Source of the DNA: a virus
Length of the DNA stretch: 47,522 nt
Virus record (IMG/VR): IMGVR_UViG_3300010384_000010
Reading direction: 5' to 3' (one strand)
Part shown: positions 1-47,522 of the stretch, one piece after another
How the letters are laid out: every line of letters begins with the position of its first letter
Position numbering within the stretch: position 1 is the stretch's first letter
Position numbers and translations under genes: made by a program
The notes under the pieces: generated by a model
Databases searched by the model: none
What the model saw: the letters and a program-made list of their open reading frames with translations, nothing else
Told to the model about the DNA's origin: nothing

Positions 1-55
1 CCGGTCGCCCTTGTCGCCGTCGCCCTTGGATCGGAATTCGATGCCCTCGCGGACC
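1..55. repeat. Terminal direct repeat identical to 47468..47522 (circular-contig overlap)
   Basis: The first 55 nt (ccggtcgcccttgtcgccgtcgcccttggatcggaattcgatgccctcgcggacc) recur verbatim as the last 55 nt. A minus-strand ORF reads through the junction in frame. Confidence 0.9.
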
Positions 56-417
56 ATATCCTCGGCGATGATCGAGCCCATCTTGCGGTATTCGGTAACC
101 TGCGACAGCTCGGCCAGGGCCGGATACCCAAGGAAGGCGTACTGCCCGAAGTATCCGTTGCCGTTGAGAAACCCGTAGGGGGTGCTATCACACGCCAGCA
201 CCCCGTCCAGCTTGTCGGCCGGCACCACGCCTGGCGCGGGCTCGTAGGTCGCAAATTTCAGGGGCTCGGCCCTGGGCGGAGTCACCGCAGCCAGGAGGCT
301 GGCCCAGTTGATCCGGCGGCGCCGGGGAGAGGTGGCACCGGATTGCCCGGCGCCGGTCGGGGAGGGCGCCGCCCCACGGCGCGAGGAGAGGGCACGGAGC
401 CACAGAGGTAGTTTCAC
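1..417 (-). CDS. Portal protein, N-terminal part (same gene as 46274..47522, joined across the circular junction)
   Basis: The minus-strand frame is in phase with 46274..47522 once 47,467 is added. The translation ...ADKLDGVLACDSTPYGFLNGNGYFGQYAFLGYPALAELSQVTEYRKMGSIIAEDMVREGIEF... looks like a DUF1073-type portal. There is no in-frame ATG upstream of the conserved part. Candidate starts are GTG 415-417 (GGGGA 9 nt upstream) or GTG 283-285, so the start is unresolved. Confidence 0.55.
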   Translation of the reverse strand, partial: MKLPLWLRALSSRRGAAPSPTGAGQSGATSPRRRRINWASLLAAVTPPRAEPLKFATYEPAPGVVPADKLDGVLACDSTPYGFLNGNGYFGQYAFLGYPALAELSQVTEYRKMGSIIAEDMVREGIEFRSKGDGDKGDR

Positions 418-456
418 GTGCCCGGTTCCCCGAAAGCGAGATATCGTCAAGGCCAG

Positions 457-487
457 ATTCTAGCACGCGTGAAGACGGCGTGAAAAG
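457..487 (-). promoter_or_regulatory. Putative extended -10 promoter upstream of portal, with two 11-bp-phased TCTTCACG-like repeats over the -35 region
   Basis: The minus strand reads TTTTCACGCCGTCTTCACGCGTGCTAGAAT. The extended -10 is TGc-TAGAAT, with the -10 hexamer at 457..462. The repeats lie at 468..476 and 479..487. Confidence 0.4.
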
Positions 488-493
488 GATGCG

Positions 494-509
494 GGTCCGG
501 GCGCGGACC
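494..509 (-). terminator. Weak hairpin, possible terminator after the SGNH gene
   Basis: The minus strand reads GGTCCG-CGCC-CGGACC followed by CGCATCCTTTTCAC. The stem is only 6 bp and the T-run is displaced. Confidence 0.25.
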
Positions 510-573
510 TCCCGTCACCTACCGGCGAAGGCTTGGAAAGGGTGTAGGGGGATGGCGGATGGTGGGGTCAGGG

Positions 574-1737
574 TTAGGCGAGGCCCATGGCCGTCAGGTT
601 GTAGACCTGAATCTGGCCGAAGGCGACAACGCCAGTTCCCGCGCCTGCGATGCAGTCCACGTTGATTTGCGTGGTCCCAGCAGGGACAGTCAGCTCCTGA
701 TAGAAAAAACCGCTGGTCGCAAACACGTTCAAGTAGCACGGCTTGCTTGTTAGGTTAGGGCCGACAAACTTCACCTGCGCTTGAGCGTCTACCCCGCCGT
801 CGCTTTTGATGATGCCGAGTACGGCAAGCTTATCGCCCACCGCAAGGTTGGCCGAGGCGATGGCTCGCTCCAGGGCGCGGATGGACGCGTTCGCCGTCTG
901 GGTGATCTGCATCATTTTCCCCGGTACCGAAGCATCGGTGACGAGTGCATGGGCAAACCCGCTGGTGCCGCCGTAAGCAATCCATCCATCGGGGATACCG
1001 TCGGCGTTAGTATCCGTCAGCAGAATGGGGTTCGTGGACAGTAGGCCGGAGTTGTCGCCGTTGTCCAACGGGAGTGGCGGCGTCCACTTGGGAAGGAAGG
1101 GCGTCATCTGATCTGCAAAAGCCTGACCAAGCGCAAGGCAACCGGCAAAGTTGGGGTGCGTCCCGTCACTGTAGTAGCTGGCGAGATAGTGCCCGTTCGT
1201 CGGGTCCACCAGCACCGCGTATGCGTCGAATATGGCTGCACCTTCGCTGAGCGCTAGACGCCTTAGCCACTGGTTCCATACCGAAATGCGCGGTTGCCGG
1301 GTTGCCACGTCGTCGTTACACGGGATAGTGCATAGAATCGGCGTTGCCCCAATGGAACGGATTTTTTGCAGGATCGCGAGGATGTTCGACTGGTAGGTGG
1401 CGAACGTCACGGAATTGCCAATATCGTTCGTGCCCGCCATTAGCACAACGGCACTCGGAGCGTATGGCGTCACGTCGGAATCGAACCGGGCGAGCATTTG
1501 GGCCGACGTATTACCCGCCACGCCCGCGTTCCGGGCCATCAAGACGCGCCCACCGGAGCGAAGCATCGCCATCAGCGGCCACGAAATACCCTGCGCGTTG
1601 TTCGCGTTGTCGTTGCTGCCGCAAGTGATCGAATCGCCCAAAAAGACGATCTTGTTCCCCACCCACTGAGAGTTAATCTCTCGGAGCGCCGCTACCGTGG
1701 CCGGCGACTGCGTTTTGAGTTGGCTAGTCTTAGGCAT
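574..1737 (-). CDS. SGNH/GDSL-family hydrolase (esterase) with a ~170-aa C-terminal beta-rich, possibly carbohydrate-binding, domain
   Basis: 387-aa ORF. All four SGNH blocks are present: FLGDSITCG (Ser), NAGVAGNT (Gly), AGTNDIG (Asn) and SDGTHPN (Asp-x-x-His). Confidence 0.8.
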   Translation of the reverse strand: MPKTSQLKTQSPATVAALREINSQWVGNKIVFLGDSITCGSNDNANNAQGISWPLMAMLRSGGRVLMARNAGVAGNTSAQMLARFDSDVTPYAPSAVVLMAGTNDIGNSVTFATYQSNILAILQKIRSIGATPILCTIPCNDDVATRQPRISVWNQWLRRLALSEGAAIFDAYAVLVDPTNGHYLASYYSDGTHPNFAGCLALGQAFADQMTPFLPKWTPPLPLDNGDNSGLLSTNPILLTDTNADGIPDGWIAYGGTSGFAHALVTDASVPGKMMQITQTANASIRALERAIASANLAVGDKLAVLGIIKSDGGVDAQAQVKFVGPNLTSKPCYLNVFATSGFFYQELTVPAGTTQINVDCIAGAGTGVVAFGQIQVYNLTAMGLA

Positions 1738-1864
1738 TGCGGGGCTCCAACTGGATGGTCAAGTTTTCTTCGGTGAGCAGCGGCTGACCTTCCTCCGTCA
1801 TCAGGACGACGAAAGCCACCCCGGCGCGGGTGAGGGAGAGGGAGAGGCCGATGGATGGCACGGC

Positions 1865-2128
1865 CTACCACTCCGCCTTAATGCCGGTCGCGGTGCTGGC
1901 GCCCCAGACCTTCGTCACGCGCTTGGCGTGCGTGATGCCCCCGGCGATGTTGTCGTAGGTGCGAACTTCACCGCCCAGCAGCGTGACCTTGAGCGACCCG
2001 GTGCCGCCGATGTAGATGCCACGGCTGGGCTGGGCGAGGTCCGTGTCCACGCCGGGCGCGATGTCCTGGGCGTGCTCAACGGGCGACTCCAGGGTCTTGG
2101 TCAGCCATTTGAAGATGTCGGCGATCAT
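1865..2128 (-). CDS. Small conserved phage protein, possibly a spike-base-like structural protein
   Basis: ORF 1865..2197 trimmed to the ATG at 2126-2128 (MIADIFKW...). The C-terminal pattern GIYIGGTGSLKVTLLGGEVRTYDNIAGGITHAKRVTKVWGASTATGIKAEW resembles a small beta-protein family I recall from GTA/phage tail modules. This is recalled only and not verified. Confidence 0.35.
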   Translation of the reverse strand: MIADIFKWLTKTLESPVEHAQDIAPGVDTDLAQPSRGIYIGGTGSLKVTLLGGEVRTYDNIAGGITHAKRVTKVWGASTATGIKAEW

Positions 2129-2166
2129 GAGGGCGATGTCCTTGGGTCTTGGGAGGTCGTAGGGGT

Positions 2167-2230
2167 GCGGTCCGGGACCCCGTCCCGCGCACCCCACTGC
2201 CAGAGCGCACGTTCAGAGGTCCCGGACCGC
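2167..2230 (-). repeat. 13-bp perfect inverted repeat (stem-loop) between the lysis-associated genes and the 1865..2128 gene
   Basis: gcggtccgggacc (2167..2179) pairs with ggtcccggaccgc (2218..2230). The loop is 38 nt and no U-tract follows on the sense strand. Confidence 0.6.
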
Positions 2231-2252
2231 GAACAGCAGGCCCAGCGGGTCG

Positions 2253-2555
2253 TCAGCCGGCGGAGGGTCGATCCTCGGTGGCCTGGGGCCGGTGACTGAA
2301 GATGCCGGCCGCGTTGTACATGGCCACGGCCGAGTTGATCAACGGTCGCAGCACCGTCTGCAGGTCGCCCAGGGCCTTGGCCTCGGTGGTCACCGCCGCG
2401 ATGAACGTGTTGATCTGGGCCTCGACGGCGGCCAGCTTCTGTGCGCCGCTGGCAGTCGGCAGGGCCTGCTCGACGGCCTGGACCGCCTGGTTGACCAGGG
2501 TCATCAGACCCGGGAGGAGGGAGATGAGCGACAGCAGGATTTGCAGGTATTTCAT
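2253..2555 (-). CDS. Membrane-anchored protein associated with the lysis cassette
   Basis: ORF 2253..2786 trimmed to the ATG at 2553-2555. The N-terminus MKYLQILLSLISLLPGLMTLV is a predicted TM or signal anchor. 100 aa. Confidence 0.5.
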   Translation of the reverse strand: MKYLQILLSLISLLPGLMTLVNQAVQAVEQALPTASGAQKLAAVEAQINTFIAAVTTEAKALGDLQTVLRPLINSAVAMYNAAGIFSHRPQATEDRPSAG

Positions 2556-2565
2556 GGGCTTGGCC

Positions 2566-2916
2566 TCAGAGGATGGCGCCACTGGCGCGGAGCTGGTCGA
2601 GACAGGCGGCAGTGGCAGTGCGCCGGGCTCGGTTGCGGGAACTGATTTCGACGGCGCGGATCGCCCAGGAGCCTTGGGCGGCAGCGTAGGACCGGAGGAG
2701 GGTGACTTGCTCACTATCGGTTCGCCCAGCCAGGTCTGGAGCCGTTGGATAGGGCGACGGAAGAGGTTCGAAGCTGCGATGCTCACTACAACGCACCACT
2801 GGAGCGGAGGCGGTCGAGGGCGCCGTTGATGCCATCGGATTGGTCGCGCAGGCGGCCATCGTCACCAGCGCGGTCAACAGCAGCCACCGCTTCGTCTTGC
2901 CCGGTCCGCAGCTCAT
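2566..2916 (-). CDS. Outer-membrane spanin (o-spanin) lipoprotein
   Basis: Signal peptide plus lipobox-like LLLTALVTMAAC, followed by a Pro-rich mature part. The start is embedded out of frame in the 3' part of the i-spanin gene (overlapped Rz/Rz1 architecture). Confidence 0.55.
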   Translation of the reverse strand: MSCGPGKTKRWLLLTALVTMAACATNPMASTAPSTASAPVVRCSEHRSFEPLPSPYPTAPDLAGRTDSEQVTLLRSYAAAQGSWAIRAVEISSRNRARRTATAACLDQLRASGAIL

Positions 2917-3067
2917 CGGCTCGGTTCTCCGCTTGCTCCAGGTCGGATGCCGCCTGGGAGGGCGCCGCCTGGGCGCGGGTCGCGCGGCCGGAAGCCCGGC
3001 GCGCGATGATCAGGTCAATGAGAAGCTTGGCGAGGCCCAGCAGCCCGGACAGAAGTGTTTTCCACAT
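2786..3067 (-). CDS. Inner-membrane spanin (i-spanin)
   Basis: 93 aa. N-terminal TM segment MWKTLLSGLLGLAKLLIDLII followed by a charged, coiled-coil-like periplasmic domain. It lies directly downstream of the holin and endolysin genes. Confidence 0.55.
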   Translation of the reverse strand: MWKTLLSGLLGLAKLLIDLIIARRASGRATRAQAAPSQAASDLEQAENRADELRTGQDEAVAAVDRAGDDGRLRDQSDGINGALDRLRSSGAL

Positions 3068-3335
3068 GCTGCGCCCCCTTAAGCCGCACGTGCGCGGCAG
3101 TCAACAGCCGGGTGGAGTAGAACATAGCAAGGCCCTGGAGCGGAAGCACCCACAGCGGCAGGCTGCCGATCTTCAGCACCAAGGTGAGCACCCCGAACGC
3201 GGCCAAGGCGATGGCGGCGAAGCCCAGGGTGAGCCACGGGTGCTGGCGCAGGTGCACCTGTCGCAGGCCCTCAATCGCAATTACGACCAACACGACACAC
3301 AGCGCCACGTCGAGCAGCAGTAGGAAGTGATTCAT
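3015..3335 (-). CDS. Three-TMD membrane protein (second holin or antiholin candidate)
   Basis: ORF 3015..3797 trimmed to the ATG at 3333-3335 (MNHFLLLLDVALCVVLVVIAI...). Three hydrophobic helices. ATGA overlap with the upstream holin. Confidence 0.5.
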   Translation of the reverse strand: MNHFLLLLDVALCVVLVVIAIEGLRQVHLRQHPWLTLGFAAIALAAFGVLTLVLKIGSLPLWVLPLQGLAMFYSTRLLTAAHVRLKGAQHVENTSVRAAGPRQASH

Positions 3336-3682
3336 TGAGGGTCCCCGGCGGAAGGAGGAGCGATCGCGGCGGCCTTGGTCCGCAGGAAGCGGTCCGCCAC
3401 GGACTGGATAAGCGGCACCAACTTCATGCCGGTGAGGCCGATCACGAACGCGGCGCCATACTGCGCGCGCGGGTCCACGATCGAAAGCTTGATGACGGCC
3501 AGCGGGGTCAGGTAGACCGCGCAGCAGAGCGAGGTGGCCACGGCCAGGATCGCCTGCAGCCGGGTCAAATCCTTCATGCTCGCCAGGGAGCAGATGCCGC
3601 CCGCGAAGCCCGCCAGCCAGAAGCCGACGTTGATGCCCAGCGAGTCGAGGATGTCGCGCCAATCGTGTGCGTTGTTGGTCAT
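3332..3682 (-). CDS. Holin (three TMDs)
   Basis: ORF 3332..3928 trimmed to the ATG at 3680-3682 (MTNNAHDWRDILDSLGINVGFWLAGFAGGICSL...). Three hydrophobic segments. The start overlaps the endolysin stop (ATGA). Confidence 0.6.
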   Translation of the reverse strand: MTNNAHDWRDILDSLGINVGFWLAGFAGGICSLASMKDLTRLQAILAVATSLCCAVYLTPLAVIKLSIVDPRAQYGAAFVIGLTGMKLVPLIQSVADRFLRTKAAAIAPPSAGDPQ

Positions 3683-4167
3683 TGTGCCAGCGTGCCCCCT
3701 GCACGAACATAGGCGGTGATAAGCTCGTCGAAGGTGTGCACGGGCTGGTCGTACCGGCTCGGCGGGAACGAGGCCCAGCACCCGGCGAGGGTGGCAATGG
3801 CGTCGTGGATGTGGCCCTGCTTGATCAACGGCAGCGCGTGGCGCTCGCGAATCATCTCCAGCGCGTACCGGTCCTGGGACAGCGGGCTGAAGTCGGGCAA
3901 GCCCAGGTTCCGCCGGTAGTACGGCCAATAGCGGTGGAGAATCTGGTAGCGCCCGGCGGCCGTGCTGTCGTGCCGGGCGTTGTAGATATCCGGGTGGTCG
4001 GCGTAGGCGTAGAACAGCAGCGGCTTTTCCGGGGTCGCCCCAACCAGGACGTTGTACCCATCGTCCGACAGCGCGAGCAGCCCGGGGCCGATTTCGCTCC
4101 AGGCGATCGTGTCCAGGAATGCCAGCACGTTGCGGCCACCGGCCGCCTGTTCAGAAATTCGGGCCAT
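3679..4167 (-). CDS. Endolysin, lambda R-like lytic transglycosylase (GH104)
   Basis: 162 aa. It aligns by eye with lambda R: AFLDTIAWSE (catalytic Glu), GRYQIL, LGLPDFSP.SQD, and C-terminal ...AGGT. Confidence 0.85.
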   Translation of the reverse strand: MARISEQAAGGRNVLAFLDTIAWSEIGPGLLALSDDGYNVLVGATPEKPLLFYAYADHPDIYNARHDSTAAGRYQILHRYWPYYRRNLGLPDFSPLSQDRYALEMIRERHALPLIKQGHIHDAIATLAGCWASFPPSRYDQPVHTFDELITAYVRAGGTLAQ

Positions 4168-5642
4168 TATGCGCGCCTCAGTAGGTCTTCGGTGATCTTC
4201 AGCTTGCCCCGGCCCTCGACCAGCCGGTTGAAGGCGCGCGAGGAGGCGTCCACCTGGTCGTCATGCTTGCCGCTCGGGAACATGCGCATTTCGTCCAGGT
4301 ACGCCTGGTTCCACTCGCCTTCCACAATGTCCACGTTGCCCACGTTCACCTGGGCGGCCAGCGGCTCGGCACGCGTGATCTTGTCGCCGGACTCGGGCGA
4401 GGAGACCACCGAATAGCCGGCCAGCAGCTTGGTGAAGGACAGCACCTGGGATTTGCCCGCCTGACCCGGGTCCTGGGGCAGGTCGATCTTGACGCCCCGG
4501 CCGTCCATGCGGGCCGTGTTCTTCAGCATCTTCTCGACGTCCTCGGGTCCGCACCGGTCGCGCAGCGCGTGGGCGATGACGAAGCGACCCTCGGGGGTCT
4601 TGCCCAGGCGCACGCCGGCCGTGTAGTCGGGGTCCTTGCCGGGCTCGGGGACCGACGCGCCGAAGTCCCAGCCGCGAATCCACCGGGTGCCCTGGGGAAC
4701 GGCCGGGATCACGTTGACCTTGTTCACCTTGAACAGGTTGCCGCCCTCGGCCATGGGCCGCTGACGGTACTGGCCCGAGAAGGTGTAGGGCAGGGCCTCC
4801 TCCATCTTCCGCAGCTGCTCTAACGTGTGCTTGTGCGGCCACAGCGCGCGCTCGGTCGGCAGACCCTCGTCCTGGATCGCGTCGAGCGACAGGACCTCCC
4901 ACTCCTGGCCGTCACCCTCGTTCTGCAGCCAGCCGGCGAGGTCGGATTCGTGCAGGCGCTGCATGATCACGATGATGGGCGTGGTTTTGCTGTTGCGGCG
5001 GGACAGCAGCGTGGTCTTGAACCAGTCGATCACGCCCTGGCGGACGGTATCGGACCGCGCCTCGCTGGCCTTGTGCGGGTCGTCAATGATGATGGCGCCG
5101 CCGAAGCCTGGCCGCTCCTTGCCGGCGCCGTAGCCGGTCAGGGTGCCCTTGGTGCCGGTGGCGTAGACCTTACCGCCGCGAGTCGTGCGCCATTTGTGCT
5201 TGGCGGCGGTGTCACCCGAGACCTGGACATCGGGGAAGATGCGCTGGTAGGTCTCATTCTGCACCATCTCCAGGATCGCGGCCGTGTTGTCGCTGGCGAG
5301 CGAGGCGGAGTAGCTGCAGTAGATGAACTCCGAGTCCGGGTAGTGGCCCAGGCCGTAGCCGATGAAGCCCTCCGCAAACTCGGTCTTGGAGTAGCGCGGC
5401 GGGATGTTGATGATAAGATTCTGCAGCTCGCCCCGGAACACCCGGCCCAGGGCATCGGCCAGCTTCGGATGGTGCTCGGCCGGCACCCAAGAGAAATTCT
5501 TGCGCGCCATGAACATGAGGCGCTGGAAGAAGTAGAAATCCTCCCGGGCCCGCTCCGCCTCGGCCTCCTGCTTGCGCCGCAGCTGCTCGGCCTGGGCGGA
5601 CGCCAGCAGGAGCAGGCGGGCGCGGCGCATGGCGTTGCTCAT
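4167..5642 (-). CDS. terL: Terminase large subunit
   Basis: 491 aa. The ATPase half contains GAIIIDDPHK and VIMQRLHESD. The C-terminal half is nuclease-like, with GWDFG... and HDDQVDA. It is adjacent to the putative terS. Confidence 0.9.
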   Translation of the reverse strand: MSNAMRRARLLLLASAQAEQLRRKQEAEAERAREDFYFFQRLMFMARKNFSWVPAEHHPKLADALGRVFRGELQNLIINIPPRYSKTEFAEGFIGYGLGHYPDSEFIYCSYSASLASDNTAAILEMVQNETYQRIFPDVQVSGDTAAKHKWRTTRGGKVYATGTKGTLTGYGAGKERPGFGGAIIIDDPHKASEARSDTVRQGVIDWFKTTLLSRRNSKTTPIIVIMQRLHESDLAGWLQNEGDGQEWEVLSLDAIQDEGLPTERALWPHKHTLEQLRKMEEALPYTFSGQYRQRPMAEGGNLFKVNKVNVIPAVPQGTRWIRGWDFGASVPEPGKDPDYTAGVRLGKTPEGRFVIAHALRDRCGPEDVEKMLKNTARMDGRGVKIDLPQDPGQAGKSQVLSFTKLLAGYSVVSSPESGDKITRAEPLAAQVNVGNVDIVEGEWNQAYLDEMRMFPSGKHDDQVDASSRAFNRLVEGRGKLKITEDLLRRA

Positions 5643-6271
5643 TCGACGGTCTTTGTCAGCTCGCGCTGCTGCTGGGCGACCATCTCGGCCAGCTCCTCGT
5701 CACCCAAGCCCGCGAACGCAGCCCCCGGGGCGTTGAGCGGGGAGCCGCCGGCACCCGTGATTTCTTGCCGGCGCCTGTAGCGGTCGTTGTTGCCTTGGAG
5801 GAAGAACATGAGCAGCTGGTCCGAGTACTTCGTGACCTGGGAGACCTCAACGCCCTGGTAGAACACGGGCTCCTCCACGCCGTTGATGGCGCGGTCCATG
5901 CCCACGGTCTCCAGCGTCTCGATGCCGGCCGCGCGGGCCTCGTCAAACGCCTGGGCGAAGTCGTCGTCATTCCGGCGGCGGAAGTAGGTGTACTCGCGCG
6001 GGATACCCACAGCCTCGGCGGCGGCCTTCACGTTGCCGGTCCGGGCCAGCACTTGCAGGAATCCCTCCCATTTCTCGTCGGGGTACAAGCTGCGCGGGTT
6101 GCCACGCATCAGGTTGACGAAGGGCAACTCACTGGCCGGGGTCCGGGCGACCGGCTTATCCCGGTTCGGGTGGGGCTTGCGCTCGTAGCCGCCGGCCTTC
6201 TGCTCGGCGGCCTCGGCACCCTTGCCCGGCTTCTTAGCCACGGGCGAAGTGCAGGCCGGACTGGAGCGCAT
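5639..6271 (-). CDS. terS: Terminase small subunit (putative)
   Basis: 4-nt overlap with terL. HTH-like segment TGNVKAAAEAVGIPREYTYFRRRNDDDF. ORF 5639..6484 trimmed to the ATG at 6269-6271. GTG 6239-6241 is an alternative start. Confidence 0.55.
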   Translation of the reverse strand: MRSSPACTSPVAKKPGKGAEAAEQKAGGYERKPHPNRDKPVARTPASELPFVNLMRGNPRSLYPDEKWEGFLQVLARTGNVKAAAEAVGIPREYTYFRRRNDDDFAQAFDEARAAGIETLETVGMDRAINGVEEPVFYQGVEVSQVTKYSDQLLMFFLQGNNDRYRRRQEITGAGGSPLNAPGAAFAGLGDEELAEMVAQQQRELTKTVE

Positions 6272-6380
6272 GGGCGATGGCCAGGGCCAGCGGGTTGAGG
6301 CGGAAGGGATAGCGGGTCGAGGACATTTGGCAGTGGCTCCGCGCACGTTGGGCTGTAAAACTACGGGACGAGCAGGGCGA

Positions 6381-6410
6381 ATCGTAGCACCCGGGGGCGT
6401 CGTCACGCAA
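6381..6410 (-). promoter_or_regulatory. Putative extended -10 promoter for the terS/terL operon
   Basis: The minus strand reads TTGCGT-18 nt-(TGc)TACGAT. The -10 is at 6381..6386 and the -35 at 6405..6410. Confidence 0.4.
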
Positions 6411-6517
6411 CCACCACGCGAGGGTTGATTTGGCACCCGGGGGATGATACCGCCGCACGCCCAGGCGCGCACAGGCCCCCGCATGTCTACGAGCGCGCGC
6501 TCTCGTGCGCGTTTTCA

Positions 6518-7015
6518 CGCGCCCCCACGCGAGGAGCACCCCAAGAACCGCGACGCGACGCGGCTTTTCCGCCCTTTTTAGGTGCCGGGCTGGCTGCCCT
6601 GGCCTGTTGTAGGTGTGATAGGGTAAGGGTGCGGATATTACAACGCCCTGAGCCCGCGTCAGACGGGCGCTCGTCCGGGGTTGTTGTAGTGTGATAATAT
6701 CGAGGGCGTGCTCTTCTCTCGCTCGCGCTTCTCTTCTCTCCGATACTACAACACTACAACACGAATCTCCCTTATCGGGCGCGCGCTCGCGCTCGCGTAG
6801 CAATGGGCGTGCCAGCCCCCGACGAGTGGCGTCGTGGCGCGGCTCGCGGCCCCTACAAAGCCCCTCGCTAGCAGCGGTCCTCTGGCCACCCCCAGCGTGT
6901 TGTAGTCTCGGGTGGCTTACCCTATCACACCTACAACACGTCTCAGGCCCCCGTGAGACCCAAAGTGGGCTGCGGACCCCCCGAGCAGCGGGCCACTACC
7001 CATTCACGCCGTATC
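6518..7015. repeat. Non-coding module A, paralog of module B (26893..27375)
   Basis: Blocks are shared with B in the same order: CGCGCCCCCACGCGAG, TTTTNTAGGNGCCGGGCTG, TGTTGTAGGNGTGATAGGGT, TACAACGCCCTGAGCCCGCG, GGTTGTTGTAGTGTGATA, CTACAACA, CCCTTATCGGGCGC, AGCGGTCC, CGTGTTGTAGTCTC, CAACACG, GCCGTATC. No reading frame is conserved. Confidence 0.8.
6605..6938. repeat. 23-bp perfect inverted repeat inside module A (arms 6605..6627 and 6916..6938)
   Basis: tgttgtaggtgtgatagggtaag versus cttaccctatcacacctacaaca. The arms are exact reverse complements, 288 bp apart. Confidence 0.9.
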
Positions 7016-7248
7016 GGCCGTTCAGCTCCCGTTAGGCTGGAGGGCCGGTGCTCGATCAGGTAGCCCTGCCCGGCGACGAAGCTCAGCGTGAAGCTGGCCG
7101 CGCCACTCTGCAGGGCGGCCAGGACTGCGGGCAGCAGGGGGCTGTCCAGGGTATGGAAGGACCGGCCCGTCGCGTGGAAGCGGCGGATGGCCTCCTCCAC
7201 GGCGGGTCCGTGGGCCAGCGGGAGGCCCTCGTCGGGCGTGTAGCGCAT
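6943..7248 (-). CDS. Hypothetical protein (last gene of the early block)
   Basis: ORF 6943..7320 trimmed to the ATG at 7246-7248, which is preceded by AGGAG. The 3' end runs into module A, so the extent is uncertain. Confidence 0.45.
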   Translation of the reverse strand: MRYTPDEGLPLAHGPAVEEAIRRFHATGRSFHTLDSPLLPAVLAALQSGAASFTLSFVAGQGYLIEHRPSSLTGAERPIRREWVVARCSGGPQPTLGLTGA

Positions 7249-7285
7249 GGGTGGGTACTCCTGTCGCGATCCCGGGCGCGGGTGC

Positions 7286-7621
7286 TCAGGAGAGCCCCCC
7301 GGCCGTGACGGGAGTGTCAACGGGCGCGGCGGTGAACCAGTCCACTGCGCGGCACAGGTTGCGCAGGTCGAGGTGGGCGGCGTCGGTCTCGGATTCGGGC
7401 ATGCCGTCCGGGGCCAGCGTCCCTACGGCCCATTGGTCGCCCAGGTCGTCGAAGTAGACCAGAATCTGCCGCCCGAGCCCGTCCCGGGCTCGGGCGCCCC
7501 GGACGGCGCTGTCGCGGCCCAGCGGCTCGACTCGGGCGGGGTGCTGCCTCCCGGCCAGTGCCTGGGTGAGGATGATGAGGGCGGCGGCCGTGGTGGGCTC
7601 GTGTGCGAAGATGTTGTCCAT
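7286..7621 (-). CDS. Hypothetical protein
   Basis: ORF 7286..7918 trimmed to the ATG at 7619-7621 (MDNIFAHEPTT...). It follows the 7627..7851 gene after a 5-nt gap. Confidence 0.5.
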   Translation of the reverse strand: MDNIFAHEPTTAAALIILTQALAGRQHPARVEPLGRDSAVRGARARDGLGRQILVYFDDLGDQWAVGTLAPDGMPESETDAAHLDLRNLCRAVDWFTAAPVDTPVTAGGLS

Positions 7622-7626
7622 GGCGC

Positions 7627-7851
7627 TTACGCCCCCTCGATCGCGGCGCGGACCCGGGCGACCAGCTCCGGGTTGGCGACCAGCACGGTTACCTCCAGAA
7701 TGGCGCGGCCCTGCCCGTTGTCGGGCGAGTGCATGCGGACCTGGGTGGTGTGGAAGTCGACCAGCACGGCGGCCAGCCGTTTGCACTCGGCGGTGCCTTG
7801 GGCCTTGGGGGCGCTGGTGAAGAAGGTCGTGCGCTCGGCGTGAATGTTCAT
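7627..7851 (-). CDS. Hypothetical protein
   Basis: 74 aa with balanced composition. The ATG is preceded by the conserved leader CCCCATAGAGCATAGAGGATTCAACG. Confidence 0.6.
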   Translation of the reverse strand: MNIHAERTTFFTSAPKAQGTAECKRLAAVLVDFHTTQVRMHSPDNGQGRAILEVTVLVANPELVARVRAAIEGA

Positions 7852-7859
7852 CGTTGAAT

Positions 7860-7938
7860 CCTCTATGCTCTATGGGGCGCCCCGGGCAAATTCCCGGGGC
7901 GGAGGCGAATTGGAACACGCACAGCCGGGCCTGGTCAA
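7860..7938 (-). promoter_or_regulatory. Early promoter-leader unit (TTGACC-18-TGt-TCCAAT, leader hairpin, ATAGAGCATAGAGG)
   Basis: -10 at 7909..7914 and -35 at 7933..7938. Leader hairpin gccccggg/cccggggc at 7879..7900. Motif at 7860..7877. Confidence 0.5.
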
Positions 7939-7981
7939 TCCCCCTTGTCGGGGCCCGCCTTCGCTACGTTCTCGTCCATCG

Positions 7982-8521
7982 TCATTCCTCGGGCTGGGGC
8001 GGGGTGGGTTGGTACTTGGCGAGCCTTTCGCGGGCCAGTGACAGCGCCGGGTCGCTGCGCTCCATCACGTCCAGCGGGTCACACTCGCCGCCAAGGTCGC
8101 GGATGCGGTCCCGTGCAGCCTCAAGCGTGTTGACATACGCGCGGTACAGGCCCCGATATCCGTCTAGCAGATCCCTCCACCCCTCCGCCTGCGCGTTGCC
8201 GAGGGCGCGGGTGATGGCTTGCTCCAGTTCGTCGGCACACGTTTCGTAGGCGAACGACTTGCCCGAGTAGTATTCGCCGCCGGCGAGGCTGTCGCGGTTC
8301 TCGCGCTCGCGCCATGCGCTTACAAGCGAGGTCAAAGCCCCCCCATCCACCGCCTGCGCAGGCTGGGTGAGGTGGGCGACTTGCCATGCCTTCCACCCGC
8401 CAGCCACATCGCGGTAGACGTACTCGCCTTTACCGTCCACGACGAAATGATTTGGCTCCCAACCGTGCTTCAGCATGGCCGTTTCAAAAGCATTGCGCTC
8501 GCTATCCATCTTCTCGTCCAT
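7982..8521 (-). CDS. Hypothetical protein
   Basis: ORF 7982..8635 trimmed to the ATG at 8519-8521 (MDEKMDSERNAFETAMLKHGW...). 179 aa. Confidence 0.6.
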   Translation of the reverse strand: MDEKMDSERNAFETAMLKHGWEPNHFVVDGKGEYVYRDVAGGWKAWQVAHLTQPAQAVDGGALTSLVSAWRERENRDSLAGGEYYSGKSFAYETCADELEQAITRALGNAQAEGWRDLLDGYRGLYRAYVNTLEAARDRIRDLGGECDPLDVMERSDPALSLARERLAKYQPTPPQPEE

Positions 8522-8522
8522 C

Positions 8523-9299
8523 TCACTCCCCTTCTGCGGGTTGGGTGGGCTTGCGGGTGCATGCGCAATGCTTATTCGCCACGGAGTCGTAGGCGATGAC
8601 TTCGCCGCAGGCACGACAGAACGGCGACCCATCACCCTCGGGCGCGGACGGGGCGGCGGCTTCGATTACTGCGTTCCACCAGTCGGACGTATCGCCGTGA
8701 ATCTGATGCGCTGCCTGCATGGCGAACGTCGGCTCGCGCGGCACCAGCACGTAACCATCCGGCACCCCGGCGGGCGAGGCTGCCGGGGTGGGGAGGTTGG
8801 CGAACTCGTTGCGCACGACTTCTTCGATCCACTTGCGCGTTGCCTTGCCGCACTTGGTCGGCGGGTTCATGCCGTCCTCGGCCATCGCGTTGTGCAGCTC
8901 CGTCCATGCCACCTTGCAAGCCATACCGAACGCCTTGGGCTGCTCACCCCGGCCCTGCGCGGCGAGGGCGGCTTCAAGGGCGGCGCGCATGGCTACGGGG
9001 TCGGTATACACCCCATCCTCCACCTTCGAGGCATTGAAGTAAGCCTCCCGCGCCTTCTCCACCATCTCATCCCCCACCCGCCCGCTGTCGGCGGACTGGC
9101 GCGGGGTGGCGGCGTAGGCGGTCAGCGCCTCGTCCAGGGCGGCTTCGCGGTCGGTCATGATTGCGAAATGTTCGGTCGGCTGGAAGCGCGGGCCCTTGTA
9201 TGCGATCCAGGGGTAGCAGCTCTCATCCACGGTGTAGCCGGCGGCTTTCGCCTGGGCCTTGGTCCGGGGACGGGCGGCCTGTGCGTCCGGGTGGCTCAT
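8523..9299 (-). CDS. Hypothetical protein with a C-terminal Cys cluster
   Basis: ORF 8523..9332 trimmed to the ATG at 9297-9299, which is preceded by AGGAGA. The C-terminus CRACGEVIAYDSVANKHCAC looks like a zinc ribbon. Confidence 0.6.
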   Translation of the reverse strand: MSHPDAQAARPRTKAQAKAAGYTVDESCYPWIAYKGPRFQPTEHFAIMTDREAALDEALTAYAATPRQSADSGRVGDEMVEKAREAYFNASKVEDGVYTDPVAMRAALEAALAAQGRGEQPKAFGMACKVAWTELHNAMAEDGMNPPTKCGKATRKWIEEVVRNEFANLPTPAASPAGVPDGYVLVPREPTFAMQAAHQIHGDTSDWWNAVIEAAAPSAPEGDGSPFCRACGEVIAYDSVANKHCACTRKPTQPAEGE

Positions 9300-9383
9300 G
9301 GTAGTGTATCTCCTGCTGCAAGGAGCGGGCATCCCCGCCCCGTGTGGGGTGGACCCGGTACGTATGCACCGGGCCGGGTGGGG

Positions 9384-9863
9384 TCAGCCCTCGACGGCCT
9401 GGCCTGCCTGGAGCGCCAGCTCGGGCCAGTAGACGCCGAAGTGTTGCAGGAAATACTCGCGCTTGGCCATCGCCTCGCGGAGCTTGGCCTGGGCCTCCTC
9501 GATTCCGCGATCGAGCGAGCGCAGCACGGTGTCGCGGGCCACGGGCATGTCGTCATCCATGTCCGGCACCATGTCCCACTTCTTCTTGCTCTCCTCGGCG
9601 GAGTTGATGTAGGCGAAGTGGATCGGGGAGGACTCACCGTAGCTGATCTTGACGTAGGCCACGATGATGGTCGGCGCGGATTCGAAGTTGTTGAAGCCGA
9701 CGATGACGCCGGGGTGGACAGTGGCGCCGCCGTAGCCGCTCTTGTCCAGGAGCTTGACCTTGGAGCCTACGGCGAGGTTCTGGTGAATGACGGTCGCGTG
9801 GCGCAGGTCGACCTCCATCTTCACGCCGCCCACCTCCACGATCATGGTATTTTCGTTCTTCAT
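9384..9863 (-). CDS. Hypothetical protein
   Basis: 159 aa (MKNENTMIVEVGGVKMEV...) with non-biased composition. Confidence 0.65.
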   Translation of the reverse strand: MKNENTMIVEVGGVKMEVDLRHATVIHQNLAVGSKVKLLDKSGYGGATVHPGVIVGFNNFESAPTIIVAYVKISYGESSPIHFAYINSAEESKKKWDMVPDMDDDMPVARDTVLRSLDRGIEEAQAKLREAMAKREYFLQHFGVYWPELALQAGQAVEG

Positions 9864-9912
9864 GGCAATTCCCCTTCGGTTGTGCGGCCTTCAGCCGCGT
9901 TTGGTGCCAGGG

Positions 9913-10584
9913 TCACTGGCGAGTCTGGTTCCACGCCCGCATCACGGGCTCTTCGTAGCGCTGCAGCCGGTCGCCCAGGCACTGGTCCGCGTGGGACAGC
10001 AGCTTAGCCCCGGCCACGTACTTCTGCAGGTTCTTCTGGCGGACCACGGGCATCACGTGGTGCGTGTCGAGCCCGCGCCAGGCGAGATGGTCGCTGATCA
10101 TCGAGCGGTGGCACCGCCACCATTGGCATTCGCAGCAGAGCAGCGCGCAGCGTTTCTCGGTCAGCGCCCATTCGGCAATCAGCTCGGAGGCCGCGCGCAG
10201 GAAGCCCGGCGTGCTCATGAAGAAGCTGTAGTCGCGCAGCCCGGTGTTGGTCCAGCGGGGGCCGCCCCCCTCGCACCACGGATCGTTCAGGGCGATGCGC
10301 TGCTTGGGGAACTTGCGCCCCAGGTAGGGCCGGATGTCCACGCCGTGGGCGAGCATCTCCTCGGCCAGCGGCGCATGCTCCGGGAGCCAGCCGCCCAGCT
10401 GCGGGGCCCAGGCATAGCCGAAGCCTTCGGCCGGGAGCCACTGCTCCATGGCCTCGCGTTGGTACTGCGGCCAGCGACTGCCCGGGTGCGAGCGGGTGTC
10501 GACCACGGTATGGATGCCCGCCGCGCGCAGGAGGGCGGCGAAGTCCTGCTGGCTGTGGGTCGAATGGCCGATGGTCAGGATCAT
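9913..10584 (-). CDS. DUF488-family protein
   Basis: ORF trimmed to the ATG at 10582-10584. MILTIGHSTHSQQDFAALLRAAGIHTVVDTRSHPGSRWPQY matches the DUF488 N-terminal signature as I recall it. The Cys-rich segment LLCCECQWWRCHR is also typical. Confidence 0.55.
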   Translation of the reverse strand: MILTIGHSTHSQQDFAALLRAAGIHTVVDTRSHPGSRWPQYQREAMEQWLPAEGFGYAWAPQLGGWLPEHAPLAEEMLAHGVDIRPYLGRKFPKQRIALNDPWCEGGGPRWTNTGLRDYSFFMSTPGFLRAASELIAEWALTEKRCALLCCECQWWRCHRSMISDHLAWRGLDTHHVMPVVRQKNLQKYVAGAKLLSHADQCLGDRLQRYEEPVMRAWNQTRQ

Positions 10585-10820
10585 GTGCCTTCCCCCACGG
10601 GTGCCGGGTCCGATCCGGCCTCGATTGCGCGGATCAGCAGGGTGCGGACGCGCAGCTCGCGCTCCCGGGTGTCGCGGATGGCCTGGTCGCGAGCCGGGCA
10701 TGGCGGCAGCTGGGTGTTCATCCACACGTGGATGCCGGCGATGTGATTCAGCTCGCGCGTCAAGGCGTTCTCCACGATCTGGAGGTCCTCGCGCGCCATG
10801 CCTTCGAATGGGTTGCTCAT
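10581..10820 (-). CDS. Hypothetical protein
   Basis: 79 aa. The stop overlaps the DUF488 start (ATGA). Confidence 0.55.
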   Translation of the reverse strand: MSNPFEGMAREDLQIVENALTRELNHIAGIHVWMNTQLPPCPARDQAIRDTRERELRVRTLLIRAIEAGSDPAPVGEGT

Positions 10821-10824
10821 GGGC

Positions 10825-11028
10825 TTACGGTCCCTTGGTGACGGAGGAGTAGGTGCCGTTCTCGTAGCGGACGGCGAAGTAGTGCTTGTGGCCGTGTGGC
10901 CGGCGGAGGGTCAGCTCCTGTCGGTCGTGGCCATTGTGCAGGAGGCCCCGGACGCCCACGACCACGTATTCATGGCCGTCGAGCGTGAGGCGCTCGTCCG
11001 CGTGAACGGCGGGCGGCTGGGGCAGCAT
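10825..11028 (-). CDS. Hypothetical protein
   Basis: ORF 10825..11274 trimmed to the ATG at 11026-11028 (MLPQPPAVHADERLTLDGHEYVVVG...). 67 aa. Confidence 0.45.
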   Translation of the reverse strand: MLPQPPAVHADERLTLDGHEYVVVGVRGLLHNGHDRQELTLRRPHGHKHYFAVRYENGTYSSVTKGP

Positions 11029-11029
11029 G

Positions 11030-11299
11030 TCAGCCCTCTCCCTGGTTGGCGATGTAGAACTCGGTGCCCCAGCTGTAGGTGCGCAGTTCGGAGACGCCCA
11101 GGCCGGCGGCCTCCAGCACCGGGCGGGCGATGATGAGCAGCGGCAGAGGGCCCTTGACCGTGCCGCCGTGTGTGAAGTCGTCGCACTTGACCTTGAGGCC
11201 CTCGATCTTGGCCTCGCGCAGGGCCTTGTTGGCCCGGCGAGTGAGGGCGGAGGCTCGGTTGCTGCGGGTGCCAATGGCGCGGGCGATGCGGGCGGTCAT
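11030..11299 (-). CDS. Hypothetical protein
   Basis: 89 aa (MTARIARAIGTRSNRASALTRRANKALREAKIEGLKV...). Tightly packed between its neighbours. Confidence 0.5.
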   Translation of the reverse strand: MTARIARAIGTRSNRASALTRRANKALREAKIEGLKVKCDDFTHGGTVKGPLPLLIIARPVLEAAGLGVSELRTYSWGTEFYIANQGEG

Positions 11300-11302
11300 G
11301 GG

Positions 11303-11536
11303 TCAGCCCCCCACCGAGATTTCGCTGCCCTGGGGGTCCCACACGCGGCCATTGTACGAGATGGTGGCGGCGGTCTTGCCCTGCTCGTCCATCACGTCCC
11401 CGCAGTCGTGGCTCATGGCGCTGGCGCCGTGGCCGCCAGCATCGCGGGCGGCGATAAATTTGGCGCGGGCCTCGGTGAGGGTGTCTGCGACAACGACGCG
11501 GCGGCGGCCGAAGGAAATGTCAACTGCGTATGCCAT
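11303..11536 (-). CDS. Hypothetical protein
   Basis: 77 aa. The ATG is preceded by the leader CCCCCATAGAGCATAGAGGACACTACC. Confidence 0.6.
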   Translation of the reverse strand: MAYAVDISFGRRRVVVADTLTEARAKFIAARDAGGHGASAMSHDCGDVMDEQGKTAATISYNGRVWDPQGSEISVGG

Positions 11537-11544
11537 GGTAGTGT

Positions 11545-11617
11545 CCTCTATGCTCTATGGGGGACCGGGCGGACCGGCCGTGGAGGAAATTAGACCACGG
11601 CCGGTGCTGTCGCGCAA
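11545..11617 (-). promoter_or_regulatory. Early promoter-leader unit (TTGCGC-17-TGg-TCTAAT) with the -10 inside a hairpin loop
   Basis: -10 at 11589..11594 and -35 at 11612..11617. Inverted repeat arms ggccgtgg (11576..11583) and ccacggcc (11595..11602). Motif cctctatgctctatggggg starts at 11545. Confidence 0.55.
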
Positions 11618-11935
11618 TTATTTTGTCAAGGTGTACTCGCGCTCGTTCCAGAATCCGCCGCACTTGGTGGCCCATGCATTGCCGTGCTTGATGTCAACTT
11701 CGTGGATCACATACCCGAGCTCCCGGGCCTTATGCACAACCTCATTCCAGAGCCGGAACTCGATCCAGGTGGGGTCAGTCTTGGGGCCGCTGGTGGCCCG
11801 ACCCCCGACCCTGACGCGTCCTCGTTCCGTCAGATCGGCAAAATATCTGGCCATGGGGGACAGGTCGTACCCGCGCAGCTTTGCCACCCGCCTATCCCGG
11901 GTGGCGATGTAGGACTGCAGGCGGGGGTCCATCAC
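11618..11935 (-). CDS. Hypothetical protein
   Basis: 105 aa (MMDPRLQSYIATRDRRVAKLRGYDLSPMARYF...). Confidence 0.6.
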   Translation of the reverse strand: MMDPRLQSYIATRDRRVAKLRGYDLSPMARYFADLTERGRVRVGGRATSGPKTDPTWIEFRLWNEVVHKARELGYVIHEVDIKHGNAWATKCGGFWNEREYTLTK

Positions 11936-12138
11936 CCCGCCGCCTTCACGATGGACTCACATACCCGGCAGTTTTGGCCGGCGAGCGAACGCTTCCACTC
12001 AACAACGCGGGCTGATACCTCCAGCTTGGCCGCCTCGACGTCCACGGCTTCGACCTTGAACGACTTGACGCGGGGAAGGCCGCAGCCGCAGATGGCGCAT
12101 TGGATGGTGGTCTTGGCTTTAAGGGTCGCGTTCATCAT
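11932..12138 (-). CDS. Small zinc-ribbon-like protein
   Basis: 68 aa with CAICGC...CRVC (two CxxC pairs). The ATG is preceded by the leader motif. Confidence 0.55.
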   Translation of the reverse strand: MMNATLKAKTTIQCAICGCGLPRVKSFKVEAVDVEAAKLEVSARVVEWKRSLAGQNCRVCESIVKAAG

Positions 12139-12143
12139 CGTGT

Positions 12144-12212
12144 CCTCTATGCTCTATGGGGGTCGGGTCTCGACCGTGGAGAAATTAAACCACGGCCGGG
12201 ACCCCCGCACAA
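12144..12212 (-). promoter_or_regulatory. Early promoter-leader unit (TTGTGC-17-TGg-TTTAAT) with the -10 inside a hairpin loop
   Basis: -10 at 12184..12189 and -35 at 12207..12212. Inverted repeat arms ccgtgg (12174..12179) and ccacgg (12190..12195). Motif starts at 12144. Confidence 0.55.
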
Positions 12213-12476
12213 TTATTTGTCAAAGGCCCGGAACAGGGCGGTCGCCTCTTGGGTCGCATTGTGGAACACCCCCACGCTGTACTCCAGCGAGTCTTTGGCG
12301 CGGCGCATGGCGCTCACGTAGTCGCCCCGGGTGAGCAGGAGGGAGGCGTCGTTCAGCGTCAGCTGGGCGCTGTCGGGCATGCTGCCCCGGGCCACGTGGG
12401 CGGCGGCCAGGCCGACGCAGCGCTCGGCTGCGGCCTTAGGCTCGTCGTAGGCGGGGGTCAGGTCGGAAGCGTTCAT
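12213..12476 (-). CDS. Hypothetical protein
   Basis: 87 aa. The ATG is preceded by CATAGAGCATAGAGGAATTAGCCC. Confidence 0.6.
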   Translation of the reverse strand: MNASDLTPAYDEPKAAAERCVGLAAAHVARGSMPDSAQLTLNDASLLLTRGDYVSAMRRAKDSLEYSVGVFHNATQEATALFRAFDK

Positions 12477-12485
12477 GGGCTAATT

Positions 12486-12554
12486 CCTCTATGCTCTATG
12501 GGGGCCGGGTCTCGACCGTGGAAAAATTGTACCACGGTCGGGGGTGCCGCACAA
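12486..12554 (-). promoter_or_regulatory. Early promoter-leader unit (TTGTGC-17-TGg-TACAAT) with the -10 inside a hairpin loop
   Basis: -10 at 12526..12531 and -35 at 12549..12554. Inverted repeat arms gaccgtgg (12514..12521) and ccacggtc (12532..12539). Motif starts at 12486. Confidence 0.55.
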
Positions 12555-12647
12555 TTATTTGTAGCGCTGTCGGTTACATGGCCTTGTCCTAATGGGGCGG
12601 GGCCGCACCGCGCGGAGACCCCAGGATAGCACCGGAAAGGCCCTCGA

Positions 12648-12932
12648 TCAAGCGCCGCGACACGCTCGCTCCACGAAGCTCCCCAGGTCCTTGACCCGGA
12701 CGACGACCCCGCGCTCGTACAGGACGCCGCCCCCGTAGCTCGACGTGCTCAGCGCCCGCCAGTCCTTGTCGAGCCCAAGAGAGTGGACCTGGGTATGCCG
12801 GGAGTGCGGCACGCGTTTGGTGACGGCCAGGACCAAGAAGTACCGGGTCCCGCACCGCAGACCTCCGGGGCCGCTGCCACGGGCGGGGTAAATGTCCCCC
12901 ACCCGCTCGCCGTCGACGGCAAACCTCTTCAC
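12648..12932 (-). CDS. Hypothetical protein (GTG start coupled to the upstream stop)
   Basis: The C-terminal 94 codons of ORF 12648..13322 have normal composition (VKRFAVDGERVGDIYPARG...). GTG 12930-12932 overlaps the exonuclease TGA (GTGA). Confidence 0.4.
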   Translation of the reverse strand: MKRFAVDGERVGDIYPARGSGPGGLRCGTRYFLVLAVTKRVPHSRHTQVHSLGLDKDWRALSTSSYGGGVLYERGVVVRVKDLGSFVERACRGA

Positions 12933-13669
12933 GCGCCCCGCCTCCGTTCCAGCTCCACCCGGGCGCAGTGCTTGGCATCCTCGCGCATGTCGGGCACCCC
13001 GGACATCCAGCGCAGGTAGTCGGCCGGGATCGTGTCCCAGGTCTGGCCCACATGCTTGCCGAGCGGGCAGCGGGGCAGGCGGGCCGGCTCGCGCGTCCAG
13101 GCGACCATCTCCGCGATCGCATTCTCGCGGGTCATCGTGAGCGTCATCTCGTCCAGGGCCCGCGACAGGATGCCGGCGGTCACCCGGGCATCGTGCAGGG
13201 CCGAGTGCGCCTCTTTGGCGCCGTTGCGCCCACGGCGCCCGATCTTGAGCCAGTAGCGCAGCCCCTCGTTGCTGTGGGAGGGAGCGTCGGGCCACAAGCG
13301 CAGGGCGGCCTTGTAGGTGCAAATCCAGGGCAGGTCGAGCAGGTCCTGCTCATCGCGCAGCACGCCGCGCTCATACTCGGCGTTGTGGGCAGCCAGGAGG
13401 ATCGAGCCCTCGCCGCCGTCCGACAGGAAGAGCTGCACTCGCAGCTCCGCCAGGGCGTCAATCCAGCTCGGCGCCCCCGCCAGGTCCTCCGGAATGATGT
13501 GGTGGACGGCCGAGACCTCGGGCGGCAGCTCGACGCCCTCGGGCAGGGCGACCAGCGTGTCCCAGCCGTACGCGGCCTCGTCGGGCGAGGCCAGGCCGAT
13601 TTCCACGGCGTGCGCGGTCTGCGCGTCGCGGCGGTCGGTTTCGAAGTCGAGCGTGAAGATGAAGTGCAT
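12929..13669 (-). CDS. DnaQ/ExoX-like 3'-5' exonuclease with a C-terminal DUF3820-like tail
   Basis: DEDDh motifs are present: FTLDFETD, AAHNAEYERGVL and AHSALHDARV. The C-terminus reads CPLGKHVGQTWDTIPADYLRWM. Trimmed to the ATG at 13667-13669. Confidence 0.75.
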   Translation of the reverse strand: MHFIFTLDFETDRRDAQTAHAVEIGLASPDEAAYGWDTLVALPEGVELPPEVSAVHHIIPEDLAGAPSWIDALAELRVQLFLSDGGEGSILLAAHNAEYERGVLRDEQDLLDLPWICTYKAALRLWPDAPSHSNEGLRYWLKIGRRGRNGAKEAHSALHDARVTAGILSRALDEMTLTMTRENAIAEMVAWTREPARLPRCPLGKHVGQTWDTIPADYLRWMSGVPDMREDAKHCARVELERRRGA

Positions 13670-14025
13670 CAATCGTTCCCCTTTACGAATGGTGAGCGCA
13701 GGCGGCCGTCCCGCCAGCACTGTTTAATGTTCTCCGACTGCGAAACCGGCTCCAGATGGTTCGGGTTGCAGCAGAGGGTGTTGTTGCAGCGGTGAGCGGT
13801 CACGTGGTGGCGCAGGAATCGGTGTCCCCACGCCACGGCCGCGAGCCAGTGGGACTTGAATTTGAAGCCGAAGATGTATGCCTGGCCGTACCGGCCATCG
13901 GTCGACTGGGCCCAATTCCAGCACCCGGTCTCCAGGTCGAGCGTGCAGCGCTCCAGGACGTATTCCCGGGCCTCGGCCAGGACCAGCGCGAGGAACAGGC
14001 ACGCGGCGGTCTCGCGATCACCCAT
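13669..14025 (-). CDS. HNH endonuclease
   Basis: AHRCNNTLCCNPNHLEPVSQSENI matches the HNH_3-type signature. Trimmed to the ATG at 14023-14025. 118 aa. Confidence 0.7.
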   Translation of the reverse strand: MGDRETAACLFLALVLAEAREYVLERCTLDLETGCWNWAQSTDGRYGQAYIFGFKFKSHWLAAVAWGHRFLRHHVTAHRCNNTLCCNPNHLEPVSQSENIKQCWRDGRLRSPFVKGND

Positions 14026-14272
14026 CGATCGCCCCCCACGTGAAGGGTAGGGCGAGCTGCGGGTCGGGGATGTCGCGCACGGCGAAGCTGCGGGGAGGGG
14101 CACCCAGCGTGGCGTTCCGGGTCTCGCGGCTCTGGCGGATGTACGCCTCGCGGTTGCGGAACGTCTCGCGGAGCCACTGGTCATCCATCACGCGCACCCC
14201 GAACCGGGGCGGCGGAACCTGGATTTCGTCGGTCATCGTCTCAGCCATGAATCCTAAGAACCGCTTTAACAT
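14018..14272 (-). CDS. Hypothetical protein
   Basis: ORF 14018..14458 trimmed to the ATG at 14270-14272, which directly follows CATAGAGGATAGAGAG. 84 aa. Confidence 0.45.
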   Translation of the reverse strand: MLKRFLGFMAETMTDEIQVPPPRFGVRVMDDQWLRETFRNREAYIRQSRETRNATLGAPPRSFAVRDIPDPQLALPFTWGAIDG

Positions 14273-14338
14273 CTCTCTATCCTCTATGTGCGGCAAACGC
14301 CGGGGGCGAATGCTACCACCCCCGGCCCCCTTCGTCAA
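14273..14338 (-). promoter_or_regulatory. Early promoter-leader unit (TTGACG-17-TGg-TAGCAT) with the -10 inside a hairpin loop
   Basis: -10 at 14310..14315 and -35 at 14333..14338. Inverted repeat arms gccggggg (14299..14306) and cccccggc (14319..14326). Motif at 14273..14288. Confidence 0.55.
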
Positions 14339-14760
14339 GCCGTGAGCACGGCCTCCAGCTCGTGGAAGGCAATCCTGTTGCGCCAGCAGGTGCCCAGCCG
14401 GCACAACTCCGCGAAGGTGGCGTGGCCGAGCCTGGGCTCCAGCGCCTGCCACCGCCACAGGCAGAACAGGTCGCCGATCTGGGCCAGCACAAACACCCGG
14501 CCGCTGCCCTGGCGGGCCCGGCGGGTCATCCAGTTGCGCTGATCCGAGGTTAGGTGGTCGTAGGCGAAGTCCCAGGGCCGATCCTGGTTGGCCGGGCCCT
14601 TATGTAGGTGCTTCAGCTCAATCCACCCATCCTTACCGTGGATGCCAAACGACACGTCCGGAATGCCGGTGGCGTATCGGTCCTCATGGCGCTGGGCATC
14701 CCAGCGGCTTGCCATGCCCGCCCGGACGTGGTCCCACAACTTCTGCTCGGGCTCACGCAT
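14335..14760 (-). CDS. VRR-NUC / PD-(D/E)xK-type nuclease
   Basis: GIPDVSFGIHGKDGWIELK fits the D...E-x-K core of VRR-NUC domains. Trimmed to the ATG at 14758-14760. Confidence 0.5.
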   Translation of the reverse strand: MREPEQKLWDHVRAGMASRWDAQRHEDRYATGIPDVSFGIHGKDGWIELKHLHKGPANQDRPWDFAYDHLTSDQRNWMTRRARQGSGRVFVLAQIGDLFCLWRWQALEPRLGHATFAELCRLGTCWRNRIAFHELEAVLTA

Positions 14761-15421
14761 CGGCGGGGGCCTCCCCCACAGTGCAGTCCGGGCCGGCGAC
14801 GAAGTACAGGCGCAGGCCGCGCTTGGCACAGGCCCGACCCACCTCGTCGGCGAAGTGGCCGTCACCGTCCTCGCGCACCAGCCACACGGCCGAGCCCGCC
14901 GGGATGCCGTGCAGGTTGTCCGGGTGCGTGGTCGTGTGACAGGACGCCCGGTGGTGGCCGCGCACCTGGGCGGCGCGCGCCGGGTTGCGGCAGACGATCG
15001 CGTGGGGGGTCGGAATAGCCGGCACTGGGGCCACGTCGCCCTGGAGCAGCCAGTGGTGGTCGGTGAGCGCCTCACCCGCCCGCTCACCCGCGATCCCCGG
15101 GGCGAGCCGCTCCACCATCATCCCACGCAACAGGAGCAGGTAGAGGATGGCATCGTCCACCCGCCCGGTGATCGGCTCGGCGTACTCGCGGGCCTCGCCC
15201 CGGGCGGAGTCATTCACCCAAGTGGTGACCGAAAACATGTGCTTGTCCAGGGCGACCATGAGCACCTGCTCGCGGGTCAGGCCCAGGCGCGCGGCGGAGG
15301 CTTCGAAGTTGGCAAACTGGCTCTGTGCGCGCTGGGTGTACTCCTCGCCCTTGGCGGCGGTCAGCGCCAACAGGCGCTCGTGCAGCTCGTTGATGCTTTG
15401 CTTGAATTCGTGCTTGTTCAT
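14753..15421 (-). CDS. DUF1599-like (all-alpha, nucleotide-modification-associated) domain fused to an unknown ~110-aa C-terminal domain
   Basis: KGEEYTQRAQSQFANFEASAARLGL...LDKHMFSV...DDAILYLLLL matches the DUF1599 pattern as I recall it. The start overlaps the datZ stop. Trimmed to the ATG at 15419-15421. Confidence 0.45.
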   Translation of the reverse strand: MNKHEFKQSINELHERLLALTAAKGEEYTQRAQSQFANFEASAARLGLTREQVLMVALDKHMFSVTTWVNDSARGEAREYAEPITGRVDDAILYLLLLRGMMVERLAPGIAGERAGEALTDHHWLLQGDVAPVPAIPTPHAIVCRNPARAAQVRGHHRASCHTTTHPDNLHGIPAGSAVWLVREDGDGHFADEVGRACAKRGLRLYFVAGPDCTVGEAPADA

Positions 15422-15999
15422 GCCTGCGGCCCCGTGAGCTTGCCGGTGAGAGTGTAGACCGCGATTTGGGTCTCGTATCCCAATTCGACGGCGGTGTATA
15501 AGTCGTGCGCCTTGAACAGGTCGGCGATCGCACGGGACAGCGCCTGCCGCAGGCCATCGTAGACTTGCCGCGCATGGGCCCCGACGCCGAAGTCCCGAAT
15601 CCATCCGCACGCCTCGGCGAGGTCGGCCACCTTGACGATGTAGCCGGCCAGGGGGCATTCCCCATCGGGGGACACGCAGAAGGCCAGGTCCGAAATGCTC
15701 TGGTCCACCGCGTGCGCCGTTCGGTCGAGCAGTTGCCGCCCGCCTTCGCCTAGCATGCGCTTGGCGTTGCTGGGCATGTCACCCGTCACTACTTCGTGCA
15801 GGTCGTGGACGCGCGCCCACTCCATCGCGTTCAGCGTGATCGAGTTGCCCCAGTCCAGCAGGCCCAGGACCCGGAGCAGCTCTTCGGTGATCAGGCCCAC
15901 CCGGTACATGTGTTCGGCGATGGTCTGCTCGCGCGAGGTGGCCACGATGTGCCAGCGGCGCACGTGACCCGCCCGCATTTTTTGGTCAAGCGTCAACAT
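15418..15999 (-). CDS. datZ: HD-domain dATP triphosphohydrolase (DatZ-like)
   Basis: HD-superfamily motifs are present: RRWH, IAEHMYRV, VHDLHEVVTGD and KVADL. It lies directly downstream of mazZ and purZ. Confidence 0.7.
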   Translation of the reverse strand: MLTLDQKMRAGHVRRWHIVATSREQTIAEHMYRVGLITEELLRVLGLLDWGNSITLNAMEWARVHDLHEVVTGDMPSNAKRMLGEGGRQLLDRTAHAVDQSISDLAFCVSPDGECPLAGYIVKVADLAEACGWIRDFGVGAHARQVYDGLRQALSRAIADLFKAHDLYTAVELGYETQIAVYTLTGKLTGPQA

Positions 16000-16321
16000 G
16001 GGAGAACACCCCAGAAGGGAGCTGCGCCCACTGGCGCCGCCGGTTGATGAAAAGTTTGGCCAGGACGGCGTCCGCCACGTCCACGCCGTTCATGGAGGCA
16101 AGGTCGAGCAGCATGATGAAGACGTCGCCCCACTCCAGCGGGTCGGCCGGGCTCTTGATGACCTCGCCCAGCTCTTCGAACAGCTTGAGCCAGGCGGCGG
16201 CGGGCTGGCGGGCCGGGAACGTCTCGGAGGCCCACCCGTGGACGCGCGCCTGAAGGGCCGCCACAGTGATAGCGCCCCCCTCCTCGGAGGGCGCCCCGGG
16301 CGTGGGGAGGGACCCGTTCAT
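15986..16321 (-). CDS. mazZ: MazG-like NTP pyrophosphohydrolase (MazZ-like)
   Basis: LKLFEELGEVIK...EWGDVFIMLLDLA is a MazG-type acidic helix pair. ATG 16319-16321 overlaps the purZ TGA (ATGA). Confidence 0.6.
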   Translation of the reverse strand: MNGSLPTPGAPSEEGGAITVAALQARVHGWASETFPARQPAAAWLKLFEELGEVIKSPADPLEWGDVFIMLLDLASMNGVDVADAVLAKLFINRRRQWAQLPSGVFSHVDA

Positions 16322-17472
16322 GCCAGCTGCCTCGCGCGGTCCGTATACTGGCGGTCCGCCCACTGGTCAAACGGAGGGAGGACGGCGGCAACGTCGGGGT
16401 GGGTGCCGAGCCACGGATACTCGGCCACATCGCCGGCCGCCGGGCCGAAGCCCAGGTAGGTCATCGTGCCGCCCGCCCGCGAAACGGTCAGGTCGGTGCG
16501 GCGGATGAACTGGCGGAACTTGTCGATCGGCACGTAGTTGCAGAAGTTGAGAAAGACATCGTCCACGCCACAGGCGCGCACGGCCTCGGCCAGCTGGACT
16601 TGGGACATGGTGAAGATGCGGCGGGGCAGCTTCGTGACGGTGGTCAGCTCGGGCTCGCGGCCCAGGTCGCGCAGCCAGTCCAGTTCGACCTGGTCCGGGT
16701 AGCACGGGCCGGAGAAGCCCACCTGGTTGCCGGCCTCGTCGAAGCGGTTCGCGACGCGGATCGGGTAGGTGCGCGCGCACCCCACGACCCGGAGCTGCCG
16801 GGCGGCACGCGCGGGGATGCCCACGTCCGCCAGGACTTGGTGGGTGCTCACGTCGCGCGAGGTGCAGTAGGGGTAGAAGCCATGATAGAGCGAGAGGCTG
16901 TAGCCCTGGGCGCCCTCGATCTGGACCTCCCGGGCCACGTCCCAGGCGTTGGCGTAGGTCTCGGCGCTGGCGACCGCGAAGGCCAGGCCGGCGGCCTCGA
17001 TGTCCGGATGCACACCGCGCAGGGCGGACCACGCGGTGTTGTGCTTGTCGGGGTCGCGGCGGATGCGCTCGATCATCGCCTCGCCCACGCCCTTTTTCGT
17101 GCTGCCGATCTTGGTCATCGGGCCGGCTTCCAGGTCGCGGTGTTCTTGGGTGATAACCGCCGCGTGCGGGTGGATGAGGATGTCCACGTCGCGCAAGTGG
17201 TCGCGGCACGCCTCCAGCTCGGCGCGCAGGGCGGCCGGGTTGAGCAGGGAGCCGGGGCCGATCAGCAGGCGGCGCAGGTTCGGGGAGACCACGCCGTTGG
17301 CCAGCATCGTGTGGATGTAGCTGCGGCCGGCACCGTCGATGAAGGTGTGGCCCGCGTTGGCGGCCCAGGCGGTGGCCACGGTATCGGGGCGCCGGGTCTG
17401 CGCGAGATAGCCCGCGATCAGGCCCTTGCCGGTGGAGCCATATTGCAGGTCGATGATGAGGTTGCCTTTCAT
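16318..17472 (-). CDS. purZ: PurZ, N6-succino-2-amino-2'-deoxyadenylate synthase (PurA homologue)
   Basis: Trimmed to MKGNLIIDLQYGSTGKGLIAGYLA. The P-loop reads GSTGKG instead of the PurA GDEGKG. The blocks GAQGYSLSL, FYPYCTSRD, ELTTVTK, VFLNFCNY and YLGFGP match PurZ of known Z-genome phages as I recall them. Confidence 0.85.
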   Translation of the reverse strand: MKGNLIIDLQYGSTGKGLIAGYLAQTRRPDTVATAWAANAGHTFIDGAGRSYIHTMLANGVVSPNLRRLLIGPGSLLNPAALRAELEACRDHLRDVDILIHPHAAVITQEHRDLEAGPMTKIGSTKKGVGEAMIERIRRDPDKHNTAWSALRGVHPDIEAAGLAFAVASAETYANAWDVAREVQIEGAQGYSLSLYHGFYPYCTSRDVSTHQVLADVGIPARAARQLRVVGCARTYPIRVANRFDEAGNQVGFSGPCYPDQVELDWLRDLGREPELTTVTKLPRRIFTMSQVQLAEAVRACGVDDVFLNFCNYVPIDKFRQFIRRTDLTVSRAGGTMTYLGFGPAAGDVAEYPWLGTHPDVAAVLPPFDQWADRQYTDRARQLA

Positions 17473-17687
17473 TTCGCGCGGTCCCCTGTGCATTCGGTGT
17501 CGTAGGTGTGGTGGAAGTCTGGCCAGCCAGTGGCCGGGTCCTGCTTGTGCGCCGCGACCATGCGGCAATACTCGTCCTGATCATCGTTGCGAGGGCCGGG
17601 CAGCAGGGCGACGGCCGCCAGCACCACGAGGGCGAGGGCGAGCAGGGCCAGCCACAACGGGTCAGCGGTCTTCAGTGGGTTTTTCAT
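17469..17687 (-). CDS. Small membrane protein
   Basis: 72 aa with a TM segment LWLALLALALVVLAAVALL. The stop overlaps the purZ start. The leader motif lies upstream. Confidence 0.55.
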   Translation of the reverse strand: MKNPLKTADPLWLALLALALVVLAAVALLPGPRNDDQDEYCRMVAAHKQDPATGWPDFHHTYDTECTGDRAK

Positions 17688-17693
17688 CCTGTG

Positions 17694-17747
17694 CCTCTAT
17701 GCTCTATGGGCGGGAGGGAGTATAGCACGGCCGTCACGCGCCGTCTA
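17694..17747 (-). promoter_or_regulatory. Promoter-leader unit (TAGACG-17-TGc-TATACT) driving the purZ operon
   Basis: -10 at 17719..17724 and -35 at 17742..17747. Motif cctctatgctctatggg at 17694..17710. Confidence 0.45.
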
Positions 17748-17753
17748 CGCCTG

Positions 17754-17771
17754 CTTCACATCGTCTTCACG
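17754..17771 (+). repeat. Third copy of the 11-bp-phased CTTCAC(A/G) direct repeat, in inverted orientation
   Basis: The plus strand reads cttcacatcgtcttcacg. It lies 7-24 bp upstream (in the sense direction) of the -35 at 17742..17747. Confidence 0.4.
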
Positions 17772-18051
17772 CCCCGGGCATGCGAAGATTGAGCGCGTGG
17801 AGGCGGAAGCTCTCCGCTGCCGCCAGCCCCTCGCGGGCACGCTCGACGCGGCGGGTTGCACGCTCGATCAACGTGTTGTGGGCCGCCTCCCAGGTGTCGT
17901 ACAGCGTGGACCGCCCCAATCCGTCCTTGATGAAATATTCGAACGGGCGGCCGGTGCTGAAAGTGCGCTTGACCTTCGCCCCCTTGGGCGTCTTTTTCAC
18001 CAGCTCGACCGGGTGAATCTCGCCGTGCTCCAGCAGGTATAGCGTGGTCAT
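17767..18051 (-). CDS. Hypothetical protein
   Basis: 94 aa (MTTLYLLEHGEIHPVELVKKTPKGAKVKRTF...). Confidence 0.6.
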   Translation of the reverse strand: MTTLYLLEHGEIHPVELVKKTPKGAKVKRTFSTGRPFEYFIKDGLGRSTLYDTWEAAHNTLIERATRRVERAREGLAAAESFRLHALNLRMPGA

Positions 18052-18062
18052 GTTGGGCCTCC

Positions 18063-19919
18063 TCAGGCCGATGCAATGTGCCAGTTTTCGCCCACACCCT
18101 GGTCCGTGCGGATCGGCACGCGGAGCGAGATGCGGTCCTCGGGGCCAAACGCGGTCAAGATGCGGTTGACCTCGTCCTTCAGATGGTCGCAGCCCTCGGG
18201 CAGCATCCAGTCAAACTCGTCGTGCACGTTCAGGACCAGCCGCGCCCCGGCCTCGCGGATGTGGTCGGGCTGCGATTCGAAGAACTGGTCCGCCTCCACG
18301 AGCTTCACCTTCAGCGCGTCGGCCGCCGTGCCCTGGAAGATCAGCCCGCCGGCCTTGTACACAAACATGCCGCGCGGGAACCGGATGCGGCGGCCCAGGA
18401 TGGTGCACACGTGGCCCCGGGACTTGGCCACGGCCGACGCGTCCTTGAGCAGGTCCCGCACGCCGGGGATGTTGGCGTGGTACTTTTCAAACACCGCCTC
18501 CGCCTCGGGGCCAGGCTTGACCCAGGTCCCGCCGCGCCCGTTGGGCTCGATGGTGAACGGCAGGCCCATCTCCTGGGCGAGCTTGCCCTGGCCCATGCCG
18601 AACACCAGCCCCAGGTTGATCTGCTTGGCGTTGGGGTCACCCGCGAACCGGGCGGAGCGGGGCAGGCCGGTGAGCCCGGCGGCCAGCGAGTGGAAGTCGG
18701 TGTCGGGGTCCTTGTTGTACATCTCCAGAATTTCGGCGTTCCGCACATAGTGGGAGAACACCCGGAAGTCCATCTGCGCCCAGTCGTTGCAGACCCATCG
18801 GCAGCCCTGGTACGGCACGAACACCGCGCGCACGATGGCCGCCATGTCCTTGTCGCGCTTCGGAATCTGCTGGAGCGCCGGGGCGTTGACGGACAGGCGG
18901 CCGGTGCCGGTCCCCACGTCGCCCTCGCTCTTCGTCTGGTTGATGTTGGCGTGGATGAGGCCGCCGTGGTGGTTGCCCAGCACGTGGCCGCGCAGGAACG
19001 TGTCCCGGGCCTTGATCATTTTGCGCAGGCCCAGGATCTTCGCCGCCGCCGGGTGCTTCATGCGGCGCAGACAGTCCGCGTCGATCGATGCCTTGGCCCC
19101 GCTGTCGGAGGGGTCGGCAATCGTGCCATCGTTCAGCACAAAAATCTTCGTGCCGTCCGCCGTCCGCTCCTCGCGCGGTTCGAACAGCTTGTGGATGCTG
19201 CCGCTGGGGTTGGGGTTGACCGGAAATCCGGCCAGCCGGTCCAGCTCGCGCTGCTCCTGGCGCACCTTCACGTCCAGGGCATTGGCCGCGCGCTCGGCGG
19301 CCCCGATGTCCACCCGGACGCCGTACTGCTCCATCCGTACGATGACGGGCAGCAGCTGCATCTCCAGCTCGTGGACGCGCTCCAGGCCCTGTTTCTCGAT
19401 CTGCTCCTGCTGCCACATCCACAGGCGCAGGGCTGCGCGGGTGTCCTGCTTGGCGTAGCGCCCGACGATGCTTGCCGGGGCGCGGGGCAGGTTGGGCATC
19501 TGCGCGTGCCGGGTCGGCTTGCCGCCGAACAGGTCCGCCAGCTCCTGGTAGATGGAGGAGTCCTTGCCGATCCCCACGCAATCCTTGGCGACCGAGTCCA
19601 GGTCATAGGTGAGCCGGTGCTCATCAATCAGCGCCGCGCGGATCATTGTACACTCGGTGCGGTCGTTCGGCAGGATGATTCCGGCCTCGCGCGAGAAGTG
19701 CCAGTCGAACTTTATATGGTGGTTGACGACCTTGCGCACGCGGGGCATCTCCTCGCGCAGCCAGTCGATGACCTCGGGCTCGCGCCGGACGTCCCAGTAG
19801 TGATCCTGCTCGGGCGTGGAGAGGGCGACCCCGAAGATTTTGTCCTGCCACCAGGTCAGCCCGGTGGTCTCCAGGTCGTACGCGATGACCGGATAGTCGG
19901 CGATGCGGGGGAAGCTCAC
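18063..19919 (-). CDS. dpoZ: Family-A DNA polymerase with 3'-5' exonuclease domain (DpoZ-type candidate)
   Basis: Exonuclease motifs IAYDLETTGL and NHHIKFDWHF. Polymerase motif A NDWAQMDFRVFSHY, motif B PNAKQINLGLVFGMGQGKLA and motif C LNVHDEFDW. It lies next to the purZ cluster. Confidence 0.8.
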   Translation of the reverse strand: MSFPRIADYPVIAYDLETTGLTWWQDKIFGVALSTPEQDHYWDVRREPEVIDWLREEMPRVRKVVNHHIKFDWHFSREAGIILPNDRTECTMIRAALIDEHRLTYDLDSVAKDCVGIGKDSSIYQELADLFGGKPTRHAQMPNLPRAPASIVGRYAKQDTRAALRLWMWQQEQIEKQGLERVHELEMQLLPVIVRMEQYGVRVDIGAAERAANALDVKVRQEQRELDRLAGFPVNPNPSGSIHKLFEPREERTADGTKIFVLNDGTIADPSDSGAKASIDADCLRRMKHPAAAKILGLRKMIKARDTFLRGHVLGNHHGGLIHANINQTKSEGDVGTGTGRLSVNAPALQQIPKRDKDMAAIVRAVFVPYQGCRWVCNDWAQMDFRVFSHYVRNAEILEMYNKDPDTDFHSLAAGLTGLPRSARFAGDPNAKQINLGLVFGMGQGKLAQEMGLPFTIEPNGRGGTWVKPGPEAEAVFEKYHANIPGVRDLLKDASAVAKSRGHVCTILGRRIRFPRGMFVYKAGGLIFQGTAADALKVKLVEADQFFESQPDHIREAGARLVLNVHDEFDWMLPEGCDHLKDEVNRILTAFGPEDRISLRVPIRTDQGVGENWHIASA

Positions 19920-21355
19920 AGCGCGTAGCTCCTGTCAAAGCCACCCACAATCTCCAGCTCCTCGACCGCGCGGGTGACGCCCACGTAGAACACGCGGGCC
20001 TCCGCGTCGGGGTTGCCGTCCATGCCGCGCTCGATCCGCGCGGTGATGCCGGTGTGCAGGACCACGCGCCGGGCCTCGCGCCCCTTGGAGGCGTGGATGG
20101 TGGACAGGCGGATGGTCGGGGTCTGCGTCAGGTCCGCCTCCCGGAAGAAGTCCAGGAGCTGGATCGGCACCCGCAGCGAGCGCTCCCAGCCGCGCGCAAC
20201 GATCGCGCGCCAGTCCCGCGAGTTTAGGTCCGACTTGGTGGCGTCGGTGGCAACCTTCGCCAGGGCCTCAGCCTCGGCCGTCGACGGTACGTGCCCCGCG
20301 CCCATCCGGTGGATCAGGCGGATGGCATCGGCCCAGGTAGAGTCGAACAGGCCAGGCTTGCCGCCCTCGACCCGGTAGGGCTTGCGCACCGCGATCAGCT
20401 CCTCCTCCACCTCCTTCTTCTGCGTATGGCTCCGGGCCAGGATGAGCACATCGTCACCGTGGGTCACCTGCTCGGCCGTGAATCCGTTGCCCGAGCGCGT
20501 GACCAGCCCCTCCCGGGGCGCCGCGCGGTAGCTCTTTTTGACGCGGTGGCCTATGGTCGCTACTACCCCACGGGCGACCTCGTGCACGGCCCGGGGAACG
20601 CGGTAGGACTGCGCCAGGATGACCGGCTCGGCGCCGTACCGCTCGGTGAACTTGGCCATGCCGTGTGGGTCGGCCCCGGACCACTCGTAGATTGCCTGGT
20701 CATCGTCCCCGGCGATGGTCACCTCGTCCAGCTGGTCGAACCGACACATCGCGTCCACCATCTGCCACTGCAGCGGGGACAGGTCCTGGGCCTCGTCCAC
20801 GAACAGCACGCGGGCACCATGGTTGCGGGGCTCGGCCACGTACCGTTCGATCAGGTCGGTGAAGTCGGTGAAGCCATACGCCTGCTTCCACGAGTTGTAG
20901 CTCTCGACGCAGTGCTGGTAGCGCGCGAAGTCGCCGGGGCGCTCGCTGTCCGCGTAGTAGGCGTCCTTCCAGTCGCCCAGGGTGGCGCGCGCCAGCTCGT
21001 AGATCGCCAGGTACTTGTCGCCGTCCGCCATCTCTTGGCCGAACTCGTCGTCGCGGTTGGCCGCGCCGGTGAACTCGATGCCGGCGGCCTTACCGAACCG
21101 GCGCAGCTTGTAGCCGTCCACCATCTGCATGGGCGACGCGCCGCACGCGCGGAACGCCAGGGAGTGGAGGGTACAAATCTTGTCGGAGCGCGTCACACCC
21201 AGGCGGCGGAGCGCCTCGTTGGCGGCGGCCCGCGTGAATGACATGAAGCCGATGTGCTCGGCCCGATACCCGCGCTTGCGGGCCTCGCCGACACGCCGCA
21301 GCATCTCGGTGGTCTTGCCGGTCCCCGGGGGGCCGAAAATCGCGAACGCCTGCAT
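19916..21355 (-). CDS. UvrD/Rep-like superfamily-1 helicase
   Basis: Trimmed to MQAFAIFGPPGTGKTT (Walker A). Further motifs: LFVDEAQD, GDDDQAIYEWSGA, SYRVPRAV, STIHASKGREA and YVGVTRA. Confidence 0.8.
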   Translation of the reverse strand: MQAFAIFGPPGTGKTTEMLRRVGEARKRGYRAEHIGFMSFTRAAANEALRRLGVTRSDKICTLHSLAFRACGASPMQMVDGYKLRRFGKAAGIEFTGAANRDDEFGQEMADGDKYLAIYELARATLGDWKDAYYADSERPGDFARYQHCVESYNSWKQAYGFTDFTDLIERYVAEPRNHGARVLFVDEAQDLSPLQWQMVDAMCRFDQLDEVTIAGDDDQAIYEWSGADPHGMAKFTERYGAEPVILAQSYRVPRAVHEVARGVVATIGHRVKKSYRAAPREGLVTRSGNGFTAEQVTHGDDVLILARSHTQKKEVEEELIAVRKPYRVEGGKPGLFDSTWADAIRLIHRMGAGHVPSTAEAEALAKVATDATKSDLNSRDWRAIVARGWERSLRVPIQLLDFFREADLTQTPTIRLSTIHASKGREARRVVLHTGITARIERGMDGNPDAEARVFYVGVTRAVEELEIVGGFDRSYAL

Positions 21356-21371
21356 GTCTCTATCCTCTATT
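21356..21371 (-). promoter_or_regulatory. Leader motif copy (ATAGAGGATAGAGAC) abutting the helicase ATG, with no promoter of its own
   Basis: The minus strand reads TTTTTTAATAGAGGATAGAGACATG, directly after the terminator T-run. Confidence 0.5.
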
Positions 21372-21414
21372 AAAAAAGGGCGGCCTGCCCCAGGGGGTGG
21401 AAAGCAGGCCGCCA
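21372..21414 (-). terminator. Rho-independent terminator after the SSB-like gene
   Basis: The minus strand reads GGCGGCCTGC-15 nt loop-GCAGGCCGCC followed by CTTTTTT. 10-bp GC stem. Confidence 0.8.
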
Positions 21415-21434
21415 AAACAGCGAGTCCCGGGGAA

Positions 21435-22229
21435 TTAGAACTCGCTGGCGCCGCCGTTCCCGGCGGTGTCTTCGACATCGGACGCGCGATCGGCCGTCAC
21501 GTGGCCGGCGGCGATCGCCTTGTACATGCGCTCGGCGCGGGCGTACGCCTCGGCGGACGGGTAGCCGGCCGGCTTGACCGAGAGGTTATAGAACGACTGG
21601 TTCTGCTTGTTGGTGTCCTCGACCGCCGACAGCTGGTAGACGCGCCCGAAGCTGTCGGTGTTCGCGATGCGGATGAGGCTGTTCCACTTGCGCGAAATCT
21701 TGGCCTTGGACTTGGCCATGGAGACCACGATTTCTTCGATGCCGCCATCCGGCTTGACCAACAGGCAGAACTGCTGGTTGGTGTCGACCACCTCGTAGTC
21801 ATCGGCGCAGCTGTTGCCCTTCTCATCGGTCAGGTTCTGGCGCGCGCTCTCGGCCTCCTGCTGGGTCGGGAAAGCGCCGCCGAAGCCGCCGCCGAGCTTG
21901 CGGTCCTTCCACAACAGGTATTCCTTCACGAAGCCCACCGGGATGACCAACACGTCCTTGCCGTACAGCTCGCGGGTGACGTTGTTGTACAGCAGGCCCT
22001 CCTCGGCACCCTCGATGTAGTTGGGGTCCGACTTCTTGCGGCACGGGGACAGGTCCTGAATCACCTCCAGGCGCGGGATGACCAGGTCTTCGGCCTGGAC
22101 GTTCTCCTGGCCACGGGCGGAGCCCTGCTTGGCGCGCAGGTACTCGGGCATCTGGTCGGTGACCACCATGCCGCCGCCCTGGGTGGCCAGCTCGGTGCCC
22201 TGGTCCTTCTTGCTATCGCTCTTTGCCAT
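21435..22229 (-). CDS. Putative ssDNA-binding protein (T7 gp2.5-like tail)
   Basis: 264 aa. It sits between two helicase genes and is followed by the strongest terminator in the window. The acidic C-terminus ends in Phe (DVEDTAGNGGASEF), as in gp2.5-type SSBs. No family was recognised with certainty. Confidence 0.4.
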   Translation of the reverse strand: MAKSDSKKDQGTELATQGGGMVVTDQMPEYLRAKQGSARGQENVQAEDLVIPRLEVIQDLSPCRKKSDPNYIEGAEEGLLYNNVTRELYGKDVLVIPVGFVKEYLLWKDRKLGGGFGGAFPTQQEAESARQNLTDEKGNSCADDYEVVDTNQQFCLLVKPDGGIEEIVVSMAKSKAKISRKWNSLIRIANTDSFGRVYQLSAVEDTNKQNQSFYNLSVKPAGYPSAEAYARAERMYKAIAAGHVTADRASDVEDTAGNGGASEF

Positions 22230-22245
22230 GTCTTTTCTCGCTCTT

Positions 22246-22276
22246 GGGTTCGTAGGTTCTTAGGTTCTGGCTGTTC
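22246..22276 (-). repeat. Four phased GAAC(C/A) repeats in the SSB-like gene 5' leader
   Basis: The minus strand reads GAACAGCCAGAACCTAAGAACCTACGAACCC, 17-47 nt upstream of the ATG at 22229. Confidence 0.5.
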
Positions 22277-22389
22277 TGCCCTCGGTCCTCCCTGGGCAAG
22301 GTCGCCATCCCGACTCCGTGCGGCAACAGCCCCGCTTCACGTATGTACGGAATCCAGACTCCGGTCCGAAGTCGACCAGACCGCTGGCG

Positions 22390-22959
22390 CTATGCCTTGG
22401 TGATGGTCGCCATCGTGTACGGTTCGGCCTTGAACAGGTTCTCCGGGATGTCCTCGCCCTCCTCCATGTACTTCTTCAGGGTGGCCTTCAGGGAGGAGCT
22501 GTTCACGGTCTTTTTGACCAGGTCGCCACGGCCGTTGTCGTCCAGCCACTGGAACGCCTCGTCCTGCATCCCGGGCTTGATGCTGGCGTAGATGTCGCCG
22601 CGCAGGCCCACGCGGCCGATGCCCTCGATCTTGATGTTCTTCAGACCCTCGGCGTCGAAGCGCTCGGGCACCAACGCCAGGCGCAGGTAGTCGAAGCGGC
22701 GGCCCAGCTCTTTGGCGATCAGGTCGGCCGCGTCCTTGGCGCCGCGCAGGGCGTGCATCTCGCGGATGACTTCCAGTGTGGTCAGAGTGTCGGGGTTGGG
22801 CTGCGGCTCCGGGCCGAAATAGGTGCCCAGGTGGGCCAGCGCCAGGCCCACGGCCTCGCCGTACAGGCGGGGCTGCCCGCCGGCCTTGTACAGCAGGTCC
22901 AGCCCGTCGAACCGGCCGTTCGCGCCGTTGGCAAACTCGTTGCCGAATTCCTCGCTCAT
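22390..22959 (-). CDS. Hypothetical protein
   Basis: 189 aa (MSEEFGNEFANGANGRFDGLDLLYKAGG...). The leader motif is upstream. Confidence 0.65.
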   Translation of the reverse strand: MSEEFGNEFANGANGRFDGLDLLYKAGGQPRLYGEAVGLALAHLGTYFGPEPQPNPDTLTTLEVIREMHALRGAKDAADLIAKELGRRFDYLRLALVPERFDAEGLKNIKIEGIGRVGLRGDIYASIKPGMQDEAFQWLDDNGRGDLVKKTVNSSSLKATLKKYMEEGEDIPENLFKAEPYTMATITKA

Positions 22960-22963
22960 TTGT

Positions 22964-22979
22964 CTCTATCCTCTATCGG
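22964..22979 (-). promoter_or_regulatory. Leader motif copy (GATAGAGGATAGAGACAA-ATG) in a 23-nt intergenic gap
   Basis: The plus strand reads ctctatcctctatcgg, between the stop at 22983 and the start at 22959. Confidence 0.5.
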
Positions 22980-22982
22980 GTC

Positions 22983-23303
22983 TTACAGGTTGATGGTGAT
23001 GGGGCAATACGCGCGGTCGCGGTTGCTCCACCGCAGGACTCGGATCGGGCGGACGCCGCGCTCGTGGAGCAGGGCGAAGGCGATTCCCGAAACGATCGGG
23101 GACCCGGACGGGGCCAAGAAGTCAGCGGCCGGATCGAAACTACGCAGCTTCTGCCGCAGCTCGTCCACCAGCGCCTGATTGGCCAGCGAGTTGGCCACGG
23201 GTGACAGGTCGTGCCGGGTGAGAAAGTGCACATCGCCGAACTGCTCCGCCGGGGAGTAGTTGAGCTGGGCACTCTCTTGGGTGACGAAAACGCGGCTCTT
23301 CAT
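22983..23303 (-). CDS. Hypothetical protein
   Basis: 106 aa (MKSRVFVTQESAQLNYSPAEQFGDVHFL...). Confidence 0.65.
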   Translation of the reverse strand: MKSRVFVTQESAQLNYSPAEQFGDVHFLTRHDLSPVANSLANQALVDELRQKLRSFDPAADFLAPSGSPIVSGIAFALLHERGVRPIRVLRWSNRDRAYCPITINL

Positions 23304-23308
23304 GGTGT

Positions 23309-23412
23309 CTCTCTATCCTCTATCGCTTACCCGGGCGGGGCCGTCTCAGGGCCGCCGCCCGGGGTCGCACCTCAGGGGATTCCATTATACCCTACGGGGA
23401 GGGCGGTGTCAA
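23309..23412 (-). promoter_or_regulatory. Consensus sigma70-type promoter (TTGACA-17-TATAAT), GC hairpin leader and ATAGAGGATAGAGAG
   Basis: -10 at 23384..23389. The -35 at 23407..23412 lies in the last codons of the SNF2 gene. The leader hairpin is CCCGGGCGGCGGCC...GGCCCCGCCCGGG. Motif at 23309..23325. Confidence 0.65.
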
Positions 23413-25197
23413 CGCCTCCATCACGTCCTCTACACGCGCCGTTGACGCCGAGCGCTGCAGCTCGGTGATCCGCCCCCGGATGAACTCGGCGAGGTCCTGC
23501 TTGGTCTCGTTGGCCGACATGATTATCTCGTCGGTCGTGCCGCGCGCGACCAGGTCCACGATCAGGGTGGACTTGCCATCGGCCGTGCCGCGCTCCTCCG
23601 ACTGCATCCTGTCGGCAAACTTGAACGTGTTGCTGAAGTAGACGATGGTAGTCGCCTCGTCCATGGTCAGGCCCATGCCGCCGGTCGCCGCGTTACCGAC
23701 GCAGAATCGCGCCTTGTGCTTCTGGAACAGCTCATACACGTTAACATCGCGCTGGGCCTCGTCCACGGCACCGTGCAGCTCCACCACCTGGTCCTGCCCG
23801 TACCGGGCGCGCAGGGCAGCAGTGACCGCCTGGATTTCATCGATGAAGGCGCACCACACGATCATCGGGCCCTCGTACTCCTCCGCGCAGGCCAGGACCT
23901 CGGCCACCTTGGGGTTGGTGCCGTCGATGGCCTTGCGGTAGGTGCGGGGCAGGCGCTTCGCCGGGCCCCAGACTTCGCGCTGCCTGGCCATCTCCTCCTC
24001 GGTGTACTGGTAGGACACGTGGCCGCCCACGACCTCCTGCAAGCGGAGCATCTTCTCCAGGACGTTCTGGACGATCAGCTGCGGCTCGCCGTCGACGCCC
24101 AGGCGCGAGCGCTTGCGCAGGTCCGAGTACAGGGCCCGCTGGCCGGGCGTCATATCTACCTCGCGCAGGACGTACACCTTCTCGGCGTCGACGACTTCGT
24201 GCTGGCGCACCTGGTACGTGTAGGGGCTGACCAGCTCCACCAGCTCGTCCAGGTTATCGTAGCCGATGATGTCCTTGTTCTCGTACCCGCCCTTGACGGT
24301 GTAGCGGGCCTGGAAGGAGAAGTAATCGCCGATCCCCAGGATGTCCGGGTCCAGAAATTCGAACTGCATATACAGGTCGAGGGGGTTTTTGGTCAGGGGC
24401 GTGCCGGTCAGAATCCGCCGGAAGTCCACCATCCGGCCCACGCTCGCGACGTTCTTGGAGCGGGCGGAATTGTGGGTCTTGATGAGGCTGGACTCGTCCA
24501 CCGCGCACATTACGCGCGGGTTGGCCAGGCAGAACCGTTTCACGTACTCGATGGCCGAGCCGGCGGACAGAGACTCTACGCCCACCAGCAGCCATTTGAA
24601 GTCGTGCGGCCGATCGAGCCACCGGCCAAACGCGCGGCCCTTGTCCTTGGTGTCGAGCAGGTGGTAGTCGACCGGGATGGTTGCATCCTTTGCGAACTCG
24701 CGCACCCAATTCTTGCGCAGGGACAGCGGGCAGATCAGCACCACCGCGCGGACCTTGTCCTCGATCCGCAGCGCGCACGCCTCATCAATGAGCACCTTGG
24801 TCTTGCCAGTGCGCATGTCCATGAACAGGGCCGCCGCGCTGAGCCCGTAGACCTTGCTTAGCGCCTCCCGCTGCTTGGCCCTGGGCTGGCGCTTGAACCC
24901 GTAGTAGGCAGGGAACGCGTCAGGGGCCGGGCGCTCGCTCCTCCGCTGTTGGTGCTCCTCGATCCGGGCGCGGGCGGCGGCGGTGACCAGGGCGCTGCCC
25001 TTGTAGACCCGGATGATTTCTTCGATGTTCGCCCGGATCGCGGGCGCTGTCCAGGCATTGCGGCCCTTGTTCCAGCGCCGGTTGGGGAGCGCCCGCACGC
25101 GCCCGTTGTCGAAGATTGGGCAGGTGATGATGAATTGCCCTTTCTTCACGTCGAAGTCGATGACGGTCTTAATACTCGGGTTCGAAACGGGTTGCAT
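23392..25197 (-). CDS. SNF2-family (DEAD-like) helicase
   Basis: 601 aa. Motifs: FMDMRTGKT (motif I), AVDESSLIK (DExx), LTGTP, and a C-terminal helicase domain with GGMGLTM. Confidence 0.8.
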   Translation of the reverse strand: MQPVSNPSIKTVIDFDVKKGQFIITCPIFDNGRVRALPNRRWNKGRNAWTAPAIRANIEEIIRVYKGSALVTAAARARIEEHQQRRSERPAPDAFPAYYGFKRQPRAKQREALSKVYGLSAAALFMDMRTGKTKVLIDEACALRIEDKVRAVVLICPLSLRKNWVREFAKDATIPVDYHLLDTKDKGRAFGRWLDRPHDFKWLLVGVESLSAGSAIEYVKRFCLANPRVMCAVDESSLIKTHNSARSKNVASVGRMVDFRRILTGTPLTKNPLDLYMQFEFLDPDILGIGDYFSFQARYTVKGGYENKDIIGYDNLDELVELVSPYTYQVRQHEVVDAEKVYVLREVDMTPGQRALYSDLRKRSRLGVDGEPQLIVQNVLEKMLRLQEVVGGHVSYQYTEEEMARQREVWGPAKRLPRTYRKAIDGTNPKVAEVLACAEEYEGPMIVWCAFIDEIQAVTAALRARYGQDQVVELHGAVDEAQRDVNVYELFQKHKARFCVGNAATGGMGLTMDEATTIVYFSNTFKFADRMQSEERGTADGKSTLIVDLVARGTTDEIIMSANETKQDLAEFIRGRITELQRSASTARVEDVMEALTPPSP

Positions 25198-26743
25198 GTT
25201 GCACCTCCTCCTCGATCATGGCGGCGGGCAGATACCAGACGGGCAGCACCTGCTTGCCCACCCGCACCCGGTCGTTGCGCACGCCCATGGCCCGGGATGC
25301 CCGGAACCACAGGTCCTTGTTCTTGATCACGTCGGTCTTGGTCTTCTGCAGGTAATTCACGAAGTCCACGGACCGGAACATTACGACGCGCTCGTCCTTG
25401 TGCAGCTGCACGACCGGCACACCACGGAGCAGGGCCTCGCGGTCCTTGGCCTGGTCGCCCTCGTTCTTCAGGTCGGCCTTGCGCAGGAACTCGATGAGGC
25501 GAATGCGGACCGCGCCGTCCGGGGTGGCGTCCTCGGGGACCTCGTCAATCGTGATCTTGTCGAACATCTCGCGGAGCATCTTGTCCCACTCGTCGTTCTT
25601 GAGCCGGGGAAGCACCACATGCGTGCGGGCCATCACCGCCTTGCGCAGCTCGGTGAACGAAGACAGCTCCTCGATCGTCAGGCCCTCGATCTTGCGCGCG
25701 CCGTCACCCTCGCCAATGGACAGGTCGAAGCGCAGCGGGTCGGTGTTGTGATACTTGACCAGGGAGTGGAAGGTCGGCATCGTCTCGCGCGACGACATCG
25801 CTTCGAACTCGGCCTCCGAGATGCCCCACTTGAGCTTGCGGCAGGCGGCCCGGTCGCAGACGTCGCGGAATCCGCTGCACTTATAGTTGGCCTTGCTGCT
25901 GATCGCGGACTTGATGGTCTTGTCACGCTCCTTGAACGGCAGCGGGTCGTCGGCCATGAACCGCATGGACAGGTCGTGGGCGGCCTCGCGCGCCGTGTCG
26001 GGGTCGCGCTTGCGGGCGAACACGGCCACCTGATAGGTGCCCTCATTGCGCTCACCCGGGTTGAACCCGCCGGATTTCATGCGCGCCTGGAGGCACGGGG
26101 GCATCTCAGTGAGGTCGTCGGCAAACAGGCGGTGGAGGGTCGCGGCATCGATGGCCGTGGTCTCCGCCTTGGTAAGAAAGGCGTCCAGAGTAAGCCGCTT
26201 GCCGTTGGACACGGCGAACCGCTTGGTCTCGGCCTCGCCGAAGTAGGGCAGGTTGATCCAGTTGCCCAGGGCCTTCTCGCCCTCGTCGTTTATGACCAGC
26301 CGGCTCTGCTTGGGGTAAATGCAGTCGACGCCCTCCACCTCCAGCGACTTGGCCCAGCGGGTGAGCACCTGACGGACGATGTCGCAGCGCACCGGCTCGT
26401 TGAAGAACACGTACAGGTGCACGCCGCCGGACTTGCTGCGGCACGCCACCAGCGGGTACTCCAGCTCCGCCACCTTCCGCTCGACCGCGCGGATGTCGGT
26501 GTCCTTGTCGGACCCGTGGTTGTCGATGTCGATAGCCCCCCAAAAGCAGGTACCATCGTCGCGGATGGGGACGAGGCCCAGGCCCATCCTCCCCTCCAGG
26601 TGCTCGCGGACCTGGGCCTCGCCGTACTCCGCCTTCTCGGTCAGGGAGTCCTTCTTCGGCGGCTTATTCGGGTTCCACATCCCGTAGGATCGCGGGTTGC
26701 CGCGAAACAGCGACATGTAGCGTCGCAGGCTCAATTCATCCAC
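25169..26743 (-). CDS. Primase-polymerase (AEP/PrimPol family)
   Basis: FWGAIDIDNH (DxD) and SKSGGVHLYVFF (sGgG-H) are AEP catalytic motifs. The ORF opens with GTG at 26741-26743. ATG codon 10 is an alternative start. Confidence 0.7.
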   Translation of the reverse strand: MDELSLRRYMSLFRGNPRSYGMWNPNKPPKKDSLTEKAEYGEAQVREHLEGRMGLGLVPIRDDGTCFWGAIDIDNHGSDKDTDIRAVERKVAELEYPLVACRSKSGGVHLYVFFNEPVRCDIVRQVLTRWAKSLEVEGVDCIYPKQSRLVINDEGEKALGNWINLPYFGEAETKRFAVSNGKRLTLDAFLTKAETTAIDAATLHRLFADDLTEMPPCLQARMKSGGFNPGERNEGTYQVAVFARKRDPDTAREAAHDLSMRFMADDPLPFKERDKTIKSAISSKANYKCSGFRDVCDRAACRKLKWGISEAEFEAMSSRETMPTFHSLVKYHNTDPLRFDLSIGEGDGARKIEGLTIEELSSFTELRKAVMARTHVVLPRLKNDEWDKMLREMFDKITIDEVPEDATPDGAVRIRLIEFLRKADLKNEGDQAKDREALLRGVPVVQLHKDERVVMFRSVDFVNYLQKTKTDVIKNKDLWFRASRAMGVRNDRVRVGKQVLPVWYLPAAMIEEEVQHATRFEPEY

Positions 26744-26764
26744 TGGAACGGTCCCCTTCGGTTT

Positions 26765-26848
26765 CTCTATGCTCTATCGGGTCGATGCCGCCCGGCCACT
26801 GGCCGGGGATGGATACATGGTAGCACACCGTGAAGACGCCGTGAAGAC
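26765..26848 (-). promoter_or_regulatory. Promoter-leader unit upstream of PrimPol, with two 11-bp-phased TCTTCACG repeats over the -35
   Basis: The minus strand reads TCTTCACGGCGTCTTCACGGTGTGCTACCAT. -10 at 26817..26822. Repeats at 26828..26837 and 26839..26848. Leader hairpin CCCGGCC-AGT-GGCCGGG. Motif at 26765..26780. Confidence 0.45.
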
Positions 26849-26892
26849 CGCGTGACGGCTGGGTGAGGCACCCCGCGCGCTCGCGCGAATCG

Positions 26893-27375
26893 CGCGCCCC
26901 CACGCGAGAGAGGCACCCCAAGCCCAGAGCCAGAGCCCTCCCCCCGCCCCGTTTTCTAGGCGCCGGGCTGTTGTAGGCGTGATAGGGTGCCGCCAGGGAG
27001 GCTACAACGCCCTGAGCCCGCGCCGGGCGGGGCCTCGCGGCCGGTTGTTGTAGTGTGATAGGGTCGCCGGGCTGTGCCGTCCGCGCCGAGAGCGGCCGTG
27101 GGGGGTAGCCTACAACAACAACACAGGCCCCCTTATCGGGCGCCCGCGCGTACGTGTGTCGGGGAGGAGGCGGGGCGGTGCCGCTCGCTGGGCCGGGAGG
27201 GGGCCACGGCGGCCCGTGGGGGAGGGGGGCGGGTGTGGCAGTAGCGGTCCCGGGGGTCGAGGGCCCCGGAGAGGCTCCCGTGAGGCCAGGCCGTGTTGTA
27301 GTCTCCCGGGCCCAGGCTGCAACACGCGGGGCCCGGATACGCGGCGGGGCGCCCCGAGAGGCGCCCCGCCGTATC
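26893..27375. repeat. Non-coding module B, paralog of module A (6518..7015)
   Basis: It has the same ordered sequence blocks as module A. The hairpins lie at 26970..27008, 27044..27119 and 27292..27326. Confidence 0.8.
27343..27370 (-). terminator. 11-bp GC hairpin 25 nt after the first early gene (terminator-like, no U-tract)
   Basis: The minus strand reads GGCGGGGCGCC-TCTCGG-GGCGCCCCGCC. Confidence 0.35.
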
Positions 27376-27394
27376 ACCGAGTTGTGAGACCGGG

Positions 27395-27910
27395 TCAGGC
27401 TTCGGCAGCAGCGCGCGCAGCCGCCGCGCGGGCCCCGCGAATCTTGTTGCCGAGGTTCATGCGCTGCATCCCGGGGTTGAGGTGCCCGTAGCGCTTCTCC
27501 AGCTGCGCCACAGTGTCGCCCAGCTCCGAGGAGGCCAGCGCGTAGACCTTGTCCAGCGGCAGCCCGCGCAGCTCCTGTGCCACGGCATCGTCGCGGTCGA
27601 TCGCCTTGCGACCGGACGGGGTCTTGACGTCATGGACGTGGTAGCGGGACAGGTCGGCGCGGATCAGGCGGTCGTCGGCGGAGCCGGCAGCCTTCGGCTT
27701 GGCCTCCTGCGCCTGGCGCGGGGTCGGCGCGGGCTTGGTGCGGGCCGGCTTGGTCGCGGCCTTGGCTGCGGCGGGGGCCTTGGCCTTGACGGGCTTCAGG
27801 TCGCCATTGCGGATCTTGCGGGTGCTGCCGTTCGGCAGGGCGATCTGCGACCAGCCGCCGTTCTTGCTGAGGATTTCGACTTCCCGACCGTTGTAGGTGG
27901 CAGTGTTCAT
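27395..27910 (-). CDS. First early gene, with a Lys/Ala/Pro-rich (histone H1-like) linker; putative nucleic-acid-binding protein
   Basis: 171 aa. The linker reads KPVKAKAPAAAKAATKPARTKPAPTPRQAQEAKPKAAG. The C-terminal block is RYGHLNPGMQRMNLGNKIR. AGGAGA lies 7 nt upstream of the ATG. Confidence 0.7.
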   Translation of the reverse strand: MNTATYNGREVEILSKNGGWSQIALPNGSTRKIRNGDLKPVKAKAPAAAKAATKPARTKPAPTPRQAQEAKPKAAGSADDRLIRADLSRYHVHDVKTPSGRKAIDRDDAVAQELRGLPLDKVYALASSELGDTVAQLEKRYGHLNPGMQRMNLGNKIRGARAAAARAAAEA

Positions 27911-27983
27911 GACTTCGTCTCCTGGGCTTCAGTGGTGGGAGGCAATAGAGACCGCGAGGGCGGGGCTTGCTCTGCGCTGAATT

Positions 27984-28047
27984 CTCTATCGTCTATGGCC
28001 GGAAGGCCGGCGGAGCAAATTAGAACACGCTCCGCCGGCTTGCGCAA
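27984..28047 (-). promoter_or_regulatory. Early promoter (TTGCGC-17-TGt-TCTAAT) with the -10 in the loop of an 11-bp inverted repeat, plus leader motif
   Basis: -10 at 28019..28024 and -35 at 28042..28047. Inverted repeat arms at 28006..28016 and 28029..28039. Motif ctctatcgtctatgg at 27984..27998. Confidence 0.55.
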
Positions 28048-28056
28048 TACCCCGGG

Positions 28057-28695
28057 CTACAGGCCGCTGGCCGAGCAGCTCAGCGAAATCTGGGAAGATG
28101 AGGCCAGGGCGCCCGACTTGAACACCTCGATCAGCAGCGTGCCAGCGTTGTATGCGCTGTCGCCAGAAGCGGTGGACGTGGCGCTCGCGGTGAATGAGCG
28201 GGTGGTCGTCAGGGCGGCAGCGCTGGGGGCGCCGTTGGTGTAGCTGGCCGTGCCGCCGCCAGGGTCGTCCTCGTTGGCGAAGCCCGGTCCGGTGTAGCGG
28301 CAGGTGCACTGCGACACGGAGGCGCCCGAGGGCAGCCACGTGCCCGAGGCGAGCGTCGTCACGGTGTTGGTTACGGTGTAGGTGCCGTCCGACTTCAGGC
28401 TCACTTGCAGGGTGGCGGTGCCGCGCCCCACGTTGCGACTGTAAGAGTTACCGTCGATGGGGAGCCCGCCCACCGCTCCGGTGTTCTTGGCAAACAAGGA
28501 GGCAATGTCCGTGCCGTTCTTCAGGATGCCGGTGCTGGCCGGCGCCGTCCCCTGGGAGCGCGGCGCGTACAAGTTGCAGATGTCGGTCCCGTTCTCCTGA
28601 ATTCCGGTGGCGGCCACCTTGGGCATCCCAGTGGTCCAGGGCATGAGCAGCGACGACAGCCGCTGCCCGCCTTTGGCGTAGAGGGGGGAGGCCAT
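28057..28695 (-). CDS. Tail-fibre-associated / distal receptor-binding protein (putative)
   Basis: 212 aa and the last gene of the tail module. It has an internal duplication: TGIQENGTDICNLYA and TGILKNGTDIASLFA. Confidence 0.45.
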   Translation of the reverse strand: MASPLYAKGGQRLSSLLMPWTTGMPKVAATGIQENGTDICNLYAPRSQGTAPASTGILKNGTDIASLFAKNTGAVGGLPIDGNSYSRNVGRGTATLQVSLKSDGTYTVTNTVTTLASGTWLPSGASVSQCTCRYTGPGFANEDDPGGGTASYTNGAPSAAALTTTRSFTASATSTASGDSAYNAGTLLIEVFKSGALASSSQISLSCSASGL

Positions 28696-28698
28696 CGG

Positions 28699-30159
28699 TC
28701 AGCCGCCCAGCTTCGCGAGCCGCTCGCGGAGCGCCGCGTTCTCGGCCGCCAGCTCGTCCACGCGCTGTGCTGCCCACATGGCCAGCTCCAGGGCGGAATG
28801 GGAGTAGTCGACGCCCAGGCGGCGCACGGTCTTCTTCGCCCCGGGCTTCAGGTAGTCGAACTCGTGCACGTACTCCGGGGCGTCCTTCTGCATGTCCTGG
28901 GCCAGCACGCCGCGCCCGGCCTCGCCGCTGTCCGCGTGCACGTAATCGCAGAGTCGGAGCCGGCGGTGTAGGGGGCGCGGCTCGGTGAAGGCGATGTCGC
29001 GCTTGATGCGCCGGTCGGAGCCCTGCACGTTGCAGGTGCCCTGCACAATCAGGTTGCCGTAGAACTGGCCGTAGGTCGCCTGAATCTTCAGGCAGTAGTC
29101 CCAGCTGGTGCCGTTCCAGGTCTGCATGTTCATACCGCCGTCTACGCCGTCGCTGACGTTCACGAAGATGCGGTAGGCGTTGGTCCCGTTCGGAGCCGAG
29201 TAAAACGTCAGGGTTGCGAGGTTGTGCTTGATCGACAGCATGTCGCTCAGCTGGCCGCCCGTCAGCGGGAGCAGGCCGTTCAGGGCGTCCTGCAGCCCGT
29301 TCGTCTTGGCGATAGCAAGGGCTCCATCCGCGATGGCCGTAGCGAGCGTGACGCTGCCGGTGCCGTCGAAGTTGACGGCCGCTGCGGTCACCGGGCCCGT
29401 AAGGTTGAACGCGCGGGCGGTGGCCAGCCGGGTGGCGGCCTGGGCGGTGCCGTCGACCGGCAGATAGCCAGTGCCGGTGAAGCCGGCGGAGTAGTAGTTG
29501 GTGCCGTCGCTGAACACCACCATGGCGGTGCCCCCGCCCACTGTCACACCGGAGCCGGTGGCGCCCTGCACGTTGAGCGTTCCGCCGCCGGTCGTCCGGT
29601 TGCTGACGATGTACGAGGCACCGGCCGCCAGCGGCAGGCGCAGGGCAGTGGTGAGGCCGGTCGAGTCCCCGGTCACCGCGAGCACGTTGCAAGTCAGCTG
29701 CGCCACGGTGGGGGTCAGGTCGCCCGCCGCCACGGCCAGCGAGGCCCGGCCGCTGTTCGGGCGGAATGCCACCCAGCCGGCGCCGCCCGCGTCGGGGTCC
29801 GCGCTGTTGTCGTCCGTGGTGTTGATCCACAGCACGTTCACCCCGGCCGTGGCGCTGCGCAGCACGGCGCCCGCCGGGTAGCCGCCGATCGCGGCGGCGA
29901 AGGTCGAGTCGTAGGCGTAGGTCCCGCCCGCCTGGAGCCAGCGGCCCTGGGCGGTCATTTCGAAAAGCAGGCCGTTGAAGTCCTGCCCGTACGGGGGGGT
30001 GCCGCCCGACGCGATCGGTTGGCGAGTCTCGTCCGGGAAGCCCTGGTCGTAGGAGGCACGCCCCGGGCTGGCCGGCGGCTGGGTGGCCGGAATCGTGAAC
30101 TTCGTGCCGTTGGTGGCGAACGGGACCGGCTGGCGCGCGGGGACGTTGATGGCTTTCAT
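28699..30159 (-). CDS. Tail fibre with a C-terminal intramolecular chaperone (peptidase S74) domain
   Basis: 486 aa. GSDRRIKRDIAF... followed by a coiled C-terminus (ELAAENAALRERLAKL) is the S74 auto-cleaving chaperone signature. Confidence 0.75.
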   Translation of the reverse strand: MKAINVPARQPVPFATNGTKFTIPATQPPASPGRASYDQGFPDETRQPIASGGTPPYGQDFNGLLFEMTAQGRWLQAGGTYAYDSTFAAAIGGYPAGAVLRSATAGVNVLWINTTDDNSADPDAGGAGWVAFRPNSGRASLAVAAGDLTPTVAQLTCNVLAVTGDSTGLTTALRLPLAAGASYIVSNRTTGGGTLNVQGATGSGVTVGGGTAMVVFSDGTNYYSAGFTGTGYLPVDGTAQAATRLATARAFNLTGPVTAAAVNFDGTGSVTLATAIADGALAIAKTNGLQDALNGLLPLTGGQLSDMLSIKHNLATLTFYSAPNGTNAYRIFVNVSDGVDGGMNMQTWNGTSWDYCLKIQATYGQFYGNLIVQGTCNVQGSDRRIKRDIAFTEPRPLHRRLRLCDYVHADSGEAGRGVLAQDMQKDAPEYVHEFDYLKPGAKKTVRRLGVDYSHSALELAMWAAQRVDELAAENAALRERLAKLGG

Positions 30160-30171
30160 GGGGTCGGTCCT

Positions 30172-30741
30172 TTAAGCGTTGACTTCGATGGTGACGCTGA
30201 CGCCGGCCGGACGGGGCATGAGGTCCGGCTGCTGAATCACGGACGCCTCCCAGGGCTGCAGGGCGAAGTTAAACACATACTTGATCGCCATGCCACCCAA
30301 CTCCTCGACGTGGCAGTCGCCGCGCCCGGCGAACAGGAACGAGAGCAGGGCGTTCATGCTCGGCGCAGTGAAGCTGCTGATATTCGCCAGAGCCTTGGTC
30401 ATGATGAGCACCCGGTAGGCATCATCGGTCAGGTTATAGACGCCGCCGGAATGTGGGCCATCATAGAACGGCTCCTGGTTGAACGGGAACGAGCCCGGGA
30501 GCGCCTCTTCGAAGCCCAGGTAGTCCGGCAGCGGCTGAATGGTGATCTGGCGCGGGATGTTGACGATTCGGCCCCAGATGTCAAGCCCGAAGCCCTGCGC
30601 GGTCTCCACGTTCCACACGTAGTCGTAAAAGGCGTCCAGGTCCGCGCCCGGATCGACCCACCCGTTGGTGTAATCGACCAGCGCCGCGATGCGCGGGCTG
30701 TTGGCGTACTGGTTGAGGATCGTCTGCTCAGGGTTCAGCAT
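30172..30741 (-). CDS. DUF2612-type baseplate/tail-fibre adaptor protein
   Basis: Trimmed to MLNPEQTILNQYANSPRIAALVDY..., which matches the DUF2612 N-terminus as I recall it. It follows the baseplate J gene. Confidence 0.55.
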   Translation of the reverse strand: MLNPEQTILNQYANSPRIAALVDYTNGWVDPGADLDAFYDYVWNVETAQGFGLDIWGRIVNIPRQITIQPLPDYLGFEEALPGSFPFNQEPFYDGPHSGGVYNLTDDAYRVLIMTKALANISSFTAPSMNALLSFLFAGRGDCHVEELGGMAIKYVFNFALQPWEASVIQQPDLMPRPAGVSVTIEVNA

Positions 30742-30745
30742 GGCA

Positions 30746-31957
30746 TCACACCAGCGCGATCTGGATGTTGGCCGGGTCGAGCGTCGGGGCCTGGTCGATG
30801 CCCACCTGCAGCGAAGTGCCGGTCGGGTCGGTCGCCGTGCCCAGGGCCACCGAAAGAATCTCGACGTTCGGGTCCACCCCCGCAATGCCCGGGTAGTACC
30901 GGCCCGCGTACAAGTTGGAGGCGATGCGCGCCCGGCTGCCACCGTCCGCGCCGTTGAACGCGGCGACGATGGCGTCCCGGATCAGGTCCGACACGTTGGA
31001 GACCATCTTCGGATTGTTGACGAGCGAGACCTTGAAAAAGACCGGGAGGGCAGCCGGTGTCACCCAGCTAACCGGGTACTGCGGGCGGGGCGGGGCGTAG
31101 TTTTCATCCTCCACCGTGTAGGTGGTGGTCCCGTTGTAGTTGCATCCCAAAGACTTCTTCGACCAGATGGCCTTCGCGATGTCGGCCGCCGCTCCCCCCA
31201 CCGCCGCAACGTATACCGAGTTGGCCGCGACCGGGTAGTCGGTGGAGCCGGTGTTGACGATGCCGGCCGTGGGGTTGTCGATCACGTAGGCGTCCAGCAC
31301 CCCGGCCACATCCAGGACCGCCCCGTAGATCGCCTGGGGGGAATTCACCGCGTTTTTGGCCACGGAGTTGCGGCGCCTGTATTCGAAGTCGGCCCGGCTC
31401 TCCACATCCGCGCCCACGGTACCGGCCGCCGCGTTGGTTACGGCATCCCACCCGGTGACCGCCTTGTAGATCGTACCAAGCGAGCCGCTCGGGCACTGGA
31501 TGGGGCCGGTGGTCTGGCACTGGAAGCTCACCGTCATGGTGCCGTCCGCGCCGATGGTGCCGTCCGCCAGGGAGGCGTACACGTAGCCGGCCGCGTCCTG
31601 CGCCAGGGAGCCCGCCGGGATCAGGGTCCCTACTAGACCAGTGAGGGTCGCGGAGACGACCGTCCCGGAGGCCGGGATGCGGTCCAAGAAGTATATCCGG
31701 CCGATGCCGTCCTGCCACCGGCCGCTCGCGGTGTCGGGGTTGACCTGGTTCGCCATGTTGGCGATTTCATCATTCTTGGCCGCGATGATGGCCGCCGCGC
31801 TCTGCGCCAGCTGGCCCTGGGGCGAGGACAGGCTCTTGCTCAGGGTGGTCCCGAAAGCGGCATCGTAGTCGGCTTGGACGCCCGCCAGGATGTCACCCTC
31901 CTGGGGCAGCACCACGCCGGTCAGCGTGAACTGGATTTTGGGGACGTTGGAGGGCAT
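30746..31957 (-). CDS. Baseplate J-like wedge protein
   Basis: 403 aa. Its position and length, and the N-terminus (FTLTGVVLPQEGDILAGVQADYDAAFG), are typical of gpJ/gp47-like proteins. Confidence 0.65.
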   Translation of the reverse strand: MPSNVPKIQFTLTGVVLPQEGDILAGVQADYDAAFGTTLSKSLSSPQGQLAQSAAAIIAAKNDEIANMANQVNPDTASGRWQDGIGRIYFLDRIPASGTVVSATLTGLVGTLIPAGSLAQDAAGYVYASLADGTIGADGTMTVSFQCQTTGPIQCPSGSLGTIYKAVTGWDAVTNAAAGTVGADVESRADFEYRRRNSVAKNAVNSPQAIYGAVLDVAGVLDAYVIDNPTAGIVNTGSTDYPVAANSVYVAAVGGAAADIAKAIWSKKSLGCNYNGTTTYTVEDENYAPPRPQYPVSWVTPAALPVFFKVSLVNNPKMVSNVSDLIRDAIVAAFNGADGGSRARIASNLYAGRYYPGIAGVDPNVEILSVALGTATDPTGTSLQVGIDQAPTLDPANIQIALV

Positions 31958-32307
31958 CAGAAGCTAACCTCTAGGGGGACAGTGGAAGTGGAAGTGGTCG
32001 CGTACACCACGCCGGTCAGGTTGCGGCCATCCAACGCGAGCTTGGCGATGGTCACGCCGGTCACGCCCTGGATCGTCAGCGCCGCCTGCTCGATTTTATG
32101 CTTAAGGAAAGCGGTAGTGGGCCGCTGGCCGAAGATGCTCTCCAGGTAGGGTAGGCCGAGCGCCGTGTCGTACCAGCATTCGCCCGCGAAAGTCTGGATG
32201 GCCGCCGCCACGTCCTGGGCGATCGATGCGTCGTCACCGGCCAGGGCAACGTTCCCGAAGCCGTCGACCGCGAGGTCCCAGGATGGGCCGAGCTGCAGGG
32301 TCTTCAT
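31957..32307 (-). CDS. Baseplate protein (gpW/gp25-like)
   Basis: 116 aa, located between the gpV-like and gpJ-like genes. Overlapping start and stop codons. Confidence 0.5.
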   Translation of the reverse strand: MKTLQLGPSWDLAVDGFGNVALAGDDASIAQDVAAAIQTFAGECWYDTALGLPYLESIFGQRPTTAFLKHKIEQAALTIQGVTGVTIAKLALDGRNLTGVVYATTSTSTVPLEVSF

Positions 32308-33014
32308 ACCGGGGTGCCCGTCTGACCGCCGCCGGTCGCGACGCCGCCGTGTTTATGGGTGTGGACGCTGGTACCCTGAGCCGTGACGTCGCCATCGGCC
32401 ACGATCGTCCCTTCATTCGTCTGGTTGCCGGTAATGTGCACGGGCCCATCCTCCTGGATGTCCGGGGAGGTGACTTTGAACTGCGTGCTTGCCGCGACCT
32501 CGACGCTGGGCGCCTGGAGTCGGATTTTGGTGGGGGAGACCAGCTCCACGCCATCGGCGCTAAACCGCACGTACTGCTGCGGCACCCCGTTCAAGATGCC
32601 GCCCAAGTACAGGGCGTCCGCCAGGGAGTGGCGGCGGCCCGAGCCCGGGGGCGCCATGCCGCGCGCGGCAACGGCGGCCGAGATGTCGCGGTCGGCGAAC
32701 ACGGCGATACCCAGGTCACCCACTTTGGGGTCCAGGATCACGGCGTCGGCCCCGCCTTGCAGGCGCAGATAGGGCACCCCATAGAGCGGGGGCAGGGGCG
32801 TGACTTTGCCGGTGCCGTCCGTCTGCTGGACGAGCGGCTGCACGTCCACGAAGCCCACCGGCTCCAGGCCGCCCGCGTTGGTCACGGCCAGCACCCTCAC
32901 CACGGTAGTCGTGCGCAGCCGGGCAGCGTTGCGCCGGAAGAAGAACTCCAGAACGTCGAAGTCGCTCCCCCCGTTGGCCCCGTCGCGCTGCGTGCTAGCT
33001 TGTTGGGTTGACAT
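32304..33014 (-). CDS. Baseplate assembly protein V / central spike (Mu gp45-like)
   Basis: Trimmed to MSTQQASTQRDG.... The C-terminus VTAQGTSVHTHKHGGVATGGGQTGTP is typical of gpV/gp45 spikes. Confidence 0.6.
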   Translation of the reverse strand: MSTQQASTQRDGANGGSDFDVLEFFFRRNAARLRTTTVVRVLAVTNAGGLEPVGFVDVQPLVQQTDGTGKVTPLPPLYGVPYLRLQGGADAVILDPKVGDLGIAVFADRDISAAVAARGMAPPGSGRRHSLADALYLGGILNGVPQQYVRFSADGVELVSPTKIRLQAPSVEVAASTQFKVTSPDIQEDGPVHITGNQTNEGTIVADGDVTAQGTSVHTHKHGGVATGGGQTGTPV

Positions 33015-33906
33015 TGTACTTGCTCGTTCCCAGCTGGAGGCGCGTGAACCAGGGGCCGTTCGGCTCTTCGGAGGCGAGGTCGTGGCTGACCCCCCAGACG
33101 TAGAACTGGCCATTCGCCCCGGGAACGGCCACGCCACGGGCGCGGGGGTCGGGGATTGAGGACCGCACGTTCACCGTGCGCCCAACCTCCACGTCTGGCT
33201 TGAAAGTAGAAACCACCTCGATCCCGTTCACAATATACGTGGGGTATCCCACCATGCCGTTCTCGGGATTGACCTCAATTACGGTGGAATCGCGCGAGCC
33301 GGTACGGGGCCAGATCGTGAGCACGCCGTTCTCGATTGCGTAGCACACCCCCGCCGCCTGGCAGATGTCGCGAATTTGGTCAACTGCCGTGCCGCCCACG
33401 GCGTGGTTGCTGAGCTTCGCGTCCACGCCCGCGTTGAGGAAGCCCATATTGGCGGCCTTGGCGATGCCCTCCAGCATCGTGGATACGGCCATCACGCCCT
33501 TATAGCTGCTGGCCGCGATCGCGTTGTATTGTGCGTTTGCCAGGGCGGAGGCGACCAGGGTCACGCCGACATCGGGCATGCCGTTGTAGCCGACGTTGCC
33601 GTAGGTGATGCCGCCGCTGAACACCTGGGACATGCCCTGCTGGTCATCCCCCGCGAACACAGTCACAAGGTTCCGGCGGTAAGTACCCATACTGAAGCCC
33701 AGGGTGGACAGCTTTGCCATATCTTGCCCGCGCATACCAAACACCGTCAGCTCCAGCTGAGAGGCGAAGGAGCCGGTGCTGCCCGCATAGCTGCGGATGG
33801 CCGCGTTGCAGCGCAGGCCCCGCAGGGTCAGCGTGTCGCTGCTGCCGTCGAAAGTGTCGCCATCCAGCGAGACCTGGACGTCGATCCGGCGCCGGGTGAG
33901 GCTCAT
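32995..33906 (-). CDS. Baseplate hub-like protein
   Basis: Trimmed to MSLTRRRIDVQVSLDG.... 303 aa, located upstream of the spike gene. Confidence 0.4.
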   Translation of the reverse strand: MSLTRRRIDVQVSLDGDTFDGSSDTLTLRGLRCNAAIRSYAGSTGSFASQLELTVFGMRGQDMAKLSTLGFSMGTYRRNLVTVFAGDDQQGMSQVFSGGITYGNVGYNGMPDVGVTLVASALANAQYNAIAASSYKGVMAVSTMLEGIAKAANMGFLNAGVDAKLSNHAVGGTAVDQIRDICQAAGVCYAIENGVLTIWPRTGSRDSTVIEVNPENGMVGYPTYIVNGIEVVSTFKPDVEVGRTVNVRSSIPDPRARGVAVPGANGQFYVWGVSHDLASEEPNGPWFTRLQLGTSKYNVNPTS

Positions 33907-34217
33907 GCGGACCGCTCCTGGACTTCCGCCTCGGTGAGGTAGAGCAGGGACCAGCGCGAACCCAGCCCACCGTAAGCCGGGTCGGCCACGCCCAGCCGGT
34001 CGACGAACACGAGGTCCCCGGTGAAGCCCAGGTAGGCCAGCCGCACCATCAGCACGTTGGCCAGGCACAGCTGGGAGTTGAGCACCGGGTAGCCATTGAC
34101 GGTGAGGTCCATGAACAGGCCGGTGGTCTTCTGGTAAATCTCTATGAAGCAGCGCTGCCCGCCCAGGTTGACGGTGAACGCCTGGGAGGGCACGGACTGC
34201 AGAGTGACCGACTGCAT
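33903..34217 (-). CDS. Hypothetical tail/baseplate protein
   Basis: Trimmed to MQSVTLQSVPSQAFTVNLGGQRCFIEIYQ.... 104 aa. Confidence 0.5.
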   Translation of the reverse strand: MQSVTLQSVPSQAFTVNLGGQRCFIEIYQKTTGLFMDLTVNGYPVLNSQLCLANVLMVRLAYLGFTGDLVFVDRLGVADPAYGGLGSRWSLLYLTEAEVQERSA

Positions 34218-34816
34218 CACTGAATCCCCCTTTGAAGGGCCAGCAGCTCCGCCGGGGTGGGGGCAGCAGTCGTGGCCGTTCCCGCGTTGCGCTGGCTCTC
34301 CGCGCTCGGGGAGCGGGCCCCCGTGATCGTGGGGGCGGAGCCGTTCGCCGTGTAGGTGGCCGAGGCCACCTCGCGAATCTCTTCGAACATCACGTCCGCG
34401 ACGATCATGGAGGCGCCGGCCTTGGCGGTCTTCTTGTAGTCGAACCGAGTGACCGTCACGCCCTCGTAGAAGCCGTGCGGGGTGGAGAGGTCGTAGGTCT
34501 CGGTGCTGTTCAGCATATACGCGAGCTGACGGAGGAAGTCGTCCGTGCCCATGAGGTTGCCGTCGCACACTAGCTGCACACGCAGGCCGAACGGCATCTG
34601 CACCTTGTTATAACTGGCAAACGCGCCACGCTCCAGCGGGTAGTTGCAGACGCGCGACTCGCCCCGGAATTCCAGCTCGCAGAAGCTGTCGGGGGTAATC
34701 GCCTCGTCGGAGGTGCCGCTGCTGAAGATGGCCCACTGCGCGTAGTGCGGAGCCAGGAGGTCGTAGACCTCCGTGCTCGCCGCGATCAGAATTGCTTTGG
34801 AAGCGCTGGACATCAA
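34217..34816 (-). CDS. Hypothetical tail protein
   Basis: 199 aa, immediately downstream of the tape measure gene. Confidence 0.55.
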   Translation of the reverse strand: MMSSASKAILIAASTEVYDLLAPHYAQWAIFSSGTSDEAITPDSFCELEFRGESRVCNYPLERGAFASYNKVQMPFGLRVQLVCDGNLMGTDDFLRQLAYMLNSTETYDLSTPHGFYEGVTVTRFDYKKTAKAGASMIVADVMFEEIREVASATYTANGSAPTITGARSPSAESQRNAGTATTAAPTPAELLALQRGIQ

Positions 34817-36660
34817 TCAAGGCCCGTGTCTGCTTGTGCGATAAGCCCGTTCCGCTGGATGTCCCGGCGCAGGTCGCGGGCCACGCCCTCGCCATCGGTC
34901 GCGGGGGTGTGGACCTCGATCTTGCCAACGTGGACTTCGGTAGTATGCTGCACCGCCGGCCGCGAGGCGCTCGCCAGGGCTCCGCCCTTGGACCCCGCCA
35001 TTATACCCGACAGGATGTCCTGGTTGGAAACATAGGCGCCGTTCCCCTCTTGGTTGACGATGCCACGGATCAAGGCACTGAGCACCGTGGGGTCCGTCAT
35101 GTTCAAATGCTGCCCAGCCTTGAAGCCGGTGCTGCCGGTCAGGGCCTGCACGTATGCGGCCACGTCGTTCCCATCGGCACCCGGGGCGTAGGTCTTCACG
35201 ATTTCGTCGATCGTGTCGGTGCCGCGCCCGCCATAGAGCTGGAGCTGGCGGGCCAGCGCTGCCACGCCGTCCTGCATCGAGTCGAACGCGGCGAAGCGCG
35301 CGCCCTTGCCGCTCTCCAGGTGGGCACCGGCCTGGCCCGCGTAGTTGAGGTTGCCCGGGTTGTTGTTGCGGGCCCCGCGCGGCCGGTCCTTCTTCATCAG
35401 GCGCAGGAACTCGGGGTGGTCCTTCGCGAACTCCGCCCTGTCGGCCGGGGACCACCGGGAGTAGCTGGCCCTCCAATTCTTCTTCCACGCCTCGTCGTGG
35501 GAGTTGAAGTCCTCCAGGTCGAGGGACGCCTGCGCGTCATCGTTGCCGAACATCGCCAGGACGGATGCGATCGCGCGGCCGGCCGCGTGGCCCGCCTCGC
35601 TCTGGCTGACCCCGGTCTTCTCATCGATCGCCTTGCCCACCTGCCAGCCGGCCCAGGCAGCCCCCGCCGTGCCGATCAGCGGGATCATCTGGCCAAGAGC
35701 CGCGACGATGCCCAGCAGCGGCGACAGAATCTTCAGCGCGAGCACGGCGCCCAGGGCTTCGGCCGCGACCTTCCAGCCGCCGAACTCCTCGACGACCTTG
35801 TCGACCTCTGCGAAGGTCTCCGACAGCACTCGCAGGACCTTGTCCCAATCGATCGAATCCAGCCAGTCGGCCAGCCGGTAGGCCAGCTTCTCCAGGGTGG
35901 GGGCGAGGGCCATGAAGGCCACCTCGCTGGCCTCCTTCAGGCGCTGCTGGACGTCCGCCCACTGTTGCTGCAGCTCTTGGGCGTGCCGTGTGCTCTCGGC
36001 GGTAATCTTGGAAAGCGACTCAGCGTGGTCCAGCCGCTTTTTCAGCTCGTCGGGCCCCAGCATAAGCTGGTTGAACATCGAGCCCACGCCCAGCTGACCG
36101 GCCAGCCACATGGCCTGCTGGCGCGGGAGCTGGGCCAGGCGCTTGGAGATGTTGACCAGCACCCCCTCGTAGTTGAGGAGGCGCCCGGAGCTGTCCGTCA
36201 GGACGACCCCGTTTGCGCGCGCAGCGTCGGTGAACGCGCTGTGGCCCTTGATGGCCGCCTCGGCCAGGCCGCCGGCCACGTTCTGCAGGGTGTTGAACGC
36301 GTCGGACGCCTGGCCACCCATCTCCCGGGCGACGACGCCCCACGCCTCCAGGCGGCGGGCGTTGATGTCGAGGTTCTTGCTGAGGCGGCCCAGCTCCGCC
36401 TGACCCTGGACGTTGCTCGTGATGAACTCTTTGATGCCTACGGTGGCACCAAAGAGGGAGAGCAGGGCGAACAGCTGGTTCTTGGTGGAGCCGATCGCGT
36501 CGCCGGTCTTCTTCCACCCGGCTTGGGCCTCTTTCTGCTGCTGAGCCTCGCGCTCGCGCAGCTTCCTCAGGTCCTCCGCGATGCGGGCGCGGTTGCGGTC
36601 GTAGTCGGCCGCGTCCAGGCCCAGGGTGACGACCAGCGCGTCGATTACGTTAACGCTCAT
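34813..36660 (-). CDS. Tape measure protein with a C-terminal NNNPGN-motif domain
   Basis: Trimmed to MSVNVIDALVVTLGLDAADYD.... Long helical protein. The C-terminal block reads RGARNNNPGNLNYAGQ...FDSMQDGVAALARQL. Confidence 0.75.
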   Translation of the reverse strand: MSVNVIDALVVTLGLDAADYDRNRARIAEDLRKLREREAQQQKEAQAGWKKTGDAIGSTKNQLFALLSLFGATVGIKEFITSNVQGQAELGRLSKNLDINARRLEAWGVVAREMGGQASDAFNTLQNVAGGLAEAAIKGHSAFTDAARANGVVLTDSSGRLLNYEGVLVNISKRLAQLPRQQAMWLAGQLGVGSMFNQLMLGPDELKKRLDHAESLSKITAESTRHAQELQQQWADVQQRLKEASEVAFMALAPTLEKLAYRLADWLDSIDWDKVLRVLSETFAEVDKVVEEFGGWKVAAEALGAVLALKILSPLLGIVAALGQMIPLIGTAGAAWAGWQVGKAIDEKTGVSQSEAGHAAGRAIASVLAMFGNDDAQASLDLEDFNSHDEAWKKNWRASYSRWSPADRAEFAKDHPEFLRLMKKDRPRGARNNNPGNLNYAGQAGAHLESGKGARFAAFDSMQDGVAALARQLQLYGGRGTDTIDEIVKTYAPGADGNDVAAYVQALTGSTGFKAGQHLNMTDPTVLSALIRGIVNQEGNGAYVSNQDILSGIMAGSKGGALASASRPAVQHTTEVHVGKIEVHTPATDGEGVARDLRRDIQRNGLIAQADTGLD

Positions 36661-36902
36661 GGCTTCGTCTCCCGGTGCGCGTTGGCCGCCCGCTGGTTGT
36701 GGCGGTCGACGGTGATCACTTCCAGCATCATCCACAGGTCCTGCTGGCCGTACACGGTGTCAAGCTCGTGCAGGGTGGCCATCCGTGCCCCCACCACCGT
36801 TGCGATGGTCGGGGGCACGTTCACGCACTCGATCAGCCCGGAGATTGGGTCTCCGCCTCCGGACCCCGGGCCTGTTTCAAGAGGGAGGCGGCGGCGAAAA
36901 AA
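36657..36902 (-). CDS. -1 frame extension of the tail assembly chaperone (gpGT-like fusion product)
   Basis: The -1 frame stays open from the slippery site to the stop at 36657..36659 (...FFRRRLPLETGPGSGGGDPISGLIECVNVPP...RETKP). That stop overlaps the tape measure ATG (ATGA). Confidence 0.55.
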   Translation of the reverse strand, partial: FFRRRLPLETGPGSGGGDPISGLIECVNVPPTIATVVGARMATLHELDTVYGQQDLWMMLEVITVDRHNQRAANAHRETKP

Positions 36903-37282
36903 TCGAAGTGGAGCTTCAGCAGCTCCAGGCGCAAGCGCAGGCGGGTGGCGATTTCCTCGATGTCGTCCTCGATCAGCTTGCGGGAGAACTGCGGCTGGCT
37001 CAGGTCCGGCACCCGCTCGACGCAGGTGAACAGCTCGTCCAGCAGTGGCTGCAGCTCCTGGAACGGCAGCGCCGAGAGGGCGCGCACGCCCATCACGGCC
37101 AGCGCCGCCATGCCCTGGGCCTGGAACCCATCCGGCAGCTCCACGCCCGCCCGGGCGAGCGCGGTGAAGGCGCGGAGCGCCCACATCTCGGACTGCGATG
37201 CGGGCATCTCCGTGAGCAGGAAGCGCTTCCCCTTGTCCCGGCCTTCGGCGTCGACCGCAAACGTGGTAATCTTGCGGGCCAT
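36833..37282 (-). CDS. Tail assembly chaperone (gpG-like)
   Basis: Trimmed to MARKITTFAVDAEGRDKGKRFLL.... It lies between the tube and tape measure genes. Confidence 0.6.
   Translation of the reverse strand: MARKITTFAVDAEGRDKGKRFLLTEMPASQSEMWALRAFTALARAGVELPDGFQAQGMAALAVMGVRALSALPFQELQPLLDELFTCVERVPDLSQPQFSRKLIEDDIEEIATRLRLRLELLKLHFDFFAAASLLKQARGPEAETQSPG
36896..36902 (-). other. Slippery heptamer T_TTT_TTC (programmed -1 frameshift site)
   Basis: The zero frame reads GAT TTT TTC (D137-F138-F139 of the chaperone ORF), 21 codons before its stop. Confidence 0.55.
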
Positions 37283-37713
37283 TACGCCGGAATCTCCTGG
37301 ATGTTTTGCCACGTGATCTGATAACGGCGCGGCTGCAGAATCTTCTTTGCATCCGGGATCGGCATGTTGCTCGTGAAGAAGCCCTTGGAGCAGATGTACT
37401 TCTTCTTCACGCTCGGCAGGGCGATCGTGGCCGACGCGATGGCTACCTGCTTAGTGGCCCGCTGGTACGCGGCCCAGGCGGTGAACAGGTCGTTGGATTC
37501 ACTGTCGGCCTGCAGCACGATGGTCATGGCGTACGGGTTAAACACGAAGCCGCCGGACAGGTTGCCGTCGACGCCCATGAGGGTTTCGATCTGCTGGTTG
37601 GCCTCGGTGGTGAAGGTATCGTCGGTGGAGTAGCCCTGGAGGAGCTGCGGGGCCGGGAACACCGGGTTGACCGCCAGCGCGAACGAGGAGTTTGCAGAGG
37701 TAAGGGTACGCAT
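37282..37713 (-). CDS. Tail tube protein (DUF3277-like)
   Basis: 143 aa, directly after the sheath gene. Confidence 0.55.
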   Translation of the reverse strand: MRTLTSANSSFALAVNPVFPAPQLLQGYSTDDTFTTEANQQIETLMGVDGNLSGGFVFNPYAMTIVLQADSESNDLFTAWAAYQRATKQVAIASATIALPSVKKKYICSKGFFTSNMPIPDAKKILQPRRYQITWQNIQEIPA

Positions 37714-37728
37714 GGGTTCCGGCTCCTG

Positions 37729-39210
37729 TTACTGGATTTCGATGGCGGCCATCGAGATGTTCTGGATGCTCTGGCCGTCCGTGTAGTACAGCGTCACGGG
37801 CGGGCTGCGGCGGGCGGCGCGGGTCGAGGCATCGGCCGGGCTCACCTGGAGGTAATACCCGGACGACTGGATGATCGGCGCGACTTCCAGGCCGGTCGCC
37901 TGGTTGACCTGCTGGGCCTGGCTGTTCGACAGCATCACGCCGGCACGGATCGCGCCGAAGTTGATCGCGGCCGTGATCGGGTCCAGGCACGCCGAAGAAA
38001 CCAGCGAGTAGCCGTCCTCGTTGTACGGGACCGAGCCCACCGAGATGAGCAGCTGGAGCAGGGCGAGCTGGAGATTCGCGCGCAGCCACAGCTGGTTCAG
38101 GTAGGAATCGAGCCACAGGTACTGGCCGGAGACCGAGCCCGCCTGGAGCATGTTGAACGACTGGCTGCCGGTGCCGTAGACGCCATAGAAGTTATAGCCA
38201 TTGCCCAGGAGCGCCGCCGCATCGGTCGCGTTGTCCACGGCCGGGAGCAGGCCCTCCTGCCCCTTGAAGGCGAGGGTGGCGCGGCCGTTGCGGCGGGTGA
38301 AGTCCAGCGAAGCCGCGTAGCCCAGGACGAAAGCTGCGTGGGTGCGGTCGCCGTAGAGGACCACCGAGCCGCCGTAATCGGCCAGCTTGACGGCCGCGCC
38401 CCAGGTGTTCTCGCTGCCGGCGGTCAGGGCGTTCGCGTCCGAATCCCACCCCACGTAAGCGTAGTCGTTGTCCTGGAGGCTGGTCCAGGCCGAGAACTCG
38501 GTCTTGTCGTCCAGCACCGGCTCGAACATGGTGGTGAACAGGGACCACTCGGAATTCTGCTGGATCAGCGCCGACATGTACGCGTTCGGGGTCGCCGCCG
38601 CCGCGCCCTGGGAGGTCACCGCGCCGGCCGCCTGGGTGAGCTTCAGCGCGGTCGCCAGGGTGCCGGTCGTGGCGTACCCTACCGAGGAGCTGGCCCCGGT
38701 GGTGCTGGACGTGAACTTGAAGGCGCCCCGGGTGGCGTCGTAGGTCACCGTGAAGCCCGGCGTGGTGAAGGCCGCCTCGATCGTGGCCGCCGCGTCGGAG
38801 TAGCTCGTGATGGTCGAGAGGTCAATCGAGGCCGAGGTGTTGGCCACCCCGTCCGCCGTGACCGTGAGGGTGCCGGTCAGCAGCTTCAGGTCGTCCAGCG
38901 CCATGGACAACTTGGCACCACGCAGGTAGCCCGCCACCGGGGCGGACGGGTACTGGGCGAACAGCAGCGCGGACGCCGCCTTGGTGGCGTTGGCCGGACC
39001 CTGGAAGTAAATCTGGGCGGCCTTGTACTCATCGGACGACAGGCCGAAGAAGTTGCCAACGTCCGTGGCCGTGGCAAACGACATGGGCTTGCCCACCGGC
39101 ACGGCCGTGTCGGCGGTCAGGATGAGGCCGAGCAGGGCCGCGAGCGAGCCCGCCGCAGCGAGAACACCCGGGTTGATCTTGACGAGCTGCGAAACGGGAA
39201 TGGTTTTCAT
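37729..39210 (-). CDS. Tail sheath-like protein (DUF3383-type)
   Basis: Trimmed to MKTIPVSQLVKINPGVLAAAGS.... 493 aa, followed by the tube, chaperone and tape measure genes. Confidence 0.65.
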   Translation of the reverse strand: MKTIPVSQLVKINPGVLAAAGSLAALLGLILTADTAVPVGKPMSFATATDVGNFFGLSSDEYKAAQIYFQGPANATKAASALLFAQYPSAPVAGYLRGAKLSMALDDLKLLTGTLTVTADGVANTSASIDLSTITSYSDAAATIEAAFTTPGFTVTYDATRGAFKFTSSTTGASSSVGYATTGTLATALKLTQAAGAVTSQGAAAATPNAYMSALIQQNSEWSLFTTMFEPVLDDKTEFSAWTSLQDNDYAYVGWDSDANALTAGSENTWGAAVKLADYGGSVVLYGDRTHAAFVLGYAASLDFTRRNGRATLAFKGQEGLLPAVDNATDAAALLGNGYNFYGVYGTGSQSFNMLQAGSVSGQYLWLDSYLNQLWLRANLQLALLQLLISVGSVPYNEDGYSLVSSACLDPITAAINFGAIRAGVMLSNSQAQQVNQATGLEVAPIIQSSGYYLQVSPADASTRAARRSPPVTLYYTDGQSIQNISMAAIEIQ

Positions 39211-39211
39211 G

Positions 39212-39748
39212 CTACTCTCCGGGAGGGAACTTGGTGTCAATCTCGACTACGGTGGCCTCCAGGGCGGAGGCGAAGTCCAGCGGCACGGTGACCACCGGGT
39301 TAAACTGGATGAACGCGTCCAGCGTCCAGCGCTCCTGATACTGCTGCTCCGCGTTCACCATCGTCGTATTCTTCGGGTCTTCCGCGTACAGCGGCTGGAC
39401 CTCCAGGCCAGACCCCGCAAGCTGGTCGCAGGTGTACCGGGTGCGGAACAGCGCCTGCACAATATGGACCGCGTCGGCCGCCCCTTCACCATAAAAGTCT
39501 AACTGAAAGCGGCCCCGAGCGCTAGTCTTCGATTCGACGGTGCCCGGGTTGGTGCCCGGATCGACCCACTTGCCGGTGGGCGTCGCCAGGAGCAGGGACC
39601 CCATGCGGGTCATCATCACAAAGTTACCGTTGGGCATCGGCACCCGGTTGTCCTGGGTGACGAACACCCCCCAGCCGCTGCCCAGGACCGCGAGCAGGTA
39701 CGCACGGACCGTGGCGAGCAGGGCCTCGTCCGTGATCGAGATGGACAT
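39212..39748 (-). CDS. Neck / tail-terminator-like protein
   Basis: Trimmed to MSISITDEALLATVRAYLL.... It lies between the head-completion genes and the sheath gene. Confidence 0.45.
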   Translation of the reverse strand: MSISITDEALLATVRAYLLAVLGSGWGVFVTQDNRVPMPNGNFVMMTRMGSLLLATPTGKWVDPGTNPGTVESKTSARGRFQLDFYGEGAADAVHIVQALFRTRYTCDQLAGSGLEVQPLYAEDPKNTTMVNAEQQYQERWTLDAFIQFNPVVTVPLDFASALEATVVEIDTKFPPGE

Positions 39749-39750
39749 GG

Positions 39751-40125
39751 TCACGGCGGGGTCACCTGCTTCTGTACGATCACTCGGCACCAGTCGGCCC
39801 AGCGCTCCCGGACCGCGACGACCAGCCAGTCAGCACCGTCGAAGTTGAGCATGTCCCCGCCCACCTGGGTCGCCCGATCCTGGGCCGACAGGGCACCCGG
39901 GGCGTAGATCGAGGTCATCGTCCCCTGGAGGCCCAGGCCATCCACGTACCGGACGTCCGGGGAGGACAGCTCCTGGCGCTGGACGTACATCTGTACCGGG
40001 TCACTGTAGGACGGGGCGCGGCGGCCCGAGGAGGAGGTCCCGTAGCCGGTCGAGCGGCGGACTGTCACCTGGGTGGACGGGTTCACCATCCCGATGGCCG
40101 GGCCGACGATGGCGTTAAGGTCCAT
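39751..40125 (-). CDS. Head-tail joining protein (putative)
   Basis: 124 aa. Assigned by position only. Confidence 0.4.
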   Translation of the reverse strand: MDLNAIVGPAIGMVNPSTQVTVRRSTGYGTSSSGRRAPSYSDPVQMYVQRQELSSPDVRYVDGLGLQGTMTSIYAPGALSAQDRATQVGGDMLNFDGADWLVVAVRERWADWCRVIVQKQVTPP

Positions 40126-40577
40126 CAGTCATCCCCCTGGATATCGTAGGCCACGCTGTTGAGCATGGTCGAGGTGTCGATGAGCGGCTTGTCGAATCCC
40201 TTCCGGGCGATGGTGCTGGGCGCCAGCTCGGGGACGCGGAACTCACGGATGGAGCCCTGGAGGTCGGCCTTCAGCACCTCGCCCATGAGGCGGAGGGTGC
40301 GTTCGCCATCGTACCCGGTTGCGTGCAGAACCTTACCCATCTTGGCGCCCCAGCCGGGGGCCTTGGCGTCGATCATCAAGCGGAAAAACGGGCGGGGCGG
40401 GCGCCCCCGGGCGGGGTCCCCAAACTCGTTGGCGGCAGCCACCATCGGGACGGAGGCATCGCTGTCGGCGTAGGTGGAACCTTCCAGGAAGCCGACGCGG
40501 ACGTGCTGCCCCCGGCCCACGCGGGCCAACACCTGCTTCAGGCGGGCATCGAGTTTGTCCCCGCCACTGAGGGCCAT
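40125..40577 (-). CDS. HK97 gp10-like head-tail component
   Basis: Trimmed to MALSGGDKLDARLKQVLARV.... FFRLMID and APSTIARKG are typical of the gp10 family as I recall it. Confidence 0.45.
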   Translation of the reverse strand: MALSGGDKLDARLKQVLARVGRGQHVRVGFLEGSTYADSDASVPMVAAANEFGDPARGRPPRPFFRLMIDAKAPGWGAKMGKVLHATGYDGERTLRLMGEVLKADLQGSIREFRVPELAPSTIARKGFDKPLIDTSTMLNSVAYDIQGDD

Positions 40578-40578
40578 G

Positions 40579-41013
40579 TCAGTAGCAGCGCAGCAGGGGG
40601 TCGGGCGCCGGTCCGGAAGAGCCGGGCAGGTAGCGCATGGTCCGGAACCGCGCGGTGGCGGCCCAATACTGGGCACCATACTTGGTCTGGTTGAACCACG
40701 CGGCCCCGGGGGTGCCGCCGGGCATGTCCACCGAGACCGAGACCGAGCCCTGGGTCGCGGACGCCACCCGGCCGACGAGCGGGGAGGGGGCTCGGCCGTT
40801 GCTGCCCGCCTGGAGCTGGGCGATGTGGGCGGTCAACATCCAGAGTAGCGGCTTGCGGATTTCGACGTCGCGCACGCGGCTGCTCTCGCTGTTGTCCAGA
40901 TAGAGCATCGTCTCGTCGAAGAACGACTGCAGCAGGCTGTCCGCCACCCCGGAAAACTCCGGGTAGCGGGCCTTGAAGTCGGCCGGGACGAACGAGACGA
41001 TGCCCGTGGTCAC
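40579..41013 (-). CDS. DUF4054-like head-tail connector
   Basis: N-terminus VSFVPADFKARYPEFSGV.... 144 aa. Confidence 0.5.
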   Translation of the reverse strand: MTTGIVSFVPADFKARYPEFSGVADSLLQSFFDETMLYLDNSESSRVRDVEIRKPLLWMLTAHIAQLQAGSNGRAPSPLVGRVASATQGSVSVSVDMPGGTPGAAWFNQTKYGAQYWAATARFRTMRYLPGSSGPAPDPLLRCY

Positions 41014-41017
41014 TGGA

Positions 41018-41350
41018 TTAATCCTCTTCGGTCGTCTTGGTGACGGCCGGGGCCGGCTTGTCGGCGTTCACGCCTTCGAAGCCGGTGGCGAGGGCGGCCT
41101 TCTCGGTAGCCTCTGCCTGGGCACGCGCTTCGTTGGCCTGGATGAAGATCAGACCGCGCTTGACCGGGGCGAAATTCTGGTTGGCCGCGAGCCACGCCTT
41201 CGCGAGGTCCTCGTCCACGTTGGTCATGCCGAAGCCGCCGACGATGCGCGAGGCGTTGGCGCCTGCCAGGGTGACGGACACGTTGCCGTGCCGGATGACG
41301 AGGCCCTGGGGGAGCTTGCAGCCCACGACGACCTGTTTGCCATTTGCCAT
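41018..41350 (-). CDS. Hypothetical head protein
   Basis: The ORF-track start is GTG 41356. ATG 41348-41350 has a better SD (GAGGAAAGTGAAC). Confidence 0.5.
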   Translation of the reverse strand: MANGKQVVVGCKLPQGLVIRHGNVSVTLAGANASRIVGGFGMTNVDEDLAKAWLAANQNFAPVKRGLIFIQANEARAQAEATEKAALATGFEGVNADKPAPAVTKTTEED

Positions 41351-41372
41351 GTTCACTTTCCTCTAAGCAGTG

Positions 41373-41397
41373 GCCCCGGGGCAGGGCGCCCCGGGGC
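41373..41397 (-). terminator. 9-bp GC hairpin after the major capsid gene (attenuator or terminator-like, no U-tract)
   Basis: The minus strand reads GCCCCGGGG-CGCCCTG-CCCCGGGGC. Confidence 0.4.
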
Positions 41398-41424
41398 TAG
41401 GGTTGTGACCGAGAGGCCCGGCGA

Positions 41425-42462
41425 TCAGACGCCGAGCATGCCCGCGATCAGGAACGGCCGGTAGATGATCGCGCCCCAGGAGCCGCCCGACTTCTTCTGC
41501 TTGAAGCTGGACATGCCCACCTTCACCGGATGCGCGCGCATCTTCTCGGTGAACGAGATTTCGGCGGTCTTCTGGCCCTCCAGCTCGTCCACGATCAGCT
41601 GCACCAGCTCGCCACCCGTGGTCGCGTACTCCACGGCGGTGACGAGGCGCATGTTCGGGAAATTCTTCTTGAGCTGGTCCTCGACGTTGACGTTGTACTG
41701 ATTCGTCTTCGTCAGGTTGGTTGCGGCATCGTTCGACAGCGCCAGGGTCATCCGGGCGTTCTTGTCGACCAGGCCGCCCGACTGGGCCACCGCCTGGGCG
41801 AACAGGGCCTGGATGTCACCGTAGACCGCCGCGCCGTCCTTGTCGGCCCACAGCAGCGAGCTGCCGGTGCCGGTCGCCAGCGGGCTGATCGGGGTGGGCA
41901 GGCTCGGGTCGTTCAGCAGGCCGTAATTCTTGAGGTTGGCCACGCCGAAGAACGCAATGCGGTTGTGGGTTTTCTTCAGGGTCAGGACCGACGCGATGTT
42001 CAGGCGCGCGGCCCAGTCGATCTTCGCCTCGCCCGCCATCGCCAGCTCGCGCTCACCCCACTGGGTGATGGTCTGGAAATGATAGGACTCGCGGGCCTCC
42101 CAGTTGACGTTCGCCGACGAGTGACCGTTGTTGCTGAAGTCACCGTAGGCGGAGGTCTCGCCGGTCGATTCCACGATCGGGAACTGCGAGGAGAGGGTGG
42201 TCCAGTCGCCCTTCTTGACGTCGCCGACGATTTCCGTCGCCTTCATCGGGGAGACCAGCACCTCGACCAGCTTGGGGTCCAGGTAGTTGGCCAGGAACGC
42301 GGGGATGCCGGCGTTGCTGGTGGTGATCAGGGCCGGCTGCGCATCGGCCGCCAGGCCGAAGTTGTTGCCGTAGGTCTGGCGGTCCAGGTGGCCCTGGATG
42401 TCCGCCATGAAGTGGACGCCATGATCGGCGGCCAGGATGTTCAACTCGTCACGGAAATCCAT
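41425..42462 (-). CDS. Major capsid protein (DUF2184-type)
   Basis: 345 aa. It lies after the scaffold and decoration genes. The sequence style (...LITTSNAGIPAFLANYLDPKLVEVL...) is that of DUF2184 capsid proteins as I recall them. Confidence 0.7.
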   Translation of the reverse strand: MDFRDELNILAADHGVHFMADIQGHLDRQTYGNNFGLAADAQPALITTSNAGIPAFLANYLDPKLVEVLVSPMKATEIVGDVKKGDWTTLSSQFPIVESTGETSAYGDFSNNGHSSANVNWEARESYHFQTITQWGERELAMAGEAKIDWAARLNIASVLTLKKTHNRIAFFGVANLKNYGLLNDPSLPTPISPLATGTGSSLLWADKDGAAVYGDIQALFAQAVAQSGGLVDKNARMTLALSNDAATNLTKTNQYNVNVEDQLKKNFPNMRLVTAVEYATTGGELVQLIVDELEGQKTAEISFTEKMRAHPVKVGMSSFKQKKSGGSWGAIIYRPFLIAGMLGV

Positions 42463-42466
42463 GGCT

Positions 42467-42952
42467 TCAGCTCCAGGAGGTGATCTTGCACAGCTCGTTT
42501 GCGTTGCAGGCGAAAGCCGCCGGCACTACCCACGAGGTTTCGGTATAGCCGGCGATGGTCGCACCGGCGGCGCCCGTCTTCACGGTGCCGTCCGTGTTCG
42601 ACGCGAACACCTTCTGGCCCGGAGTGGCGGCGGTCAGGGTCTTCGCGTAGAAGTCGCCCTTGGTCATCACCGTGACCGGACGGCCGGCGGGGATGTTCAC
42701 GGACGCTTCGCCCAGCCAGCCGGTGATCAGCGCCTGCTGGTCGCGATGGATGAAGCCGGTCGGCACACCGGAGCCCGCATTGGTGACAAGGCCGTTGGCA
42801 TCGGCCCAGGCGAACAGGCCGACGTTCACGCCGCCCGTGCCCGCGACCAGATGGTCGGGGCCGGCAACGGCGCTCATGTGGGCATTGGCACCGCAGAAGT
42901 CACCGGCCACGGCCGGGGGCAACTGCTGATTGACGGTCTTCTGGAAGGTCAT
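42467..42952 (-). CDS. Capsid decoration/cement-like protein
   Basis: Trimmed to MTFQKTVNQQLPPAVAGDF.... 161 aa, between the scaffold and capsid genes. Confidence 0.4.
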   Translation of the reverse strand: MTFQKTVNQQLPPAVAGDFCGANAHMSAVAGPDHLVAGTGGVNVGLFAWADANGLVTNAGSGVPTGFIHRDQQALITGWLGEASVNIPAGRPVTVMTKGDFYAKTLTAATPGQKVFASNTDGTVKTGAAGATIAGYTETSWVVPAAFACNANELCKITSWS

Positions 42953-42956
42953 GGGA

Positions 42957-44672
42957 TCAGCTCCGGTCGGGGCGGGAAGCGCCCGGGTACTTGTGGTAGA
43001 ACGAGGTGCGAGCATCCACCGAGTCCATGGCGACGCTCGGGGCCTTGGCGGCGGCCTTGTGCGCCTTGACCTGCTTGGCCATCTCGACCATCGCGGGCAG
43101 GGCGGCGGCGTGTACGCCATCGTGGGCGACGCCCTCCTGGGTCAGGGCGAAGCGATAGACCGCCTCGGCGCTGTCCATGGCGGTCACTTCGCCGACGAGC
43201 GGGGCGACCGCCTTCTCGGCCGTGCGCAGGGCGAGGTAGTCGGCGCGGGCCTCGGACTTGGCCTTCGCCAGGATCGCATCCGCGTCCTGGGCGACCTCGG
43301 GGTCCTTCTTCGGCTCGTCTTCCTCGTCGTCGGCCGGGGCCTCGTCCATGGCGACCTGGAGGATGCCGGACAGCTGGGGCACGTCGACGTCGAAGCGGGC
43401 GTCGTAATGCTTGGCGACGGCGCGGGCGATGTCGGTCGGGCGAGCATCGGCGGCGAGCAGCTCGCCGTATGGGATGGGCGCCGAGTCCTGGGCCAGGGCA
43501 GGCATCAGGTAGGCGCTCAGGGCGGCACGCAGGGCGACCGCCTTGGGGCTTACGTTCTTGGACATGGTGAAAAGCTCCACGGGTTGGGAATCGCCAACGA
43601 TGACGTCGGCTCCTGCACGTCCCACAGTGACCAGTGCGACATGGTTGCCGACGATGTTTATCATGCGGCCGTCAAACGGCTGCCCTTCAAACATGCCGGG
43701 CGTCATGTCAGCATCATAGCGGTACGATGCCGACAATTGCTGCTGCTCCCCTGTCTCAACTGTCGCGATGGCGGAATTATCCCACACGACAAGGGAGTTG
43801 TCTAGATATGGCGGGTTCCAGGTGGCGTTGGAACCGGTGCAGCCCACCACGTACTCCTTTTTCGGGTCGTTGGCCGAGACCGGAATGTGGCGGCAAAGGA
43901 GCTGGATATTGTTGAAGGTCGGCGCGGCCTTGCGCAGCTCCTCCGGGTCGCGCAGGAGCTTGTACAGCCGGTTCGGGTCCAGGCCCAGCTGCTGCCAGCG
44001 CGGAATCTCGCGGCCAAAGTACGGACAGACGTTGGCCTTGGAGATGTGCGACATGCGCACCCGCAGACGGCCGAAGCCATCGTACGAGCGGACGGAGTCG
44101 AAGTCCATCGCCAGCGGGGCCTCATCCTCGGCCAGGCCCTCGGGCGCGGCTTCGGGCTGCAGCAGGTGGGCGAGCGCGCGCTCCAGGCCCGGATGGAGCG
44201 GGGAGGGCAGGGCGGTGAGCGGGAACCAGCCGCAGGCGGTATGCTCGTCGCACAGCTGGGCCTCGGCACCCTCAGGCGCGGCGGCAATGAACGTGCTGAA
44301 TTCGACGCGGTCGTCCCCGCCCAGGTCGAGCAGGCGCAGGGCACCCGGGTCGACCGCGATGCCAGTCTCCTCCAACAGCTCGCGCGCCGCAGCGGCGGCC
44401 GGCTCCTCGCCGTCTTCGATCTTGCCCCCGGGGACTGCCCAGGTGCTGCCGTGGTCGCCCCCGGGGCGCCGTTGGGCCAGCAAGATGTCGCCGTCGCGGA
44501 TCAGGGCCACGCCCGCCGCCTGGAGGAGCGGGGCCTCGTCCTCGGCGTAACCGTTGGCGTGCGCGGCCTCGGCCTGAGCTTCCGCCTTGCGGCGGTCGGA
44601 GTAACACTTGCCGTGGCGGCCCCACTTGTAGCCACCACGGCCGCCGGGGAGAGGGCAGGAATGAATGGGCAT
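42957..44672 (-). CDS. Nudix hydrolase domain inserted in a DUF2213-type scaffold/prohead protein
   Basis: Single 571-aa ORF. The Nudix box GGKIEDGEEPAAAAARELLEETGI fits GX5EX7REUXEEXGU perfectly. From MDFDSVRSYDGFGRLRV onward it is DUF2213-like, with an Ala/Glu/Lys-rich C-terminus. Confidence 0.7.
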   Translation of the reverse strand: MPIHSCPLPGGRGGYKWGRHGKCYSDRRKAEAQAEAAHANGYAEDEAPLLQAAGVALIRDGDILLAQRRPGGDHGSTWAVPGGKIEDGEEPAAAAARELLEETGIAVDPGALRLLDLGGDDRVEFSTFIAAAPEGAEAQLCDEHTACGWFPLTALPSPLHPGLERALAHLLQPEAAPEGLAEDEAPLAMDFDSVRSYDGFGRLRVRMSHISKANVCPYFGREIPRWQQLGLDPNRLYKLLRDPEELRKAAPTFNNIQLLCRHIPVSANDPKKEYVVGCTGSNATWNPPYLDNSLVVWDNSAIATVETGEQQQLSASYRYDADMTPGMFEGQPFDGRMINIVGNHVALVTVGRAGADVIVGDSQPVELFTMSKNVSPKAVALRAALSAYLMPALAQDSAPIPYGELLAADARPTDIARAVAKHYDARFDVDVPQLSGILQVAMDEAPADDEEDEPKKDPEVAQDADAILAKAKSEARADYLALRTAEKAVAPLVGEVTAMDSAEAVYRFALTQEGVAHDGVHAAALPAMVEMAKQVKAHKAAAKAPSVAMDSVDARTSFYHKYPGASRPDRS

Positions 44673-45550
44673 CAGCTTTTCTTCGCCCGCTCCGCGACGC
44701 GGTCGTAGTGCTCACCGGCCGCCCGCTGCTCCGATTCGGTGAAGCCCTGGTCCGCCAGGTTCATCTGGAGCTGGCGGCGGGTGTGCCCATCCTCGTGGGC
44801 GCCCTTGGCGCGCATTTCCATCATGTGCCCGATCACCTTGCCTTGGGTGTTCTCGTCCACCTTCTCGTTGAAGAAGTGGCGGGCGAGGTCGGCGCGGCGG
44901 TGACCCTTACCATGGAGGCCCTCGGCAATGGTGCGGGCGTTGCCGGCGGCCTTGCTCAGCTCGTCATGCTTGCTGGCCGCCGCGTTGATGTGCGCTTCGT
45001 GGTAGCCCTGCTCCTTGAGGTTGGCCAGGAATTTTTCTTTGCTCTGGCCAGTGCGCACCGACTCGGCCGCGCCCTCGTGCACCCGCTTCAGGCCCCGGCC
45101 GCCTACCGGACCGGTAATCTTGGCGGGCTCCGGGCCCAGGGCCTCCTGACCATCACCCGCCCCGGCGGCCTCAATCTCGCGCGCCTGCTTGTGGACGTAG
45201 TCGGCCTGACCGAAGTGGTGCTCGGCCCGCTCTTTGTGGCGAGCCGCCGCCTCGTGGTCGCCGCGCTCCTCGGCCTTCTTCTGCTCGTCCCGATGGTGGG
45301 AGAACTTGGCCACGTGGCCGGCGGCCACCTCACGGGCGGACGCCGCCAGGGCCTTCCGCTCCCGCACATGCTTGGGGTCGCGGGACGAGTGAAACGTCAC
45401 TGGGGCGGGCTCGCGCTCGTCTTTCTTCCCGCCAGACCCGCCGCCCGAGCCGAACTTCCCGTCCTTGGACCGGGGATGCTTGCCTTCTTCCCACCCGCTG
45501 TCCATGGCCACCGCGCCGAGTATGCCACCGAGAAGCTTCTGCTTGGTCAT
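44672..45550 (-). CDS. Head-associated protein with a KHPR..GKF motif and three helical repeats
   Basis: Trimmed to MTKQKLLGG..., with ATGA overlap to the MuF gene stop. The repeats begin GQSKEKFLANLKEQGYHEAH, GHRRADLARHFFNEKVDEN and GHTRRQLQMNLADQGFTESE. Confidence 0.6.
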   Translation of the reverse strand: MTKQKLLGGILGAVAMDSGWEEGKHPRSKDGKFGSGGGSGGKKDEREPAPVTFHSSRDPKHVRERKALAASAREVAAGHVAKFSHHRDEQKKAEERGDHEAAARHKERAEHHFGQADYVHKQAREIEAAGAGDGQEALGPEPAKITGPVGGRGLKRVHEGAAESVRTGQSKEKFLANLKEQGYHEAHINAAASKHDELSKAAGNARTIAEGLHGKGHRRADLARHFFNEKVDENTQGKVIGHMMEMRAKGAHEDGHTRRQLQMNLADQGFTESEQRAAGEHYDRVAERAKKS

Positions 45551-46371
45551 TCGTCTAGTCCAGGTATGACCGGTTCCCACGTACACCGGCAGTTGATTGC
45601 TTCGCCAGGGAGCACCCACTCCCCATCCAGGTAGAGGCCCCGGCTCAGGTCGAAACGGACGCCGTCCGCCGCAACGTGAGAGGGCCGGGGCTCCTTGCCC
45701 GCGTGGCTGTGCCGCCAGATGCCCTGGGAGATGCCCAGCGACTGCTGACTGGCCGATGCCATCGCGGACGTGGCCTTGTTGTTCTGATCCCGCGCGATGA
45801 GGGCGGCCCGGCGACTGGTCACTCCGTACTGCGCCTCGATCTGCTTTTTCAGAGCCCCCAAGTCCCGGCCGCGCGCAACGGATTGCATCACGAGCGATTC
45901 GACGTTGTCAAGGAAGCGTGAAGGGATAGATTTGATCAGCGACACGTTCTCATTGATCACGGCCGCCAAGGCGTCGGTCTCGTCCGGGGTCGCCTGGAAG
46001 CTCACCGAGATATCCCGGGCGCGCAGGTAGGCCGAGAGGGCCCCCCGGGCGTGCTGACGGGCGGCACGCGCGAAGGAGGAGGACAGCCACCGGCCCATCT
46101 GGTCGAACGCCTTCTCCCAGCGGCCCCGGAGCCGGGTGAGCTGGCGCTGCATCTGGTCGGCGGGGGAGGCATCCTGGGCCAGGCCCGTGGCCCGGTACTC
46201 GGCGGTCAGCCAGTAGTCGACCGACTTGTACATCTTGGTGATTTCGTCCTGGAGCCGGCGGCGGTAGCGTGCTTCAAGACCCGCGTTTGCCCTTGTCGGG
46301 GGCAGGATCCTTGCGGTTTCCGCCGCCCGCCGCGCCCGCATCGCCGCCTTCATCTTCGTTGGAGGCTTCAT
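45547..46371 (-). CDS. Head morphogenesis protein (Mu F / SPP1 gp7 family)
   Basis: 274 aa. The C-terminal block GLYLDGEWVLPGEAINCRCTWEPV is the family signature. Confidence 0.8.
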   Translation of the reverse strand: MKPPTKMKAAMRARRAAETARILPPTRANAGLEARYRRRLQDEITKMYKSVDYWLTAEYRATGLAQDASPADQMQRQLTRLRGRWEKAFDQMGRWLSSSFARAARQHARGALSAYLRARDISVSFQATPDETDALAAVINENVSLIKSIPSRFLDNVESLVMQSVARGRDLGALKKQIEAQYGVTSRRAALIARDQNNKATSAMASASQQSLGISQGIWRHSHAGKEPRPSHVAADGVRFDLSRGLYLDGEWVLPGEAINCRCTWEPVIPGLDE

Positions 46372-47522
46372 TGTCCGGAATCTCCGCGTTCAGATCAAGG
46401 CCCGAATACGGGCTCTCGGGGTTCTTGGCGAGGCGCTCGCGCTCCTCATCGGGCAGGAGGACGCCCGCGTTGATGTACACGGCGGCCGTATCGGCGTCGG
46501 TCTTGCGCACCGTGGCCTTCTCGGCCTCGGACAGCTGGTACAACGGCATGAAGACGAACGTGACGTCGTCGTCCACCTTGCCGAACAGGTCCAGCTGCGC
46601 CACCTTGAGCATGGTCTCGATGCACGGGGCGAGGTCGCGGGTCTGGCGCGAGGCGATCGAGTCGTAGTAGACCCGGATTTCGCCGTCCGAGTTGGCGTTG
46701 AGCCCGGACGGCGTGATGCCGAACAGCTTCACGAGCGGGATGCTGGAGACCGAAGACATATGCTCCTGGGCCTGGGCCTGGAGCTTGTCGAGGCCACCCA
46801 AGGGCGTGTTGAACTGGAAAAACTCCTCGGTCTCCTTGTCCAGCACGAACAAGCCGCGATTGTCGCGGAGCTTGTTGAACAGCTGCACGCGCTGGATCAG
46901 GTCCATGCCGGCCGCGTCCGTGCCGTCGCCATCGGAGGAGGGCGTCGCGAGGATCGTCTCAAGATTCGTCTTGATGCCCGACATGCTGAAGCTGTGCGTG
47001 ACGTCGCTCACCGACTGCCGGGTCCGCAGCCAGTTGTCCACATAGGGGCGGGCCATCTGGATCAGCGGGATGCCGCCGAACGAGTAGGACGCCTTCAGGA
47101 TGTCCGGCACCGGGTTGCTCAGGACCATGAGAAGGCGGGAGGAGTGCACCTCTTTGCCCATCACGTACCACGTCGACGGCTTGTAGTAGTCCGCCGCCAG
47201 GGGGTTGGTGCTGTTGTAGAGGCCCGGGTAGCTCCAGGTGGGCTCGACCACCCGCAGCCCGACGAACGAGCCCTTGGTGATCTTCTTGTCGGACAGGGCC
47301 AACGGGGTGGCCAGCTCGACCGAGTCCTCGGAGACCAGGGCGCCGCCGCTCGGCTTCTTGACGTCGATGTAGAGCTGGCAGCGGCCGAACCACGCGTCAC
47401 GCTCGATGGCCTCTTGCAGGCGGGCCATGATCTTGTGGTGCCGGAACCACTCGTCGATCTTTGTGATCCGGTCGCCCTTGTCGCCGTCGCCCTTGGATCG
47501 GAATTCGATGCCCTCGCGGACC
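46274..47522 (-). CDS. Portal protein, C-terminal part (continues into 1..417 across the junction)
   Basis: The frame stays open upstream of the ORF-track Met (47428) to the window end. It lies between the SGNH/terminase side and the MuF gene. The C-terminal tail is acidic and Gly-rich. Confidence 0.8.
   Translation of the reverse strand, partial: VREGIEFRSKGDGDKGDRITKIDEWFRHHKIMARLQEAIERDAWFGRCQLYIDVKKPSGGALVSEDSVELATPLALSDKKITKGSFVGLRVVEPTWSYPGLYNSTNPLAADYYKPSTWYVMGKEVHSSRLLMVLSNPVPDILKASYSFGGIPLIQMARPYVDNWLRTRQSVSDVTHSFSMSGIKTNLETILATPSSDGDGTDAAGMDLIQRVQLFNKLRDNRGLFVLDKETEEFFQFNTPLGGLDKLQAQAQEHMSSVSSIPLVKLFGITPSGLNANSDGEIRVYYDSIASRQTRDLAPCIETMLKVAQLDLFGKVDDDVTFVFMPLYQLSEAEKATVRKTDADTAAVYINAGVLLPDEERERLAKNPESPYSGLDLNAEIPDNEASNEDEGGDAGAAGGGNRKDPAPDKGKRGS
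47468..47522. repeat. Terminal direct repeat identical to 1..55
   Basis: Verbatim 55-nt identity with the start of the window. Confidence 0.9.

Follow-up and report, generated by a model that had tools for sequence, protein, structure and literature searches.

Paralogous box arrays with predicted promoters on both sides of the early region of a Z-genome siphovirus: candidate DNA-level control regions

What are the two 'empty' 0.5-kb gaps that lie on either side of the early genes in the viral record IMGVR_UViG_3300010384_000010, and would they act as RNA or as DNA? The record, analysed as one whole stretch of 47,522 nt (the window; its modules are winA and winB, here A and B), is a circular PurZ/MazZ/DatZ ('Z-genome', 2-aminoadenine) siphovirus, apparently virulent, in which the minus strand carries all genes.

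Two paralogous non-coding modules around the early block

Module A occupies the non-coding region from the last early gene to a 30-aa ORF and terS (6327-6942, minus strand), and module B the one from the gene at 27910-27395 to the PrimPol gene (26744-27394, minus strand). A codon-position GC periodicity scan returned 6281-7131 and 26791-27521 as the two longest stretches without coding signal, in agreement with the original prediction that the two largest gaps are non-coding. The gap limits given there held for B; for A, placed at 6272-6942, the true gap is shortened to 6327-6942 by the conserved 30-aa ORF (6234-6326, minus strand), which lies between the A promoter and terS, shares 23 of its 30 residues with the metagenomic relative L213 and overlaps the GTG start of terS at 6241. 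The two modules are in direct orientation with the 19.9-kb block of PrimPol and the other early genes between them, so that the gene layout bears out the arrangement first proposed, in which direct copies flank a ~19.9-kb early region; its naming of a 'first' and a 'last early gene' was judged reasonable. The GC content of the modules was 65-73%, with B at 73% compared with 67% for the genome, and a tRNA/tmRNA scan found none.

To compare A and B with each other, we used blastn. The best HSP spanned 101 nt at 76% identity (E=9.5e-21), and three more HSPs were obtained, two of which were collinear (E 1e-4); the third, on the opposite strand (E 4.5e-6), corresponded to the box-rich inverted repeat. 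Neither module had a comparable blastn match in the window outside A and B, and all eleven ordered blocks previously listed as common to both were recovered in the same order and positions, showing that A and B are collinear paralogues. While these blocks stood, the proposed extent of the modules did not: the homology runs past the limits given, into a promoter (A 6381-6410, B 26817-26845), the modules are ~600 bp long and lie mostly upstream of their own promoters, and the last 41 nt assigned to B (27335-27375) are a terminator-like hairpin. The 7-mer GTTGTAG, found 19 times in the window against 1.8 expected, a number reached in 0 of 100 shuffles, had 11 of its 19 copies inside A and B. An origin of the modules from a MITE or transposon was rejected because both are syntenic and ancient across lineages.

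Boxes, palindromic blocks and predicted promoters

Read in the sense of the genes, each module runs from a terminator-like hairpin through an array of boxes and palindromic blocks to an extended -10 sigma-70-like promoter. The boxes are 8 bp long, CTATCACA and its variant CTACAACA, and occur in tandem and inverted, interleaved with the conserved palindromic blocks. Each module holds about 8-10 copies (9-10 in A and in B at ≤1 mismatch) within an array of 350-450 bp, with three to five short GC palindromes among them.

B lies directly downstream of the gene for a 171-aa protein (27395-27910, minus strand) and opens with the GC-rich terminator-like hairpin (27335-27375, minus strand), which has no U-run and is predicted to end the upstream transcription unit; a compensatory G-C to A-T change was found in it in L207, and the A module of L226 has a canonical hairpin with a T-run at the corresponding place. 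There follow a first convergent box pair, HP1 (27293-27327, CGTGTTGTAG...CTGCAACACG on the plus strand), block 0 (27267-27279, sense GGGAGCCTCTCCG), which is conserved in the clade and found in inverted orientation in PMBT28, block 1 (27131-27144, sense GCGCCCGATAAGGG), one or more inverted boxes (27110-27124, plus strand, sense TGTTGTTGTTGTAG) and the distal tandem box pair (27046-27064, minus strand, sense ACCCTATCACACTACAACA). Block 2 (27010-27040) and a single inverted box (27002-27008, plus strand) precede the proximal tandem pair that this box faces (26969-26988, minus strand, sense ACCCTATCACGCCTACAACA), and block 4 (26893-26923) separates the latter from the predicted promoter (26817-26845, minus strand), composed of a -35 element TTCACG (26845-26840), a 17-nt spacer and TGC TACCAT (-10 at 26822-26817). 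A leader motif, ATAGAGCATAGAG (26767-26779, minus strand), stands directly before the PrimPol ribosome-binding site.

The same parts were found in A. Its HP1 pair (6897-6940), present in an orthologous arrangement in L213 and L226, contains a composite box in inverted orientation (6919-6938), the reverse complement of 6605-6624. Block 1 (6770-6783, again GCGCCCGATAAGGG in sense) is homologous to TGTCGCCnGGCGACA / CCGGGCGAYATA in other lineages and is followed by two contiguous inverted boxes (6746-6761, plus strand, sense TGTTGTAGTGTTGTAG, 8-bp period) and by the distal tandem pair (6680-6696, minus strand, sense TATCACACTACAACAAC), 76 nt upstream of the proximal one. Block 2 (6648-6676, sense GCGCCCGTCTGACGCGGGCTCAGGGC), a small GC palindrome, is conserved across the whole phage group, including Acinetobacter phages SH-Ab 15497 and 53. 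A single imperfect inverted box (6640-6647, plus strand, sense GTTGTAA) faces the proximal tandem pair (6605-6624, minus strand), whose sense sequence ACCCTATCACACCTACAACA, box a plus box b, recurs in every clade module. Block 4 (6518-6546, sense ...CTCGCGTGGGGGCGCG) separates the arrays from the promoter; it is conserved in A, B, L207 and L213 and has kin in PMBT28 and SH-Ab in the form of CCCRCGTG..AAAAGAG blocks. The predicted A promoter (6381-6410, minus strand) consists of a -35 element TTGCGT (6410-6405), an 18-nt spacer and TGC TACGAT (-10 at 6386-6381), a GTGCTACGAT match.

An extended -10-type match was found at the 3' end of every module read for a promoter (eight clade modules, L226, both modules of PMBT28 and of SH-Ab 15497, and module 1 of PSA28), and the position of the B promoter is conserved in L207, L210, L211, L212 and L219. 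Since a consensus promoter/terminator scan returned no promoter at its 9-of-12 threshold, with the A and B promoters scoring 8/12, we infer these promoters from comparative conservation. The nearest tandem box pair in B lies ~125 bp upstream of the -35 element and the boxes overall 125-400 bp upstream, while in module 2 of SH-Ab 15497 the core is ~190 bp from the promoter and inverted.

The order of inverted and tandem boxes was identical in winA, winB, L207, L213, L226, L210, L211, L219 and L212. The interval from tandem pair to tandem pair was also nearly constant: 76 nt in winA, winB, L207B, L213A and L210B, 75 nt in both L211B and L219B, and 68 nt in L212B. The stretches from box to box, by contrast, have diverged among the clade modules; it is the boxes that are conserved and not the sequence as a whole. 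Tandem copies follow one another without a gap, at a period of 8 bp, and the facing arms are asymmetric, with an 8-bp against a 12-bp period in PMBT28 and PSA28 and one box facing two or three, which is unlike a hairpin and usual for protein-binding repeats. On inspection, the boxes did not fit the consensuses of DnaA boxes or of IHF, LexA and sigma-54 sites, and these candidates were rejected.

Recurrence in relatives and replacement of the boxes

The blastn search originally suggested, A against 50,697 phage records, gave no match. The two-module layout recurs in metagenomic relatives and in four named phages, Salmonella PMBT28, Pseudomonas PSA28 and Acinetobacter SH-Ab 15497 and phage 53. 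B has orthologues in L207, L210, L211, L212 and L219, and A in L213 (1835-2456) and L226 (5075-5662). As a search for terS homologues gave almost no relatives, the A homologues came from a single terS look-up, which yielded L213, and from a gapped DNA pattern, which yielded L226; PurZ-centred 10-kb regions end just short of A in three relatives. Exact scans of IMG/VR with window-specific 17-20-mers found nothing, and a looser 14-base pattern gave chance single hits only. GTDB genomes gave no match to the gapped box pattern, and JGI metagenomes only one microsatellite and two unrelated low-GC contigs.

The boxes themselves differ between lineages. TATCAC and TACAAC boxes occur together in the window, L207 and L210/L226, while L211, L219 and L212, from which a single module (B) was recovered, carry TATCAC only. 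The box is (A/C/G)TGGAACG in PMBT28 and PSA28, GAGCAACC in SH-Ab 15497 and, in phage 53, a close relative of the latter, GAG[A/T]AACC. Box density is highest at the two modules in every genome, and the box type, which is lineage-specific, has changed in both modules together. IMG/VR relatives of PrimPol (≤48% identity) showed no TATCAC enrichment and had boxes of their own instead. Upstream of PrimPol in distant relatives, 13 of 78 regions contained at least 5 copies of a 7-mer, compared with 9 of 924 control windows, an enrichment that is partly a general intergenic property because the control windows are mostly coding. A/T-rich spacers or tracts among the boxes were found only in the AT-rich relative L022.

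The Acinetobacter phages also bear on orientation. Their two cores match each other on opposite strands, over 233 nt at 70% identity in SH-Ab 15497 (E=1e-27) and over 199 nt at 71% in phage 53 (E=1e-24), and a single strand carries all genes in both phages despite the mutually inverted cores. As far as sequence comparison can show it, the cores work irrespective of the direction of transcription.

In L226, which belongs to the same phage as L210, A is retained, and so is a homologue of the last early gene (E=5e-13, 39% protein identity), while the terS and terL that directly follow are unrelated to those of the window; the L226 PrimPol is 78% identical. B has homologous flanks on both sides in a relative (upstream gene 52% identical, E=2e-46; PrimPol 78%). 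A was inherited together with the early/replication region when the packaging module was swapped, and sits at a module-exchange breakpoint.

The layout is common to a whole set of Z-genome phages and apparently undescribed so far; a literature search found nothing on transcription organisation or replication start in PurZ/DpoZ-type Z-genome siphoviruses. An odd repeat pair of a metagenomic contig thereby becomes a defined, conserved and testable cis-element with explicit boxes, promoters and orientations in culturable phages (SH-Ab 15497, phage 53, PMBT28 and PSA28), which would be of use in Z-genome phage engineering, in dZ-DNA production systems and in annotating the two gaps across the group.

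Candidate functions and binding proteins

Taken together, these results make it probable that A and B are DNA-level cis-acting control regions, protein-binding box arrays followed by a promoter, and not RNA genes. This reading rests on the lineage-specific boxes, the inverted Acinetobacter cores, the lack of pairing beyond the boxes and the null results with Rfam and RNAalifold. Among the functions originally put forward, arrays of binding sites are the one supported here, by the tandem and inverted boxes, their replacement by lineage and their independence of orientation; that a protein binds them, which protein, and to what effect, is what we infer. In the mechanism that we propose, a hairpin would end the upstream transcription unit at the start of each module, and one phage-encoded sequence-specific DNA-binding protein would occupy the boxes of both A and B, building a large nucleoprotein complex at each. 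These complexes may control the two operon heads coordinately, with the B promoter firing into PrimPol and the replication and Z-base genes, and the A promoter into the 30-aa ORF, terS, terL and the virion genes. We prefer a temporal switch acting on the two promoters, and regard an origin-type role, alone or in addition, as about equally likely. Besides the sub-threshold promoter scores and the lack of an HTH or RHH domain in ~30 early ORFs, two observations count against this explanation: a distance of 125-400 bp to the -35 element is far for ordinary sigma-70 activators or repressors and beyond the ~100 bp expected of operator or upstream-activating sites, and the inverted box pairs form 7-11-bp stems, so that a hairpin or cruciform may contribute.

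A role in RNA had been suggested in two forms, as nut- or put-like antitermination or processing elements of the sense transcript and as independent structured ncRNA genes, and we now consider either form highly improbable. Both would suit modules that lie where one operon passes into the next and open with a terminator-like hairpin, and A did fold better than its shuffles (z = -4.2), with a few G-U-compatible substitutions on the sense strand. However, the score of A came from one 23-nt long-range inverted repeat that is absent from B, and B folded no better than shuffles on its two strands (z = -0.7 and +0.1). The RNAalifold energy was -14.7 kcal/mol for 265 columns and its covariation term -0.81 kcal/mol, so the proposed covariation check revealed no conserved structure beyond the motifs; no Rfam family matched at gathering thresholds, all E-value hits being at least 25 bits below the gathering score. 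In addition, the boxes lie upstream of each module's own promoter, the Acinetobacter cores are mutually inverted with all genes on one strand, and a single 7-8-mer recurs in all stems of a genome, which RNA folding does not require. Extrusion of the facing boxes as DNA hairpins or cruciforms, for example as PrimPol priming signals like RSF1010 ssiA/ssiB-RepB', would account for the tolerance of core inversion, since both strands can form hairpins, and for the convergent box pairs found in every module. It also draws on the fold match of PrimPol to RepB' (E=2e-4), on the joint switch of box type in both arms (UA to GC at alignment columns 43/134 and 178/212) and on the retention of the A-type long-range inverted repeat in L226 with one compensatory change. 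When the boxes of 16 box-pair 'hairpins' were kept and the rest was shuffled, the mean z was -0.37, with no pairing beyond the boxes. The arms are unequal in copy number and period, the loops are unconserved and range from 15 to >60 nt, L210, L212 and L219 have lost the pairing at HP3, the third box pair, but not the tandem boxes, and a hairpin would have no use for contiguous triple direct repeats; we therefore hold this explanation to be improbable.

Paired replication origins are a possible, if doubtful, alternative, which overlaps with the control regions that we favour and differs only in what the complex does. The boxes would be iterons for a phage initiator, B the primary origin next to PrimPol and helicase, A a second origin-like copy (as SPP1 oriR or P4 crr) with late firing or with fork arrest close to the packaging genes, and the promoters a source of transcriptional activation. 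The modules have the several short repeats in a fixed arrangement that an iteron-type origin requires. PrimPol adjoins B in the window and in each relative compared, distant relatives again have arrays upstream of their PrimPol, and A stays with the replication region through the exchange of the packaging module, although A has no initiator or replication gene as a neighbour. On the other hand, there is no AT-rich unwinding element: the minimum GC fraction of a 30-nt window was 0.40 in A and 0.47 in B, no 30-nt window anywhere in the genome was ≤0.33, and GC skew showed no inflection at either module. A precedent for two copies exists in SPP1, whose oriL and oriR have a similar direct-repeat organisation, are bound by gp38 and lie ~13 kb apart, oriR being a proposed replication-fork barrier (PMC6316719). 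Like the window, SPP1 is a lytic siphovirus with transcription from one strand and two separated, similar repeat regions, one among the replication genes, the second in a long stretch between genes of the late region (PMC6316719). In contrast, the SPP1 origins have an AT-rich unwinding element and oriL lies inside gene 38 (PMC6316719), while the window modules, at 65-73% GC, lack such an element, end in a promoter and hold inverted as well as direct boxes; their likeness to the gp38-bound SPP1 origins is one of layout. That the blocks persist solely as homology patches for early/late exchange, without a regulatory role, is very unlikely in our judgement. The L226 comparison, with A conserved between an upstream gene of 39% protein identity and unrelated terS and terL genes, and the scarcity of terS homologues among PrimPol relatives would suit such linkers and uphold the earlier idea of an exchange boundary as a description of A. 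As an explanation of the arrays that idea failed, since it leaves the ordered boxes, their paired replacement and the constant 76-nt spacing unaccounted for, together with the internal copy B, which has homologous genes on both sides, and direct repeats 20 kb apart would be a deletion hazard and not a benefit; we read the breakpoint as a consequence and not as the function of A. Least probable are pac- or cos-type sites recognised by the terminase. TerS proteins bind arrays of short repeats, as at lambda cosB and SPP1 pac, and A directly precedes terS both in the window and in SH-Ab 15497, but the boxes recur in B, 20 kb away and next to PrimPol, L226 keeps its A boxes with a non-homologous terS and terL, and the second module of PMBT28 is 2 kb and five genes upstream of terS.

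Several known systems share features with the favoured control regions. At lambda OL and OR, paralogous operator triplets bracket a gene block and one protein acts on two promoters with long-range cooperation; A and B likewise are arrays of repeated sites flanking a gene block, and the lambda half-site TATCACCGC resembles box a. Lambda, however, is temperate, and its operators are 17-bp palindromes that overlap divergent promoters at their -35 and -10 elements, whereas the window phage is apparently virulent and has 8-bp boxes 125-400 bp upstream of promoters that point the same way. RHH proteins such as omega of pSM19035 (site WATCACW) and ParR, which binds parC of R1, bind cooperatively to contiguous 7-11-bp repeats; the direct and inverted contiguous repeats upstream of promoters are alike, and box a (TATCAC[A/G]) fits WATCACW, a resemblance that is probably coincidental because the box sequence of sister lineages differs completely. 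RHH arrays serve plasmid partition and copy control, whereas an RHH gene was not detected in the window. The put sites of HK022 and nut sites of lambda, strand-specific RNA elements of 15-70 nt downstream of promoters, resemble A and B as two paralogous sites at the entry to two operons, and differ from them in that the modules are ~600 bp long, lie mostly upstream of promoters, tolerate inversion and give no RNA-structure signal.

Speculatively, and with a low likelihood in our estimation, the modules could form a group-wide bipartite control system of Z-genome siphoviruses in which one fast-evolving protein acts on both and possibly bridges them. It is equally tentative that such a system would tie the opening of the late/packaging operon, at A, to the start of Z-DNA replication, at B, or that the inverted-box arrays, by protein-driven distortion or cruciform extrusion, would replace an AT-rich unwinding element, which would be unworkable with Z:T pairs as strong as G:C.

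As for the protein that would bind the boxes, Pfam and PHROGs searches of ~30 early ORFs, many of them small and uncharacterised, found no HTH or RHH domain, and no repressor gene was found in the window phage. PrimPol (AEP primase-polymerase; 25169-26743, minus strand), the first gene after B, is one candidate, and the 171-aa protein encoded upstream of B, with an SH3-like N-terminus and a K/A/P-rich linker and without a Pfam or PDB sequence match, is a second. The model of the PrimPol C-terminal domain contains helix/beta-hairpin elements, and its best Foldseek matches, the initiator helicases SCCmec Cch and SaPIbov1 Rep together with winged-helix binders, would favour an origin but were non-significant (E 0.04-0.1 over ~85 columns, rmsd 3.6-3.9 Å, for Cch and SaPIbov1 Rep; none with E ≤ 0.001). 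In satellite phage P4, the C-terminal winged-helix domain of alpha binds the same octamer in both orientations at ori and crr, several kb apart, similar to the two separated cis regions of the window with their short repeat in both orientations. P4 alpha combines a Toprim primase and a helicase in one fusion protein, whereas the window has an AEP PrimPol and an SNF2 helicase as separate genes, the C-terminal match of its PrimPol is non-significant, and PrimPol shows no co-variation with the boxes between SH-Ab 15497 and phage 53. Across lineages with different boxes, no part of the domain varies more than the putative recognition helix, which would favour an origin role. Between SH-Ab 15497 and phage 53, however, PrimPol is 97% identical and this helix identical, yet one position of the box differs in every copy, which together with the non-significant fold match weakens both PrimPol as the box binder and the origin reading. 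These natural box variants offer a direct genetic route to the binding protein.

Two paralogous modules in a circular genome

Bases 1-55 exactly repeat bases 47468-47522, and this 55-bp terminal overlap shows that the window is a circular assembly with a true genome length of 47,467 bp. The GC content is 67%, and third-position GC placed all convincing ORFs on the minus strand, so 'sense' refers here to that strand. In sense order, module B (non-coding, 26744-27394) comes first and heads PrimPol (26743-25169), which directly follows it, and the replication genes, namely a SNF2 helicase, Pam3 gp32-34-like proteins, a UvrD helicase, a family-A DNA polymerase (18063-19919), the adenylosuccinate-synthetase homologue PurZ (17472-16318), MazZ (PF04447, 16363-15986) and a DatZ-like HD hydrolase (15999-15418). 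An exonuclease and many small ORFs lead to module A (non-coding, 6327-6942), followed by a 30-aa ORF, terS, terL, the virion genes (crossing the circle junction), a tail fibre and two unknown genes before module B is reached again. The early genes also include a weak HNH/His-Me endonuclease-like ORF (13669-14184, minus strand) and a DUF488 protein (9913-10725, minus strand). The Z-base gene cluster is complete (PurZ, MazZ and DatZ-like hydrolase, 15418-17472, minus strand), which places the window among the relatives of the 2-aminoadenine (Z-genome) siphoviruses. Adenine is very probably replaced by 2-aminoadenine in this phage, in which case all boxes and -10 elements that contain A/T would carry Z/T in virion DNA. 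By PrimPol, the cultured phages closest to it are Salmonella PMBT28, Pseudomonas PSA28 and the Acinetobacter SH-Ab 15497 group (37-41% amino acid identity).

All eleven conserved blocks named in the original prediction were found in both modules, in identical order. By blastn, A and B aligned over 101 nt at 76% identity (E=9.5e-21) with three further HSPs, two of them collinear, and there was no comparable match elsewhere in the window. GTTGTAG occurs 19 times in the window against 1.8 expected, 11 of these copies lying inside A and B, and nowhere else is codon-position GC periodicity absent over so long a stretch as in these two regions. The predicted gene-free gap at A is indeed non-coding, except for its terS-proximal end, which is filled by the conserved 30-aa ORF MSSTRYPFRLNPLALAIAHALQSGLHFARG (6326-6234, minus strand). 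This ORF has a GGAG ribosome-binding site, overlaps by 8 nt the start of terS (GTG at 6241) and shares 23 of its 30 residues with the closest relative, L213, with mostly synonymous changes in the DNA. The paralogous stretch was also recovered, but homology runs beyond the ends first proposed, into the promoter on the downstream side; a terminator-like hairpin of B (27335-27375) lies just within the proposed upstream end.

Anatomy of the modules and their counterparts in other phages

A PrimPol protein search yielded a graded series of relatives, from 89% to about 60% identity. Homologues of B were recovered from five of them (L207, L210, L211, L212 and L219) and homologues of A from two: L213 was reached through terS, and L226 by means of a gapped box pattern. 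L226 and L205 are 100% identical where they overlap, so L226 is the same phage as L210. The layout of hairpin, boxes, palindromes and promoter is common to all recovered clade modules. The GC-rich hairpin directly follows the upstream gene in sense orientation (27375-27335 in B); in L207 a G-C pair of the B hairpin has become A-T, a compensatory change, and the A module of L226 has a canonical hairpin with a T-run at the same position. The 8-bp boxes form three groups per module, each with inverted box(es) and then direct box(es) 15-65 nt on. The two promoter-proximal groups end with a contiguous tandem pair, CTATCAC(A/G)(N0-2)CTACAACA, and the two pairs lie 76 nt apart in five modules of the clade, 75 nt in two and 68 nt in one. 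Short GC palindromes (GGGAGCCTCTCCG, GCGCCCGATAAG, CCCGTCYGACGCGGG, AAAACGGG and CCCGTGGGGGCG) lie between the box groups. The extended -10 promoters, both on the minus strand, read TTCACG, a 17-nt spacer and TGC-TACCAT in B, and TTGCGT, an 18-nt spacer and TGC-TACGAT in A. Both fall below the threshold of a generic 9-of-12 consensus scan; an extended -10-type match occupies the equivalent position in every module read, and GTGNTWNNAT occurs seven times in the window, six of them on the minus strand. Every box of the three B modules of L211, L219 and L212 contains TATCAC, while some units in the window, L207 and L210/L226 have TACAAC instead, so the predicted 'TGTTGTAG' and 'GTGATAGGGT' blocks represent a single repeated box in two variants.

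Paired modules of this general layout, but with lineage-specific boxes, were found in the cultured relatives, where module 1 denotes the copy upstream of PrimPol (B-type) and module 2 the other copy (A-type). In PMBT28 (module 1, 20677-21128; module 2, 43541-44009, where the last gene block ahead of terS begins) the box is (A/C/G)TGGAACG, three contiguous copies at an 8-bp period being followed by two inverted ones at a 12-bp period. PSA28 (8265-8545 and 31154-31600) has the same box. SH-Ab 15497 (20773-21226 and 42942-43420, the latter directly upstream of terS) uses GAGCAACC, and its close relative phage 53 (about 4421-4890, upstream of PrimPol, and within 26200-26750) uses GAG[A/T]AACC in both modules. 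In every genome, the windows of highest box density were the two modules. Distant IMG/VR relatives carry other 7-mer arrays upstream of PrimPol (TTGTAAT in 11 copies, TTGTACA, TGTAGCG and CCGTACA), and at least five copies of a 7-mer were present in 13 of 78 PrimPol-upstream regions against 9 of 924 control windows, these controls being mostly coding sequence. Arrays of a TCTATCACA box, three contiguous direct plus inverted copies in a module-like arrangement, were also seen at L224:3450-3560 and L225:2490-2600 (ERZ777306), on unrelated 89- and 118-kb contigs of 37-38% GC; they probably belong to a different replicon or mobile element with a WATCACW-like repeat.

Function of the modules

Four independent results point to action at the DNA level. 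The cores of the two modules align on opposite strands in SH-Ab 15497 (233 nt, 70% identity, E=1e-27) and in phage 53 (199 nt, 71%, E=1e-24), and both phages have single-strand gene orientation throughout; a sense-strand RNA element would not survive core inversion where all genes are co-oriented. In each module the boxes lie upstream of the module's own promoter. Folding gave z = -4.2 on both strands of A, due only to one 23-nt long-range inverted repeat that is absent from B, and -0.7 and +0.1 on the two strands of B; RNAalifold on eight cores gave -14.7 kcal/mol (covariation term -0.81), and 'compensatory' pairs were confined to the concerted TACAAC/TATCAC switch in both arms. When the boxes of 16 box-pair 'hairpins' were fixed and the other bases shuffled, the real folds were no better (mean z = -0.37, range -2.8 to +1.8), so pairing is not under selection outside the boxes. 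Protein-binding repeats rather than helices are further indicated by the same 7-8-mer in every 'stem' of a genome, by contiguous triple direct repeats and by arms unequal in copy number and period. Rfam gave no match for the modules. RNA elements and single-strand hairpin signals are both very unlikely.

The reading we favour, with somewhat better than even confidence, is that the modules are protein-binding arrays controlling the two operon heads: a phage protein would bind the boxes of A and B and control both. A promoter switch of this kind is supported by the terminator-array-promoter unit at the operon head in every module, and by the inheritance of A and its promoter with the early region while unrelated genes take the place of terS and terL in L226. 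Similarity between the window and L226 breaks off just past the -10 element of A; the last early gene upstream is homologous, A is conserved and the PrimPols are 78% identical, while the genes at the terS and terL positions (L226:5663-7793 versus window 4167-6241) show no detectable similarity. On sequence comparison the packaging module has been cleanly exchanged, directly beyond the A promoter. The proposal of exchange boundaries thus describes A but not B, where the genes on both sides are homologous, and that the modules are recombination linkers only is improbable. In our reading, the breakpoint falls at A because A is functionally part of the early/replication block. Little credence is given to terminase sites.

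The first rival, which overlaps the array reading and is compatible with a promoter switch, is that the arrays are replication origins, alone or besides promoter control. This is possible, at less than even confidence, and about as likely as the switch itself: the association with PrimPol is constant across the family and the arrays of AT-rich relatives are iteron-like with A/T tracts in between, but no AT-rich unwinding element was found in A and B, which favours the switch. SPP1 is a precedent, since its oriL and oriR are two similar repeat regions bound by gp38, oriR being a proposed fork barrier (PMC6316719).

In our reading the modules represent neither a new RNA class nor a new kind of mobile element. 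Repeated protein-binding box arrays are already known, as are origins and operator regions in duplicate; new is the paired promoter-terminated module with lineage-specific 8-bp boxes, conserved across the PurZ/PrimPol siphovirus group, of which our literature searches found no description. It occurs also in phages in culture and is a solid, testable cis-element.

Candidate box-binding proteins and early expression signals

The concerted, lineage-specific replacement of the boxes in both modules implies a phage-encoded trans-acting factor that would read both. Pfam and PHROGs revealed no HTH or RHH domain in about 30 early ORFs. PrimPol gave a confident AlphaFold model (pLDDT 88.5) and AEP-domain matches (CAPP Prim-Pol, E=7e-12; RepB', E=2e-4). 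Its C-terminal 205 residues form helix/beta-hairpin units in the model and had no significant Foldseek match (E >= 0.04), the best being initiator helicases (SCCmec Cch, SaPIbov1 Rep) and winged-helix DNA binders. No other stretch varies as much as the putative recognition helix, DLWF[RK]ASR[AS]MGV, between lineages that differ in their boxes. However, SH-Ab 15497 and phage 53 differ in their boxes while their PrimPols are 97% identical with this helix unchanged, which counts against PrimPol as the box reader. Between these two phages, several of the small early proteins have diverged far more than PrimPol; a 65-aa ORF between PrimPol and the SNF2 helicase (22818-23015 in SH-Ab 15497, 6479-6670 in phage 53) shows only 50% identity, against 97% and 90% for the genes on either side, and may be regarded as a candidate specificity factor. 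Another possible DNA-binding protein is the 171-aa product encoded directly upstream of B (27395-27910, minus strand; 52% identical to its homologue at L210:1860-2423), which combines an SH3-like N-terminus with a linker rich in Lys, Ala and Pro and a C-terminal motif, ...HLNPGMQRMNLGN.IRGA, that is conserved; it gave no Pfam or PDB sequence match. Its gene is provided with a leader of its own, ATAGAC-G-ATAGAG.

Early-region genes on the minus strand carry the motif ATAGAG[C/G]ATAG(AGGA) in their leaders, a few bases ahead of the start codon; the first coordinates of the copies are 7873, 11558, 12157, 12499, 14287, 17707, 21370, 22976, 23323, 26777 and 27996. Ten copies are exact and that at 27996 has one mismatch; all are in sense orientation within 7.8-28 kb, and at up to two mismatches there were 22 matches against 6.8 expected. 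PMBT28, SH-Ab 15497 and IMG/VR relatives have related TATAGAG or GAGATA-N-GAGATA leaders, and the motif is similar to the 'start-associated sequences' known from cluster K mycobacteriophages. A repeated cassette of about 80-95 nt precedes small ORFs at three places (11527-11623, 12126-12220 and 12468-12562, minus strand), the copies reaching 88% identity, each with a AATAATTGTGCG-type -35, an extended -10 (GTGGTTTAAT, GTGGTACAAT or GTGGTCTAAT), a hairpin and a ATAGAGCATAGAGGA leader. They are probably the strong early promoters, and they recall the promoter/stem-loop cassettes of T4-type phages.

Follow-up and report, generated by a model that had tools for sequence, protein, structure and literature searches.

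The locus around the PurA homologue at positions 16318-17472 raises the question of whether this phage makes 2-aminoadenine (Z) and carries it in place of adenine in its virion DNA. Sequencing reads Z as A. Gene identities were assigned from family profiles, best matches to solved enzymes and comparison of individual residues with published determinants. The window, which is the whole stretch of 47,522 nucleotides analysed (JGI metagenome, IMGVR_UViG_3300010384_000010), closes into a circular assembly 47,467 bp long and has ~67% G+C. All features given below by their coordinates are on the minus strand.

Four genes form the predicted cluster and its polymerase. The most upstream is dpoZ (18063-19919), encoding a putative DNA polymerase of family A that has a 3'-5' exonuclease, followed after a gap of 591 nt by purZ (16318-17472; predicted N6-succino-2-amino-2'-deoxyadenylate synthase, a PurA homologue with dGMP as substrate), mazZ (15986-16321; MazZ-1/DUF550 type, predicted (d)GTP pyrophosphohydrolase for dGMP supply) and datZ (15418-15999; predicted HD-domain dATP triphosphohydrolase). 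The junction of the purZ stop and mazZ start was read as GCATGAAC, an ATGA overlap; mazZ and datZ share 14 nt (15986-15999), and uvrD and dpoZ overlap by GTGA. The coordinates, the first two of these overlaps and a polymerase 0.6 kb upstream of purZ had all been given in the preliminary description and agreed with the sequence. Two additional ATGA couplings, absent from that description, were seen between orf72 and purZ and between datZ and orf225. The order purZ, mazZ, datZ was found in 56 of 60 IMG/VR PurZ loci, and a DpoZ match likewise in 56 of 60. All four assignments, as proposed earlier, held under profiles, structure matches and residue comparison, with protein similarities well beyond chance (E-values of 1e-15 to 1e-133 in the PDB and PHROG searches). 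Of the residues reported to bind substrate or metal or to set specificity, all were kept except DatZ P79; among solved references, the residue-by-residue alignments for PurZ and MazZ drew on the PurZ and MazZ-1 types.

The best PDB matches of PurZ were the enzymes of S-2L (7odx, 1e-86) and phiVC8 (6fm1, 7e-80), compared with 8e-25 for an archaeal PurA, and the score was ~200 bits higher against PurZ than against any PurA. The protein also matched phrog_1211 (2e-80), which is annotated "2-aminooxy adenylosuccinate synthetase" and is the PurZ family, since the PurZ genes characterised in phiVC8 and in SH-Ab 15497-like phages fall within it. The P-loop QYGSTGKG and the blocks that had been attributed to PurZ of PhiVC8/S-2L-type phages (GAQGYSLSL, FYPYCTSRD, ELTTVTK, VFLNFCNY and YLGFGP) were all present and aligned with phiVC8 and S-2L PurZ. 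At the P-loop, E. coli PurA reads QWGDEGKG where the window reads QYGSTGKG, placing Ser at the catalytic Asp of GDEGKG and bearing out the claimed loss of that residue. All residues of the dGMP, ATP and Asp-loop sites were kept, including Y21, G22, S23, N49, A50, T132, Q190, Y203, C204 and T205 together with R240, V241, the TTVT loop, N305, F306 and the GFGP motif; like phiVC8, the window has Asn in place of Q308. The pocket specific for dGMP is of the PurZ type, and so are the V241 loop insertion and the TTVT loop. In a neighbour-joining tree, the phylogenetic check that had been proposed, the ORF fell inside the PurZ clade, separate from actinophage PurZ0 and from cellular (E. coli) PurA, and tblastn matches in phages split into PurZ (40-52% identity) and PurZ0 (27-33%). 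Many copies in databases are named 'adenylosuccinate synthase'.

For MazZ, a stand-alone DUF550 domain of 111 aa, the best PDB match was S-2L MazZ (7ody, 3e-21); the second, dCTP pyrophosphatase 1, was insignificant (E = 0.07). The protein matched PF04447 (6e-10) in Pfam, and the equivalents of E34, E35, E38, E50, D53, I56, D60 and R83, metal ligands included, were all kept, in line with the earlier naming of this MazG-like pyrophosphatase as mazZ. DatZ matched S-2L DatZ best (6zpa, 6e-15, against 3e-4 for YfbR) and belongs to phrog_7076 (dATP triphosphohydrolase, 2e-28). Its motifs RRWH, AEH and HDLHE were found as reported, and the equivalents of R19, W20, I22, H34, H66, D67, K81, K116 and D119 were kept, again with the metal ligands. 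In S-2L, P79 contacts the base, and its equivalent here is Asn; the published account permits substitution there, and the position is variable in phiVC8 too.

The polymerase matched phiVC8 DpoZ best (the sequence of 7pbk, 3e-133, against 5e-33 for Taq), and its best phage matches were Z-genome phages without exception. The clade signatures L436, F440, G525, R137 and M141 (also listed as L455, F459, G548, R161 and M165) and insertions 1-3 were present. The exonuclease motifs YDLETTG, NHHIKFD and YAKQD were intact, which upheld the description of a proofreading, dpoZ-type PolA. At phiVC8 S583, which the published analysis does not count among the clade signatures, the window has Glu, as do SH-Ab 15497 and classical PolA. 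On these alignments, the polymerase is assigned to the phiVC8 clade of DpoZ, and the window is assigned the full known Z gene set of PurZ, MazZ, DatZ and DpoZ.

Several further genes adjoin the cluster. The two-domain protein orf225 (14753-15421; phrog_6802), coupled to datZ, had no match in Pfam. Its N-domain is fused to MazZ/DUF550 in other phages (P0158, P0164, P0175), its AF2 model (pLDDT 87) resembles 'nucleotide modification associated domain 1'/DUF1599 proteins in BFVD (TM 0.53-0.66), and it adjoins datZ in 9 of 56 IMG/VR PurZ loci. It is a candidate accessory gene of the Z-cluster from an uncharacterised family. Between dpoZ and purZ, the small protein orf94 (17767-18051) had no match in Pfam or PHROG and did not resemble the protein encoded at this place in SH-Ab 15497; it is kept solely in the closest relative (L001/L002). 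The small protein orf72 (17469-17687; phrog_6168, function unknown) has a hydrophobic N-terminus, and its C-terminal part is kept upstream of purZ in three other loci (L137-L139). A candidate sigma-70-like promoter, TAGACG-17-TATACT with an upstream TG (17719-17747), precedes orf72-purZ by consensus match. On the 3' side of the cluster, a DnaQ/RNase T-like exonuclease (12929-13720) and an HNH endonuclease (13669-14184) are kept in L001, L137 and L138.

The proposed pathway follows what has been published for S-2L, phiVC8 and SH-Ab 15497. MazZ would convert dGTP to dGMP, and PurZ would form dSMP from dGMP and aspartate, consuming ATP or dATP. Host PurB and host kinases would then take dSMP through dZMP to dZTP, as described in the literature. 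DatZ would destroy dATP, and DpoZ would favour Z over A when copying the genome, assisted by its proofreading exonuclease. The preliminary description is consistent with this scheme in that the gene set would remove dATP and supply dGMP, but its further statement that the set makes dZTP went too far, the predicted product of the cluster being dSMP. No match to PurB or a kinase was found in the scanned ORFs, which comprised all but ~8 small ones at 6.5-12.5 kb.

The datZ-mazZ-purZ genes with dpoZ constitute a complete Z-cluster, apparently a functional one, together with its partner polymerase. The analysis shows that the four proteins are orthologues of the Z enzymes with catalytic and specificity residues kept, that the genes are translationally coupled and that the region is syntenic with known Z-phages. 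The activities of the four enzymes, the replacement of A by 2-aminoadenine in virion DNA, complete replacement included, and the identity of the host are inferred. Taken as a whole, a functional Z-cluster and dpoZ in a contractile-tailed phage, with A replaced by 2-aminoadenine expected in the virion, is considered very probable. The strongest competitor, though an improbable one, accepts all four orthologues as genuine and proposes partial or conditional substitution, giving a mixed A/Z virion genome. The S-2L Z-cluster expressed in E. coli reached only 4-23% substitution, the selectivity of DpoZ has been described as a proofreading-dependent preference and no absolute gate, and DatZ P79 is not kept here. 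However, the phage has both devices that exclude adenine, DatZ and DpoZ, with their key residues conserved, and complete A-to-Z substitution has been described for S-2L and for Z-phages generally. Papers in Science in 2021 reportedly found complete replacement in phiVC8 and SH-Ab 15497.

Upstream of dpoZ, a replication module (19916-26743) encodes a UvrD-type helicase, proteins like Pam3 gp34, gp33 and gp32, an SNF2 helicase and an AEP primase, and its gene order recurs in SH-Ab 15497, PMBT28, phiVC8 and ~60 IMG/VR contigs. A contractile-tail module (28699-39240) comprises fibre (28699-30159), baseplate hub and wedge (30746-34068; hub phrog_196/E217_GP41, wedge phrog_6, 1e-66), tape measure (34813-36735), tube (37282-37713) and sheath (37729-39240; phrog_205, 1e-87). 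That the Z-type replication module of a non-contractile-tailed phage had been joined in assembly to unrelated myovirus structural genes was judged very unlikely. A second contig with both the PurZ and the sheath lineage of the window was searched for and not found, the closest structural relative (IMGVR_UViG_3300037467_002484) differs in the genes after its fibre gene, and L001, which has the closest PurZ, is a fragment of 19 kb that lacks structural genes. Against this, the ends of the assembly overlap by 55 bp, closing the circle, and the junction lies within the portal ORF, all large genes share one strand, and the replication and structural halves agree in G+C (0.667 and 0.669) and tetranucleotide signature (r = 0.89, compared with 0.72 to the structural relative); Burkholderia phage Bm1 independently shows Z-clusters in myoviruses. 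The window is one genome, combining a replication/Z module with a myovirus structural module, and the phage is uncultured, apparently virulent and contractile-tailed by its genes. Finally, an ordinary PurA-type auxiliary metabolic gene raising AMP synthesis among generic nucleotide housekeeping neighbours has a negligible chance of being correct: Adenylsucc_synt is the sole Pfam family matched and many copies bear the synthase annotation, but the Ser at the catalytic Asp, the PurZ-type pocket and loops, the score difference, the tree and the very linkage to MazZ, DatZ and DpoZ that proven Z phages show all oppose it.

The closest cultured relatives are the siphoviruses SH-Ab 15497 (Acinetobacter), PMBT28 (Salmonella) and vB_Kpn_K21lambda1 (Klebsiella), with identities of 46-52% for PurZ, ~48% for DpoZ and ~50% for the Pam3-gp34-like protein; no nucleotide-level similarity to this group was found. 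They share the order of SNF2 helicase, gp32-34-like proteins, UvrD, DpoZ, PurZ, MazZ and DatZ, and the DpoZ signatures including Glu at phiVC8 S583. They differ in G+C (48% against 67%) and tail type, and in SH-Ab 15497 MazZ is fused to an N-terminal domain in a protein of 385 aa, whereas that of the window stands alone.

Cyanophage S-2L has contiguous datZ-mazZ-purZ in the same order and provides the best structural references for PurZ, MazZ-1 and DatZ. It replicates by a non-selective PrimPol without DpoZ, and its PurZ has Q308 where the window and phiVC8 have Asn. Vibrio phage phiVC8 has in common with the window the DpoZ clade signatures and insertions, a PurZ of 44% identity and a syntenic replication module, but it has MazZ-2, its structural module is that of a podovirus and its G+C is lower.

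A GC-rich host and contractile tail had been suggested as possibly new. This was only partly so, the claim being weakened because Bm1 (PP183292), which infects a GC-rich beta-proteobacterium and has the morphology of a myovirus in the electron microscope, is already recorded in GenBank with PurZ, DatZ and a DpoZ-like polymerase; BCSR129 is its relative. The paper on Bm1 makes no mention of aminoadenine or adenylosuccinate synthetase. Bm1 has the same order of DpoZ-like polymerase (42% identity), PurZ, 111-aa MazG-like protein and DatZ. Unlike the window, it has a 67.5-kb genome with terminal repeats; its PurZ groups with phiVC8 and not with the window in the tree, its MazG-like gene matches MazG better than DUF550, and the protein after its datZ region has DUF6378 and no significant similarity to orf225. 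As the preliminary description recognised, the Z system itself is not new; the phage is a new member of it.

All genes of the Z region were found on the minus strand, and the coordinates assigned in the preliminary description to purZ (16318-17472), mazZ (15986-16321), datZ (15418-15999) and the family-A polymerase gene, here dpoZ (18063-19919), were exact. The first three of these form the Z-cluster, named for 2-aminoadenine (Z). The junction sequences contained the ATGA overlap described for the purZ stop and mazZ start and the 14-nt overlap described for mazZ and datZ, while the spacing of 0.6 kb between the polymerase and purZ corresponded to 591 nt from stop to start. Two further ATGA couplings were read, one joining a 72-codon ORF (orf72, 17469-17687, minus strand) to purZ and the other joining datZ to a 222-codon ORF (orf225, 14753-15421, minus strand), so that the translationally coupled unit is predicted to be orf72-purZ-mazZ-datZ-orf225. 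The uvrD and dpoZ genes overlapped by GTGA. A sigma-70-like promoter candidate, TAGACG-17-TATACT with an upstream TG, was located ahead of orf72 at 17747-17719 (minus strand) as a match to the consensus only. It lies in the intergenic interval 5′ of orf72-purZ (17688-17766, minus strand), where the TG-n-TATACT extended −10-type match is followed by tandem CATAGAGCATAGAG. The 13-mer at the −10 box was not repeated elsewhere beyond chance. The product of the small orf94, between dpoZ and purZ, was compared with its small positional counterpart in phage SH-Ab 15497, a ‘ssDNA binding protein’; no similarity was found, and a relationship was rejected.

To assign ORF 16318-17472, profile and structure databases were searched. 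The protein matched Adenylsucc_synt in Pfam and, among PHROGs, phrog_1211 (‘2-aminooxy adenylosuccinate synthetase’), which is the PurZ family (2e-80). Against all PDB sequences, the top matches were the PurZ enzymes of S-2L (7odx, 1e-86) and phiVC8 (6fm1, 7e-80), compared with 8e-25 for the best cellular PurA and 9e-20 for the PurZ0-type, PurA-like 7vf6; the corresponding bit scores were 294 for PurZ and 91 for PurA. The PurZ hallmark previously noted in the P-loop was upheld by alignment, with QYGSTGKG, carrying Ser for the catalytic Asp, in the same columns as QWGDEGKG of Escherichia coli PurA. The residues of the dGMP pocket and of deoxyribose selection, Y21, G22, S23, N49, A50, T132, Q190, Y203, C204, T205, R240 and V241 in published numbering, were all kept (Y11, G12, S13, N39, A40, T125, Q189, the YCT triplet, R239 and V240 in the window protein). 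The PurZ-specific insertion after V241 was present as ANRFDEAGNQVGF, as was the ELTTVTK block of the preliminary description, in which TTVT forms the tip of the aspartate loop. The ATP/dATP donor site (N305, F306, Q308/N297 and G335-P336) was kept in FLNFCNY and GFGP, Asn replacing Q308 in the window protein and in phiVC8 alike.

A tblastn search of 50,697 phage genomes gave 207 records with a match, which fell into two groups. The first, PurZ itself, had identities of 40-52% at E ≤ 1e-74 and included Klebsiella phages, Salmonella PMBT28, Acinetobacter SH-Ab 15497, S-2L, phiVC8, Alteromonas ZP6 and Stenotrophomonas phages; the actinophage PurZ0 proteins were 27-33% identical. More than 2,000 homologues at E ≤ 1e-20 were found in a large protein database. 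The nearest relative (88% identity) came from a Logan contig of 19 kb, in which the genes are ordered as in the window. The phylogenetic check proposed earlier was run as a neighbour-joining distance tree over 350 columns, with one PurA and one PurZ0 as outgroups. The window protein fell in the PurZ clade, where it clustered with uncultured sequences, and was separated both from PurZ0 and from cellular PurA, represented by the E. coli enzyme. Together, these comparisons support ORF 16318-17472 as PurZ, predicted to convert dGMP, Asp and (d)ATP to dSMP.

The position of mazZ between purZ and datZ was confirmed. Its product matched PF04447 (DUF550, 6e-10) in Pfam and, against all PDB sequences, had S-2L MazZ (7ody, 3e-21) as its top match. 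The metal ligands E35, E38, E50 and D53 were kept as E50, E53, E63 and D66 in window numbering, and E34 was also kept. As R83 (R96) and the guanine N2 determinants I56 and D60 (I69 and D73) have equivalents as well, the protein is predicted to be a MazZ-1/DUF550 enzyme, a (d)GTP pyrophosphohydrolase of the all-alpha MazG-HisE type. Unlike MazZ of SH-Ab 15497, it carries no N-terminal fusion. For DatZ, the matches were to YfbR-like/HD_3 in Pfam, to phrog_7076 (‘dATP triphosphohydrolase’, 2e-28) and, in the PDB, to S-2L DatZ (6zpa, 6e-15), compared with 3e-4 for YfbR. The metal ligands H34, H66, D67 and D119 (H30, H65, D66 and D126 in window numbering) and the phosphate contacts R19, K81 and K116 (R15, K80 and K123) were kept, as were the specificity residues W20 (W16), for exclusion of the 2′-OH and ribose, and I22 (I18), for exclusion of the 2-amino group. 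The base-stabilising P79 was not kept, being Asn78 in the window and Val in phiVC8. Since the published account allows ‘conserved or conservative substitutions’ at this position, P79 is not strictly defining.

The polymerase matched DNA_pol_A and DNA_pol_A_exo1 in Pfam, and its top PDB match was 7pbk (3e-133), the sequence of which is the phiVC8 polymerase, compared with 5e-33 for Taq. Exonuclease motifs I-III were intact in the sequence, which bears out the earlier description of the enzyme as proofreading. Relative to Klenow, insertions 1-3 were present; the extended E1/E2 helices were also found, with R161 and M165 kept as R137 and M141 (window numbering). The motif substitutions L455, F459 (a Tyr-to-Phe steric gate) and G548 were present as L436, F440 and G525, and the position of S583 was occupied by Glu, as in SH-Ab 15497. 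The best matches were to the same Z-phages as for PurZ. These features support membership of the phiVC8-like clade (DpoZ-2), for which a preference for dZTP over dATP is predicted. The published study of DpoZ identified no single determinant for that preference.

The four proteins thus matched characterised Z enzymes best and retained their residues, and the gene reading of the preliminary description is supported on the basis of orthology, residue conservation, coupling and synteny. The pathway proposed for the window phage is that published for S-2L, phiVC8 and SH-Ab 15497, carried over by homology. MazZ would convert dGTP to dGMP, and PurZ would combine dGMP with aspartate, using ATP or dATP, to give dSMP. 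Host PurB and host kinases would then finish the synthesis of dZTP; no match to a finishing enzyme of the PurB or kinase type was obtained among the scanned ORFs, which comprised those of the window apart from about eight small ORFs at 6.5-12.5 kb. DatZ would remove dATP, and DpoZ would favour Z:T over A:T through proofreading. By analogy with these phages, we infer that 2-aminoadenine replaces adenine in virion DNA. Proteins acting on the predicted A/T-rich signals of the window (−10 boxes and repeat motifs) would then meet Z:T pairs in virion DNA, and Z behaviour would be expected in restriction or nanopore work on the phage.

The last gene of the coupled unit, orf225, was analysed as two domains. 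The N-terminal 110 residues belonged to the family phrog_6802, for which there is no Pfam model. At E ≤ 0.001, 61 database proteins were recovered, counting that of the window, and of the homologues on contigs longer than 20 kb all but five were on contigs of 36-58 kb. Fourteen residues were invariant in this domain (E27, Y28, F36, N38, F39, R50, L54, K60, H61, E82, G86, R87, D90 and Y94), and three metagenomic homologues carried it fused N-terminally to MazZ/DUF550. The AF2 model was a confident four-helix bundle (pLDDT 87). The small C-terminal alpha/beta domain gave only weak matches to SIS/flavodoxin-like folds. In BFVD, the four-helix fold matched unnamed viral proteins best (TM about 0.75, E = 1e-4) and, behind them, many Nmad1/DUF1599 proteins (Nmad1, nucleotide modification associated domain 1) at TM 0.53-0.66 and probability 0.85-1.0, with E values of 0.1-1.7 that are not significant. 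Searches of PDB folds gave nothing at E ≤ 0.001, the best of the weak, MazG-like matches being at E = 0.8.

Membership of Nmad1/DUF1599 was rejected at the level of sequence and profile, as Pfam was empty for orf225 and seven homologues even at E ≤ 1. No significant similarity was obtained when the N-terminal domain was compared by hhalign with DUF5664-type N-domains and MazZ alignments, or when orf225 was compared by BLASTP with the DUF6378 protein of Burkholderia phage Bm1. The gene was present in nine of the 56 IMG/VR PurZ loci and directly adjoined datZ in six, which indicates an accessory gene of one sub-lineage. The most economical guess is a function in the nucleotide pool linked to MazZ and DatZ. 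It is suggested, tentatively and as somewhat doubtful, that the Z-cluster of one Z-phage sub-lineage has in orf225 an accessory component not described before, possibly acting on the purine dNTP pool. Its action could be, for example, an extra step of dATP/dGTP hydrolysis or a regulatory step analogous to that of the DUF5664 domain. If orf225 is such a component, the window would represent small Z-genome myoviruses of a new lineage, in which the Z operon has five genes. The family, coupled to datZ here and joined to MazZ in other genomes, offers a lead to a new nucleotide-pool enzyme that could be tested at little cost.

The first and last 55 bases of the window (1-55 and 47468-47522) were an exact direct repeat, by which the assembly closes into a circle of 47,467 bp. 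The portal ORF runs across the junction, from 46274 to about 285/417, and is cut in two because the window begins at an arbitrary point. The structural half encodes the sheath (phrog_205, 1e-87), tube, tape measure, baseplate hub and wedge, and fibre, together with the major capsid protein, a NUDIX-DUF2213 protease, portal and terminase; on these gene assignments, the phage is contractile-tailed. Agreement of the replication and structural halves in G+C and tetranucleotide signature (r = 0.89) argues against a chimera. In the NUDIX-DUF2213 protein (42957-44672, minus strand), a NUDIX domain (residues 51-169, PF00293, 6e-21) is fused N-terminally to a DUF2213 head-maturation protease. The same NUDIX domain is attached to portal proteins in some PHROG families, and it may be a capsid-associated Nudix enzyme.

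The sheath was at most 45% identical to those of cultured phages (Burkholderia PE067/phiE131, Pantoea PA-1 and Aeromonas vB_AsaM-56). The closest structural relative was IMGVR_UViG_3300037467_002484, read over 32-48.7 kb only, with a sheath 70% and a wedge 76% identical. Beyond its fibre genes, this contig has a leftward gene block (11894-15305 in its sequence L148) that includes an XRE-type HTH protein, where the window has primase. This suggests that the tail module is common to phages with a different, possibly temperate, early region. For the window phage itself a temperate lifestyle was dropped, as the scanned ORFs had no integrase or repressor match and a tRNA search found none. In a search for a second contig with both modules, the IMG/VR contigs listed for PurZ, DpoZ, sheath and fibre showed no overlap, and a TerL scan gave no close relative. 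To find prophages related to the window in the baseplate wedge, 185,579 genomes were searched; the only match, in an Enterobacter prophage at 53% identity, gives no information on the host.

A putative lysis cassette was located at 2253-4167 (minus strand), with an endolysin at 3679-4167 (phrog_90). Within it, an ORF at 2566-2916 with the lipobox-like sequence LVTMAAC overlaps the gene (2786-3067) of a protein that has an N-terminal TM helix; the two resemble a putative i-spanin/o-spanin pair and hint at a Gram-negative host. Between the lysis genes and the portal were a short tail-fibre-like ORF (1865-2197, minus strand) and, downstream of it, a GDSL-family esterase/lipase (574-1737, minus strand; PF13472, 3e-27), which may be a virion-associated deacetylase or esterase. 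At 9913-10725 (minus strand), among small early genes of unknown function, an ORF encodes 270 aa that include a DUF488 domain (3e-18).

Among 60 IMG/VR loci carrying a relative, the order purZ, mazZ, datZ was found in 56, and DpoZ was likewise present in 56. The longer order primase, SNF2, gp32/33/34-like, UvrD, DpoZ, PurZ, MazZ, DatZ was common to the window, SH-Ab 15497 and phiVC8. Three adjacent genes at 21435-23303 (minus strand) matched Pfam families named after cyanophage Pam3 (gp34, gp33/DUF7307 and gp32). Homologues of the gp34-like protein were spread over 488 phage records, which included the Z-phages but also 345 Pseudomonas phages, so the Pam3-like stretch of the replication module is shared beyond Z-phages. 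At the nucleotide level, megablast of the 4.5-kb Z region against 50,697 phage records gave no match.

The preliminary description held that the GC-rich host and contractile tail may be new for a Z-phage. This was only partly sustained, as Burkholderia phage Bm1 (67.5 kb), a myovirus by electron microscopy, already encodes these genes. At 32727-37748 of PP183292.1, the genes for PurZ, a MazG-like product and DatZ come after that of a DpoZ-like polymerase, an order matching the window, and a DUF6378 protein annotated as ‘phosphofructokinase’ is encoded downstream. The Bm1 paper makes no mention of a Z genome, the published accounts consulted describe Z-phages as siphoviruses and podoviruses only, and a literature search found no paper describing a Z-genome myovirus. 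In the tree, Bm1 PurZ grouped with phiVC8 and not with the window PurZ, so the two myovirus associations look independent. As judged from sequence, the cluster was confirmed as a complete Z-cluster of the ordinary kind, accompanied by DpoZ, in an uncultured myovirus lineage that is new. The Z system being already known, the window adds a member: the set of predicted Z-DNA phages gains an uncultured, GC-rich phage with a contractile tail, of which the closed genome is complete. The PurZ/DpoZ replication module is thus found on at least two different myovirus chassis, those of Bm1 and the window, as well as in siphoviruses and podoviruses, a distribution that fits the recent report of several phylogenetically distinct Z-phage groups.

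Follow-up and report, generated by a model that had tools for sequence, protein, structure and literature searches.

Two paralogous intergenic modules of a predicted diaminopurine siphophage carry genome-specific heptad arrays that are probably protein-binding sites

The inverted repeats that recur in two intergenic modules of the phage genome analysed here (a stretch of 47.5 kb, hereafter the window) are very probably DNA recognition sites for a phage-encoded protein rather than segments of folded RNA, as judged from the comparison of twelve homologous modules. Each module contains three such repeats (IR1 to IR3), which an initial annotation had described as hairpins with GTTGTAG...CTACAAC stems, suggesting that selection acts on RNA structure and naming as the alternative a protein half-site used in both orientations. 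The comparative data support the second reading, in that the words forming the arms are specific to each genome, occur also as direct repeats and are held at rigid spacings. Taken as a whole, the observations are best explained by operator-like arrays that are bound by protein and govern the promoters of two operons, an account that we regard as evenly balanced between right and wrong.

The window has a GC content of 66% and is probably a whole phage genome of ~47.5 kb. According to codon-position GC, every credible gene is carried on the minus strand. Read along that strand, the portal, capsid and tail genes come first and are followed by the intergenic region designated module B. The AEP primase gene lies directly after it, followed by genes for an SNF2 helicase, Pam3 gp32/33/34-like proteins, a UvrD helicase and DNA polymerase A. 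Further on, PurZ precedes a PF04447 pyrophosphohydrolase and an HD phosphohydrolase, after which come many small ORFs and then module A, the true extent of which had been missed in the initial annotation and follows from a terS product of ~200 aa (Table 1). This set of PurZ, MazZ-like and DatZ-like genes identifies the phage, at the level of gene content, as a diaminopurine (Z-genome) siphophage. Among cultured phages, those nearest to it are Salmonella phage PMBT28 and Acinetobacter phage SH-Ab 15497 (primase identity ~40%); a DNA similarity search against cultured phages returned only a 40-nt chance match, and a tRNA/tmRNA scan of the window returned none.

Table 1. Genes, intergenic modules and module elements of the window, listed in the order in which they are read along the minus strand.
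Feature	Position	Strand	Sequence or remark
Tail fibre gene	28699-30159	minus
Module B	26744-27394		ahead of the primase/replication/Z-base operon
GC-rich terminator-like hairpin	27343..27370	minus	GGCGGGGCGCC-TCTCG-GGGCGCCCCGCC; ends the structural operon, just sense-upstream of module B
B IR3 (hairpin 3)	27292-27326		CGTGTTGTAG/CTGCAACACG; GTTGTAG and CTGCAAC, 23 bp start to start
B block 1	27131..27150		palindrome CGGGCGCCCG, then ATAAGG; conserved
B IR2 (hairpin 2)	27044-27119		56 bp arm to arm, interior unconserved
B block 2	27009..27036		between IR2 and IR1; CCCG..CGGG palindrome; CCGTCNGACGG in relatives
B IR1 (hairpin 1)	26970-27008		39 nt; arms GTTGTAG 26970-26976 and CTACAAC 27002-27008
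Conserved block	26947..26955	minus	AAAACGGGG (sense); near-invariant across the 12-module alignment
B block 4	26893..26908	minus	CTCGCGTGGGGGCGCG (sense); same sequence in modules A and B
B extended -10 element	26817..26826	minus	GTGCTACCAT (sense); consensus match only
Tandem repeat, primase leader	26764..26778	minus	GATAGAG-C-ATAGAGA; conserved in the B-type modules of all relatives
AEP primase	25169-26743	minus	directly after module B
DNA polymerase A	18063-19919	minus
PurZ	16318-17568	minus
Module A	~6242-6942		true intergenic span; followed by terS, terL and the structural operon
A IR3 (hairpin 3)	6896-6940		CGTGTTGTAG/CTACAACACG; mirror of IR1
A block 1	6770..6786		GCGCGCGCCCGATAAGG (sense)
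A IR2 (hairpin 2)	6683-6760		sides 56 bp apart; purine-rich, unconserved interior
A block 2	6645..6672		GAGCGCCCGTCTGACGCGGGCTCAGGGC (sense)
A IR1 (hairpin 1)	6606-6644		39 nt; arms GTTGTAG 6606-6612 and TTACAAC 6638-6644
A block 4	6518..6533	minus	CTCGCGTGGGGGCGCG
A extended -10 element	6381..6390	minus	GTGCTACGAT (sense); precedes a short upstream ORF and terS

The description of the repeats given in the initial annotation held up on re-checking. The coordinates and sequences of hairpins 1 to 3 are correct in both modules, G6612 does lie opposite T6638 and T27299 opposite G27319, and the hairpin interiors differ between the modules with their lengths kept, the IR2 interior being 34% identical between A and B at an arm-to-arm distance of 56 bp in both. 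GTTGTAG and its complement CTACAAC occur 19 times when both strands are counted, against an expected 1.81, a count reached in none of 100 shuffles, and 11 of these 19 copies fall inside the two modules, which amount to ~1.1 kb of intergenic DNA. The extended word GTTGTAGNNGTGATAGGG is likewise over-represented (three occurrences versus 0.13 expected). A second heptad, GTGATAG/CTATCAC, absent from the initial annotation, lies 2 nt from many of the GTTGTAG copies. On the coding strand the heptads read CTACAAC and CTATCAC, roughly YTRYMAC. A pairwise alignment of modules A and B shows that they share not only the hairpin arms but also several other blocks, in the same order.

The two heptads combine into a small number of recurrent units. 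On the plus strand, IR1 of module B forms a 7-2-7-N16-7 unit (GTTGTAG-GC-GTGATAG ... CTACAAC), and IR1 of module A reads GTTGTAG-GT-GTGATAG ... TTACAAC. IR2 consists of arrays that face each other across the interior: in module B, GTTGTAG (27047-27053) is followed on the plus strand by GTGATAG (27055-27061), with CTACAACAAC on the opposite side, and in module A the same strand carries two tandem copies of CTACAAC(A) on one side and GTTGTAG followed by GTGATAA on the other. The sense strand of IR3 in module A reads GTTGTAG-GT-GTGATAG-N16-CTACAAC, and IR3 mirrors IR1 in this way in the A-type modules of the window and of two relatives (r1 and r2, introduced below). Direct-repeat units of the 7-2-7 kind are also present without any pairing partner. 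Within arrays the period is 8-9 bp, and no array holds more than two or three copies.

Closer relatives, with primases 89-66% identical to that of the window, were retrieved from a large protein collection. The resulting comparison set comprises 12 homologous modules from eight genomes, namely modules A and B of the window, the modules upstream of the primase in relatives r1 to r7 and those upstream of terS in r1, r2 and r3; the A and B modules of the relatives were fetched separately, and several of the changes seen across the eight genomes are shared by descent. The primase relatives found in IMG/VR were at most 48% identical and lacked the heptad. An 18-mer motif searched in IMG/VR gave 17 single matches with no module similarity beyond the motif itself. 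A longer gapped pattern yielded one true match in IMG/VR (L112, which is module A of r2), three matches in metagenomes that lack the repeat architecture of the module and look like chance, and none in genome contigs.

Across this set the geometry of the repeats is narrowly constrained. Measured start to start, the IR1 pair is 23-24 bp apart in every one of the 12 modules, and a spacing of 32-33 bp is found in the 11 with a distal heptad. IR3 shows the same 23-24 bp, the spacing of the window's B copy being matched in 10 modules of the relatives; the two sides of IR2 stand 55-56 bp apart in nine modules, and IR2 is separated from IR1 by 43-44 bp. Between the two paralogs of one genome, the sequence enclosed by IR2 shares only 30-34% identity. 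An over-represented and clustered word, copies in direct and inverted orientation, and rigid spacing over unconserved spacers are features expected of protein-binding arrays.

Read on the coding strand, the modules share a common layout. This begins with the terminator-like hairpin, IR3, a variable stretch and block 1 (a CGGG..CCCG palindrome plus ATAAGG), continues with IR2 (tandem heptads, a gap and CTATCAC-N1-2-CTACAAC), a block 2 resembling CCCGTCNGACGGG and IR1 (a heptad, 16-17 nt and CTATCAC-N2-CTACAAC), and ends, after AAAACGGG and block 4, with an extended -10 element of consensus GTG[GC]TAnnAT, a leader and the next gene. The hairpin found at the position equivalent to the terminator-like hairpin in r2A is provided with a T-run. 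The block 1 palindrome keeps its arms in the relatives and differs in its centre (CGGGTACGTACCCG, GCGGGCACCCGC), and block 2 is conserved as far as SH-Ab 15497, where it reads CCGTCTGACGG.

The GTG[GC]TAnnAT element lies 45-150 nt before the called start of the next gene in 11 of the 12 modules; in the twelfth, r3A, it falls a little beyond the region extracted and within the called terS ORF. In module B of the window it stands ~80 nt ahead of the primase start codon, with TTCACG 17 nt upstream of it, and the copy in module A (GTGCTACGAT) is identical in r1A and has the counterpart GTGCTACAAT in r2A. PMBT28 carries at the equivalent positions TGGTATACT and a consensus promoter, TTGACA-N17-TATAAT. 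All of these promoters are consensus matches only: a strict sigma-70 scan detected none in either module of the window, and consensus sigma-70 and terminator scans of both modules gave nothing above shuffles and no plus-strand promoter, the one terminator-like match per module being within shuffle expectation. Judged from the conserved order of these elements, the heptad repeats are likely to lie between the preceding terminator and the point, further downstream, at which the sense transcript probably starts. The conserved promoter of the coding (minus) strand, which has all of the repeats upstream of it, had been missed in the initial annotation.

The identity of the heptads varies between genomes, and every inverted repeat of a given genome uses the same one or two of them. 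The window, r1 and r2 have CTACAAC and CTATCAC, r3 and r4 have CTATCAC together with GTGTCAG/GTGTCG, r5 and r6 have TATCAC in three tandem copies with a 9-bp period, and the word of r7 is CGACAC. Module A of the window is 85% identical to module A of r1 and module B 80% identical to module B of r1, as against 63% between modules A and B of the window itself. On these identities A and B are old paralogs for which the orthology of A with A and of B with B has been kept. The heptad type is nevertheless the same in both modules of a genome despite this old paralogy, the pattern that marks sites co-evolving with a trans-acting factor.

The same layout, as read from their sequences, is shared by PMBT28 and SH-Ab 15497 with other motifs. 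In PMBT28, arrays of ATGGAACG, both tandem and inverted, occur at two places: at 20885-20984, upstream of the primase, and at 43643-43907, where the consensus promoter follows them. SH-Ab 15497 has GAGCAACC/GGTTGC arrays upstream of both primase and terS, with the CCGTCTGACGG palindrome kept between them. A crude scan of more distant primase loci, covering the 700 nt ahead of each gene, showed in 25 of 74 a 7-mer with four or more copies and both orientations represented. The literature searched contained no account of these elements.

On the reading that we prefer, the heptads would constitute a short, genome-specific DNA word read in double-stranded DNA by a sequence-specific phage protein. 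The word is deployed in two units. In the first, two inverted copies are spaced 23-24 bp apart, and a third often follows at a distance of 9 bp (the 7-2-7 arrangement); in the second, tandem arrays oppose one another across 55-56 bp. Together with the conserved GC palindromes interleaved between them, these units form a rigid scaffold of ~160 bp, with the IR3 pair ~180 bp upstream. The genome has two old paralogous scaffolds of this kind, each preceded by the terminator of one operon and followed by the extended -10 promoter of another, and a phage protein binding the heptads cooperatively might control the firing of both promoters, for example as an early/late switch or a shut-off. We tentatively take promoter control to be the main role of the modules, a possibility that falls just short of evenly balanced, and we favour it because there are two copies, each of which heads an operon with its own promoter. 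As to the binding protein, no HTH or RHH match to Pfam or PHROGs was obtained among ~40 ORFs of the window, many of the small ones being without annotation, PDB sequence searches with the primase and the Pam3 gp32/33/34-like proteins gave no candidate binder, and a LuxR-type protein encoded by r3 has no homolog in the window.

One observation sits awkwardly with promoter control. The last heptad stands anywhere between 83 and 155 bp from the -10 element, and the differences do not correspond to whole helical turns, which is difficult to reconcile with an activator or repressor that touches RNA polymerase directly and is more in keeping with an autonomous element, such as an origin. In the main competing reading, the modules would be replication origins, or an origin and a second cis-acting replication site, with the heptads serving as iterons or template-recognition sites for a phage initiator or for the AEP primase encoded beside module B; the opposed orientation of the heptads would then permit assembly or priming on both strands. 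We consider this reading unlikely, but it has several points in its favour. In position, heptad arrays are found directly upstream of the primase in the window, in r1 to r7, in PMBT28 and in SH-Ab 15497, and, by the crude scan, upstream of it in the 25 of 74 more distant loci; the rigid ~160 bp scaffold and its variable distance from the promoter are as would be expected of an autonomous nucleoprotein complex; and two distant sites carrying the same repeats have precedent in P4 ori/crr and SPP1 oriL/oriR. Against it, no AT-rich unwinding element is present in the modules of the window, nor in PMBT28 and SH-Ab 15497, the genomes of which are lower in GC, although this absence counts for less where adenine is replaced by diaminopurine, and the criterion may not apply there. 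The whole module is moreover duplicated together with its promoter-proximal blocks and with a promoter at the head of both operons, for which a transcriptional role is the simpler explanation. The curve of cumulative GC skew does not inflect at the modules, but this measure is uninformative in a genome with all genes on one strand.

A more far-reaching form of the origin proposal, which we regard as improbable, would make the modules the replication origins of a broad group of Z-genome siphophages, with the heptads acting as loading sites for primase or initiator on both strands and synthesis proceeding outward from a bubble held open by protein. Since every base pair in such DNA has three hydrogen bonds, an AT-rich unwinding element could not work, and the arrangement, if real, would represent a way of opening an origin under that constraint.

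Still less probable is that the repeats are recognised by the small terminase as pac-type sites, or that they act as single-stranded DNA hairpins or cruciforms, for example as priming signals. Module A does immediately precede terS in the window, r1, r2, r3 and SH-Ab 15497, and TerS diverges fast (68% identity in r1, 43% in r3). Module B, however, is 20 kb from terS and yet is the better conserved copy, and the second module of PMBT28 is located 2 kb and five genes upstream of terS. A DNA hairpin would tolerate the G-T mismatches seen in the arms, but repeats whose two arms carry different heptads speak against hairpins of DNA and RNA alike.

That the repeats fold in a transcript, either as a plus-sense antisense ncRNA or as a sense leader comparable to a put-like antitermination element, is the least plausible of these readings and in our judgement very improbable. 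The inverted repeats do have a conserved order and size, and on the structure drawn in the initial annotation IR1 is 89% paired across the 12 modules and shows two-sided changes at two of its pairs. These double changes coincide with the genome-wide switch of heptad. Taken alone, two-sided changes in IR1 are equally expected of an RNA stem. The helices of IR2, by comparison, are 71% and 33% paired. Selection on the structure of a plus-sense RNA, antisense to the genes, found no backing in tests of folding, consensus structure, Rfam membership or strand direction. Module B (376 nt) folds like its dinucleotide shuffles, with a z-score of +0.47 for the plus strand (71 of 100 shuffles at least as stable) and of +0.22 for the minus strand (58 of 100). 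For the 12 modules RNAalifold returns -4.37 kcal/mol, the covariation term being +0.16, and the consensus that it finds is limited to IR1 and short GC stems; a scan of the whole window against Rfam gave no match at the gathering thresholds.

The two G-U pairs that had been read as a hint of plus-strand RNA lose their direction in the larger sample. Over 34 inverted repeats we counted 209 Watson-Crick positions, ten that are G-U on the plus strand, six that are G-U on the minus strand and 13 that are mismatched on both, so that the directions cancel. A single pair of IR3 illustrates the conflict: read on the coding strand, it is C/A in the window, equivalent to a plus-strand G-U, and U/G in r1, an 89%-identical relative, equivalent to a plus-strand mismatch. 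Some relatives, furthermore, keep the heptads without their pairing partners, the very pattern that the initial annotation had named as evidence against an RNA structure. GTTGTAG faces CTATCAC in IR1 of r2B, GTGTCAG faces CTATCAC in IR2 of r3 and r4, IR3 of r3A also pairs different words, and IR1 of r5B pairs at only three of seven positions; such heterotypic repeats can pair only 3-5 of their seven positions. Unpaired direct repeats are at odds with RNA stems as well, and so is the location of all the repeats upstream of the sense promoter and downstream of the terminator-like hairpin; no plus-strand promoter was found in either module. Finally, the stems share one sequence, as fits the sites of one protein, whereas independent RNA stems would have no reason to share it. 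Two further candidates were rejected. One took IR1 itself to be a promoter with -35 and -10 hexamers (TTGTAG-N17-TATCAC), but the second of these lacks the final T and is replaced by CGACAC in r6 and r7; the other was res-type recombination sites, which as direct repeats would delete 20 kb.

Z-genome phages have been studied intensively for their base chemistry; in the literature searched, we found nothing on the transcription or replication start sites of these phages. The comparison presented here suggests that a broad group of Z-phages, including PMBT28 and SH-Ab 15497, shares one cis-architecture made of two duplicated modules, in which genome-specific short repeats, conserved palindromes and an extended -10 element are combined and by which the genome is split into a replication half and a structural half. 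This architecture, not previously described in the literature searched, is widely conserved and offers precise targets both in the search for the regulator or initiator and in the engineering of these phages. A caution follows as well, in that the turnover of binding sites can mimic compensatory changes in inverted repeats and RNA structure is not required to account for them.

Several known systems resemble the modules in part. Phage lambda has two paralogous control regions, OL and OR, each with three operators that share half-sites, and the lambda half-site contains TATCAC. Lambda sites co-evolve with the repressor, resulting in an immunity-type specificity that differs between related phages. 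The lambda operators are nonetheless 17-bp dyads that overlap promoters, whereas the spacings in the window are much larger, and no cI/Cro-type protein or lysogeny gene was found in the window. Replication systems offer a second parallel: the ori and crr sites of P4 are bound by the alpha primase-helicase, and oriL and oriR of SPP1 by G38P. As in the window, two loci separated by many kb carry short repeats in both orientations; those of P4 and SPP1 are read by a replication protein encoded nearby. The primase of the window, however, has no recognised origin-binding domain, its modules contain no AT-rich element, and both lie exactly at the heads of operons, each with a promoter. The p4 sites of phi29, several of which lie upstream of promoters, consist of inverted half-sites ~15 bp apart, through which p4, a small phage protein, brings about the switch from early to late transcription. 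They are similar to the arrays described here in having inverted half-sites upstream of phage promoters, but stand at a fixed distance from the promoter and have neither the 7-2-7 unit, nor facing tandem arrays, nor a duplicated module; no p4 homolog was detected in the window.

The closest system in logic is that of omega, the RHH ParB protein of pSM19035, which recognises the non-palindromic heptad 5'-WATCACW-3' in direct and inverted copies at several promoter regions, with one dimer per heptad and cooperativity between neighbours (PMC9499535). The omega word itself resembles the TATCAC(A) heptad of these phages. Omega heptads are contiguous, with a 7-bp period and 7-10 copies, and overlap promoters, at least four contiguous heptads being taken as the criterion (PMC9499535). 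The phage copies differ in being 9 bp apart or split by spacers of 16-17 or ~48 bp, and the arrays, placed 83-155 bp or more upstream of the -10 element, neither run contiguously nor overlap the promoter; no RHH protein or ParA was found in the window. With these likenesses and differences, the modules would belong by their sequence organisation to the protein-binding repeat arrays, whether operators or iterons, a familiar general kind of element.

Besides the heptads that make up the inverted repeats IR1–IR3, the control regions ahead of the primase operon (module B) and of terS/terL (module A) contain several palindromes. The element CCCGTCNGACGGG, located between IR2 and IR1 in both modules, recurs in Acinetobacter phage SH-Ab 15497 (L121, about 20985–20995) and is conserved over hosts as far as Acinetobacter, whereas the heptads are not. 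Further palindromes are found in conserved block 1 (CGGG..CCCG) and conserved block 4 (CCCGTRCGGG). These three elements together suggest a second, conserved DNA-binding factor. As for the phage protein proposed to recognize the heptads in both modules, a LuxR/GerE-type helix-turn-helix protein is encoded near the early operon end of the related phage r3 (L111, 89–652), but a search of the window found no homolog, and it was therefore rejected as the shared heptad binder. The small early genes include those encoding an HNH/His-Me endonuclease-like protein and a DUF488 protein.

Coordinates of the features identified in the window
Feature	Position	Strand	Remark
Tandem repeat GATAGAG-C-ATAGAGA	26764-26778	minus	Primase leader
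Direct repeat GTCTTCACGG	26826-26850	minus	Two copies, module B
Palindrome CCCGTCNGACGGG	27009-27036; 6645-6672		Modules B and A, respectively
Conserved upstream ORF	6234-6326	minus	30 codons; encodes MSSTRYPFRLNPLALAIAHALQSGLHFARG*
DUF488 protein	9913-10725	minus
HNH/His-Me endonuclease-like ORF	13669-14184	minus	Weak, sub-threshold Pfam matches
Diaminopurine (Z) genome gene set	15418-19919	minus
HD/YfbR-like phosphohydrolase	15418-15999	minus
PF04447 dATP/dGTP pyrophosphohydrolase	15986-16363	minus
PurZ-like adenylosuccinate synthetase	16318-17568	minus
Family A DNA polymerase	18063-19919	minus

In module B, both copies of the GTCTTCACGG direct repeat fall in the interval that separates block 4 from the -10 element; the repeat is degenerate in r1, the closest relative, and absent from the other relatives. 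On the coding strand, module A has nothing but purines inside IR2 (6700–6735; GGAGAGAAGAGAAG...GAGAGAAGAG), and a long C-rich, pyrimidine-heavy run lies upstream of block 1 in module B (27195–27235); these runs might form a triplex or an R-loop. The 19.2 kb r1 contig L098 begins inside module B and ends just before module A, with the r1 terS region found on separate short contigs (L106–L110); the paralogous modules are probably where the assemblies broke.

The upstream ORF overlaps the terS GTG start (6241) in a different frame, and its r1 counterpart (L106, 2457–2549) encodes MPSTRYPFRLHPLAVAIAQALQSGLYFTRG*; it may serve as a leader peptide or translational-coupling device for terS. Given the gene set listed in the table, 2-aminoadenine probably replaces adenine in the DNA of this phage.

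The primase-leader tandem repeat, located downstream of the -10 element and ahead of the primase ribosome-binding site, may function as an operator in autoregulation, at the level of either translation or transcription. It is kept in the B-type modules of all relatives, and also in Salmonella phage PMBT28 as gagatacagagata (L120, about 21103–21118) and in SH-Ab 15497 as GAGATAAGAGATA (L121, about 21195–21210).
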